This document shows positions 1 to 64,000 of a stretch of 64,000 bases of DNA, in pieces; within the stretch, counting starts at the first letter, position 1, and each line of letters starts with the position of its first letter. Both the position numbers and the translations under genes were made by a program. Below the pieces are notes generated by a model. That model saw nothing but the letters and a program-made list of their open reading frames with translations, did not search any database and was not told the DNA's origin. Source of the DNA: Bispira polyomma (lineage: Eukaryota). The stretch covers positions 22,568,001 through 22,632,000 of the forward strand of contig OZ287753.1 in the NCBI GenBank assembly GCA_965649765.1. The letters run 5' to 3'.

Positions 1-65
1 AAAAAAAAATGGCCACTGTTATAGAACCAATTTCTGGTGTCCTAACATTTAATAATATGCGGTCT

Positions 66-245
66 CTTTGGTCTGGTGGGTAATACACTCCCTTAAGAAT
101 GTAAAGGAACTTGGGTTTGATCCTGTCCTAGGAATATTAGGTACAGTGAAATTGCATATGACCTAGTGGCTCGGATAACCACTTTAAAATGACCAACCAC
201 TGTCCTATCCCCAGTGGCAGGGCCAGTTACAGAACATTAATAAAT
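66..245 (+). mobile_element. Degenerate tRNA-derived SINE
   Basis: Box-A-like TGGTCTGGTGG, box-B-like GGTTTGATCC, and ggataaccactttaaaatg shared with the SINE at 23185-23498. Confidence 0.5.
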
Positions 246-1338
246 GGTTACTTTCTAGTGTGGGTTTAAAATCAAATCCTGTGGATCTTAGATTGCTTGT
301 TCAAGGCCCTGGCCTGGAATATTGGTGGAGAACTGGCCTTTATAATACCAATAAAACACATGTCCCAGATAATTCCTCCATCCTGGCAAAAAGATTTGCC
401 ATTCCCGTGTCTCATTTACAGTATTTCTGCAAGAAGAAAGACCAAAGAGTGGAAAAAAGACCACCTTGATCTTTGAACCATGTTGATTCGATAAGAGCAG
501 TTTTTTTTTTGTAAATCACATAATAAATAGTGAGGAGAAGGCCCTTTAATGAATGGCTACGTATCACAACACCAATTGATCAGGGCAGCCTAGCGGTTGT
601 AGATCAAAGCCTTTTCGCCTTTGAAGTCAAACTTCTCTCTGTTATGCTTGTCTCTGACTCAAATGCTATGCAGTACATCGCTAATTTGTTCAGGCAAAAG
701 TCTTGGAAGGGAAGGAGTGCAGTGTTTTCTATTGGGTGTGAGATATGCACATTATCACAGCTGATTAATAGAAACACTATTATTAACAAAAATTGATATT
801 TGTGTGGTGATCAACATCGTACAATGAGAAATTTTGATGTTTGGATTATGTTTACATTTGACAAAGTGTTTCGTTTTTGTTTTCTGGTTTTTTTCTTTTG
901 CACAAAGAATAAATTGTGTATAAGTGAACTTTTGACATCTAGACATTGCCTCATACATCATGTGTAATTTTATGGGTCATTGAGGATGCTGGAACTTTAA
1001 GGAACAATGGCTTAATTAGTGTCCTTTTTCTAGTGAATGAAAATTGACATTTTGTGTAAGACTATGGAATTAGTGAAGAGTGTTTAAAGGAGTTGCAAAG
1101 GTCTGAAAAGGTAGAAACCAGACGCTTACAACAGGTCTTCAAAAATTTCTGTTGATTACAATTTATTGGCCATGTTTTATTCAACTTCTACAAAATTACA
1201 GTACCAGTAAATCATATTTCGACTTCAGTTGGTCAGTTTATATTTTAAGCATGTACTCACTCTAAACACTAATAATACAGCTTGCATTTCCCCTCCTTTA
1301 GCTGTACAAGATAAGTAGGGCTTTCATTTTCTTCTCTT

Positions 1339-1929
1339 ATGACCTGGTCACACCTACACATGTTAACGTCCCACAACGTATCAAATCAATATAAACTGAA
1401 AACGTGGTGCTCTTGTCAAAGTGATGTCATTTTCATAAAGAGGGGACTTGATTGTGACGTTTTGTGACGTACCATGATCTTCCGTGACGATGTTGGTACT
1501 TGTACACATAAAGAGGGGGCAAAAAACTGACCCTTTACTGGTAAGATATCACTACCTACTACTATGTACAGCTACGGACTTCTACTTAATGGTGCGTTCT
1601 GCTTCGTTCTGCTACTTCCTCGCTACCTACTACTAAGTAGAGCTACTTACTGATACGTCGATGCTACTTTTGGAAACGTTCAGGGATGAACAGAGAAACA
1701 GGGAAAAACGGGAGCTGTGACTAGTGTTTCAAACAGTTTGAGGCAGTACACGAAAAAGACGAAACGGAGATGTTTCCGGAACGATATTACCCGTTGCAAA
1801 ATGTTGCAAAACATAAAGAAACGATCACAGAATGGAATCCTCACTTCCTAGTACTTTTCAAACCGTTTCCTAAATTCACACAACGTGACACAAACGTAGC
1901 TCTAGAACGTGTAGGTGTGACCAGGACAT
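1339..1929. mobile_element. Non-autonomous TIR element (MITE), about 590 bp
   Basis: TIRs cctggtcacacctacac (1343-) and gtgtaggtgtgaccagg (-1925); CpG-rich interior unlike the flanks. Confidence 0.75.
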
Positions 1930-4900
1930 TGGCTGTATAAGATAAGTAGGCTTTCTATCGAGATAACAACAAAAAGTCCCAGTTTAGGGTACATATTAAT
2001 ATTCTCTCTTTGAAAATAGAGGTCCACAGTTATACTTATATATGTATGTGAAAAAGTTTCTCAGGCATAATTTAAAAACTATTATGGCCTACCCCCATAA
2101 TTTGTTATATAAAACAAGCTTCTCACCTGAAAAAAAATCGGTTAAGCAGGCAGTAGTATTATTAGGAGGGTGAGTGTGGGGCCTTGGCATATGTACATTA
2201 CTGATTCCTTTGATCTTCTCTGTCCAGCTGTGCCTTTCTTGTGATTGCCCAGGTGATATGTGTGTGTGTATGTACACTTCTGAGAGCTCAGATTTGGGGA
2301 GGCTTTTTTCCCCCCAAATGAATTCTTGTCCAGTTAGCCAAGCCATACAGAATGGCCATTTGGGTTTGAAATGATTATTGTCTGTGTGTAGAGGAGATCA
2401 AAGGCTTGGGCTAAATGGCAACAGTTGTAGTGTGTCTAATCACAGCCTAATACACTCAACACCAGTGAAGCTCAGGAGGGAACCTTTTTTTTTATTCCTG
2501 ATGTTTAATAGATAAATAGGATCAAAGCTGAAACCTTTTGTTTTTTAATCATTTGTCTAATTTTGCAACATTTGAAAAGGGTCACCATTTATATGTCATA
2601 ATTCACATAAATGTAACGAAAATTACATTGTGCAAGGGTACTCCTGTTATTCCTTTTGATGATCACTGTGTTATGTAAGTATTGTATACAATGGATATAG
2701 CAATGTAAGGGATTTTAAATGAGTACAGACAAGTTTTTCTATTCATATGTCCTATTAAATTGATAAATATTTTGATGCGGCTCAACTTATATATCCAAAC
2801 TTTGTGCAAGTATATTTTTTGTCCATCACAAAAACTCAGATATTAATCTGAAAAAAAAAAGTGTTCCCAGATTTTTGTGAAGTTTTATCTAGAATGTATT
2901 TGTGTTGCATATTTTTTTGTGGGTAAAATCAAAGTGGAAATGTTATAAAACTATGGTGTGTGTACCCTTCTTTGATGTGATCTTTTTTTCCTCTGAAGTG
3001 CTATCAGCTTTCCTAAGAAAGTCGTCTTGTCTTTTATCTACACATATCTTTGTGGTTACGGTATGGCATATTAATCAGCATAGAAGGCAAGGGCTCTTTA
3101 CAACTTATTCATGTTACCTTGACAAGTATACTTAAAAAGAGAGGGGGTAAGGGGGGGGGCGGTTTTTTTAATGTGAGGATCTCTTTGTAGCTGCACATTG
3201 ACCAGGTTTACTTAAAGAGAATCTCAAGGAGTTACTTAAATATTTAAGTTAGGGTTCTGGTTGTATTTATTAGACCCTATCTAAAAGTCTGATATTACAT
3301 TATAGTCATTCTGTGGGTTCTCTATCTGTTTAAGATACATTGGTTTTCTCTGAATGGTGTTTTCTAGAAGGAGTATCTATAGACTATATAGCTTTATCAT
3401 ATATATTAAGGCAGTATATTTACAAAATTTAATCTTGTTTATATATGTGTTAGGTCTCTTGTTTACCTCCAGAGATATATTGTGCATATATTTTTATATG
3501 TACATTTATTTCTCCCCCTAGGTTTTCGAAACTAGGTGGCTTTGAACCAGTTGAGGTTTGGCATTGTGAGTTGGAAGTTCAGAGAAAACCCAGCAGGCCG
3601 TTTGGTTTGTTTCTGGCTTTGTTTATGGCATATATAGATTACTGATCTTTGATGTTCCTGGAAAGCTTGTTACAAGTGGGGTGGGGGGGGGGGGGGGGGG
3701 CAGGCTGCTATAAGCGGACCACTTCACCTATTTTCTGACCTCACTTCAGCCAAAAAGCCTTTGTGTACTTGGGGTATAGGCACTGGATGTGCCCTAGCTG
3801 GTATTTAAAACTGTATATATATAATACTGAGCCGGTGCTGTAAAGCTACTGCATATATTACCTCTTCTGTATCACCCTTAGTTTTGGTGTTGAGTGTATT
3901 GTGGTTAAGTTTACTGTGGTAATTAGACCATAATTATAGCACTTTGATGTCTTTGTACAAATATCTAATAACAAGGCAGGAGGGGGAGAGTAGTGGTTGT
4001 TTAGACAGAACTCTGTTGTATCTATCTTTGATAGTACCTCTTCTGTATGTATAATCTGAACTTCTGTTATTCCGATACTCATCCTAAGAATACTCATTCC
4101 AAAAAAAAACAATTTAGCTCTCAAATTTACCTTTTTTTGTATGGCACAAGTAAAACATGATTGTGCAGTGAATCAGTGATAATCAGAGTGTTAAAAGTTC
4201 TACATTGTAAGTCAATTATGTTCAAATTATTATTTCTTATCTCATAATATTGATAAAATACCAGCCGTTTTATATGAATATTAGACTTACTTGTACTTAA
4301 AGGTTTCTCAGAACCTCTCTTGAAGTCACTTCCTGTTTAAATTTGTGCCTAATGTACTCGCATTACATATTTTATCGGAACTAAGGTCAACACAGAATGT
4401 ACTAGATTTTGTCCACACCGTATCATACAGGCACTGGTCATTAGTGGTTAAAATTTCAGAACTGACATAAACATGAAAATGTTTTGAAGTTTAAACTTAG
4501 ATCCATCCATAAGGATATACATTTAGAACTTAGAAGTGACCTAAGCTTAAGAGGAGAGGGAGTAGGAAGGAGGTTAGGGGGCGGAGTGGGGGGGATGGGT
4601 CGGCAGTGATCTGTAATAGAAAGTGATAGGATGGAGCAGACTCTCTGAAATTGTCAACAAGTGTCATCAGGACTTCTTTGATACAAAATTAATCTAGCTT
4701 ATAAAAGAACATGTTGCTTTTGAAAAGAAGGTTGACAAAGGTAGAAGGGTTGCTTTGGGACACAGAGCGGGGACTTTTCAAAGGCAGTAAGATTAAAGAG
4801 AGCATTCCCAGTGATATGGTGATAAAAGCCTGGACCCAGCTGCTCCCAGTCTCCTTGGTGGAGAACCCCCTCTTCAGCCCCCTCTTCATCTCTTTGACTC

Positions 4901-4970
4901 AGGGACCTTACCTAGCCTTTACTAATCAACCCCCTAATAAACCACCCCCATCTAGCCTTGCTTCAGGATG

Positions 4971-5130
4971 TACAGTAGAACCTCTATTATCCGAACTTGT
5001 AATATCCAAATACTCAATCTCATGAACTCATTTTGACTCTTGCAAATTTAGATTTACCTGTTCTTTTATACTAAAATATCTCTTTTCTGCATTTGAACCT
5101 TCTATTATCTAAACAAAATCTAGTTCTCTC
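4971..5130. mobile_element. TACAGTAGAACCTC-type Tc1/mariner-pogo-like MITE (partial)
   Basis: TA+CAGT terminus; related copies at about 22393-22570, 31905-32100, 34535, 39615, 43763, 45062 and 50890-50970. Confidence 0.6.
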
Positions 5131-5347
5131 AACATTTTCTTTAGAATTCCTTAGTAAACATTGTCTCTTCCGCCTCATTTCTTTGGCTAGGTTGTCCTTC
5201 ACTAATATACCTTCCATAAGACTCAAACTAGCCTTTCTCCAGTTTGATGTAGTTAAATGAATTCTAGTGATTTGAGTAAACGCCTGAATGACATAATCTA
5301 TTCTTTAACTTCATGAATACTCACATAACCCATGTACCTGTACCTCA

Positions 5348-5530
5348 GGGCTGGTATTCTTGAACATATACTCAGCTTAAACTCATACTCAACTCGAATC
5401 TGGGTTCTCTATAACTCTAGATACAGTAAACATATCTAAAATCTGACTTGATATTTAAATTCAGGGTTAAAAGCTCTATTAAAGCGAGTGGTCATAAGTA
5501 TAGGTTATTTCATCTACAATGATAACTACA
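5348..5530. mobile_element. Partial copy of the CTG-TSD MITE family
   Basis: gtattcttgaacatatactcagcttaaactcatactcaactc is near-identical to the TIR of 24675-24916; the interior matches in inverted orientation. Confidence 0.75.
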
Positions 5531-7239
5531 TGGTCTATTTTGTAGTATATAACTCCTTCTGACAAAGGGAAAGGTCTAGTTACTTACAAGTTACAAGGGT
5601 ACTTTAATTTTCTAATTTATACGAGTATTTAACATGTTATTGGAGTTGTTTCAAATCTAGTAAAGACATGATTTTCTGATAGACTAGAGCCTTCCACCAG
5701 GCCAAGCTCCAATTTATTTTACATCCTATATATCTAAGTTGACTGTTTCAACCTGGGAAAGCATGCAAAAATTTACTACCTTCTCTCTCCCTCTCCCCCT
5801 CCTCATACAAGTTATAACAAATTCATGAACAGAAAGGCTTTGAAGCTGCTTCCTTGAAAGGCAGATTCAACCCTCATTTTTTGATGGGCTCTCAAATCAA
5901 AGGTTAGTAACTGAAGCCAGGATTTCCCCAGAAATTAATGAAAAATTGTAAATGGGAGATGAAAGATGAGAGCACTTGATTCAATTATGTAAGTCTATAT
6001 AGAACAAGAACAGTATCCACAAAATCTTTTTTTCCCCAAACTGCAATTTCTTTCTCAATATACATACCTACCGTATAGCTATTTTTTCGATTAAAGAAGA
6101 GTAAGTAAATTCACTACAATATATTTGGCTTTTTGACTGGTAAAAGAGTGTGTAATATATGTACAATCAACTGCTACTGCTGGAGGTCTGTTTATATTAA
6201 ACCATAAGTGTTAATAAAGTGGTTGGTATTTATGCATTAGAGTATGAAATGTGTACAGGTTATCTTAGGAGATGAATTTCATTTTTTAAGAAAAAAAAAA
6301 AATATTTATTGTGTCCCTACCAGGACTAACCCAAAAGGTTCAGACTGGTGCTGGCCATTTCAAGCTATTGTTGGGCACGATTAAAGGGTCAATGTTATTA
6401 CAAAAGAACAAAGTGAATGGGGTAATTATTCTAAAGGAACAATAGATCATAAACATGCTTAAGATGATGTAATTTAGTGAAGTAGTTGTTAAAACAGGTT
6501 TATAAATTGTAAACATATAGCCTATGCTCTATTGTAATAGAGGGTGGGGGAAGAAGCTTTCATCTCACCTAGTTTTCTTTTGAACCCATGTGGAAATTGC
6601 TTAAAAGAGATTGGATGGGTGTTTGTTTCTGTTTACTGTGTTTTAGCCTTTATAGGCATTGTTAGGTATCTCTATCGTAATATAGGTAGCTTTACTAGCC
6701 TGTATACCTAAAAAAAAAAACACTGAGCATATATGGAGGGAACTATGTACTAAGAAGTGGTGATTACTAGTGTTTTATTTCTTCATTTCCAATTTGACCA
6801 TGGTTTCCTTGAAGACAGGATTTGTACCTTTTGCCTTTATATCTGGGTGAGGCTGTTTGTATTAGTGTTGGGAATTAGTCTGTTGTTTATTTCAGGTTAA
6901 TCTATTTTCCGATTGATGATCGACCTGTAATTGATTATGACCCAATGTTGTTTTTTAAAATATTAAGGAACTCATCATACCTGCCCAGGTTAAATATATA
7001 TTGTCATCCTGTTTGAATTTGGTTAGTTTGACTCGTATACAATAACAAATGTATTTTTAAACATCTTCTGTCTTTTATTAATTTTGTGTATTGATTTCCT
7101 ATTGGTAATAATCTTACTGATATGAAGTAACTATGTATTTTTTAACTTTTTTTGGTTTGATGTCAATCTAATATATTGAATTGTCTTATATGGAGTTAAT
7201 TGTATTAAGTGGTCAGTTAAAGGTGTCCTGTCATTTTAG

Positions 7240-7351
7240 TGATGGAAGAGATGCTCCGTACGGCTCTAAACGATGGAAGAAAAACATGAAAGCGATTCGA
7301 CATGTGCAACTGTCGTCTAATAAAAGGACAGGCCTCGACCAACATATACCT
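7240..7351 (+). CDS. Axin: Axin, first exon visible in window (DGRDAPYG...DQHIP); upstream exons not found in window
   Basis: tttag|T GAT acceptor and CCT|gtaagt donor. 112 nt; the translation aligns to the vertebrate Axin DGIPPYR...PLPHIP segment just before the GSK3-binding region; joins the next exon in phase 0. Confidence 0.85.
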
Positions 7352-7908
7352 GTAAGTCAGGTCTACATCTTGGTGTAATAATCACTATAAGCTGTTCTCT
7401 TTATATTATGGTTTAGGTTATTTATTGTTTGCAAGGCATTACCCTTGAAATATAATTAAAATTGTTGTAAAAAGTTTTTCTAAAGGTGAAATATGTGTCG
7501 TTTATAATATTGATGGGTTGGTTTATTAACACATCAATATCAGAACACAAAAGCCTAAACAATAAATATTGCTGATATCGATAAATAATTTACCCACTAG
7601 TGTAGGTGTCACTTACTTCAAGTGAAGTGACACCGAAATATAGTGATATGGAAACTGAAGTATTGTGATATCTATTTTATAAACTTGTCCAATATTAATG
7701 TACCCAATTTTTTACAGCTAAAATATTGAATTGAAAAAAAAAATTTTTAGCGTTAAAAGTATTTATTAAAGTATTTCCGAAAGGTCTAAAACTCCCAATA
7801 ATCTAAAAATATGCTCAACAGAGGGTGCCGGTCATTGATAAAGTACTTTAAAAATCAACAATGCTGTACAAATTACAATATTGACGTTTACCTGATATTT
7901 TTAACTAG

Positions 7909-8049
7909 CGGACACAGCGTCCAGCTCCCACCGACCGCAACTTAGCAGAAAAAGATCCCAAGGCATTTGCGGAAGTTCTCATCGGCAGGTTAGAAAAGCT
8001 ACTAGAAAACAACGACAGGCTGGAACATGTTAAATCTCTTAAACTTGAG
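7909..8049 (+). CDS. Axin: Axin exon, GSK3-binding helix (RTQRPAPTDRNLAEKDPKAFAEVLIGRLEKLLENNDRLEHVKSLKLE)
   Basis: ctag|CGG and GAG|gtgagc; 141 nt, phase 0/0. DPKAFAEVLIGRLE matches the Axin EPQKFAEELIHRLE motif. Confidence 0.95.
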
Positions 8050-9653
8050 GTGAGCTTTCTTTGTTGTAGTTTCTTCGAGTAAAAGAGATAAGTTAATTTT
8101 AATGCTACCTTTAAATGTTACTTGTGAATTCCAAATTAGGGGTAGTGGGGGGGAGGGGGGGGGGGTTACTGTTGTGGGAATAGAAGTGCTTATTCATATC
8201 CTGTGATTGAATTCTACCACACAAGTACAGATATATAGCAGGTGCTGTTTGAGTGTTTAAATTAAGGCTGATGTAATTTTGCACTTGGCCCAGAGAAACT
8301 TTACAACTCTATTTACATAAACTACAAATATGCAACATTTAGAGTCAGATTAGTTATTAGCCTTTACCCCTAGGAGAGATCTGTAGGGGTTAATTAAAAG
8401 CAGTGCTGACAAGGTTAATTGGAGAAAGCTGTAGCAGTGTAGTACTGGTCCTTTGACAGCAGGTGGTAGGTTATAGTTATTAGAACTACCCCCTAAACAT
8501 GATGGGGGGGTTGTTATCAGAACAAATATAGAGCAATAATGCTTTTACCCCAGAAAGCAGGTATGTCAGTGATTCATAAGAGTGTTATTGTTATAAGGAT
8601 AGTATGAGTATGTGCCTGAGTGTGTGTGTTATCTTTAACCCACTGGGATGACTCTATACATTTCCTTTGTGACCTGTGGTGGACTGGAATGCTAGTCATT
8701 TCACTGTAATTATTATGTTATTGTAATTAGCTGCTGAAGCCCAGTAAAACATAGTGGATTGCTTGGGTTAACCTAAAAGGGTGACAGGGTGGGGTGAATG
8801 GGAGGGGTCAGTTATAACGACTTATTACAAGCCCTGGAAATAATAAGAGTTTATAAAAAAATAAGGACTTTCATATTAGTATCTTTGATCTATGATTGGT
8901 GTTCTTCAGAAAGCGGTATTCAGCTTTCAGTGAGCTTAAGTTGAGCGCAATATCCGCCCTTGTTACCCCGCACATAAAACGCGGGAATATCAAAAGACGG
9001 CCGCCTCTGTAATATGATGGCTGGGGGGTTCCTGTGAACACCCCAGATCAGATGTAATAATCATCGTAGCATCAAACACCAAGTCGGGCCCCTCTTTGAA
9101 GCTACAGTTAACAGAAATAATTATCAAATTAGATGTGGTTTTGTAAGGAGAAGAAGGCTTTGCTCGCTAGGAGCCCTTGAAGGAAGATCACTGGGCAAGT
9201 CGTCTGCATACAACAAAAGACACTTCTCATATCACAGACCCTGGCATCAAAGCTACACTGGCTTTGTAAAAAAGATATCAACGTGAAGCAGCTTTTGAGG
9301 CAATCCCTGTCTCAAAGACATCAAGAGATGGAAGTTCCTCTTTAAAGGCAGGGTGGGGTTTGGGGAGGAGGATGTGGGTTTGAGGGAGGAATGGGGGGGG
9401 GGGGGGGGGCCTGTATATGTGGAGTGGCCAAAAACGTGATTGTGAGGTTTCAATTTCATGTCTATTTGGAAATGGCTCTAATGATATAATGATAGGGACA
9501 TAAGGTTGATTGTTTTAGACAATAATTTTAATGTACCCTGTATACTGGTTAAAACATTAAAGTGATGTTTTCTATAAACACCAAGGCAACTATAATTATG
9601 TATATCAACACAACATACATCATATACATATCACCGCAATTATATAGTGTATA

Positions 9654-9919
9654 CAGTCAAACAAAGTAGAACTATTACAAGTGGAATTACCACTAAAGTA
9701 GAGGTTATTTTAAAGTCACATTGTTAAATTTCTAATTAAAATTTACACTGTTAAACTTCTTTAAGTAGAACTCTGATAAGTAAAATTACCTCTAAAGTAG
9801 AAATTATTTCAAAGTACATTTCTATATTTCTAATTAAAATTTACCCTGTTAAGTGGACCTTCTATAACTAGAACAATTGTTTATGGTCCCTTCAAATTCG
9901 GCTTAACATAATTCAACTG
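9654..9919. mobile_element. TA-flanked CAGT...ACTG MITE with internal subrepeats
   Basis: ta|cagtcaa ... ttcaactg|ta termini; internal duplication of the taaagtaga.../tttctaattaaaatttac block. Confidence 0.6.
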
Positions 9920-9982
9920 TATATCACTAACACAAAGACCATTTCCCTCACAAGTATATATAATATGTAGAAGAGTATATAG

Positions 9983-10245
9983 GGGGCCGCGGTGGCCTAG
10001 TGGTTAGCAAGCATTGCGCTTCACAATCACTGGTCTCTTACCTCTGGGCGGCATGAGTTCGAATCTTAACGATGCCTATGTGAGAAAGGTGGTAGTTCCT
10101 TACTGTGGGCCGCTTGTTTGAGTGCAGAACCTTGATCAACTGTATGCAGTGTTTCCTCCAGCGTTTCCAACTACCCGTCCCAATATTGTCTAAACAGGTA
10201 CTAGAGTAGACGTTATATATCCAAATTCGAAAAAAAGAAAAAAAA
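9983..10245 (+). mobile_element. Full-length tRNA-derived SINE with 12-bp TSD
   Basis: Box A TGGCCTAGTGG, box B GAGTTCGAATC, A-rich tail; TSD aagagtatatag at 9971-9982 and 10246-10257. Confidence 0.9.
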
Positions 10246-12254
10246 AAGAGTATATAGATCCTATAAAAGATATGTGTGGAGCTCTTACAAATGGTCTGAA
10301 ATAAATGCAGGGCCCCCAAAAATAATGGGTGGGGGGGGGGGGGGGGGGGCTATAAACTGAGAGTATGTGGTAATTAGGCCTTGTTGTTGCACTGATAGTC
10401 CTGCTTTGAAGCTATAAATTAATCCCAAAAAACAACTGCTTGTAAAATTGAAGGCAAGTTGCACTCTTCAAAAGCAGTATTATTTCAAACCGCCTTTCAT
10501 CTCTCAATTGGTTTTTTGATTCTTTTTATATTTGGGGCCAGCCATAGATCCACACTTTGTGGTGTGTTGCTGAGGAGTAGACTCTGCTGCCAGTTATTAT
10601 GAGGAGTTATTTATCTAGAGAACATTTCCCCTGCAGTAATGGTGATCCGTGTCCTGAAATTTGGAGTTAACAGAACTCCACCATGTTCAAGACTTAAAAA
10701 ATTTGTAAATAATTTTGTTTGTAATATACATCCGGCTTCTATCAGTAAGCATGCTTTGCCTAATTTTTGCTTATAACTTAAAAAAAACCCTTACTATATA
10801 TAAAGTACCTGGAAGTCTTGAGCGCCAGCGACCACTGCCTTGTCAAATCTACAATGTACTTGTCCTGTTGATTTATGGCTATAACTGAGACCAAAGTCAA
10901 AACTGAGATTTTTGATGGAATAGTTAACACCATTACTATTTATAAATTTATTTCCTAGAAGCCTTTCCTATGTTATGAAAAAAAAATGTTTTGTTTAAGA
11001 TAGACCATTATAACAAATGACCAAGTTTCATTGGAATTTAAAATATTGTGTCTGTTTAAATGGTATTTTATACAAGAGATATTTTTAACAAAAAATTAAC
11101 TGCTTGTAAAGTTGTAATAGGCAGACAAATATTTTAACATTTTCAAAGGTGAATGGGTTTCATTAGTATATTAACCAAAAAAAAAGCAGTGCATGTCTGA
11201 AAGGATAATTTCATCCTACAAAAATCATTGGTAAAAAACTATTGATGTAAAAAAAAAAAAAAAATTTGAACAGTGGCAATAGTGTCATTAAGTAAGTCTA
11301 TTATTGTAAAAGCTGTTTATTCTGTAAATATTTGTTTATTTTTATACTAGTTTCCATGATGAAAGGATGGGCCCCATCACAGATCATTAATATAGGATGC
11401 ATTTAGTGAGGCTAACTGCAGCTTTTAGTGCTGCTTTATTGAGTGAACTAAAAAGGCCCACACAAAGGGGTTTTTAATGCTTTATTTCAGCTGTAGTGAC
11501 TTTGTACAAATACCAGTTTGAGGCTGCAATTAGCTGGATGGTTTGTGTCATCTTCCTGTCTGCAAAGCCGACCCCAGCTAAAATTTATACAATCTCTAGT
11601 TTCACTGACGAGCGTCGCTGATAATTCTAAATCCTAAATTGAGAATTAAGTCAGTAAATGTCAGAGTAGGATGACCAGTTTAAACATTATGAAACAAATT
11701 TAATTAACAATTCATAGAACCATAAACAAATACTGACAGTTTTAGTGCGAGAGTTAAAGAAGTTGCACATGCGTCTTTGAAGATGTGAAAAAGAACCTTG
11801 GATCCTTGTTAAATCTTGGAAGCTGAGGCGCTATTTGTGGGAGTGCCCCCAAAAATTGTTGAGAGAAGAGAAATACTACTGTATTTTTGATGTGTGTTTT
11901 TTTTTATTGAATGAAAAATCGCACACCAGTTCAAAGCAGTGTGAGTGCGGCTTTTTAGTATTATCCAGGGACAATAATCAGCAATTTGGAAGCGTTTGTA
12001 GTCATTGGACTGTGTTATTAAATGGAGAAGATCAAACACCCCACACTCTTCTGTGTTTTCCTTTCATTTTATTTCCAGACAAGGTTGCTGGGGGGTTTAG
12101 GATTGCTGCTTGTGAAGTGGGTACTGCAGCTTTAGGGTTGGCAGTGTAGGTTTGGGGTTACCTGCTGGCTGTTACAGATGTAGTTTTTAGGGTTGCTAGT
12201 CTAGTTGTAGTCTTATTATGTATACAAGGGATTAGTAGTAATTATTTAGAAGTA

Positions 12255-12540
12255 TTTGGGTTTCGGATACGAGATTCTGATATAGTTACTTGATTTAAAG
12301 ATAAGAGATCCCAAGTTGGGTTCTTGGGTTTAGAATAGCAGGTCCATATTTGGGTTTTTGCATTTAGAATAACATCCTGACATGGTTACTTGGGTGTAGG
12401 ATAACATATTCTGACATGGTTACTTGCGTTTAACATTACAGATATTAATATGTTAAATTGGATTTAGGATAACAGATCCTGATTTGGTTATTTGGGTTTA
12501 GGATAACAGATCCTGATTTAGTTATTTGGGTTTAGGATTG
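12255..12540. repeat. Degenerate ~34-bp minisatellite (tttgggtttaggataacagatcctgatttggtta), about 8 copies
   Basis: ggataacag recurs at 12467 and 12501; degenerate units lie upstream. Confidence 0.8.
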
Positions 12541-15192
12541 TTTATCCAGCAAAGGGAATTAATGCCTAGTAGTAGGTTTATTATGTTACAAGTAGTGCAA
12601 AAGTATCCACCAATATGTGCACTTGTGTGTAAGATTCTCAGGCACCATTACTCATGTTCCAAAGTTGGTATTAAGTTGCTAAAGGCTGGTGGGTTTACAG
12701 TGCAGAAATTGTAACTTAAACTGGTTTCATAAAATGCAGGTGTTGTTAGTGATGTGACACTCTAAAGTCTAAATAAAAATTAAAGTTCCCTTTGTTGAAT
12801 CCTAGTTTTTCCACAATTCCCTGTCTTGATCATCTTCACTCCTTTAATGTTAAACCGATCCCTTGAATGTTGCTTGTGTGGGAAAAAGTAAAGTGACACT
12901 GTGTGTGTGTGTCTGTAGTGATCTTCTGGGATCAATATGGCTGACTGTGTGTTCGTGTGTATGTGTGGTTGTCTGGCTAGCCATTGTGTCACATGTGGGG
13001 ATGACGAGTCCCTGTTTGAGTAGCAACTGCTCCATTAGGGTCCACAGCGTCACTCCTGACACTCGTTATACACACACACACACGCCTAGATACAAATGAT
13101 CGTGCTGTCAGGTGACCCAAGAACCAGCCTCACTTTAATATCGGCACACATGCGCAGCAAAAGGGACATTTGACAGTCAGCTGTTTTGAGGGGGGTGATA
13201 AGGATTTTACTCACGGTAATCACAAACAAACAAATAAGAAATTAACTTTGAACACAGGAACATTTGGAGTTTACATTTGGAGTATCAGTGATCTGTTTTT
13301 GAGGATATGTGATCTGTTTTGTTTTTAGTTAATTAAAGAACGATGATGTGATTGATATGTATTCATAATATATTGTCAGAACATTGTACATCTTAATTTG
13401 ACTTATAAAGAGTCGGAAAGTAGACTACTATTTTGAGTACCATGTGTCGTCTCAATTTTTGGTGTACTAGTACTGTAAGGAATGGGAGTAATACATGTGT
13501 GTTAATTGAATGAAATTGTCAATGGTTGTTTTAATTACGTGTCTGTGGTGCCAGTGGTATGAGTGATAAAATTTAATTACCGGCCAAATGGTTACACTAC
13601 ATAATACATTGTATTATAAGGATTGATTGTAGGGCCTGTGTGTAGAGACTGTTTTATTTATTAAAAGGGGGCAGGAGTGGAGACCCAGTGTTGAGAAATA
13701 AAAGCATCAATTGGTTGGTGAACAGCAGGCCTTCTAATAAACATTGATTACTGTATATAAAATAGCCCATAAATTTTACTGGCAGACTAAAGCAGTATAC
13801 AGAGTTATTGAGAGCCATGAAATATTGACATTTGATAGAGTTTGATGTGTTTCATCTCTTCTATTTGGTAAAACGACCCCTTTAGTCTTTGATGCTGTTG
13901 TAGGGAGGTTCTATAATTAATATCTTCCAATGCAACAGTTGGGGCCAGGCCACAGTTTTCTGTATAGTAGCATTGTAAAATCACCTGTTTTAGTAATGAT
14001 GATGGCTGATGAAACGAGCCACTATATGGGGTGTATAACTGTATATGTAGTCAGATAATGGACTAAATTGATGCCAGAACCAATTTCGAATGGAGAGCCT
14101 ATCTTTTATGCTGTGATCACAAAGAGACAATAGGACCTTGTGACATGTTTTTCTCAGGATAAAAGCTACTAAAAGTAAAAAAAAGACAGAAAAGAGGCTT
14201 TGATAACGTTCACCAAAATGCAGTCGGTCAGCTTTTTAGGAATTCATATTCCTCCACCAAATATGGTTCCAAACATCAGGGTAAACTATTGTGTGTCAAA
14301 TAATGTTGTAGTCTAATTAATAGAAATATCTTACTTTCCAATTGCTTTATATAGACAGTTATAATTATAATTGCCAGTTTATGATATTTATTTTGTATAT
14401 AAAGTTTACTATTGATGGAAAGGGTTTCTGTATCCCACCCGTGACAGGTTTCATACAATACTTGTATTATACTCTTCTTTAAATATTTTCTCGTAAATGT
14501 CTAGTTTCGGATGTTTGTCATTCAGTTGTCATGAATGTTTAATCTACCTATTTGGCCCAGACTTATCACTAAAAATAGTGTTGCTCTGTCAATGGGTCCT
14601 ATCCCAAAAGCAAGTTAAAGAAACTTGGGGTCAACCTAATGCCTCTGGGAATGACAGTTACTGCTGCTGGTTGGCTGTATTTGGGCAGTCTTTAACTAGC
14701 ACTTTAGATACAAACTAAAAGTAGGTAAATCAAGTGAATATAAATTTGAATAGTGTACAATACAGTAATTTTTGGGAGAGTGGAAATGTGTTTCATCAAA
14801 TCAAATATCCGGATAAAAGAAGTTCCTATGGTAGAGGTTCAATATTTTGTGTAGCACTCTGAATATTTGCTTTGAGCAGGGTTGGCAGGTTTTTGACTTG
14901 TTCCACAAATAAAGTATATTGCCAGTGAATACAAAGAAATAATTCAAGTACACAGGTAGCAGAAGTTAGGTTTGTGTAAAAAAGAAACAAACAAAAGAAT
15001 TTTTCTTAATTTAATTATTCACAATCTACTTGTACAGGTTTAAATATTATAAATGCTTATTGAAAAGGTATGTTATGTTTGTTTATGAGCACTTGACATT
15101 AGAATATATAGTCGAGTACTCATAAAATTGGCCTCGGTCGTCGAGTACTGAGTACTTGTTTACATCCCTAATTTTGTGTGTGTTGTTTTCAG

Positions 15193-16031
15193 ACTACCAC
15201 GGATGAGGAGTCTGACCATGGTAACACTACTCAACCCCCTCCTAACAAGCCTCTATCTGGCCTTTTGCTAGCCATGCTAGATAACAAGGATGATGACCCT
15301 CAAAGCATCATTGACGAACACTTTAACCGCGTGTGGCACAGTTCCTCTACCGGGCAGACCCCGTCCCGCTCTCCGGGCCGGATATCTCCCGACAGGAGCC
15401 TCCTTGCCAAGAGCTTTATGGGGGGCCAAGGTAACAACGTCTCCGCGATTCACTACCCGTCGTTCACGCTGCCCGCTCCTTCTAAAGGACACCACCTCGA
15501 CACCACATTCCCCATGGCTTCTTCCGGCAGTAAGTCCCACCACAGGAAGAAGGACAAGGACTCAGTAGGCGGCAGTAGTAGCGGGATGGTGTCATTTGAC
15601 AGCGGAGTGGTGGACGACAAACACTCTGCGTCTTATCATGAGGAGCCGCATTACAAACACATCCAGGTACACCACCGCCACTACCACCATCACCACATTA
15701 GTGGGGCTGGTGGAGGAGCTGGGGGCACTGGCGCTGGTGGGGGCAGCGGTGGGGGTAAAGAGGGAAAGCTACGGGAACATGGTGAAAAAGGTGAGGCATG
15801 GCAGGCCAGTTACGGTGGGAAGGGTACCCCAGCGAGAGGGGCCCACCCCGGGGCAGACCGATTCACCAGTACTGTCATGTACGATGACAAACACAAATTA
15901 CGGAAAGCCAAGGACACATCGCGGCAAGCGTCATCAGGGAAAGGTTCTGCAGACACTCAAAGCGCTAATCCCGGGGTTTACGACGTCTCGTCCTTGCGCG
16001 TGCCAAATCTGCATGATCCAACCAATGAAAA
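15193..16031 (+). CDS. Axin: Axin large central exon: beta-catenin-binding helix (DDDPQSIIDEHFNRVW), SP-rich, His-rich and Gly-rich segments
   Basis: Lies within the 285-aa ORF 15178-16035; ttttcag|ACT and AA|gtaagt; 839 nt. DPQSIIDEHFNRV matches Axin NPESILDEHVQRV; GC-rich relative to the flanks. Confidence 0.96.
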
Positions 16032-19000
16032 GTAAGTAATGGCTAATTTAATGAAAAATTTAAAGTTTTGTATTTAGAAATTAGATTTTTAATCTTGCAT
16101 ATAATTTGTTGTAAATATGATCCATTGGTATGGCTTTTGACAAGAAAACAATAGAGAAGGGGATGTTAAAGTCCCTTAAAGTCTTGTGTTTCCATGCGGC
16201 CAACAGCCTGCCGAGGTGGTAAAAATATCTCGTCAGCTGTGGCCTGTGAACAAAAAATAAAGCCCTGAACTTAAAAAAATAAAACCTTTTGTTGTGAATA
16301 AAATCAACCATTAAATAGCATGCATAAAAACACCTGCTACTATCATTACTACCTATCTGGTGTCAATTATCTGTTGTTGGCCATTCAGAGTCTGCTGGAT
16401 GGAAACATAGTCTTAATGGTATTGTAAGTACCAGTTGAAGTTAGGAGATGATCCGTAAGATGCAGAGGTTGTTGAATGTTAAGTTTTGGAGGGCTTAAAT
16501 TAATGGAGAGAGGCAGGAGGAGTATCTTTAGTGGTTATGTCATGTGGTGGTGATGGGTTAAGTGAATTTAGCAACAAGCTTTTTCCTTAATAGACCCTGC
16601 TCAATGGGGTGGAAAGGCTGTGAGAAAACTCTAAGGAATTGACTCTAACTAATTTAGGGATCCTTTAGTCCTCCAGCCAATTACGGCCCGCCTTGCCAGG
16701 ACTAGGCCAGCGTTTGTGTAGAGGGGAAATTGAATATTGCTCGGGCCAAAAGAGGGCAATAATATACAAAGAGGTTTTCACTCTTTGATATTAATGGCTA
16801 ATGCAACCTGTTCAAAGCAAAAGGCCTTTTTGCCCGCTTTCACAAAAATATTGGGTTTGCTTTGTAGCAGGGGCAGATGAAAAGGGCTTTTTGTAGTCGT
16901 TTAATAGCGTTTGATTAATTTAATAATGCGGATTACTGTAATGCAAGTTCATATAAAAACCCACGTCAAAGAATCTGGCCCTGATGTAGGGGGCTCGCCG
17001 GCTCGTTATGGGATGGACTTAGTGCATCCTTACTTCTGCCAAATAGAGGGATTGTTAAAGGAAGTAGAGAGGGTAGTTGTTGCTGCACTATATATGTTTG
17101 GTTGCTTTAAAAGGGCCTCTTCATTGCGCAAGGTCGGGGTGGGGGGGTGAGACAGAGAGAATCCCTCGTAGTTGAGCAGTCATTGTAGTGCGTTGTAGCT
17201 GTAAGGGGGGAGGGGGGGGGGGGAGGGGCGGTGGGGCTACAGGATTTCAAAGGTAGTCATTTACTAGGACTGGGTGGCTAACATAATGGGCAGTTCAAAG
17301 CTCTACAAAGCTTGCCTCAGATTTGATCCATGCATCATATTACAAGGGTAGCAGGGACTTTTGAAAGGCCATGCCTTTTGGTGTTGTGTAACATGAAAGG
17401 GTTTTTTATGCTTGCTTCTCCTGGGGCCCCTATAATGACATGGGAACTTACTGAGTAAACTCAGCTTCTTCATTTCACAGGATTGTAGTTGAAAATTTGT
17501 TGTTTTTGATGTCACATTTGAATTTTGTGCATCTAACACGATTTTGGAAAAAAAAAAAAAAACAGTCGCCAGACTAGAAAGGGGTATTGTTTCTAAAATG
17601 TGCAGGGATAAGCTTTGGTTGATCTAATATTACTTATATCAAGTTTAAGGCAGTACTATTAAGATTATTGAATGAGTAAGCAGTGATTTTTTTCGTGGCC
17701 ACTTTTATCTCTGCGACTCTGTCCGTACACAAGTTGTTAGTGAGACAGAAGGAGTTCTGATGGAACTGGGCGTTTATTAAAGGGAGGCCGATCGCTTCTC
17801 ATCTTGTGCTGGTTTGTGTGTGAAGTGTAGCAATTAGTTAGTGCATCAATGGGGATTGACTTTCCAATGTGAGAAGGGGGAACTCCTCTGATCTCTGCCT
17901 ATCACAGGGCCTTTGTTGAAGCACTTCACAGACTCTGATGTTTCACCAGCTAAAGAATGAGTAATCCTTACAAATCACCCGAGTCTCTCTTTGTACCCTA
18001 ATTGTTCTCAACTTTAAAAAAAAGGGGGGTGGGGGTGCACTTCTTTTATCAAAACAGGATGGATATTTGTCAGAGATCCTGCTTTGGACTAAAAATAAAA
18101 TTCCCTTTTTGTTTAAGTGTTCGTGAAAATTTATGGGAAGTATTAATTTTTGAACTATTGTGCATGGGGTTTTTGTAAGTTTTAGCTTTTTGTGCTTCAG
18201 TAGGAATCTCTTTGCTCATGTATAATATAGGAGACCAGAGACATTATTATAAAACCTCTTTGTAACCAAAAAAATGAGGCATCCCTACTTTTAATGGCTT
18301 CCTTAGTCATCTTGGGGATGCTTTTTCATTAGCAGCACACTTCAAAAGGAATAATTAAGTATTAATATAATTAGAGCAGCCAGTTGGGGTTCTGACTGGG
18401 TAGGGGGGATTAGTGGGAGAGGTCACACAGTCTGGAGGAGTGGTTTGGTGGGGCCTCTTTTTTATGTTGGCAGCAGTGTAATGAGCTTGTCCCTGTATTG
18501 TTGTGACTTTAACAGAAACAGATGCCCAAGCAGTACCACCCACTAACCCTCCCCTGGCCTAATCCCCCCCAGATTCTGAAGAGAAACTGTGTTCCTCTTG
18601 TTTAGATTGCTATTTAAACCAGAATTTTGCTGTAGGCTTTAAACTGTTGTAGAAATTATGTTTGTAATTTGGTAAAATGTGACTTTGGACCTTTTACTCA
18701 GCCTTATGCTTTGTGTATAGCTAAACCAGTGGGTAAAATAATAGCTATAACCTCTATATGTTTGTACACTGCCCTTAGATTATAGAAAATAAACCTCCAT
18801 CTGTCTCATAAACCCTTCCAACCTGTCCCCCAGCTTCTTGCTTTATAATTATATTATACAGGCTATCTTTAATTAGTTTATTGAGATTTCTGACTTTGCT
18901 GCTGGTAGGGTATTAATCTTACAAGGGTAACAATGCAAGGAAGGTGGAATTCACCAGGGGTTTTGTGGTGTAAAGACATGGGTTGGGGGGTTTGTGTGTG

Positions 19001-19830
19001 CACCTTTCTGGAGCTGAGTAGGGTTTCCCACTAATTAGGCGAGTACAAGGGGAAATGAACACTCTCTTAATGGGAAGTTCCTCTTCGTGTAACACTTTTG
19101 TGGTGGTCATTGTTGCATAATTTTGGACATCATGGGATTAGGTTTATCTAAGTGGGGGGGTTGGAGGCATTGATGTGGTCAGTGTGACAGTTCGAAGGAG
19201 ATGTAATTAACTGCAGGTTTGAGAACAAAGGCCTTTGCATATGTAATAAAACATTGACTAATTTCACTTGTGTGTGTATGGTCTCTGCTTTTGGAACAAA
19301 AACAGTTTTTGTAAGGATTATTGTAAGGATATTAGCCGTTAAGACTCCTTATGTCTGTACTTTTAGGGTTTTAGTACTACCAGTGATTGATAAGGTTTGG
19401 TATTAATCCGATTCTATCCTTGTCACTCTTAAACGCCCCCCCACCCTCCCCCCTACACACACACACACCCCCTCCCAGTCTGTGTTACTCTTTTTATCTC
19501 CTGTCTTTTGTAGAGTTTTAAGCATGTTTCTGATAGATTTAACTGTCAGCTGCATTTCTCTATAGTGAAAACACTAACATCCCTTACAATTATAACCCAT
19601 TGTGAAAAACTTTAAATCAGATAACAAATTTTTAAGACGATATGTCCTGTGTTTTTGTGGGGTTTTCTTGGTCGTCAGATATCACTTAAATTATGTTAAT
19701 GCTGTACATTTTTGTATTTTAAGAGGTCTAGCTGGAGTAACAAATGGAAGTTAATCCTCAAGTTATATATCAGTTATGATCAGTATGTTATAGTATTGCT
19801 GTATAATGTATATCCTCTGTTTTTGTGTAG

Positions 19831-19941
19831 GGTTTTGGCCTGGATTCTGGAGAATGAGAAGATATCCTCCGGTAACAACCCACAGTATTCCACAGATGGT
19901 TCAGATAGAGGTTCATCCCACAAACGCTCTTCTCATAAAAG
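19831..19941 (+). CDS. Axin: Axin exon (KVLAWILENEKISS...SSHKRSSHK)
   Basis: gtgtag|G acceptor, AG|gtacac donor; phase 2/2 fits both neighbours. KVLAWILENEK resembles vertebrate KIMQWIIEGEK. Confidence 0.88.
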
Positions 19942-21252
19942 GTACACCCTCTTCTGTTACTCAAATCTGGAGGTTTTTTTGTTTTGTTTTTATTGTTTTT
20001 ATTTAATGAGATTTCACTGAATTTTGATCTGCGGCAACACAAGTTACTAGATTAAAAGGAGATTTCTTATTAAAATTTACAAAAAGAATGAATACTGTAT
20101 GTCCAGAGTCTAGGGGACTTTAATGTTTTTTAGTACTGCTACCCGGGTGGTTCTTGCTTTTCAGTAGTAGTCATCCGTTTCTTGGATTAGTTAGCACACA
20201 CCGTCTGTTATATTCTGATAGCAAAAAATAGGATCGGGGCAAGACAGTCATTATTGACTACCCGGGGATTTGGATTGTGAGATCACTATATAAGTTTCTG
20301 AGTTGGTAGTACATATCCACTAATGTTCTTTCACATGGTTGTGTTGTTATTTCCTGTTGTATATACATAGTAAAATTATAGAATCATTTATAGCTGCAGC
20401 ATATTATTTTGCTTTAATCTCAAAGAATTCTTTATTTTTTGGTGGGCTAGGATTGTCCATGTGAAATGTGAAGTTTATTATCCCAATAAAAATTATGTCT
20501 GGAGGAAAGTTACACTGTAACTGTAATTATTACTGTCATAAACACAAAATGAAGTACTGTCTAGTTACACAGCCGGCTCTTTTCATGTTGTTTGTATTGG
20601 GAAGTTTTTTTTTTTGTTTTTATTTTTTGTTTTGTGGGGGACCCTCTCCTGTGTTGAACACCACTCCTGTTTGACTATGCCCATTATTGTACCACACATT
20701 GCTTGGTACAGTCAAGTAGATACTTCAAGTGGTCACTCTTTTAATGGCCATTTAAGTCATTTTGATTATTGTTAATAAAACTTGCTACTGCATTTTATGA
20801 CCCCCAAGTTTGTTACTGATATTAACCTCTTGGAGTGGGGGAAATTTGTGTTTGACATTACTTAAGCAGGGTAATTACTAGTTCGTTCATAGTTTTTTCA
20901 GATCCACAGTGATATGTTATAATACACAGATTTAATAATTAAATCTGTGCATCAACTTTATATTATAAATAAATTTTAATTACAGTATTGCAGAATTAAA
21001 TGCTATAGAATCCCCACAAAACAAACCTAGTAAAACTAAAGAAATTCCATTTTTGTAGAAATTTAATCTTTTCTAATGCAACCTTAGAAATGTTTTACCT
21101 GCAGTATATCAATTCTGTGTTGTATATCTTTTAAAACTATGATGAAATACTTCTCTTACTGTTGTTATTACTGTGTTTCAGTGGCATGAGCAGTGTTAAT
21201 AGTTATTTTCTGTTTGTAGTATCAATAACCAGCCTTAATTGTTTGTTTACAG

Positions 21253-21463
21253 CGGCAGTAGCAATAAGAAACTGGATGGCAACCGTTCCCTTGACCACAG
21301 CCTTCCCCACAGTTTCACGTTCCCGGGTAGTGGGGTGGGGACGGCTAGTAACCCCTCTCCGGGGGTGCAGCCTGCACAGCCTATCATTCAGGACCCATCC
21401 ATGCCACTCCTCACCCCACCCAACCCCACTGTACAGCTAGAGGAGGCTAGGAGGAGGCTACAG
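21253..21463 (+). CDS. Axin: Axin exon (...QPIIQDPSMPLLTPPNPTVQLEEARRRLQ)
   Basis: ttacag|C and CAG|gtaagg; IQDPSMP..PPNP..QLEEARRRL is a conserved Axin motif. Confidence 0.95.
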
Positions 21464-21877
21464 GTAAGGATGGCTTTATGACTAGCTGTCTGTGTGTGTT
21501 AGGTCATTATGTAGGGGTCTTTGTGACAGTGCTTTTAATCTTGTGCCAGGATCTAATTATATATATTTTAAAGCTCAAAGAGCATAGTCGATTAATCAAC
21601 CAATTAAAAATATTGATTGTACAATTTGATTAATTGTTTTGTTCAATTGTCTCCTTGGATACGACCACCTTCCGTAAAAGGACATTACCAGATTTGAATA
21701 TGATGGTGATAAATGCGCCTTACAATCCACTATAATGGAGATTAAGTGCTATAAAAGTTTAATTAGATAATCGAGTAGAAGTGTACTTTAATTTTTTGAT
21801 ATTTTTTACTGTCTGTTTTTGAATTTGAAATTAGTAAAGCATAAAAGTTAACTTTGTTAATTTTGAAAGAACGACTA

Positions 21878-22097
21878 CAATAGTGTAGAGTAGGGAATCA
21901 AATATTCGCCACTGTATCTGAAATTCGCCACCCCTGAAATTTTAGCAAAATCAATACAAACTGGCTAGAAATAACAGGAATTTAGGTAAGGCAACATAGT
22001 TTACAAAAATCTCTATTTCAGCAAATATTACCCACAATTCTACTAAAAACAACATTTCTTTGGTGGCGGATTTTAGATTTCTTCGTTTTGTCTATTG
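21878..22097. mobile_element. Small MITE with imperfect TIRs (caatag...attcgccac / gtggcggat...ctattg)
   Basis: Inverted termini are visible; it ends about 35 nt before an Axin acceptor. Confidence 0.6.
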
Positions 22098-22131
22098 ATC
22101 TCTTCAATAAGGGTGTTGTGTGTGTTTTTAG

Positions 22132-22349
22132 GATGAGAAGAGAGCCCAGTCAGGACTGTCCCAGTCCCGCTCTCTGAACACCTCCCTCAACACCTCCTCC
22201 TCCTCCCAGGGCACCCGGGACAAGCGGGCCATGCCCCCACCCCCTCTCCCACCCAGGGGCATTCCCCCAAACAAACTACCCCCAACCAACATTCCAGCCA
22301 AACCTCTAGACCTTTCTGCATCAGAAGATTTCTCAGGGTCCTCGAGAGA
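22132..22349 (+). CDS. Axin: Axin exon, Ser/Pro-rich linker (DEKRAQSGLSQS...PPPPLPPRGIPP...SSR)
   Basis: tttttag|GAT and GA|gtaagt; 218 nt, open frame; phase 0/2 is needed to join the flanking exons in frame. Confidence 0.88.
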
Positions 22350-22959
22350 GTAAGTACACCTTACAGTTAAATACAATCTAAAGCTTTTAAAATACACTAC
22401 AACCTCGTATTATAGGAACATGTTGGGAGAGCAGGGTTTTTCTTGGATAATAGAAAGGTTCATAAAATAGAAAGAGATATTTTAGTGTAAAGCAACATGA
22501 AAATTTGATTTTGTGAGAATGGAAATGGGTTCATAAATTTAAATATTTGAATAAAAGAAGTTCCGCTGTAGAACTATCTTGACACGATTTCCTTTTGATG
22601 TGGACCACAAGCTGTATTCTGATGAAGGCCTTTTGTTCTAAAATCTACGCTTGTCGACTCGAAGCATGGCTCGAGTTTAGTCATTTCTCCTGGTCGCTTT
22701 AGGAGTATCATCAGTGTAATTATCTAAGCCTAAGACCTATGTTTGGCCTTAATACTGTGACTTGGCAGGGTATATAATTGTGAACTTTAGTAGTTGGAAA
22801 TAAGAGGAAAGAAAAGGAAATACTAAAGAAAAAGTAAATTTCATCAGGAAACAATAAACTTTTGAGGCATTGTAAATTATTGATAACACAACTATACTAT
22901 AAAAATAGGTAAAACATATATCTATACATAATGTGTTTGTTGTTTTTTTTTTTCACTAG

Positions 22960-23151
22960 GAAAAGTCTGCGTAAGCAACCACTGCCTCTTTTGAATATCT
23001 CCAGTCAAGGCAACCAGCCACAGCAACCGGGAACGATTGTGGTTGGCTACTACTTCTGTGGTGAGCCTATCCCCTACAGAACAACGTTCCAGTCTTCACA
23101 GATCAGTCTGGGCCAGTTTAAACAGCTCATCTCCAAGAGAGGAACTTATAG
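22960..23151 (+). CDS. Axin: Axin exon, N-terminal half of DIX domain ([17 protein letters not shown]...[15 protein letters not shown])
   Basis: cactag|G and AG|gtaggt; [11 protein letters not shown] and LGQFK are Axin DIX signatures. Confidence 0.97.
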
Positions 23152-23184
23152 GTAGGTTATCATACAGTAATGAAATAAAATAGG

Positions 23185-23498
23185 ACATTTGTTGTAAAAA
23201 GCGCACTTACAGAACACAAGTGTCCTTTCAAATGCGCTTCCTCATGGGCAGCCACTATGGGTGCCGAGGTGCTTGAGGATAACCATTTATCAACGTCACC
23301 AAGGACCTTTAATCTGCCACTAGAGATATTACTCAGTGACAGAGGGCCACCATTTTAAGTGGTCATCCAAGCGACTAGGCAAACTTGTGTTCATATCTTG
23401 CCTAAGGATGTTGCCCCACCATATGAAACTAGCGGCCGGTATAGAACCGGGGACCTTCTGATCATCAGACCAACACCCTTACCACTAGACCACGGGGG
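23185..23498 (-). mobile_element. tRNA-derived SINE with conserved central domain and L2-like tail
   Basis: On the - strand: box A GTGGTCTAGTGG, box B GGTTCTATACC, ccttaggcaag core-like motif, aagcgc...gcgctt L2-type 3' end. Confidence 0.8.
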
Positions 23499-24674
23499 AT
23501 TACACTAGTCTGAAACCTATAGTAATAACCTAACAGTAATAATATATGGAGACTGGTTATATTGTTTAGGTTGTGACCATTTTAAACCTTGGTAAAAATG
23601 GGAAGGACAAGAACGGGATTCATCAATTGACTTTCAAATATTTACTTGAAATTAAAACATTTCTCGATTTGACACAATACAAAATATCTCGATTTTGGCA
23701 CTAATAACAATGTACATATTAGTACACTGTTTGCACTTTGTGTGCAAACATAAATGGAGGCACACTTTCTAAAATATGGTATTTTTAAAATGTAAAACCC
23801 CAAAAAGTTTTGTACAAAACTGGAGAGTTGTGTTACACAATGCACTGGTAGTCTGTTCATGGAATTGTTTGTTTGTATTTTGTACACTTGCTGTGCAATA
23901 TGTCTCTGTCTTGTGTTTTTGAAAATTGTTGTCCTAGCTTGGGTTTCATCTATGTTTACTATTATGACAGCAATTTTAAAAGTTAGAAAAAAAAGTTGAA
24001 AGAAAAATAGCAATGAACCCATCCCAGTTCTTCATGATAAAAGTACAGCGGGTTTTCTTCCCCCACCACACATGCCAGGAATAATATGTTTTGTAGCATT
24101 TGGCTTTGATCAGAGATGGAGAGTGTATTTGGTACAAACAAACACAACACCCATTGAAAAAAAAGATAGGTATAAGGAATTGGGGGGGGGGGGGGGGGAA
24201 GTCAACAAGAGAACTAAAAAAACCCATACACACAACAAACAACACAGCAGTTGGTGCTGTAATATAAAGTAAAAGGGGAGTTTGGTTTTATTGTGTTTGA
24301 ACACTCTTTGAACATAGTGTAAGCAGTTGGTGGTGTAGTTGGTGTGGTTGCTAATAATCTGCAGGTCATCATGTTGATGATAATGGTGGCTTTGGTAAGA
24401 ACTCACACCCAGGGTCTCCCAACATCAAAGGTAAATAGAGGCAGGTAGAATGGGTGGACAAAATACAAGTCAGACTTGCAACTGTCAGCAAAACTGGTAG
24501 AAGGACTAGGTTCTTGTAGATATAGCAGTCACAGAGTTAGAAATAAAATCTGTGTACATTTTATCTAGACGGACTGGATGCATATCCATCTTCAGTATGT
24601 ATTTGTCTGGCGTGTGTGAATATACCTTAAGCCTGTCTGTGCAGTCCCTACTTTGAAGCCTCTCTGAGTATCTG

Positions 24675-24916
24675 GGTCCGTATTCTCGAACGTATACTCA
24701 GCTTAAACTCATACTCAACTCAAATATATACCATGTGGAAATCATTATACATGGAAATAACCTATACTTGTGACCATTCATTTTAATAGAGCTTTTAACC
24801 CTGAATTCAAATATCAAGTCAGATTTTAGATATATTTACCGTATTTAGAGATATAGAGAATCTAGATTTGAGTTGAGTATGAGTTTAAGCCGAGTATACG
24901 TTCGAGAATACGGGCC
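24675..24916. mobile_element. Intact MITE, ~52-bp TIRs, CTG target duplication (PIF/Harbinger-like)
   Basis: ctg|ggtccgtattctcgaacgtatactcagcttaaactcatactcaactcaaat ... atttgagttgagtatgagtttaagccgagtatacgttcgagaatacgggcc|ctg. Confidence 0.92.
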
Positions 24917-27900
24917 CTGGAGTCTGTGGCTCCAGTACATTGGCATATCTCAGACTCTCCTGATTCCATACTGGAGCCAATGAAGACTTCCTGAGTGGGA
25001 GGGACTTGCCACTTTTGGAGATTTTACAAGATTCCTTAGATTTGATAAAAACATATCACAAGCGAAAGAAACATCATGTGAAGGAAGTTTTTTTAATACC
25101 AGTTTTCATCCCAAGTTTGGTACTTACTTTAAACTTATAAAGACGTATTTGCGGTGTGAAGTTGGCAGTAAATTTGACATGATGCTTTGATATTGCCAGC
25201 ATGCAAATCACTGCCTTTGAACTTTGTGTATATTTTCTTCTGCTGGCAAACATCTTGTGATTGCAAGGAAGAAAACACTGGACCCCAGAAAAACCCTGCT
25301 AAAAACAAACTAATGTAAAGGATTCCATTGATGTCTGAAGTCTTTTTTTATATCCCTATTCTTATAAAGAGCAAGGATAAATATGTAGTATCTCTCCATA
25401 TCACAGAGGCAAATACAAAAAAAAAAAAATAAAAAAATCTCTGCACCACAGCAAAGAATCCAGAAGATCAATGTGTTTAACTTTGAAGACATCCAGGCTG
25501 AAAAAGTTGCTGAAGTGATTGATGTGGCTGTAGTGTTCATGTGTTGAACACAAGGGACTTTCTCCTCTCCAGGCCTGGCTCATCCTATACATATACAGGA
25601 CTGGGTGTTCATTTTCACCTGTATATTAGTCAAGAACCCCATTGAAATACTTGCTTAAAGGAAGTAGGTTCTGGAACAGGCAGTTACCCACTCCAGTATC
25701 AAAGCTATGGTGGCCTTTAAAAACTCCAAAAACGTGTCCGTTCACTGTGTTATTAATAATATGACAGGAGATTGTATTGTAGCGGTTTCTGGTCAAGGTA
25801 CTTGGGGCTGGTGTGACCGGTATAATGGTGAAAACAAGAGTCATCAATATTTTTAGAGTCAGGACTGCTGTTGTATATAATGGAAATTTTTCTGAGTTCA
25901 TTACTTTAGGTTGTTGAGTGTTTAGTCCAATGGATTCGTTCATCTCTTTGATCTTCTCAGAGATGAGTAGGAGTTATGCATGATGGATCTGACTAGGCTA
26001 CTGAGACCCAATTGGTGTGGCCTTAAACTAGACTCCCTTCCTTCCTCTCATTTATATACCTCTTAAACAGGAGCAATAGTTGCAAGTGTGTAGCAACAGG
26101 TTTCTTAATGTACTATGTAATTTTAGGTTATAAAATCACAGTGGGTCTCAATAGTTCTAGGCCATTTAAATTGTGATGTCCATTAAGGGTGAAGTTTTTT
26201 CAAGGTTCAAATTATCTATCATTAATTAAAAGTCGTTGTGACATCTACCCACACACTTAGCCACACATGTACCCATAACAGTGACCAGTCTCTCCAGGGT
26301 CCTTATATATCAACTGTCTAAAACTTGAACAAAAACTCACAATATATCCTGAGCACTGTATCTATATGATGTCGAACTTCTGACTACATATTTGAGGGAT
26401 TTTTTATCACTGAAAGCTCTAATGAAATGAATGGTAACATGTCCAGGATATTTCAAGTAATAATAAAATTTGGGATTAAACATGAGTTTAAGTTTTATAC
26501 CTTTGAGAAGTATGTTCTAATGTCCCAGGTCCTAGGCATCTGCCCACTCTCTGACATACTTCCTTTCAGTCTTTTCAAAGATCTCTCTCACCACATGGTT
26601 GCATGTCAAACCAACTATCACAAACATCTGGTTGCCACGGTAACTACCTCAGCACAGATCAAAGCCTTGTCTCGCTTCACTGCCAATATGTGGTGTAAGC
26701 AGGAGCCAGGGAAACAGATACAAAAAGAGAAAAAAACAGTGAACCAGACTAAAATCTGTTACTAATCTGGTATCCACCTTGTATCTTTAGTTTGGAGCCT
26801 CTTTTTATTTTGAAGCAAGACTTGGTAGTTTTAGGTCACTACTATAGTACAAGTTGAGGGCCTCAGTGCAGTACAATCTAAATGTTTATGATCAGATGGT
26901 AATTGTACAAAACTATGAAGAACATATTGTCTATACTACGTCCACCATGAGCATCATGAAGTGGCAGTTGTGTTTTAATGTAAGAAGGACTTTCCTGATC
27001 ACATAAATAGAAAAAAAGAAGTTTGTATACAGTGTGACAAATGTCTAACCCATCTGGTCATTATTTGGATCATATTTCACTGAAAAACGTTTGCAAGTAC
27101 CATTTGCAGGCCAATTTTAAAAATACCCCTGGTCAGTTTAGAAAGTTTCAAATTAAATAAGCTGTAGAAAAGTATCCGATTTCTCTGGTATTGACTTGTG
27201 CCTGTGTGCTGGTAATTTGTTTTACACCCAATGCATTAATTTAAACCCCAACCTTTAGCTAGCACATTCATGATGCCACCTTTTTGTGAAAGGGCTGCAA
27301 TTTAATCTTGAGCTGTGAATGTGCTAATAAATGACCATATTGCATGGTAGTGTTTGGAGGCACCATTTCATGTAGTTTGTAGTCCCTTTATGGAGCCCTT
27401 GGGTAGAAGTAGTGTGTGTAGAGCAGCCTGAAAGTCCATCTTGTGTGTCAAGTTTTTATTAGAGAGAGAAAAAGAGGACCTCTGTGTAGTGTGTGAATGT
27501 TAAAACACACCCACCCACCCACACCATGTACCAGTAGTACTGGAGCAGAGCACATTAATTAAGTGTAATTACAGGCCAAAGCACTAACTTTCTTTGATCC
27601 TAGTGCCAGAGGGGCTGAAATCTGGGCCGGCTACTTTGATCAGGCCTATGTACATGTTTCTGTGTGTATCTTGTCCAATGCTACACAGATCAAGATTAAG
27701 GCCCCCTCGGACCTTACCTGCTGGAGTATTGATGACAGACCTTAGCCTAGAGGAAAGGCTCAAAATTGTCTAGAAAACCTTCGTTTTGATTTACAACAAT
27801 TTAAAAAAAAACACTACACAATCTCATGTAGCATAACATACCCCTTCAAGTATTTGAATGTTTTCCTTGCTTTGGTTGCTATGCACAGATCTCTTGTAGG

Positions 27901-28075
27901 GGCGGAGTATAAAACAAAACTTTATACTTTAGAAATTATCTAGTTATATAGTAACCTTTTAAGTCATGATTATAATATGCATCTCCCAAAAATGTACTAA
28001 TAGGTATGTTGGGGAACTAGTAACTAGTCTGTGCTTTAGAATTATGGAATTACGTCAAAAGTCAATATTTATGCC

Positions 28076-28350
28076 TATGGCAGTGGATGAAGCTTTTCTC
28101 TGTGTGGATGGCTACTAGGGCATGCAAATAATTTTACCTTTCACAAATTACATTAGTGTTTTTTAACTTTGCATTGAGACACTGCTTTTACGTGTATAGT
28201 TACCTAGTTCATGGGAAAGTTTGTCCGGTATTTTCCCTAGGCCGGTAGTTTACAGTGCTCAGCACTGGTCTCCTCCACTATTAAATGTGGACATTGTGAT
28301 GGGACCTAAGCTGTTACTAGCAATGTAAAAACACAACTAAATTCAAATTT
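28076..28350 (+). mobile_element. Degenerate SINE related to the 9983-10245 type
   Basis: gggaaagtttgtccggt...ggtctcctccact...gtaaaaacacaa body and tail similarity. Confidence 0.45.
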
Positions 28351-28889
28351 TTACACTGTTACCATTGTCGTAAGTCCTCTTTATCTCCCTATTTCCACTA
28401 GTGCTCTAAAAGTTAACAAGCAAAACTTTGTGTCTAACATATTTAAAAAGCCAAGCAAAACAACACAAAAATTACCAACAGGTTGAAACTAAGGCTGCAA
28501 GCAAGCCGGAAAATGGGCCCCGGTTACTCGCTAGGTGAGACTTGATTCAGTGCCGAGTACTCGCTAAATTTATTTTAACCCTAACCCAAACCAAAATGTG
28601 GCTGTTTTTGTTTACTTCCTGCCAACCGTTAAAAATATATACATTATAAATACTAAAGAAAGGGGTGGTTATTAGGGAAAATATTCAGTTTTGATGTCTA
28701 ATTGTATATCATTTTATGTTTATATACGGTGTAATGTATTGTATGTGTAATTCTTCCGTTTCTTCCCATTTTCCCGTTACTGATTTGGATATGCACCACA
28801 GAGAATGCCTGGCCATTGATTATGGCGCTATAGAAGTAAAACATTAACAAAATATCAACCCTAACGTTCCTGTTTTTCTGTATTTCCAG

Positions 28890-29016
28890 GTACTTCTTTA
28901 GAAAAGCCTCAGATGAGTTCGACTCGGGCGTGGTTTACGAAGAAGTTTTAGAAGATTCCGATCTGTTGCCTCTCTGTGAGGGTAAGGTCATCGGCAAAGT
29001 GGAGAAGGTGGAGTGA
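28890..29016 (+). CDS. Axin: Axin last coding exon, C-terminal half of DIX domain ([41 protein letters not shown])
   Basis: ttccag|G acceptor; TGA at 29014-29016; matches the Axin C-terminus YYFKKVSDEFDCGVVFEEV...KIIGKVEKVD. Confidence 0.97.
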
Positions 29017-30002
29017 AGCGAGAGGACAAGTACTCGCTGCAAACTTACTATGGATACAACACAAGGAATCATCCGGGTGGAATATGTGACAAAGAAGGAT
29101 CCGGTTCAAATTCGGTGATCTTCGCACACAATTGAATTCTGGTTATTTTGTGTGACAACAGAAAGGAGTTTTTCCCCTTACACTGGATAGACAGAAAATG
29201 GAATGACAGCAAGGAATTTACTGGATAGATGGGTACACAACGTGTGTACAAGTGTTCAGTGTGTACAGTAAATATATGTGTAAAGTGTATGGGCTGGAGT
29301 TTTCAGATAAGAGGATAAATTCGTGTGAGATTCTTGTGAATAGAGCTACTAACAGACCAATGCATTGTGGATAAAGGTTTGGGAGATAATTGTGCGCAGA
29401 TGGTCCCAAAAATGGCCTAGGGATTTGTGGTAAATTAACTGTAGATTCTTCTTTTGGGTTTGAAATTATAGCAGGGGTTTTGATGAAATGAAAGTAGAAT
29501 GTTATTATAACAGGGTAGTTTGGGGGGGAAAAAATTTGTTAAAAAAAAAAAAGAAAAAAAAAAGAAGAGTTTAAAATTCTTTCATGTATTACAAAATAAA
29601 GAAATACCGAGACTGCTGTTTGAACATTGGAGTGTGTAGAAATGATATTATTGTAAGGCCCTTTGAAAGTAGGGGGGAAAAAAGTCACCCCAAGTGTGTG
29701 TTTGCTCTAATGTATATTGAATATAATATTAAAAGTCAACAGCAGGCTTTGTATGGCTGATTGGGTCCATCTAGCTACTGTTACTAGTATGGGTTCAGGT
29801 GTAGGGTTTCACAAGCCACTCTGATACTTAAGATCAGAGTCATTCTTGTGGTGGTTACTAAAATAATGGCTGTTTGGATAAGAGTCAGAATCTAAAGAAT
29901 GTCAGATATATTGTTTTATCAACCGTCCCCGTCCCCCCTCCTTTCAACAACCCCCCTACCCCCTCTAATACTAAGGAACATTCTGGTGATCATTGCTCAC
30001 TA

Positions 30003-30040
<38 letters not shown>

Positions 30041-30089
30041 ATAAATAATAACATAACTCCATAGCTAAGAGATCCTATGAAGTATCATG

Positions 30090-30340
30090 TGGCCTGTATT
30101 TTCCGAAATATCTCAAGCTCACAAGTCGACTACAGCTCAAATCTAAATTCCCTACTTAACTCTCAGACTTATATAAAATCTGACTGCATATTTAAATTCA
30201 GCACTGAAAGCTCTATTGCAATGAATGGTCACAAGTACAGGTTTATATTCCATGTGTACAAGGATTTTGAGCGAGATTCCCTTCATTTGAGTTCGGTCTT
30301 TTGAGTTTAAGTCTTGAGTTTCTCTGGAGCATACCGAGCC
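30090..30340. mobile_element. Diverged copy of the CTG-TSD MITE family, in the putative Axin 3'UTR
   Basis: ggcctgtattt... start and ...ataccgagccctg end; shared interior aaatctgact...aatggtcacaagta.aggtta. Confidence 0.7.
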
Positions 30341-33300
30341 CTGAATAGCAATATTATTTGTAACAATACTGTAAATCCCTGTGGAGACGTGGTGTTTTCT
30401 GAAAGATATGACCATATTTGCTCTCTGGGCCTTTTATCTTTTTTGTTGTGTTTTGACTGTACCCAGACTTTTGGATATATAATTGAAAAATGCCTCTCTA
30501 TCTTAAATGTATTTCTTGCTTAATAATGGAACCCGTCAGAGATATTTTGGCCTTGGGCCTGTTTTTTCTTTTTCTTTAGAAGATTACAAAGTACAACAGT
30601 TTTGTCATCTTTCTAAACTTTTACCTAAGTACATATAAAGCTGTGTACATGTATTTTCATTATTTTGTGATCCAGTTAAAATACAAATTTTGGCAAAGCT
30701 ATTCATAAGTTAAATATTTGGATTTTAAAAGATCAACAGCAGGTTAATAGAGGTTATGTTGAACTGTAGCTCTTTAGAAATTAAAAAAAATAAGGATTAT
30801 AGTGATAAATTTAGAAATTGAAACTTCAGATTTTGAGTTAATTAACAATATTAACCTAAAGACACAAATACATGTATAATAAATCCTTTCAAGAAACTTT
30901 TAAATCTTATGAAATAAAAATATTAGTATTTTATACAAGTTTGAAAACATTGCCTCTGTTGAATTCTTAGCAAACAGTTGTGAAAATTAAATCCAGTATT
31001 TTCTTCCTGCAGTAAAACTGTTGTTTATTGTGGTACATACATTTTTTTTTTGTTTTACTAATTCTAAAGGCCTGAATGTTATTTTTTTTGGCTGAAGAGA
31101 GTGTGGTATAAGGTTCAAACTTTACAAAGCAACTACTAAGAACCAGTCAGTGAGTTATAAGTGTGTGTGTAGTATGTCTGTGTTTGGAGGTATTTTCCAA
31201 GACAATAGCGGCCTGGCTTTTGTGTGCAGGTTTCTGTGATGTGTGCTAGTCTGCTCAGGAGGAGCTGTTTGTTCATGGATATACCCCCTCTCTTTGTAAC
31301 TGGAGCTTGTTTTGATTTTTAGTCAAAATAAAATGCCCCACTGAGGTCTGAACATTATCCAGGAAGTTTAAGACATTGTGATTGAATCAGGAGAATTTTT
31401 TTTTGTGGGGGTGGTGGGGCCACAGGTGATTTGGGGCCACAGGGTGTTAAATAAAGAAGGAAAATGCAACATGGGACATTAACTTTTTTAACCTACTGGC
31501 CAACAGTGAATAACATATATCATACCAGGCATCTAAAATACTTATAGCCCATCCCCAAAAATTTATTGACTCCAATGATTAAAGAGATAGATCTTGTTTG
31601 CAAGTTGAAGTTGCTCTCCTGACCTTCAAAACTCTGGGCTCAGTGGCTGAATCTTTTACACTGGTACATGAAAACTACTGTCCCTGGGCCGTCAGGCCTC
31701 TGTTAATGTTGAATGGAAAAGAAAACTAAGGTGTTTTTTGGTGTGTGGACGTTGTTTTTTGTTGTGTGGACCTATATCTTGGTTCAATAATTACCCAGGT
31801 GCCCATAGGATCTTGTTCAAAGTATTTGGGAGTTGAAATTTGATTTGGGGGGTATTTTGTATGCCTGTGAATTAAGTTACTTAGGGTACTAAATAAACAA
31901 GAAGATACCTCTATTATCTAAAGTTCTATTATCCTAATGTTTAATTCTACAATGAACATAATTTCCATCAACCAAATTTACACTTTCCAATTGTTTTATG
32001 TAATAAACTGTTTGTTCTATACGATGAGCCTTCTCTTATCCACACAAATTAATCTTGCTTTCTCTCTCAACATGTTCAGATAATAAAGAGATTCTACTGT
32101 GTATTCTAACACGGGTTGATGGATTCCCCATAAAGTAGTAGTACTAGTATAGGGAATCTCTCTACATACGCTTCCTGTTATGTACACATAGTCTTTGTAT
32201 TGGTTTGATTTTGGGGCCAATTGGCCATTGTCGAAAGCTTCCTCTTAAACATTGAACAACCAAAACGAGGTGAACAATTTTAAACATTTCTTTTTGGCAC
32301 ATTGACAATGAAAAAAACCCATTAAATAACAAAAGGGACTCTTCATTCCGTTGGTGAAATAAATTGTAAAATACCAAGAAAGAAAAAGTTTTATACCACC
32401 AAAAAAACCCTAGCCCCATCTGACGGTGATTTGTCACTTTTCTGCAGTCATATGTACATATAACTTGTGTGATGTGTGGCCTTAAATCTGAGGCCTGAGC
32501 CAAACACTCTCAGGTTACTAAAGGAAGACTTCAAAGTGGGAGCAGCAGGCTATTTCAGCACTTGGTATTGTGGTGGAGTCTTTGATGCGAGCTAGTTTTC
32601 TCTTTTGAGCCAATGTTTTGTGTGCCGTTTTTTTTTTTTTTTTGGTATCTCTAGGTATTTTTTGTTCATTCATTTTGAACAACCCTGCATTATTAAATAG
32701 ATCAAAAGTGAACTGACTTGGACAAAAAAGCTTGCTGGTATATTGGCTTGAAAAGAATCAATTTGAAAACACGATCCTGTGTGTGGGTGACTGTGTGTAT
32801 GTTTTTGGAATGTTTTTGAAGTGTTCAGACAACCTGAATTGGTGCTTGAAACAAATTGGTTTAATGGGCAATTAATGTTTAAAACACAGAGCAGAGGTTG
32901 GTAAAAAAAAAAATTAAATAAAAACAAAAAAACGGAAACTGAATTTGATGATGGAGGAAAGAAAATTATTTACATTTGTTCTTTCTAACAAGATGTTATT
33001 AAATATTTTCTGACAAAGAAATATCATGTAAAATGGAAAAAGGCCGAGGAACGAGACTCCCAACATAGCTTTTGATAAAAAAAGAACTAAGGCAATCTGC
33101 CACCAATATAATACCACTGTATGTTGTGTGTGTGTGTTATGGTGGTTGGTCTGATATTGTGTGCCTCTACAATGAAAGTACTCCTGTGAAGTAGATATAA
33201 TAAAAAACACACAGAAAAAGGCAAGAGATTACAAATATATGTAGAGAACTGAAGTGGAGTGTATAAACATCAAACAGCCAGCTTTATACAAAAACCAAGT

Positions 33301-34534
33301 GGCCTATGTTCACCCACCGCAAACTTATATACGTGGCTTCTAGTTTAACTCGGGTATATATACTTTGAGGGGGCACAAACATTCCAGAACACTTTAATCC
33401 AAGCAAATTTAAAACCAAGGAGGGACCTTATGAAGTCTGGGACCTTCTAAGTGTTGTCTGGTGTTGGTTGTAGGTGGTATTTTTACGATCTTGTGGTAGT
33501 TTAGGTGGAATTTGCTGGTAACACATTTTCCGGGCCTTATGGTAGTTCTCCTTGCACAAAGAGTTTTCAGTTCTTTTCATCAGCCTTTTCAAGTGTTCTT
33601 CATATTTCTGTGTCTGTGATGTTTTGGGCTTTTTTTTGTTCATGCCCCCCCCCCCCCCCCCCCCCCCACATTTGTATAAAAGCCTCCTGTGTTGTCTGTA
33701 TGTGTGTGCTTATTTATACCATAGGCTCCAAAAACTTTGGTGAAAGATTCCACACTATTCACTGTATTCAGTTCCTACTCAAACTCTATAAAAGATTATT
33801 AATATTATACAGGATGGTTTGACCAAATGATGAGTGCACTACTACTGTTGGTATTGAGTATCCAAAGGTATCTATATTTAAGAATCCCTGCAAAAGTTTG
33901 TCAAAGTGATTAAAGTTATCTCGGTTGACTTTACGGTGGGGTTTAAGTCGAAGAAGGTTAAAATGACATTGAGTGAAAACTTAAAAATGAAAAACCAATA
34001 GGAGAATGGAGAGTTGGATGTGTGTTGGCATTCCTTCTTTTCAAGTTCTCTCTTGCATCTATTGGTTAGCTTGATGTATTATTCACACGTTCTACTAGAT
34101 TTGGCCAAAGAAGTGGGGAAAAAAAATGAAGAACTTTTCAAAAGAAGCCCAGGTTTTGTTGTAGTTTTTTGGGGGAAGGAAACATTGTATAGTGTATACT
34201 GCAATAACTCTTGTAATGAAGTTGGTTATACTATAGGGGATTTGGGCTTTTGCAGGAGAGATGCAGATTTGCTAAAACCAGTTATAATAAGTCGAATTTC
34301 TCCTTGACTTGAATCTATTTTATGGGCCCGAAATTCAAAAAAAAAAAAACTTCTTTCAAATAACTTAGAAGTTACCCATAAGTCAAACCAACTCCTGCTA
34401 TACATGGAACTATATTGAAAGGTACAAAGCAAAGCTATAATATGGTGACCTAATGTGTTTTGTTTCAGCAAGTTTTCATAAGTACTACCTTTTTGTACCC
34501 TGGCTGCGTGTTAAATCAGAGTTATGTCAATATA

Positions 34535-35068
34535 TACAGCGGAACCTCTGTTGTCCACACTTCTGTTACTTCGAATATTTGATTTATATTAACTCAATTC
34601 CACTTTTAAATTTTTAAAATTTATCTCTTGTTTTATACTAAGTTATAAAAGCTGGGATGATTAGTTGAGAGACTGATGATGCATCAGTCGACTGTGACGA
34701 TTATAGCGATACATCGAGTCTGGGTTGTGAGACTCATTCATGCATATTTTATTTTCAAATAGGGGGCAGATTTTAGTATTCAACGGACAAAAAATTGTAA
34801 CTTTGTACGTGTGACACTTAAATTTGAAGGTATATTGTCGGAAAGCATAAAAAATAGTCGAGTTTTATGTATCAGCAATTTATTTAGTTGATTTGTTTTT
34901 TTTGATGCATCAATCGAGTCTGATTTGGCGATTATTGATGCAAACAAAATAACATAGTTTAACTCGTAGCTCTACTAAGTTACATCTTGATTATTCCCCC
35001 CCTCCCTCACTAAGTTATCTCTTGATCATTTCCCCCTCACATGTTTGGATAATTGAGATTTTACTGTA
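34535..35068. mobile_element. TACAG-type MITE interrupted by a nested ~325-bp element (about 34648-34974)
   Basis: tacagcggaacctc start and gagattttactgta end; tactaagtta is repeated on both sides of a gatgcatc/atcgagtc-containing insert. Confidence 0.6.
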
Positions 35069-35895
35069 TATATATGGTTCTCGTAAACCAGTGTATGTGC
35101 AGGTATTTGAGGTTTTTTGCGAAAGAGACACAGATATGTAATTGTTTTTAGAACCAAGTAAAGGTGTGGTAACCTTTCCAAGGGGAGTGATTTTAATGGT
35201 ACAGGTGAACCTAAAATTAGATGTTTACCTTGGTGTCTCTGTAAGTCTTAGTGAATGGTGTTGTACAATCTTAAACTTTTAGAGCTTAACGAAGTAAAGA
35301 AGAATTTTACCAAAGGTTGTTTTTAATTATTACTGATGAATGAATGATATTTGTGTAAATGTAGGAAAAATGTGATAAACTTGTGTTCAGCCAAACCCTG
35401 TCTGAGAAAATGAGTTTTTATAAAACAAAAAAAAAATTAAATAGTAAATACCTGTAAGTTACAAACAGATATTATTAAAGACAATTATAATGGAAGTAAG
35501 AAAAAAATAATACAGATAAAAGATATATGACCACGAAGTAGATATTGAAAGAGTGTATATGTTTGAAAAGAAGGATATTATGTTGTGTGGTGATGCTATA
35601 GAGGACGCCCTTATTCCATAAGTATTGTCTATTCATGTGTTCTAAGACATTTAGTGTTTAGGTAATGTGGACACAGTGGTAAAGGAGGAAGACTTGACTT
35701 CTTCACTTTAAACCAGTGTGTGTGTGTGTCTAATAAATACAGTTTCCTGAATAAAAGAGAGAAAAAATAAAAAACGTAAACTAGTCATTTACTTAGGAAA
35801 CTTGCTTGTTATTGTGGTTATATTTTGTGTAAATACCATTGTTTTTCATCTGTATATTATTATTTTTTTCACAAGGAAGAAGAAAGTTGTAAAAG

Positions 35896-35901
35896 AATAA
35901 A
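35896..35901 (+). promoter_or_regulatory. Candidate distal polyadenylation signal of Axin
   Basis: AATAAA followed by a GU/U-rich tract (gtgatgtttttatt). Further AATAAA at about 35750 and 35766. Sequence becomes TE-dense shortly downstream. Confidence 0.4.
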
Positions 35902-36639
35902 GTTTTAATACAAAGATTATGTGATGTTTTTATTATGGCAAAACTTTGCCTAAAAAAAACCTTCAACTTACAGTTCCTGTACTTTTAGCCTTTACCTACC
36001 TTAACGACTTGTTTGCTGATTCATCATACTGCTACAAATCTGGAATGAAATACAATATTCCCTGCCAAATTTTGTACATTGTCAATACATATGTACATAC
36101 ACAGCCAAAATATTCCCCCGAATCCCTGTTCTGTTATGAATGAACTAAACTAGGCCTTTTGTTTTTTTGTACCCCCAAATATTTCAGGTCAGGTTGATTT
36201 TTCACAAAAAGTTGTGTGCAAATTAGAAAAAAACATTTGTGTATCTTTTGATCTCAGCCTAATTTTTAAATCAATATCCACATAATTCCATGATAAGGAC
36301 CTTACTTAGAGATTGAATCGGAGTTAAGCTTCAGATTACGATGTAAATCTGAGGGGCTTTGTGAACCTTTACACCCTTCAACAACTTGAATCTTAAAATT
36401 TTGAGACTTTGGCATAGATGATCAATACCAATATATTGAAAAAAGCTTTAATGTCAGTACAGATATATTTTAAAACCAACTGGTGAGCTTAAAGTTATAT
36501 TCAAGATTTCTAATTGGCAGCCATTTTAAAAGTTTTCCAGCTGTTAAGTTGTAACAGCTGGATAATGTTACCCACAGCTATTCATGGATGTTTTCCAAAC
36601 TACACTTGGGCTATCGCTCTGAAGTTAGACTTTAGGTAG

Positions 36640-38690
36640 GGTCATACCTTCACATACTATAGGGCCATTTACTCCCGATTTAAAGAACTTTTGTGAACTA
36701 GAATAATGGCATAAACTGGTAAAATCGCCAAGAACGGGAGTTGGAGCTGGAAATTTTGGACATGTATGGGCGGCTGTATAAGCCCATCTGGTGAGAATGG
36801 GAGACGAGATGTGTGGTCAGGGCTTAAACTGCTCAGAACTTGTATAATCTGGACAAGACTGGTGTAATCTGGAGCAAACGTTGCATAAACGTGATCAACT
36901 ACTTTGATCTGGTCTGGCAAGATCTGGTAAAAACTGGGCATATATATTCTGTGCGCACACTTTATATTCTGTGCAAACAACAAACTATCAGTACAGATTA
37001 TAAGCCGTTGGCATGACTTAATAAACAGTTTATAATTCGTGCTCTCAAATTACAAACTATGTGCACGGTTTATAATCTGTGCTCACAAATTATAAACTGT
37101 GAGCACAGTTTATTAAATATTGCACACAGTTTATAAACCATACGCACAGTTTGTAATCTGAGCACAAATTAATCTGGATAAAAATGTTTACACTGTCCCC
37201 TCCAGGGCTCCATAGGTTACAGATAGGTACTAATTAGTATCATCATTCACTGGGCAATTGAGATTTGCAATAGCTTAGTCTGTCCTCAATTTGACTTTTG
37301 AATGAATGACCTCATTTAGATATTTCCGGAAATATTTGTCAGCTGTTTCCCTTTTCACATATTCATAGTACGAAAATTAATGCCCACTCCATATGTGGGT
37401 ATAGCTGATTGGTATTGGTGATCATAAAATCACAAAAACCTCAAGGGGAATATTTAAAGAATTACGAAGTTTCAGAAGTACATATATTACAGTTATGGAA
37501 TGTAAAGTAAATACCTCTTTGGATAGATGAAGTTTGGTTAAAATTAGCATTAAAGCAACAGACAACAAGTTCAAAGTCTAGAAAAATTTTTGTAAATCTA
37601 AATGTTTGTTTTCCCCTTTTGCAGTAAAAAAAAAAAACAAACTAATAATAATAATACTAAATAACTAAACAATAACTGAAAACAATAAACCTTACAGTTG
37701 AAAATAACACCTCCGTCAGTTGTAAAAAAAAAAATGTTCATAAAAGTTAGGGTGGTAGTTCGTAAATGTTGGAGATTTCCCGTCAAGCAATGAATTCCCC
37801 CTCTATAGTTATACCTCCACACATAAAGTTTGCACCAATCCCCAGGATAAATATTAATTACAATATCTCTTCTTCTAAATAATGTATTGCTATTCATTTG
37901 AGGAAGAGATATATTTTATGGTAGTTAATAAAATTGGGAAGGGAAGGGAAGGGGGGGGGGGGGCAGGGACACTGTAATAAAAGCCAGTGCATTCATTCAG
38001 TGCTGCCGTTTGAAGTCTAAAGCTTTTATGTGTCACAGGAAAAAGGACACAATTACTTCTGTCCACTAGGCCTTATTTCCAGGGATAGTTCAAAGTGGAC
38101 GAATTCATCACACTGGCCAGTTAGTTGTTTTTTGGCTCGTCAGCTGAATATATATATAGATATCTCCACCAAGAAGGCTATGTTTTCACGCCCATTTGTT
38201 GGTTTGTTATGGGGCGTTCACATTGTCCAAGTTCACGCCCCCGCATCACCCCGGCATTGCCGTTTACTCAAGACCTGAAGAACTTGGCTAAACTTGTCTG
38301 ATCGGGAGAGAAAAGGCAGGAAAATGTTCATTTGCATTGGCATATATTAGCATCCCCCGTTTATGACCCGTTTCAGCCCCGTTTATGCCCAGGTTATGTT
38401 ACGTTTTCTCAAGTTCTCCAGTTCTGGCCAGATCACACAAGTTCTAAGCAGTTTCGGCCCCGTTTATACAAGTTCTGAGTAGATCAACTCCCGTTCACGC
38501 ACCGGCAGCCCATTCTCTCAAGTTCTCTCAAGATGTGTTTTCAGAGTCGTCCTCCCAGGGAAGCTTTTAACATGTTCAAAATTTCCTACTGTAGCTCCCG
38601 TTCTTGCCGATTGCCCCAGTTCTACCCTTGTTTAAGCCCAATTCTCAGACATTTGTTCAAGTTCACACACGTTCTCAGAACGGGGGAGAA
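36640..38690. mobile_element. Two inverted, related arms (about 36640-36945 and 38270-38690) of a palindromic DNA element family
   Basis: aagaacgggag...gaaattttggacatgt vs acatgttcaaaatttcc...ctcccgttctt; aaactgctcagaacttg vs caagttctaagcagttt. Confidence 0.65.
36945..37214. mobile_element. MITE fragment with short subrepeats (tttataatctgtgctcacaa / ttataaactgtgagcac), ending ...gggctccata
   Basis: Direct and inverted ~20-bp subunits. Confidence 0.55.
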
Positions 38691-39780
38691 AGAGGACAGA
38701 GAACGTGGACAGTGTGAACGCTGCTTTAGCGGTATTAGGATTGCGCTCCACTGAGTGCTCTTGTTTTAAAAATGTTATGATGTTTTGATACAGGGAGTTT
38801 ATTATCATTCCTTTTATGGTCATTGATTGGCCTTGGATGACGTGCCACCTTTGAACATCAGTAAGGCATACCTTATGAGTTCCGGTAATTTTCTCCCCCC
38901 ACCCCCCCCACCCCCCCAAACTGCTCTCAGAACCTCCGGCAATCAACGTTAATGTGCTAAATTGTTACAAATCTCTGGCTGTGTCTTTGATTTACCAATT
39001 GCTCTGATGTCCCCCTTTTTATGTAAGGATCTTCACAAACACACACAGGAGCCGGACGGAAAATATAAAAAGAATAATAACCGCAAAAACGGCGGCCTGG
39101 CTTTTGTTGTGCTTTATGCCATGTCACTACATCACAGGCAAGTAATGGGGAAGATGACAAGAAAAAGAATAATGGCTGATTTTTATACCCTCACATCCAT
39201 TTGATGGGGGAACTTAGGGGGGGGGGAGGAGTTAGTGAAACTGCATCCCTCGCTCCGACATGGATATCTTTGGTTATTTCAAGGAAAAAATGAACAGAAC
39301 TGAAACATCAAAAGCCCTTTGAGTGAAAGGGGCAGGCGTAGCAAGGGGACTTTTATCTGAGTGGCAAGCGGAAGTGATTTATTCACTGATTACTTGCTTT
39401 CATCCTGTTTGGGGCAATGTGTGAGAAATCAATGATATTTCTGGAGTGTGGGGTGATGTGAGGAGGGTAGTGAATTGTAGTGTCCAATCTCAGTGTCAAC
39501 TGGCCACATGTAAATAATTTTTTCAAAAAACCTTAACTCACCTGATACAATAGTAAAACTCCTCTAGTTTACAAACTTCTCTATTTTTGTTAATCCAATT
39601 AGCAAAATGTATGTACAGTACCAACCCCTGTTATATGAACTTCTGTTATCTGCATATTTAGTTTTAGTAACTTAATTTTTCCCTCCCAAATATAAACTTT
39701 CCTGTTGTTTTTTAACTAAATATATACCTCTCCTATGTACAGGAACAGAGTATTACCCTCCAAGGATGTTTGTATAATTA

Positions 39781-40040
39781 CCAAATAGGAAAATTCGCAC
39801 GCGCTGCATTCCTGTCGGGCTACAGTTGAATGGAACAAGCTTCCTCAGAATGTCTAATAGCATACAATCCTTGGTCTCAGATGCCAACTTAAAACATACC
39901 TCTTCAAACTGGCATCCTTCGTTTCTTATCTGGTTGCATGCTTTTTTGTAACAACCTTTTTATCTGGCCTTGGACCGTCCCTTTTTGCATATAAGCGCCT
40001 TGGAGGATGTTCGGCGCTCTAAAAATTCTTCAGTTATATT
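39781..40040 (+). mobile_element. L2/CR1 LINE 3' fragment inserted into a TACAGT MITE (39615-40055)
   Basis: cttaaaacatacctcttcaaact (LKTYLFK-like) and aagcgccttgg...ggcgctctaaaaatt tail; tataat on both sides. Confidence 0.6.
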
Positions 40041-41872
40041 ATAATGGAGGTTTCTTATAACTTATTACATCTGTCAGTATAAAATCATACATTAACACTT
40101 TAAGAGAGTTTTACCCTGGAAAGTCATAAATAGCTAAAAGGGTATTGTTAAAAACATAAGCAAGCATAAATGTTCTCTTTATACTAATATATATATATGA
40201 ACTCTGTTACTGAGATAGATGAAGGAACTGAAGGTGATTTTTTGAATATATTGTAAACTGTTAACAGAAATTTTTTATTACTTTTTGTTATTAGTAGGGG
40301 AAAAAATTATTATTATTAAGGTATAAAAAATAACCTAGAGATGACAAACCTACTATTAATCTTGGTTATCAGTGATTTAGTTTATAGATTTCAGTCAAAC
40401 TTGTCATTATTGTTTTCATTATTGTCCTTGTTTTTTTTGTATTGTAACCATGTGATCCAATAAAAATATTAAAAAAAAAAAAAAAAAATAAATAAAATAA
40501 AGGGTATTGTTCCGCATCGCTAGTGGCGGGGTTGAAGACAACTTCCCATATGCTACAGTTAGTGGGAAATATGTGTGTCATGGTCTGAACTCATTTTGAC
40601 CTTAGAAATAAGACAACCTTAAAAGGATGGTTATTTCTATGAACTACTGAGTGAAATGTCAAGGTCTGGCTTCAATTTGATATTGGCCATTTGGTTCTTG
40701 TTTCATGACCTTGAAATTACACTATTTTGTTCCGATATTAGAAAGTTTGTAAGATAGAATAAATAGACCTTTTAGTACAAAACAATTGCAAAAAGAATAG
40801 TTATGAAATTACATTCATAAAACCAAATATTTGGATAGTTCTAGTAGAATAGAAGTCTGAATAACAGATATTCTGCTGTATATTTGACCTTTATTTTGAT
40901 AGACAACAATAATAAGGTTACAATGCTTAGTTGTAGATTGCAAGGTCAAAATCGCTAATTGTGAGACAACATAATTAGAAGGGCAAGGGGATATGTTTCA
41001 TTGGGTCACAGATATTTAACAGCTTTGTTCTTTGAATTGTCAAATGCACAACAATCGCTGAACTAAAGGAGAAACAAATTTTATATTAAAAAAATAGGGT
41101 TTGGTAGGCTTGTAAACGACACATTTTTGCATAATTTGACTGCAATCACTTTGCCGACAGACTGTCTGCTTGAAAGTGACCCTTGTACCAACTGCTCCCA
41201 TGACACCGACTGGTTTTAGACATGTCCCTGTGATGTGTCCTCGGCTACTGTGCAGTAAAATTTGTAAAGACTTTCAAGTGCAGCAGTGAACCGGAAAGTT
41301 TGGCCAAGGTAACAGTGATGAGGGTAGCCTTCTGTGTCAGATGTATAAAACCCCAGTTCCAATTATCAAAGCCCTCTAAATCTGACCAGTGTCTGAATAC
41401 AGCTTGGAAAAATAGCAGTTTGCTGTGGACACAGAAGAACACTGGCATCAGATACTCACATGTCCATGGAATATGTCTGCAAATTGTAATACAAGTTATC
41501 AGGTAATGATGGGAAAAAAGTTTGTCTATGACCCCGGGGGAAATGGTCCTTTTTATTTATGTTTTTAACCATTGTTTTGTACATTGGTTTGTCTGTTGTC
41601 AAGATTACACAAACACTACTAAACCAAGTTGCTGGAGGGATGGGACATGAGCCAAGGAGGAATCTTTTAAATTTTGGTTAGCAGGGTGGGATCCAGGGAA
41701 TTTTTTGTCAGCTGATGAAGTAGCCGACATATTGCAGCGAGTTCGGTCTTTATTTTTTCTCCCTTTCTTGGCCAAATATTTTTTTTATACCTGTATTGTA
41801 TTTTATTGTAGATTTTAAAATTTTCTTACCATGCAAATTCAGAACCCATAAACCATTAATCAATATCATAAC

Positions 41873-42540
41873 AACTAGAATTGGGCCAACTCAGAGGGGG
41901 CCATCAGTAATGGGAGCAATCAGTAATGGCGCATTTTGTAGTGATCTGTGTATGTGTGTGAATTTCCACCCCCAAATGCAAATTGTCTGTCTACATCGGA
42001 GATTTGATAAAACATGTATTTGCTATAGATCTCCTTTCAATGAGTGAAAATAGTTTCATGATTATAAACATCATGGTCATCATGACACTACAGTGACATT
42101 CTGTCAAAGAAACTGATGTAGGTATTTACCTAATATACTTACATAAAAATTTTGGTGATGATTTCTGCAATAGTTCTCTTTCAAATCTTCCATCGGTTTA
42201 GGCTGTTTTCACAATTTCGCCAATGGCGGCCATCTTGTTTTTGAAACGAGCCCAAAATCAATACCAGGCAAGCTACCGATCTTATACAACTCCATATAAT
42301 ATTTAGTGATATCTTCAATACTTCTACTTAAAATGAGCGGAAACAGCTTTCACCTTTCATCGATGGCGGCCATCTTGTTTTTTTTTAAACTGGCCCAAAG
42401 TCAATACCAAGCATGCTACTGACCTAATACATCTCCAAGTAAAATTTGGTGATGATATCTGCAATATTTTTTCTTTAACTGAACGCAAATCACAGTTCCT
42501 GTACTGCAGACATCAGCTGCCACCATTCACAAAGTTCATA
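41873..42540 (+). mobile_element. Helentron-like element with two ~140-bp internal repeats (atggcggccatcttgttttt)
   Basis: aactaga start; repeats at 42223 and 42363. Confidence 0.55.
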
Positions 42541-43611
42541 TGTTCATCCCTAATTGTCTACTGGACATGGATGTCATCCCCCAATGACCGTTATGAATGT
42601 TACAAGGATTTAAACTAAGGATTTTTGCTCTGTTCAGGCTTCTGGAGACCAAAACTGTTCTTTGTGAGTTGCGTTGATTTAAACTTTGAGACTGGGTCAA
42701 ATTACCCACTGCTAACTTAATGGGATCATTTTTGTATCTTCACTTGCAGAGATGTCGAACATCTAGCGAAGATGTCTTGGTGCGTAGTGAATTTTTAGTG
42801 TTCACTTTCTCATCATGACTATAACTGATATAACTATTTAAACCACAAAGCTGCCTCATTTGTAAACATAATGGATATGTTATCAAAAGAATCCTGTTTT
42901 TTAGATTCAGATGACATGTTTGTGTTGCATTTTCAATCCAGTCATTTGCATCGAAGCAAAAGTTTAGTCTGGAAAATGTAACGTTAGACAGAGTGAAAGT
43001 GTGTTTTATTTGAGGTAAAGTTTCAGTTGATTTGCTGCATGTATATTTTTCAGTTTTAATAAATCTGATGTGTTCATGGATAAATGTATAGAAGCATAAT
43101 AGCCAGAGATATCTCCCTGGTAGCAACTTGTGCTGTAATTCATCACTTTACTTTAGTCATAACTGGTTGGTACCGCAAAGGTTTTTTAGAACCACTGAGC
43201 CCCCCTAAAAGCCATCCTTTTCAGTGATCGGCCCTATTAAGAGACTGCATATCTGGTGATATGTACATTTTAAGTGTAATGTCATGCGAGTAAAAGTCAA
43301 CAACCGAGGCATTCAGATAACCTTTTGACCTGTCAACTTTGACCTTTGACAAATAGTGCCACACACACACACTTACAAGTTGTTCCTCAAACGACTTGGG
43401 AAGAACAAGTATTGGCTAAAGTGCAGAATTCTTCAACTGGACGCAATCTTGAAATATTGTCCGTTAATATGTGCAGATTTATTGGTAGACTGGCACATTA
43501 ACTATCACAGAATTCAGGTTGTGGGTTCTCATATCCACTATCTCAAGGTTAGTATTAAGTGTTATCCTTAAGGTTTAATGTTCTAAGACAAAACATTTAA
43601 AAAACCCCAAC

Positions 43612-44128
43612 ATGTACATATTCCTACTTGTGATATATGCATGGTTAGAGAATTCTGCAATTATTCTTGAGCCTTGTTCTGACAACCGCAGGTTCCTCAA
43701 ATAAAGGAGGCATTTTAGTGCATGTATAAACAACTGGAACATATGAATTTGAGAGAGTGAAAGTACAGTAGAACCTCAACTATTCAAACTTCTGTTATCT
43801 GAATATTCAATTTTATGAATCCATTTTCACTCTTTCCAAATTAGGTTTTCCTATTGTTTTGAACTAAAATGCCTCTTCTATTTTATAAACTTTCTATTAT
43901 CTGAACAAACTCCTGCTCTCATAACATGTTCGGATAATAGAGGTTATCCTATAAATCGATAGATTTGAGTCCTTGTAGAACAAAAGCCAACATACTAGAG
44001 AGGATGAAGTTTGATTTTATATCTTACATAAAAGACTGCAACATCTTTAAGACAACAACAACACATAACCACTGAGGTTCCGCATCCATACTGCAGTAGA
44101 TTTGAGATAGTTTGTCAAATCTATTAAG
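43612..44128 (+). repeat. Direct duplication, copy 1 (517 bp)
   Basis: Near-identical to 44910-45424. Confidence 0.95.
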
Positions 44129-44909
44129 AACAACTTCACTGGGGCGTTTAGCCGAGTCCGACTTTGAGTTGGAATCTAATTTAGCAGGTTTTGGCTTTGA
44201 TGAGCTCTTCGACTTGTGAGTCGACTTCCCCCCCGAAGATTTTGCAGACTTTGCGGGATCTTTCTTACTAGTCGTAGAGTGCTTTTCAAACTCGTCCATT
44301 CTAGTTGCTAGGCAACTCATCTGCGTCAATAACAAAGCCAGAGATTCCTGAACCGTTGGGACAATGGGAGTATTTTCAAACAATGTTCTGATCAGTATCT
44401 TCCCCCAGTAAAGCATCTTCCATTGACTTAACTTGTGCTTTTTGGTTATATTTAAGATACCTTGCTTTTACAATATCTGATTGTTCATCCGTGAAAGACA
44501 AGCAAATTTTGCAAACTCCCGCTATGTCTGGTCCACAAAGATCATATCTACCCTCATATCTGCATCTAATGCAAGCATCATGCTGATCCCAGGCCAAAAG
44601 CCAGTGTTTACAAATACAGCATTGTCTTTTTACAACATTAGAAGTATCATCCGCCATAATATCAATAAAAAAACGAAAATTCCTTAAAATTTTTCCAATA
44701 TGACTGTGTACACTAAGACGGTCAAAAACATTGTGAAGATTCAAATGAGGTCACCTGACCTTCTTAATTGGGGGTTAATTAGTACACCACTGAACCACAG
44801 GTATTAAGGTAGTATGATAGCTTTTTTCAGCTATTTAACCGTGGTTAAGTTGACGGCCATCAACTAAAGCGTTTGTTAGGACGAGGTAAGTGTATTTTAT
44901 GCAATAAAA
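44129..44909 (-). mobile_element. 5' fragment of a DIRS-type (tyrosine-recombinase) retrotransposon: frameshifted gag/ORF1 with N-terminal Cys/His finger
   Basis: ATG at 44657: MADD...CCICKH...DQHDACIRC...C...CKIC (C-x2-C...D-x-H-x2-C-x2-C...C-x2-C); continues after a frameshift into a predicted coiled-coil and Ser/Lys-rich segment, then is truncated at copy 1. Confidence 0.65.
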
Positions 44910-45424
44910 ATGTACATACTCCTACTTGTGATATATGCATGGTTAGAGAATTCTGCAATTATTCTTGAGCCTTGTTCTGACAACCGCAGGTTCCTCAAAT
45001 AAAGGAGGTATTTTAGTACACGTATAAACAAGTGGAACATATGAATTTGAGAGAGTGAAAGTACAGTAGAACCTCAACTATTCAAACTTCTGTTATCTGA
45101 ATATTCAATTTTATGAATCCATTTTCACTCTTTCCAAATTAGGTTTTCCTATTGTTTTGAACTAAAATGCCTCTTCTATTTTATAAACTTTCTATTATCT
45201 GAACAAACTCCTGCTCTCATAACATGTTCGGATAAGAGGTTATCCTATATATCGATAGATTTGAGTCCTTGTAGAACAAAAGCCAACATACTAGAGAGGA
45301 TGAAGTTTGATTTTAAATCTTACATAAAAGACTGCAACATCTTTAAGACAACAACAACACATAACCACTGAGGTTCCGCATCCATACGGCAGTAGATTTG
45401 AGATAGTTTGTCAAATCTATTAAG
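44910..45424 (+). repeat. Direct duplication, copy 2 (515 bp)
   Basis: Near-identical to 43612-44128; a few substitutions and one 2-bp deletion. Confidence 0.95.
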
Positions 45425-45529
45425 TGGTAGGTCAAATTAGTGACTTAGTGAACAAAGTAAAGGTGAATAAATGACTAGGACCACTTGGTAATTGCTATGA
45501 AGTTTGCCTATTAAGAACGTGTCTCACTT

Positions 45530-46068
45530 TCAAGCAATACAGAATACTCTAGCTCGTATCATCACTCGTACGTCAAAGTGTTCCCCCACATAACTCCTGT
45601 TCGCCAAGATTTACACTAGCTTCCTGTTAAATTTTGATGTTCGTTCAAAACTGCCACACTGGTCTAAAAGTCTCTCAATACAGGCCTCCCAAAATACTTC
45701 CGCCCATATTCCACCCTTTAATCTCAGTAAGTCAATACCAGTTGTGGTAATCCTAACAAATTTTTCATCAATGTTCCCACCTTTGATTGCCTCATCCACA
45801 AATCAAAAGCCGCTTTTAATCATGGTTTCTTATAAGCTACACCCAAGTTATGGAATGACCTACCACAAGATATTAGGTGCTCATCTTCTCTTTCAACCTT
45901 TAGAAGCAAGCTTAAGAACTATCTCTATTAAAAAGTTTATCCCACCTGAATTGGTCTGACCACCATCGACTCCCTTTCTGGCAACGACAATTTTTTCTGT
46001 CCACCTACGCCTTAGAATCCGCTAGTACGGAGACTAAGTGCCATTAAGGAGTTGATTAGATTAGATTA
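45530..46068 (+). mobile_element. L2-clade LINE 3' fragment (decayed ORF2 C-terminus)
   Basis: Translates with disruptions to IQNTLARIITR...HITPVRQDLH*LPV...FKTATLV*KSLNTGLPKY; ends in an (attag)n tail. Confidence 0.85.
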
Positions 46069-46915
46069 CTACAGTTAGAGTAAGTACAAAATAAAAATGG
46101 CAAGCTGAGCAGTATTCTGTACAGGGGCACGGACAGACTGACAAATGGACTGACACGGATATAGCCCGTTTCTATACCCTCGTAATATACCTTAAAATGA
46201 TGATAACAGGACAACATGTTGATAGAACAGCTCTATATCCTTTGTATCATAAACTAAGCTCATTAACCTCATCTCCAGATTAATTTCATTTCATTAAAAC
46301 AACAGATTAATTTCATTTGATTAAAACAACAGATTGATTTCATTTAAATTAATTTTTTATTATAATTCTCGAGTTATATTTTAGTAATGATAACATTTTG
46401 TGGTCAATGCGTGAGACACCAACAATCTGACACAGGTTACAAGCCATTATAATACTAGCATAGAACTGGGCTGGGTTTACTTAATACAACAGAAGAGCAG
46501 TTGCCATATTCTTGAAACATTTCAAGCTCAAAACAAATTTAAAGTCCATATATCTCTGGTTAGAGTAAAGTTAAGTGAAATCTGAATGCATTGAATTCAG
46601 CGCTAAACGCCTTTACATGAGTTAAGTTTTACCTTGACTTTCTTTCAAAAATACTGGCCCAGGTCTGCCAATCTCTGGCTAGACAAAGTAAAGTAAAACA
46701 TGACTACATATTTAAGTTCAGCACTCTAAGCTCTTCTTAAATAAATGATTACAAGTATAGGTTATTTCCATATACAGGAACTTACTTCCATACATTTTAA
46801 TACATAGTCCAGACTCTAAATATAGTCAGATTTTACTAGCAAGAAAAATGGATACCTTAGATTTGAGCTTAAGTCCGAGTTGAGCTTGAGATTTGTTAAA
46901 GAATCTGGCCATTAT

Positions 46916-47395
46916 TATGAGAAGCTACAAACTAGAGAATCCAGCCATTAGGATTTACAAACTAGAGAATCCAGCAATTAGGAGTTACAAACTAAAGAAT
47001 TTAGCCATTACGAGCTACAAACTAGAGAATCCAGCCATTATGAGTTACAAACTAGAGAATCCAGCCATTAGGAGCTACAAACTAGAGAATCCAGCCATTA
47101 TAAGTTACAAACTAGAGAATCCAGCAATTAGGAGTTACAGACTAGAGAATCCAGCCATTATGAGTTACAAACTAGAGAATCCAGCCATTATGAGCTACAA
47201 ATTAGAGAATCCAGCCATTAGGAGCTACAAACTCGAGAATCCAGCCATTATAGAAATTAACAAACTAGAGAATCCAGCCATTATGAGTTACAAACTAGAG
47301 AATCCAGCCGTTATGAGTTACAAACTAGAGAATCCAGCCATTAGGAGTTACAAACTAGATAATTCAGCCATTATAGAAATTACAAACTACAGCTA
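46916..47395. repeat. 30-bp minisatellite (agttacaaactagagaatccagccattatg), about 16 copies
   Basis: Direct tandem units; produces the SYKLENPAIM/R repeat ORF 46893-47396. Confidence 0.95.
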
Positions 47396-47609
47396 AGTAC
47401 TCAGTGCACAAAAAGTGAAAATTAACTAAAACAACAAAACAGCTCACAAATTCAGAAATTTGTTATGAAAAAAGTAACATTTACAACTTGTTCACAAAAG
47501 AAAGGTTCTACTTGGAAGTACTATATGGAATAATATTATAAAACTACAGCCTTTTAAGGATCAGACTCATTCATTCACCCAAGAATGTTCGGATATTTCT
47601 ATAGAATTT

Positions 47610-47845
47610 TTACCTCTGCTAAGGAGATTATGTTTTCATTGTGTCTGTTGGGGGTTTGTTTTTTTATCACCAGGATTATACAAATACCACTGATCAGATT
47701 TACAGGAAATTCGGCGAAGCAATGGGCCAAGGAAGAATCCATTAAATTTTGGAGCAGAACCAAATATAAGGACAGATCCAGGAGGTTTTTTCTGACCTTT
47801 TCACACTATGGAGCCTTGGTGGAGAGAGGTATGCACTCTACAGAT
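47610..47845 (+). mobile_element. ttacctc(t)gc(t)aaggag-type non-autonomous Helentron-like element; degenerate relative at about 41560-41710
   Basis: ttacctctgctaaggagattatgttttc start; ccaaggaagaatccattaaattttgg; ttggtggagagaggtatgcactct end. Confidence 0.6.
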
Positions 47846-48744
47846 TACAGAGTGTCCTTCTTGTTACTGGTTTTTTCTTAGTCAACACAAACTTAGGCTA
47901 GAATCCAGTTTGCTGGTACCAATGTGACGTCACAAATTTCACCTTAAAAATTTAAGAAAAGGTTTTGGGGGCTTTACCTGCAAGTTTTGCTAAATATTAT
48001 ACACTATTTCTTTTTAACAACAGAATATCTATTAATGCTTTATTTTATCTTATTGGTGTAGCAGTTGCTTTAAAAAAAAGACAATTAAAAATGAACATTT
48101 TTTCCCACATTTGAAAAGTGTTTGTAAACAACCGTAAATGGTACTGGTAAAGTGCATTTGGCCCAAAGCTGAATACCAAAACGTGTGCTATTATATCACT
48201 GTAAGGGAAGCCATTTCAGAAGGCATTAATAATGTTTAGGTAACCTATTTCAATATACACCTTATTATAAATAATACATGTGGTAACAAACACTTGATAT
48301 TCTGTAGGTTTAAAAGTTACTCAAAACTACCACTACATATGCACATTATACAGAATATAAAACTGAATTATTGAAAGATTAAAATAAATAATGCTAACAA
48401 AAGTGAATTATATTACACAGCTATACATATACACAAATAATCTATCAATTCAGACATTGAGAAATATCACAGGTCTTTATTCTTTATACATTTGCAACTA
48501 AATCTTCCACAAAAGCATCTGAAAAAATACTTATATAAGAATAGCATGTATCAATCACACGCACACAGGTACGTTATAGCTAATAGAACGTCTACATTTC
48601 TTTGCAATGTTCACACAGATACAGTATGTATACCAGTATTGTATACCTCAATATCAAAGATAGTTCATGCATCAACTTTTGTTGTATTGCCTATACGGAA
48701 AGTTGACAAACTTTTGTTTAGTGTATATAGACATATTCAGTGTT

Positions 48745-49030
48745 AAAAGTCGCACCATTTAATTTGGAAATAATGGTGACAGAACTGCTGAAATCCATTG
48801 AGAAATAAGTTTTAAGTTGTGCCTTAAAATTAAAAAAAAAAATCTCTCTAAATTTAGCAATAATATTAACATACACCCATGTGCATATTTGGTATTAAAA
48901 TTTGCACCATTTAATTTGGAAATAATGATGACAGCACTGCTGAAATCTGTTAAGGAATAAGAAAGTTATGGCTTGAAATTGCTTAAAAATCTATCTCTAA
49001 ATTGATGTATTTCAGCAACATTATTAACGT
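48745..49030. repeat. Two-copy ~150-bp tandem duplication
   Basis: gcaccatttaatttggaaataatg.tgacag.actgctgaaatc occurs twice. Confidence 0.8.
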
Positions 49031-49178
49031 ACTGCTATGCCGCACTCAGGTGCATGAGAATGATATTTTAAAGAAATTTGCCACTAATTTCATATAAATA
49101 CACAATTCTAAGTACAGTTATTTAAAAAGCTTTAACATTCAGTCACTTGTTTGTCCCGATTAAGACTCTTATGATCTC

Positions 49179-49184
49179 TTTATT
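49179..49184 (-). promoter_or_regulatory. Candidate polyadenylation signal of CEP112
   Basis: AATAAA on the - strand about 650 nt after the stop; other candidates at about 48476 and 48039. Confidence 0.3.
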
Positions 49185-49835
49185 TACAATATTACTACTG
49201 TTTTTCACAAATCTAAAAATAAAAAGTATCAGTTAAGTGTCTCCGAGAAATGACAAGTTTAAAACATTGAGTCTTACTACATCCATTTTCCATTATTTCT
49301 ACAGGGATCACAAGTAAGGCCTCAGAGTATATTACATGCTCAATGTTTCAAATTTGGATGCAAAAATAAAGTAAAACATCATTACTAATGAAAGCTGTAT
49401 GTATACCCCACATATTACGTCTAAAACAAGCTTTTGAACACAAGACTCAAAGAGAAAAGTTTTCTCAAACCGATTTTTCAGCAGTGGTCGAGTTCTTTGG
49501 ACTCAATGGGACCCAATTGCCATTACTGACTTTTTAATAACAAATTTCCTGTAGCATAATTAGAAATGACATTTTAACAAGGTACCTCAGAAAACATCAG
49601 TATGTATATATTCAGACATACACATTTTTAATACATACATATGTTCTCTAAATTTGGGGTAAACAATACACATCCTCACAACTTCACCCAATAGTAGGGC
49701 CAATTACAATGAACTTTCCATATGACATTAATTCCTGAGATATGGCCCAAGATAAGTTTTTGTTTAATACAAAGGTCACAACTGTCTAAGGTCACTGGTG
49801 GCTACCCCCCTCGTGCCCCCACCTTTTGGGGGAGT

Positions 49836-50027
49836 CTAGCCAACCTCTTTAAGAGCAGACTCCATAGTTTTGGATGAGTGTGTGGAGGAGAAGGTGTTTG
49901 TTAGGCTGTGTGGGTGGGTGGGGTAGAGTTTACTGGTAGGGTAATCCAACTCGTCCTGTAGTAAGACACACCGAGACTGTAGTGACGCCACCTGTGATTT
50001 GAGAGAACTAATTGTCTCCTCCAGCTC
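49836..50027 (-). CDS. CEP112: CEP112 (CCDC46) last coding exon (ELEETISSLKSQVASLQSRCVLLQDEL...KEVG*)
   Basis: tttttgtacag|GAG acceptor; 63 aa plus TAG; matches the human CEP112 C-terminus ELEDTISSLKSQVNFLQKRASILQEEL (recalled sequence). Confidence 0.88.
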   Translation of the reverse strand, partial: ELEETISSLKSQVASLQSRCVLLQDELDYPTSKLYPTHPHSLTNTFSSTHSSKTMESALKEVG

Positions 50028-50029
50028 CT

Positions 50030-50590
50030 GTACAAAAAGTACATGGAATGTTAACAGTATAAAACGTATATACAATATTAACAGTATAAAATGTACATAC
50101 AAGATTAACAGTGTAAAACCAAATGCAAATGCTTCAGCTCCTAACAAGTATACCTGTCAAAGTACATGTAACGTTAACAGTATAACACCAAAAGCACATG
50201 CTCTCAGCTCCTGTCCAAGTACATTTAACGTTAACAGTATAATATCAAAGGCAACCATCTCCTGTCAAAGTATATGCAACGTTAACAGTATAATATCAAA
50301 GGCAACCAGCTCCTGTCAAAGTATATATAACGTTAACAGTACTAAATCAAAGGCAACCAGCTAATGTCAAAGAACATGTAACATTAACAATATAAAACCA
50401 AAGGCAAATGCTCCAAGCTCCCGTAAAAATACATCATTGGTATACAAAATACAGTAATATATAACATTAACAATGTAAAACAGAAACTGCCTGTCCTGGG
50501 TCTTGTGCAGAACATGTATTTAAAAGAAAGAAATTAGGAATATAAAACATTAACAATATAAAATCAAAGGTGCATGCCCTAGCACCTGTA
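50030..50590. repeat. Degenerate ~51-bp minisatellite at the 3' end of the last CEP112 intron
   Basis: Repeated acgttaacagtataatatcaaaggcaaccagctcctgtcaaagta. Confidence 0.85.
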
Positions 50591-50624
50591 AGTACATCAC
50601 TGGAAAACAGAACATGGTTATAAT

Positions 50625-50856
50625 TTTTTTTCAGTTGAATATCGCTTTCAACAACTGTGTGTTATTTCGCGACGGGTAGATTATTGCTGGTGGAAATAAT
50701 GTGTGAACAGATACTTAAGGTTTTCTGCATTGTAACCTGGCAGCCTTCAGCAAGTCTTCTACTGCCAACTTGCCCACAAACATCCCGAGGTCGACATTTC
50801 AACCCATGACTGCAAAAGTGGTTGGCAAGAGTGTTATCTTAACACCACTCAGGCCT
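50625..50856 (-). mobile_element. Degenerate tRNA-derived SINE
   Basis: On the - strand: ggcctgagtggtgttaag box A, gggttgaaatg box-B-like; body and tail resemble the 9983 SINE. Confidence 0.6.
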
Positions 50857-51045
50857 AAATATGTTTTACGGTTTCCTGTTGTTTGATACACAAATGCCTC
50901 GATATTATGAATCTTGTATTATTCGAACAATATCGTACTCTCTAAACATAATAGAGCCTTCACTGTATTACAATAGATAATCTATTACTATTAACAAACA
51001 TCACCTGTCTGTATTGCACTACCTGTTTGTATTATAGTACATTAC

Positions 51046-51111
51046 CTGTCTGACTGTACTGGACAGCAGTCCTTTCATCTTCTGCTCATACTGACTTCTA
51101 AGCTGGGTCAG
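51046..51111 (-). CDS. CEP112: CEP112 penultimate coding exon (LTQLRSQYEQKMKGLLSSTVRQ)
   Basis: tccacag|CTG and CAG|gtaatg; 66 nt, phase 0/0; matches human ITYIRQEYETKLKGLMPASLRQ, which directly precedes ELEDTISS. Confidence 0.88.
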
Positions 51112-54100
51112 CTGTGGACAAAGTACAAGAAGAATATCAGGATATTAGGAAATTTGACAGTTTTGGAGAAAACAAAGTCCATAATATGGAAGACACATAA
51201 AATTGACAGATTATATAAATGACTCCGCAAAACTAAACATTGTCGTAAAACAAGTTTGGGCATTAAAATTTCCACACAACCAACCATATGATCATACAAA
51301 CTCCAAATTTGCCTAGACAGGGTCAAAGTTACAACATATGAATTACAAACTACCTATTTTCAAGTAGAAAGACATAATGTTGAATATTACAACCATGAGT
51401 GAAAGTAGCAGTACTACAAATACATTATGCAGGGACAAACCATCTATAAAAACCCAGGAATATTTGTACCAAAATGTGAACTACGTGTGAAAAGTAAATC
51501 CAAAGAACATTTTTAAGTTTGGGGTTTTTCTTTTTAAGTACATGTATATTTCTTTTAGCAGTTTATTTTGTGCTTCAACAAACACCCAACTCATTGTAGG
51601 GGAGAAGGTATCTTTACTGACCCTGCCAAAAAGAGGTAGTTTTTTTTTTCTGGTATTGGTGTATATGCATGATGCCCTATGGAACCAGGAAGACGGACAT
51701 TTTGCCCCCTGTAATTTCCCCTCCATGACATGACCCCCCCATCCCCAATGGGACACAACAATATCCCTACAGTCATTAAAACCATTGACTTATTAGCAGT
51801 ATGCATTCATCAATTCATGTACAATTTACATACAGATTGCTAATATATTACCACACTTTCACACAAAGTTATTACACAGGTGTAGAAAGTCATCACACAA
51901 AGCCATCCACCTAAACAAACAAACAACCGGACACTTTCCTAACAAAAACATTTATAAAGTGGCTTTTTACAACCACAGGCTCAAACTCAACTGAAACCCA
52001 GACTATGTGGAAGTCCTTGTACATGGAAAAAAGCTGTACCTTGTGACCATTCATTTTAATTGAGTTTTCAGTGCTGAATGCAAATATGCAGTCAGATATT
52101 AAGTATCTTCATTCTAGCCAGAGATATGGGGGCTATAAAGCTTGAGCTTAAGTCCAAGACCTTTCTAGAATACGGCCACTGTACTTTGAGTGTAAATGTG
52201 CAAGTTATAATTTAGTTTATAATTAGGGTTTACACAACCGACTGTTGCAGCATACAGCACACTGTATAAATCATCTGACTTAGGTGTGTGTAATGAGTTC
52301 TTATTTCAACCTTTCAGTGTCAAGTGTTAAAGGAAACTCTAGTTGGATATTAAGAAAACCCATTTGTGAAACATTAGCCCTTGTACACATGTTACCCAGA
52401 TTGCGTTTGTTATAAAGACACAAAATAGAATCCGAAATGAAACTAAAACTTTTAACAAGACCAATAATTTTGGGGAAAAATAAACATGTAGATCATTTGA
52501 AATTGGTTTCTCTTGATAATTCAATACTCTGTATCACTAGATCTTTCTTTATCATTAATATTTGAGATAATCCATCATTCTAAAAGCTTTCCATTTTCAA
52601 TTACTGAGAAAATATTCTGGAGATTCAGACTATGTTATTGTATTGTGTCATTTAGGTCACAGTACAAGGTCATTTTATCTTGACACCTTATTCTCAAAAG
52701 CAATACATGTATTAACCCCAGAATAAAACTATGAACAGACATTAAAACTACTTCTGTGCTTACTGCTACAGAACCAAAAAAAAAGAGGAAAGATAAACAT
52801 TCTAAACCATTGGTTTAGATTACATTTTTAGGTTACATGGTTTGCTAAAGATCTCTTCCTAGATCCAGGCCTCAACTTTTGATTACTTCTGTGGGCCATT
52901 TAATAACAGAGGTAACAGGGTAGAAGACACACAGGGCAGGTTATAACCTCTCTCTCACTTCCTGGCCCAATTTATCACCAAATAAAGCCCCCTGCTATCC
53001 ATATGTTTCCGCTTCCATAGTAACACCACCACGCTAGCCTTGAGGGGCAATACATTATACAAAAAGACACTATACATGGAGATCCATCTCTCAGTGGAGT
53101 ATTTACTCTGACAAACGCGTTGGTTTTCATCAATGGTAACACTATTAACGCAAGACAAATTTGTCCTTCCTGATTACTTGACACCCTGTCTGTTCTCTTA
53201 AAGTTCTTCTCTCAATACTCAGTAGAGTGTGTAGAATGGATAACAGATTTTGAAGGAAGGGCAGCTGCTGAGGGGGGGGGGGGGTATTGAGTGTCCTTGG
53301 GGAGGAGGGACAATGCTTTGATCTTGGGATTCCATCTGATGAATGCCTCATAGTAAAACTGTCCATTACTCTTAAAATATCTCACAGAACTAATCTCTCC
53401 CCCCCCCCCCCCAATCCATACCAGGATAGAGACACAAGCCCACAAATTAGACTTTTGTTAGAGTGTGCTATAAATCCCACACAAATCACATATTAGCTAC
53501 ACCAGCTGCTCTGCAGTCAAACGGGTTTACTGCTTTTAATAATGACAAAACTGGCTTTTGTCTGATTTTCGGCTGGGTTACTTTTCTATACACAACGTTT
53601 GCCAATCTACTGCACACAAGCCAATGTAAGCTCAGCAGGGTTTTTAAGACGATTCTGCACCCCCCCGCCCCCTCTGTTTTCGGGAGTCTACTCAATGCTA
53701 TTACAGAAATCCTGATACTTTTAGCGGACTCAGTTTATTGTATTTACCCCGGCAGGATTTAATAACCAATGGATTTCCCCCCAGTGGTGAGCACCCAGCC
53801 AAACCGTTTTGTCATGTAAGTTTGATTTTGGGAAGTTTCTGTAGCGCAGAAAACATGACCATTGTTTTTTTTGTACATTAAATGTTAATGGTTCCGACCA
53901 TTAAGATTGGCCTTTGTAGTGCAATCGAGCGTTAAGTTATCCATCAAAAAGATACATATTTAGAGAAGCTAATTAGGGTTAACAATAGCAGCAGAGATAA
54001 AAGGTAACAGACACACTGAACCCTATGTGGTTGTTTGGAGAGAGTGCATGGATGTACTCACATAATAGTTTACAGAACTGAGTGGATGTGTCCAAATAGG

Positions 54101-55469
54101 ACGGGACAGTCTCCCCTCTAAACATATGCTTCCATTCAGGAGACAGGCATTGAATGATTGGTGACAGCTGATCAGTGACTGATCAGTTTTTTTTCTATTG
54201 AAGAGAGATGGGTGATTTTGTTAACAAGAACTGAATGGAGTGGCCCTGGGGGCCACAGCGTTAGTTGCTGACAATAATAATAATAATAACACATCAAATA
54301 ATAAAAGAATTTAGAATAATAGACAATTTATACCTGAATATTAGGTTTTTATATACATTTATACATACAGGTAAAATTTAGATACAACTATTGAATTACG
54401 AAGAGCTTGAGGTCACGGTAGCATGGATTGAAGTTTTACCTTTCTTCTACGGCATCAAAAATAAATTTAAGTCAAGGCCAACAATATTTTGCTATAAATT
54501 AAAAGATATTTATTGTAAATTCATATTTAATAAATTTCATCACTCTGTAATAAAGGTTCAGCCATTAATAGAAAAATTGTTAAAACTGTGAACCTTATTT
54601 TTTTACTAAGTCTGTGGAAATGAAGCACGTGTATATAGGTGACAATGGAAGAATTTTATGCAAATTAGGCAATCTATCATCGTTAGGAGCACCCCAAAGC
54701 ACCAACTTCCATATAAGGATATTTAACTGTTTCTGTCCTTTGACTCGACAGTAATCGCTAACATAAAACGGACTTAATAAAAAACAAAGTAAATAAGCAC
54801 ACCAACATTTTCTAGAGTAACATTATTATTTTCAATGTTTTGACATAAGTTGGTTGATAATAAATGCCAAATAATAGTTAATTTGTCTATTATTTGATGT
54901 AACTTCATTAAATTTCCTAAAATAATTGCATTAATGGGCATGTTTTGGGCACGAGTTGTGTGTACAAACCTTTCAGGATCGACAACGAGATCTCGAGTAA
55001 GATATAAATAACCTTCACGCCAATCATTTACAAAAACAAAAAAATGTTGTTTGTTTACATTTGTAAACCTGTTATCTCGTTATATATATGTTACATATAT
55101 TATGTTATGTTATCTGTTATATATATCTGTTATATCTCGGAAACGAATAGCTATTTATATGAAAAAAGGAAACCAGTTAAGTGTGTGTGTTTTGGTGGGT
55201 GCTTTTTCTTTTCAAACAAGAAGGTATGCCCCTGGAGGGGCACGTATCTGGATTACTTTCCAAATGTGTGCATAAAGTGTGTAGGTTTCTATAATTGTAA
55301 GGGAGTGCATCAGTAGTTGATGATGTGCTGAGTGGTCACTTTGGCCTACCCTTGGCCTTGGGTAGGCTGAAGCCAGCACCACCTGTTCATCATTTTCGTT
55401 GGGGTTTTCGGCGTACTTAATAAAAATATGTTTATCGTAAAATACGTACAAAGTAAATACACCAATACA

Positions 55470-58400
55470 CCAATTACCTATCATAATACAAAGAGAAAAA
55501 TCTAGTGCTCCCACTACGCCTCACCAGTTACCAATCACTGTACAAAGAGTAATCTAGTGTTCTCAATACCCCTCACCAGTTACCTATCATTATACAAAGA
55601 GTAGTTTACTGTTCCCACTGCCGCTCAGAAGTTACCTGTCACTATGCAAAGAGTAGTCTAGTGCTCCCGCGACTCCTCACCAGTTACCTATCACTGTACA
55701 AAGAGTAATCTAGTGTTCCCACTACCCCTAACCAGTTACCTAGCACTGTACAAGGAGTAGTTTAGTGCTCCCACTACCCCTCACAAGTTACATATCACTG
55801 TACAAAGAGTAGTCTAGTGATTCCTTGCTTTGTTAATACCGATTACTTGAAACTTTTTTCTCAACTTTGATCTGATCTTGATCCTTGTTTTTGAATACTG
55901 GAGTTAGCCACAGTGACAACAGTATTTACCACCAGATCCTTTGGCAATTTTACAGTCACCTCCCCATGGCTGACAGGTGATGTTTAAGGGAAGAAGTAGA
56001 ATACAAAAACAGTACAGTATTTAAGTACAGTATTGTCAGGCCAATAAATTCAATTTAAATAAGTAATGACACATTCATTGTACGATGGCCGATTTATGAA
56101 TTTTAACCACAAGCAGTAGAGTAGATAGTATTGTAGTATGATGGTATTATGATGCACATATTATTTCGATACAAAAAGCTATATTGCCGAAATAAATTGC
56201 TCAGAAATTACTAACGGTAAAAATTTCGTGAAAATATGTTAAGAAAGGGAACGACTGCAGAATTCCCCTGGAGGTCCGCCATTTTGAATGTAGTGATTTC
56301 AGGTGTGAATAAGAAATAATATAATTTATGGTACACCCGTGGACATTGATTGGAACGATTTTTTTGGTTTTGCTTAATATTTTATTATTTAGAAGTACTA
56401 CTTATTTTGTATTTGTACTTCATAAAATAGGTTATATGACAGCACATTTAATAAATAATAAAAAAGGTCTGAAATATTTGATGATTATTCTAGAAATGAA
56501 ATAGTTTCTTCAAATTTTCAAAACCAAAGTGGACATTAATTGGAACACTTTTTTTTCTTTGCTCGTTTTTTTACTATGCTTCTTGATATTAACCAACAAA
56601 TATCAATAAAATTATTCTAAATTACATAATTGCCTATGTAGCCCAATTTGATAAAAATTGTGACAGTAAATCTAAAAAAATCAGCCTGAATAACAAATAG
56701 GCATCCATATTGTCATATTTTGGGTTAACAATGAATAAAATTGCTTTAAAATATTTGCTATTGTTTAACATGGCCGAGTTATTAGATAAAACTATTAAGG
56801 CTCATTTAAAAATATATACCAGTGGAATTTTATTTTACTTCTGTTTTATTTAAGCTACAATTTTACAATTTACTGCATAATCGTTCCAATTAATGTCCGT
56901 TCCAATCAATGTCCACGGGTGTAAATAGCTAATAACTATTTTAATTAGGTTTCTCTTATGTTGCAGTTTTGTGATTATTTTGTAGACATATAAACACATT
57001 GACAGATTGTTTTTTTTATATATATATATATAAAAATACCCACCGACACATTGACAGAATTTTTTTTAACGGTCTGATTAAACACACGTGTTACGTGCAT
57101 ATATAATATAGGTATAACCGCACGTACCACGTTTTAAAATTGTATTATTTACTAGATTGTGCTTTTTGTTGCATCAAAATCCGTTGAGAAATGGCTAAAA
57201 TATTGAACTTTAAATAGGGGTACCCATTTTATGGGCTTTGTCACTAGTTTCCATCTGTGGTCACGTTCTAGCAAGACAGGGCTGGGTGTGCGACTGTGAT
57301 TGGCCGAAAACAATGGTTAAATTATGTATATACTCATTCCTGTTCCATCAGTTGCTGATGGAAACGTAATTAAGAAGGGACAAATTCTACTTTTTCTATG
57401 GTTTGTGGGGCATTATCGAGTCCGTGAATTGTGGGCGATAATCGGGAATATTACCCAAAGAGGGTTAAAATTCAAAGCCGAATTGCTAGAAAAGACAAAT
57501 ATTAAAGTATATTGTGTACTTCATATAATTATGTACCTTATATAATTCTAAAGTCTTTATTTGTGTCACAACCGTATATTCTGCCTCTCCAATGCCAGAA
57601 TGCATTTCGCTATGACGTCATATGGCACCAGAATACAAGTCGTTTCGCTACCTCGCCGTTCCGAATCTGAAACTCGGAAACATCGCCCACCCCATCTGAA
57701 TTACTGTATTGTAGAGACATTAACAAGCAGTGATGGTAGTGACAATTGATTTCTGATTCTTTTAATGGAAGAGTGTTTTATATCACGAATCTGATAGTAA
57801 GATCAGATAGAATTTGAAAGAAAACTATTTTTCTTAACTTTGAACAACTAACTTAGTGGGTTAAATTTGGATCAGCAAAAATCAAATATGGCTGACAGGA
57901 TATGTTTGCGGGAAGAAGAATACGAAAAAAAAAACCAGATCAAATGTTTGTTATTTTTAGATCATGTAATTCCTTGCTTTTTTAATACCGACAACTTTAA
58001 ACTTTTTTCTCAACTTTGATCTGATCTAGATCCTTATTTTTAAATACTGCACTTTAAAGGGAGTTAGCTACAATGATGACAGTATCCACCACCAGATCCT
58101 TTGATGATTTTACAGTCATTTACAAATTTTAAAAATCCAGTTTAAAAGAGGAGTTCACTGTGTTCATGGAGGGTGCTACTCTATCTAGTCATGAAAATGG
58201 CATTTGCAGAGATCTAAATTTTCATATGGATTCATCAGATACATGGTCTACAAATTTTACTGATATTTTAAAACCAATTATCTGCCGAATACATTAGGGT
58301 TAAGGTTAGTGAAAAAAAACTTACCTTTCAGACTGGCTTACCCCCCTCCCTGGGTGGATACTTCCAGGTAGCGACCCTTCACTTGCACGTGGACTTTTGA

Positions 58401-60016
58401 TTCTTGGATATCAGCACGTTAGAGGATGTTCTCATCATTTTTGCGCTTTATAAATGTTTTAATTATTATCAATTATTATGATATAACTTTGATCTGATCT
58501 AGATCCTTGTTTTTGAATGCTGCATTTATAGAACCCCTAACTAGTTACCTGTCACTGTACAAAGAGGAGTCTAGTGCGCCACTACAACTTACCACTTAAC
58601 TATCATAATACAAAAAGTAGTCTAGTGTTCCCACTACCTCTCACCAGTTACCTATATCATTATACAAAAAGTAGTCTTCTGCCCCCACTCACACCTCACC
58701 AGTTACCTATCATAATACAGAGTAGTGTACTGTTCCTACTACCCCTCACCAGTTATCTATCACCTATCACTTGATTCAGACCTCAGTGAGAGTCTCATAT
58801 TAGAGATTGCAGAGTAAAACCTTCATCTTGGCTGACAGGAGATGTTTGAGAAAAGAAAAATACGAAAAACAGATCAATTATTTGATATTTTCAGATAAAG
58901 TGATTCCTTGCTTTGTGAATACTGATTACGTTAAACTTTTTTTGCAACTTTGATCTGATCTTGATCCTTGTTTTTGAATGATGCACTTAAGAGAGAGTTG
59001 GCCACAGTGATCACAGTATCCACCACCAGATCCTTTGATAATTTTACAGTCACCTCCCATGGCTGACTGTAGATGTTTGAAGGAAGAAGTAGAATACAAA
59101 AACAAATTCAATATTTTTATATCGAGTGCACTGAAAATTGCGGACAAATTATTGTCAAAAAGTCATTTATGGGGGTAGAATGTTGTCAAAAATTTGTTAT
59201 TCAGTATACACCATGTGCTTGGTGTGGGTCTTTTATTTCTGCAACATCCAGTTGAATAGAAATGGAAGGAAATGATAACATAGTCTAGTGATCCACTACC
59301 GTTCACCAGTTACCTATCATAATACAAAGAGTATAGTCTAGTGCTCCCACTACCCTCATCAGTTACCTATCACTGTACAAAAAGTAGTCTAGTGTTCCAG
59401 TTAGTTACCCCTCACCAATTACATTTACCTATCATTATACCAAGAGTAGTCCAGTGATCCCACAACCCCTCACCAGTTACCTATCACTGTACAAAGAGTA
59501 GTCTAGTAATTCCTTGCATTGTTAATACCAATTATTTGAAACTTTTTTCTCAACTTTTATCTGATCTTCATCCTTATTTTTGAATACTGCACTTAACAGG
59601 GAGTTAGCCACAGTATCCACCACCAGATCCTTTAGTGATTTTACAGTCACCTCCCAAGGCTGACGGGAGATGTTTGAGGGAATAAGTAGAATACAAAAAC
59701 AGATCAATTATTTAAAATTTTATATCAAGTGATTCCTTGCTTTGTTAATACCAATTCATTCGAAAAATAACTTGATCTGATCTCGATCCTTGTTTGTGAA
59801 TACCGCGCCAAGATTATTCAGAGGGCTGTATATCATTGCCAAGTAATGTAATAAAGAATAATGAGCTATAGTGTTAGTTGCATTTATTTCTTTTTTCCAA
59901 GGGATTGTATTGTGTGACCTATTTCACTCTAGCAGAATTTTCTTTCAGTGAAAGGGAACTGGAGTAGTCTACATGGCTGCTAACAAGGGAGTTAGCCACA
60001 GTTATGACAGTATCCA
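55470..60016. repeat. Composite repeat region: ~50-bp arrays (55470-55820, 58535-58770, 59280-59510) alternating with a ~200-bp unit (55820, 57890, 58830, 59510), interrupted by insertions
   Basis: Units tctagtgctcccactacccctcaccagttacctatcactgtacaaagagtag and gattccttgctttgttaatacc...ctttgatctgatc...gagttagccacagt...gaagtagaatacaaaaacag. Confidence 0.85.
56334..56921. mobile_element. Intact MITE, 24-bp perfect TIRs, TA TSD (Tc1/mariner-like), 588 bp
   Basis: ta|cacccgtggacattgattggaacg ... cgttccaatcaatgtccacgggtg|ta. Confidence 0.92.
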
Positions 60017-60439
60017 AGAAACACGGTTATGCAAGAATGAATTATCCTTTCATGTTTAAGATTATTGTTTTTGACTAACATAAATATACTTCGTAAGAAC
60101 TAACAAGTTACAGAACCATCAAATATCTTTTCATATTAAAGTGCATGTTTGATATCAGTATTTTTGATTTACAAAAACATAGTTCAAGTAAGTTAAATGA
60201 ATCTATAATATAAGTATTAAATCATGTAATCTGTATTATATATACTTACTGTGATGTAGGCATTTAATCAATAAACTTGTATAAAATCTGAAAACTGATA
60301 TTTTGAACAATTTTGGGTATGTAGTCCGGATTTAAGTCCTATAATCAAATATTTTATATTGAAATTCGTCCACTAATCATAAAGTACATAGTAAGAGCTT
60401 TCTGCTGATACCAAAACAAAAATTTTAGGTAAAGTATTC

Positions 60440-61110
60440 AAAGAGATACACCAGTAATTGCAGAATTTTCGTTTCGGGGGCGAGTTTTCGTGCGGGGCGG
60501 TCCTGGCGCACTATGTTTTAAATAAAAGGACGAGTTGTTTATGGGACGAAATGACTTGCAAGGTTTTAGCAATTTCGGCAAATTTTCGAAAACGAGGCAG
60601 ATTTCAATCGACTTTTCGGCAAAAAAATCAGAAAAAGGTAAACTAAAAATATTTCCCTTATTACACTCGATCCCACAAAAAATCTCAGAGCACTAGTTTG
60701 CATAAATACAAGGTGTCAATTTAAGGGATTTAAAATCTTGGAACGAATCCTCGGCAATTTTTTTTAGGTATTACCGGTGAGAAATTTTTTTTCCAAGAAA
60801 CGCCCGCCTCCCCCATAAGATACAAACAGCATTCTGTCACGCCAATCATTTACAGCAAAAAATGTTGTTTGTTTACATTTGTAAACCTCTTATATCTCGG
60901 AAACGAATACATATTTCAACTCCAATTCAATTTTGGACCATCTAGACATGTATATGTACATATCTACTAAAAATCAGGGCTAATGTATGGCTACAACCGG
61001 ACATTAGCCTGCGGACATACGGTAACCAGGCTATCACTAGGGAGTCAGTCTATCCATGGTATAACGATAGTTGCCATTGTCTGCCTCAAGGCAGACTCGG
61101 CAACTAACGT
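60440..61110 (+). mobile_element. Helentron-like element; shares about 100 bp with 55016-55150
   Basis: cacgccaatcatttaca...tatatctcggaaacgaata present in both; terminal hairpin gtctgcctcaaggcagac. Confidence 0.55.
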
Positions 61111-61167
61111 AATAAAATGAGAGTAATTGAAAAAAATATCAAGCCAAGTTTGTTTACACGGTGACTG

Positions 61168-61274
61168 GGCCCGTATTCACAAAGGGACTTAGCTAGGTCT
61201 TAGGCTTAACTCAGTATACTTTTGTGCTAGATTTAAGCCTAAGACTTGGCTAAGTCCCTTTGTGAATATGGGTC
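61168..61274. mobile_element. 107-bp palindromic MITE with CTG TSD
   Basis: ctg|ggcccgtattcacaaagggacttagctaggtcttaggcttaa ... ttaagcctaagacttggctaagtccctttgtgaatatgggtc|ctg. Confidence 0.9.
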
Positions 61275-62806
61275 CTGGATTTTCACTCCTAGGAGGAAAA
61301 AAAAGAAAAAATGTATGTTTCTCCCTTATTTTTTGCTGAATAACTAGCAACTTACAAATGGAATGTCACTGAAAAAGACTCAATATGTATGCCATTTATT
61401 TATGGGCGATGAGATGAAGTTTATACATTATTCTTTTGTCAGGATTTTGAAAAGGAAACCACTACAATATTTGTAATTGTGAAAGGCAATTCAACTGGTT
61501 CTATTTACAGTGTGCTGTATTAATGTCAAGGTCAAAAAAACCTTTGGTGTAAAATAATATAAAGACAATCTTAGCTATACAAAACCAAAGAGTTCCACCT
61601 TTGTATTTTGTCAAGAGCTTTGACTTCTTACTACTTGCTAACGTTCACACAATTAAGACATTCCTTTCTCCTACTCATTAGTTTCAAATACACACATAAA
61701 TAATGGGCCACATTCCCAAACTCTGCATGAGTAAAAAGGCAATTACAATGTGCAATGAAAAGTTTTCACTCACTCAGTAGTAACATCCAGTTATACTATT
61801 TTAACTTTCAAACCTAATTGGGGGTTGAAATAGAAGGCAATGCCCCATTGTTGTAAGTTGTAAACTCGCCCCCTTTTATTTATATATCCGATTGTTTTCT
61901 GAAGATTCTTGAGAAGGCGTGGTGAGTTACCTGGATAAACAAGCGTGGGGTACTTGTGCCCCTATCAAAACTGTTTGATGTTTGTTGAGGCACATACCCC
62001 ACATACTGTATTTATTCAAATAAACAACTTTCTGCAAATAAATATCAACTACTTTCCCTGTTAAATATTTGTTACGAATTTCCTATTTTCGAAGAAGTTG
62101 CTGACTGTTTCGGAACAAGTTCAGGTCTTTTGAGTTTTTGCACCTACCAATTTGCGATATAAGGCATACACAACTTCATAGCGTCATTACATGTTACATT
62201 GAAAATCTTCTAAAATAGAACCTCACTCTAATTTTCAAATATTTAACTCAACCTCCAATATTTCGTCTTAACACTTAAGGCCATTATAGAATGCTGACTA
62301 CATGATAGAACAACAAATTAGAAATAAGAAAATATATAAAGATTATATAGTCTGCTCTGACAGGACAGGGAAATCTATAAAATCCTACTGTTTCGTTGCA
62401 TATTTGGGATTAGTTTTGCTATTGTTAAGCAGATGTATTATATGTTACATGGATTATGTAGTGTTGTTTTGTGTTAATTTTAAGTAGTACTGTTGTGCGG
62501 TGCCGTCCACTGTTGTGCGGTGCCGTCCGCTGCTGTGTAGGGATGCGTAGTCGGCGATCTATAAAGGCCTTAAAATAGCACAATAACACGCACAAATGTG
62601 CCCCCCCGGGTGTTAATTTGGATAAATATGGTAAAAAGGTAAACCCTTTGTTCCCCCATACAGTTCTGTGAGTTCCAAAGTACACTTGATAGAAATAATG
62701 ACATTTCAACCCAAGTTTCATTACACTTCACACTTCTACAACTAGGCTACCCATGAAGGGTTGCTACAAAAGAGACTAATGTTGTATAATAAGCTATTAA
62801 AACCCA

Positions 62807-63976
62807 ACTAGAAAACGGTTTTTGATAACAAAAACGAAGCGTCCCTAAAGTTGAAATAATAATGAAATTGTTTAGTGTACAAGGTTTGATATTGTTTAAA
62901 AGTTGACATATAAGCAGAATCAGCACTTTTGGTCAATGTAAGCTCGAAAAGGATCACCATTTCCGAGATAACAGACGTTTTCTAAAAAGACGCAGAAATT
63001 GAAGATGGTTGCCCAAATCAAAAAATACTATAAAAATTTACATAAAAGAAAAATCAGCCCTATGAGTCGAAAAGGAGCTTGAAATCGCTCTATCTAGCAC
63101 CGTTTCTGAGATAAAGGACATTTTCGAAAAAGACGCAGAAATTCAAGATGGTCGCCAAAATGTAACATTTTTTTAAAAGTTTAAATATAAGCAAAATCAA
63201 CCCTGCGGATTGAAAATGAGCTCGAAATCGGTCTATCTTGCACCGTTTCCGAGATAAATGACATTTTTGAAAAAGACGCAGAAATTCAAGATGGCCGACA
63301 AAATTAAAATTTTTAAAAAAGTTTACACATAAGTAAAATCAACCCTGTGGATCGAAAATGAGCTCGAAATCGCTCTATCTAGCACCGTTTCCGAGATAAA
63401 GGACATTTTCGTAAAAGTCCCAGAAATTCAAGATGGCCGCCAAAATTGAAATTTTTTTAAAAGTTTTCATATAAGCAAAATCAACCCTATGGGTCGAAAA
63501 TGAGCTCGAAATCGCTCTATCTAGCACCGTTTCCAAGATAACTGACATTTTCGAAAAAGACGCAGAAATTCAAGATGGCCGCCAAAATTGAAAGTTTTTT
63601 AAAAGTTTACATATAAGCAAAATCAACCCTGTGGGTCGAAAATGAGCTTGAAATCGCTCTATCTAGCACCGTTTCCGAGATAACTGACATTTTCGAAAAA
63701 GACGCAGAAATTCAAGATGGCCGCCAAAATTGAAAATTTTTTTAAAAGTTTACATATAAGTAAAATCAACCCTGTGGATCGAAAATGAGCTCGAAATCGC
63801 TCTATCTAGTACCGTTTCCGAGATAACGGACATTTTCGGAAAAGACGCAGAAATTCAAGATGGCCGCCAAAATTGAAAGTTTTTAAAAGTTTACATATAA
63901 GCAAAATCAACCCTGTGGGTCAAAAATTAGCTCGAAATCGCTCTATCTAGCACCGTTTCAGAGATAATGGACATTT
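62807..63976 (+). repeat. Tandem array of 142-143-bp units (about 7.5 copies) inside a Helentron-like element
   Basis: gaaattcaagatggccgcc-type motif at 62995, 63138, 63281, 63423, 63565, 63707 and 63850; aactaga start at about 62807. Confidence 0.9.
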
Positions 63977-64000
63977 AAACAAGATAAGAGTGGCCCATGG

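Follow-up and report, generated by a model that had tools for sequence, protein, structure and literature searches.

The genome of Bispira polyomma places the Wnt-pathway gene Axin directly beside the centrosome gene CEP112, which raises the question of whether this adjacency dates to before the protostome-deuterostome split and, if so, what has kept the two genes together. The DNA analyzed here (the window) is a stretch of 64,000 nucleotides, which a sequence-only reading had described as holding convergent Axin and CEP112 genes. This layout and a non-chordate origin were confirmed; the animal is a protostome, probably a sabellid annelid. Axin (plus strand, stop at 29016) and CEP112 (minus strand, stop at 49836) are tail-to-tail neighbors with 20,819 bp from stop to stop and no host gene detected in between, and the two start codons, at the far ends of the pair, are separated by approx. 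149 kb (Table 1). The orientation is thus 3'-3' and not the 5'-5' arrangement with a short spacer of co-regulated head-to-head pairs. The two genes are non-paralogous, as they have no domain in common.

Table 1. Features of the Axin-CEP112 locus in the window (coordinates are window positions unless a contig is given)
Feature	Position	Strand	Remarks
Cluster of 11 TCF/LEF-like CTTTGAT sites, Axin intron	603..5896		1.4 expected; 2150-4750 single-copy
Axin internal exon	7909..8049	+	tblastn-matched stretch
Axin frame with beta-catenin-binding motif	15172..16035	+	PF08833; motif in 15172-16032
Axin internal exon	19829..19939	+	matched stretch
Axin internal exon	21254..21463	+	holds segment 27/32 identical to L057
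Axin proline-rich exon	22135..22344	+	matched by P0121 only
Axin DIX domain, first half	23000..23152	+	domain match within 22913-23152
Cluster of 8 TCF/LEF-like sites, last Axin intron	24104..27634		1.0 expected
Final Axin coding exon with the second half of DIX	28890..29016	+	preceded by pyrimidine-rich AG acceptor; TGA at 29014-29016
Gap between stop codons	29017..49835		20,819 bp; host gene not detected; 19% repeat-masked
CEP112 last coding exon	49836..50027	−	63 aa + TAG; phase 0; AG/GT ends
CEP112 penultimate coding exon	51046..51111	−	22 aa; phase 0; AG/GT ends
Part of inferred CEP112 intron	51112..64000	−	37,567 bp in all; runs on to C6:22,656,678
Dispersed element in large CEP112 intron	54275..61116		main pieces 90-95% identical to a C9 stretch

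The identities assigned to the two genes from sequence likewise held. Axin carries an RGS domain (on an exon 3.2 kb left of the window), the beta-catenin-binding motif and a C-terminal DIX domain, in this order; its last exon encodes the C-terminal half of the DIX domain (E 6.6e-10), and the peptide of this exon has one match in the genome. When the 63-aa last exon of CEP112 was queried alone, no homologue was found among 36 candidates at E ≤ 10, and the homology queries that followed this null result used an upstream CEP112 exon as well as tblastn. In tblastn, named CEP112 proteins from mollusc, brachiopod and macaque align colinearly with the minus strand, from C6:22,713,509 to the two exons in the window, which jointly make up the 85-aa peptide originally taken for CEP112. 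The last exon was 64-72% identical across 28-29 aa in five of the six queries listed, and the 22-aa exon gave a weak match (E 0.06-0.38). The gene encodes an N-terminal DUF4485 followed by a long coiled coil; we assign it to CEP112 because of 23 colinear exon candidates and because the only DUF4485 match of the genome falls within it. Splicing of the two window exons to those upstream, across the 37.6-kb intron, is predicted from exon order, phase and homology. Fused Axin domains were found in none of 15 long CEP112 models.

The gap contains 412 stop-free frames that reach 30 aa or more. Their 148 longest members gave no Pfam family above the cut-off; two of them had sub-threshold matches, both in simple or tandem repeats, and the whole window showed no Rfam match. 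A gene consisting only of short or unconserved exons could still lie within the gap. High-copy repeats, viewed by placing three contig sets on 33000-52500, occur near 38.2-38.9 kb and 43.4-46.0 kb. Overall, however, the gap is repeat-poor (nine of 60 background stretches were equally low), and Axin control elements may therefore extend into it.

We compared the arrangement with that in other animals. In a metagenome contig from a distant animal (L057), the two genes are likewise tail-to-tail, 7.5 kb apart, with identities to the window of 52% (Axin) and 42% (CEP112) over matched exons. This contig, the only one of 21 metagenome loci with enough downstream DNA (the other 20 were too short or transcript-like), encodes fast-evolving proteins and was placed outside molluscs and deuterostomes, grouping with the window at a support of only 22/29. 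In Lingula, Axin (XP_013402825/6) and CEP112 (XP_013402833) share one scaffold of 479,975 bp. Molluscs showed a different picture. Among nine species with sizes for both contigs (equal-sized contigs being taken as identical; Mytilus, with a different assembly, and Pinctada, with Axin lacking a contig, were excluded), five had the genes on different contigs (Crassostrea virginica, Ostrea edulis, Saccostrea cucullata, Batillaria and Candidula). Three of these five have scaffolds < 2 Mb, so that scaffold breaks can hide linkage. The four species with both genes on the same contig include Patella caerulea (70 locus tags apart), Sinanodonta (1,490 locus tags apart) and Biomphalaria pfeifferi (2.1-Mb scaffold). 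According to file 4 of PMC8851819, the scallop neighbors of CEP112 (T09425) are T09424 on one side and NAA20 (T09426) on the other.

Human AXIN2 and CEP112 presumably lie on one strand, with the CEP112 3' end towards AXIN2 as in the window, whereas the worm pair is convergent. In the accessible part of Eichenlaub and Ettwiller (2011; PMC3206014), ccdc46 (CEP112) flanks vertebrate axin2; that part does not carry the linkage to invertebrates. As the pair occurs in L057, both genes share a small Lingula scaffold and ccdc46 flanks vertebrate axin2, the adjacency very probably predates the protostome-deuterostome split. The earlier proposal of an ancient linkage thus remains likely as to its origin; its bilaterian-wide extent is not supported, since molluscs separated the genes.

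Could the vertebrate and spiralian adjacencies instead have arisen independently, on a shared ancestral chromosome? The window orientation differs from the layout that we take for human, and the 50 longest frames per flank, within 200 kb on each side of the pair, included a TALE homeobox frame and an enoyl-CoA hydratase but none of the vertebrate neighbors RGS9, APOH and PRKCA. Scanning many windows will also yield some chance pairs. Moreover, matched Axin and CEP112 pairs came from no invertebrate deuterostome (amphioxus and ambulacrarians included) and from no cnidarian or arthropod, and CEP112 was found in Patiria, Antedon, Apostichopus, Ciona, Acropora and two jellyfish without Axin from the same assembly. 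On the other hand, simple arithmetic gives a chance of approx. 0.2% that two given genes of a linkage group of approx. 1,000 genes are adjacent, which by our own estimate is below the share of ancient neighbor pairs (595 are catalogued in PMC3514665). We therefore regard independent origin as improbable.

If the adjacency is old, enhancers of Axin within CEP112 could have held it in place, and we assessed this with a motif test confined to one family, the TCF/LEF-like CTTTGAT. In the masked Axin body, 25 sites were observed as compared to 6.3 expected (rank 1 of 2,830 comparable seven-mers), and the two intronic clusters (Table 1) represent candidate Wnt-feedback enhancers. The large CEP112 intron, the only one of 22 inferred introns > 10 kb, lies near Axin and initially showed a twofold excess (18 sites against a background of 8.8), which survived shuffles and tandem-repeat masking. 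Masked repeats of the dispersed type account for nine of the 18, the element listed in Table 1 holds five of the 18, and after repeat removal six sites remained against 3.7 (P = 0.17). The one tight cluster of three sites in the same intron falls inside another repeat with approx. 40 scored copies, and three of the four sites in the last CEP112 intron lie inside a tandem array. As the sites are repeat-borne and the excess falls to chance once repeats are masked, we rejected it; repeat-borne sites could nevertheless serve as control sites. Over its full length the intron is 56% repeat-masked (background median 36%), and its counterpart measures 0.2-1.5 kb in the related contigs L044, L048, L057 and L059. 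Comparison of the 21 metagenome loci, whose animals are too distant for a sensitive test, with 464 kb of the locus gave no notable non-coding match at E < 0.01, and L057 showed no non-coding similarity to the window locus. The suggestion that Axin enhancers sit in CEP112 introns, published for vertebrates (PMC3206014), is thus not supported in the worm.

An ancestral bilaterian regulatory block, in which Axin enhancers in or just beyond the 3' part of CEP112 have kept the pair since before the split and molluscs escaped by moving or replacing them, has nonetheless to be weighed. According to the part of PMC3206014 at hand, reporter-tested enhancers lie in vertebrate Ccdc46 with axin2 as the putative target, a forebrain enhancer is conserved from shark to mouse, and in fish an exon persisted with enhancer function once one copy of the gene had been lost; in the worm no such enhancers are evident. 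In the window and L057, and, we assume, in human, the CEP112 3' end points towards Axin, the largest CEP112 intron lies near Axin, and the pair is retained in L057 and probably Lingula. Against this, the intron is inflated by repeats and small in related contigs, the TCF-like excess vanishes on masking, L057 holds no conserved non-coding match, and the pairing has come apart in bivalves and loosened in the limpet. We consider such a block doubtful. Slightly less credible is its fullest form, a bilaterian-old block with a feedback inhibitor of the Wnt pathway, and not a transcription factor, at its center, whose enhancers, at the CEP112 3' end and in the gap, would have held Axin for > 500 million years through an Axin flip, with molluscs as a natural knockout.

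Axin has been reported at centrosomes, and the pair might instead have been retained through co-regulation for a shared centrosomal role. Between colorectal tumor and normal tissue, CCDC46 is one of the ten genes that show the largest change in correlation with AXIN2 (PMC7288467); spill-over from AXIN2 enhancers would explain this shift equally well. PMC3514665 describes ancient pairs under co-regulation as being for the most part head-to-head, with a short spacer in between. A shared promoter as the basis of the co-regulation envisaged for the window pair is excluded by the tail-to-tail layout and the distant start codons, and we judge retention for a shared role very improbable.

We favor, with about even confidence, an ancestral adjacency that persisted where local gene order was slow to change and disappeared in molluscs; in the worm, CEP112 introns appear to provide no strong tie. 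Vertebrate and spiralian adjacency would then reflect common descent, and an inversion would have flipped Axin in one lineage with the CEP112 3' end still facing it, given the strands assumed for vertebrates. Worm Axin may draw its Wnt feedback from its own intronic TCF sites, which would travel with the gene and thus make its neighbor exchangeable; enhancers of vertebrate CEP112 may have accrued later, turning an old neighborhood into a regulatory block. Adjacency over > 500 million years is the usual argument for constraint, which speaks against this explanation, and the pair is kept in the fast-evolving L057.

The pair resembles the ancestral microsyntenic pairs of Irimia et al. (2012; PMC3514665), in which unrelated genes, i.e., a developmental regulator and an intron-rich neighbor, are adjacent in distant lineages. 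That catalogue requires at least four of 11 major lineages, whereas the evidence here covers two or three phyla (adjacent in the window and L057, on the same scaffold in Lingula, adjacent in vertebrates according to PMC3206014, separated in molluscs). "Axin" does not occur in its main text, and its supplementary list may contain the pair. As in Islet-Scaper-type ancient regulatory blocks (PMC7530604), a developmental gene lies beside a large, functionally unrelated bystander in old linkage; those blocks, however, center on transcription factors with conserved elements in bystander introns, while Axin is a signaling scaffold. The supplement of that study lacks CEP112/CCDC46 and mentions AXIN in the ohnolog table alone. 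In scallop and Pacific oyster, CEP112 belongs to microsyntenic block 686 (NAA20-CRNKL1-CFAP61; Robert et al. 2022, PMC8851819), which represents a different, apparently bivalve-specific neighborhood, without Axin in the 26 of its 59 rows available. AXIN, CEP112 and CCDC46 are absent from the supplements of PMC4729200, PMC8809688, PMC9977687 and PMC11175523. In the literature searched, we found no earlier account of the pairing in invertebrates.

These data do not define a new mechanism; they describe a gene pair of an already known kind that is probably ancient. If the pair is ancestral, the neighborhood that houses vertebrate Axin2 enhancers dates to before the vertebrates. The two TCF-rich Axin introns are candidates for an annelid Wnt-responsive reporter. 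Vertebrates (with CEP112 enhancers), worms (with the pair and TCF clusters in Axin introns) and bivalves (with the pair broken) form a matched series, which allows one to ask whether regulatory blocks keep an old gene order in place or are built on top of it.

In the worm genome (1.035 Gb in 75 contigs), Axin runs from an ATG in its RGS exon to a TGA, with the domain order kept (RGS exon, beta-catenin motif, then split DIX domain), and CEP112 ends in a TAG on the opposite strand. Named CEP112 proteins align colinearly onto the latter gene, for which 23 exon candidates were tallied and in which the sole DUF4485 match of the genome is located. An 85-aa peptide translated from two minus-strand exons represents the final two exons of CEP112; as the last exon alone, used as query, found no homologue, the assignment to CEP112 is based on exons further upstream. 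The gene models thus confirmed the convergent stops (29016 and 49836) and CEP112 orthology proposed in the sequence-only reading. Its estimate of about 21 kb without a detectable intervening host gene also held: the stops are separated by 20,819 bp, in which the 148 longest of 412 frames showed no Pfam family above the cut-off and a search against Rfam gave no match. The predicted 37,567-bp CEP112 intron directly before the penultimate exon (i.e., the big intron) likewise showed no Pfam family among its 50 longest frames.

On either side of the pair, the first genes that could be recognised are a frame with a TALE homeobox, 45 kb upstream of Axin, and, 14 kb beyond the CEP112 start, an enoyl-CoA hydratase gene. 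The TALE-class homeodomain (PF05920, E 1e-12) ends a 492-aa stop-free frame, which is oriented head-to-head with Axin and may belong to the divergent TALE genes of spiralians. The enoyl-CoA hydratase exon covering profile positions 49-96 occurs in two copies 72 kb apart, which suggests a tandem duplicate. A 9.4-kb CEP112 intron holds two long opposite-strand frames, the first of which matches Mab-21_C (E 2e-12) and therefore represents a nested cGAS-like receptor gene or pseudogene.

Features of the Axin-CEP112 locus (plain numbers, window positions; C6, contig OZ287753.1; L numbers in this table, handles for worm genome stretches)
Feature	Position	Strand	Remark
Axin	C6:22,564,783 to window 29016	+	RGS exon, beta-catenin motif, DIX
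Axin introns with CTTTGAT clusters	603-5896; 24104-27634		2150-4750 is single-copy
CEP112	C6:22,713,509 to window 49836	-	colinear named proteins, 23 exon candidates, DUF4485
TALE frame	L038:274-1749 = C6:22,518,274-22,519,749	-	
Two frames in CEP112 intron	L006:6230-7858 = C6:22,668,230-22,669,858	+	first matches Mab-21_C
Enoyl-CoA hydratase exons	L012:5731-6120; L019:7468-7809; L020:1718-2155		past CEP112 5' end
High-copy repeat	43400-46000		
Frames in this repeat	44024-44467; 44376-44750	-	a cysteine-rich motif in one resembles frames of flanking retroelements; no Pfam family
Tandem array, 30 bp	46926-47389		
Tandem array, 51 bp	50155-50407		
Tandem array, 142 bp	62955-63976		also elsewhere in genome

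In a quick tree of 38 Axin proteins, the worm sequence joined the protostomes; neither the deuterostome clade (SH-aLRT 99) nor the sampled molluscs included it. The genes of the mitochondrial contig (G000:C75, stretches L065-L066; 15,503 bp), named from translations with profile support for cox1 only, are divided between the strands: one has cox1, cox2, cox3 and nad3, the other nad1, nad2, cob, nad6, atp6, nad5, nad4L and nad4. Protein genes on both strands are unusual among annelids, and the pattern matches the arrangement that PMC7889199 gives for a sabellid. The source animal is non-chordate and probably a sabellid.

Among 21 metagenome loci found with the CEP112 last exon, one, the single assembled contig L057, had 10 kb downstream. 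It carries Axin, with both DIX halves, opposite in strand to CEP112 and 7.5 kb from its stop; none of the 49 frames between them matched Pfam. Judged by sequence, L057 belongs to a distant animal: over matched exons, its Axin shares 52% and its CEP112 42% of residues with the window, and molluscs and Lingula are at least as close to the window. In a tree, it falls outside molluscs and deuterostomes.

Contig sizes and accession order were compared among annotated genomes, where both genes were found in ten species (Lingula and nine molluscs, not counting the uninformative Mytilus and Pinctada; no matched pair came from invertebrate deuterostomes, cnidarians or arthropods). In Lingula, Axin (XP_013402825/6) and CEP112 (XP_013402833) are on one 479,975-bp scaffold, with six accessions between them. 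Four molluscs keep both genes on one contig. It measures 81.6 Mb in Gigantopelta and 2.1 Mb in Biomphalaria pfeifferi; in Patella caerulea and Sinanodonta, the genes are separated by 70 and 1,490 locus tags, respectively. The five others have them on separate contigs, which are chromosome-sized in Crassostrea virginica and Ostrea edulis and scaffolds <2 Mb, hence weaker evidence, in Saccostrea cucullata, Batillaria and Candidula. By its number, the CEP112 gene of scallop falls between NAA20 and a gene with a WH1 domain (PMC8851819, rows of supplementary file 4). The adjacency proposed as possibly bilaterian-wide is not universal. Two public models are fused: in S. cucullata, Axin is preceded by a pseudouridine-synthase domain (P0246), and in B. 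pfeifferi, CEP112 is preceded by 1,372 additional residues (P0280); these may mark upstream neighbours.

The vertebrate half of the pair is already published. Human AXIN2 and CEP112 lie on the same strand. CEP112, AXIN2 and RGS9 are reported within one megabase in chicken (PMC10976558) and among the candidates of one mapping study in goose (PMC12288364). Among the papers listed by full-text searches (few subscription journals), no title or abstract opening points to this pair in invertebrates, and none of the microsynteny papers contains "axin". The main text of PMC3514665 is without Axin, while its list of 595 pairs may include this one; in the available text and supplement of PMC7530604, AXIN is confined to an ohnolog table. 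Neither gene was found by name in the supplements of PMC4729200, PMC8809688, PMC9977687 and PMC11175523, although these may use other identifiers.

An ancestral regulatory block, with Axin enhancers in CEP112 introns, draws on the vertebrate locus: a p300-bound region lies next to a mouse Ccdc46 exon, versions of this region from mouse, shark and medaka direct expression in the forebrain, axin2 is named as its putative target, and axin2 is also named as the gene that flanks a ccdc46-derived element in medaka (PMC3206014). The worm locus lends no support to such a block, which we consider less likely than not. The big intron, alone among 22 predicted CEP112 introns in exceeding 10 kb, is 56% repeat-masked, as compared to 13% of the Axin body and 19% of the gap; the median for 60 background stretches, each 10 kb long, is 36% (masking was built from 1.06 Mb only and under-counts repeats). 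Its counterpart measures 0.2, 0.5, 0.6 and 1.5 kb in the CEP112-bearing contigs L044, L048, L059 and L057, respectively. Axin is a Wnt feedback target, and CTTTGAT is the TCF/LEF core. This motif, the one family counted, occurs 25 times in the Axin body (6.3 expected), the greatest enrichment among 2,830 seven-mers of like background frequency, and gathers in two introns (11 versus 1.4 and 8 versus 1.0 expected). The big intron holds 18 (8.8 expected), or 9 after masking (3.8 expected); three of these nine form one cluster in a dispersed repeat, without which 6 remain against 3.7 (P = 0.17). No significant excess was found in the rest of CEP112, the gap or the flanks. L057 and the locus share no non-coding similarity, a comparison made little informative by their distance.

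Two genes that share a linkage group have a probability of about 0.2% of being neighbours by chance. Vertebrates have the pair, and so do two, probably three, lineages of protostomes; the adjacency therefore likely descends from the protostome-deuterostome ancestor. Independent origin is improbable, and co-regulation of the two genes is very unlikely. Of the proposal that the linkage predates this split, the age stands as likely (L057, probably Lingula, vertebrates) and universality does not. Overall, the pair is real and probably ancient. The best-supported mechanism, to which we give an even chance, is that Axin and CEP112 would be an old neighbourhood, weakly constrained in spiralians, in which Axin would keep likely Wnt-response elements inside its own gene body and the vertebrate CEP112 enhancers would be later additions.
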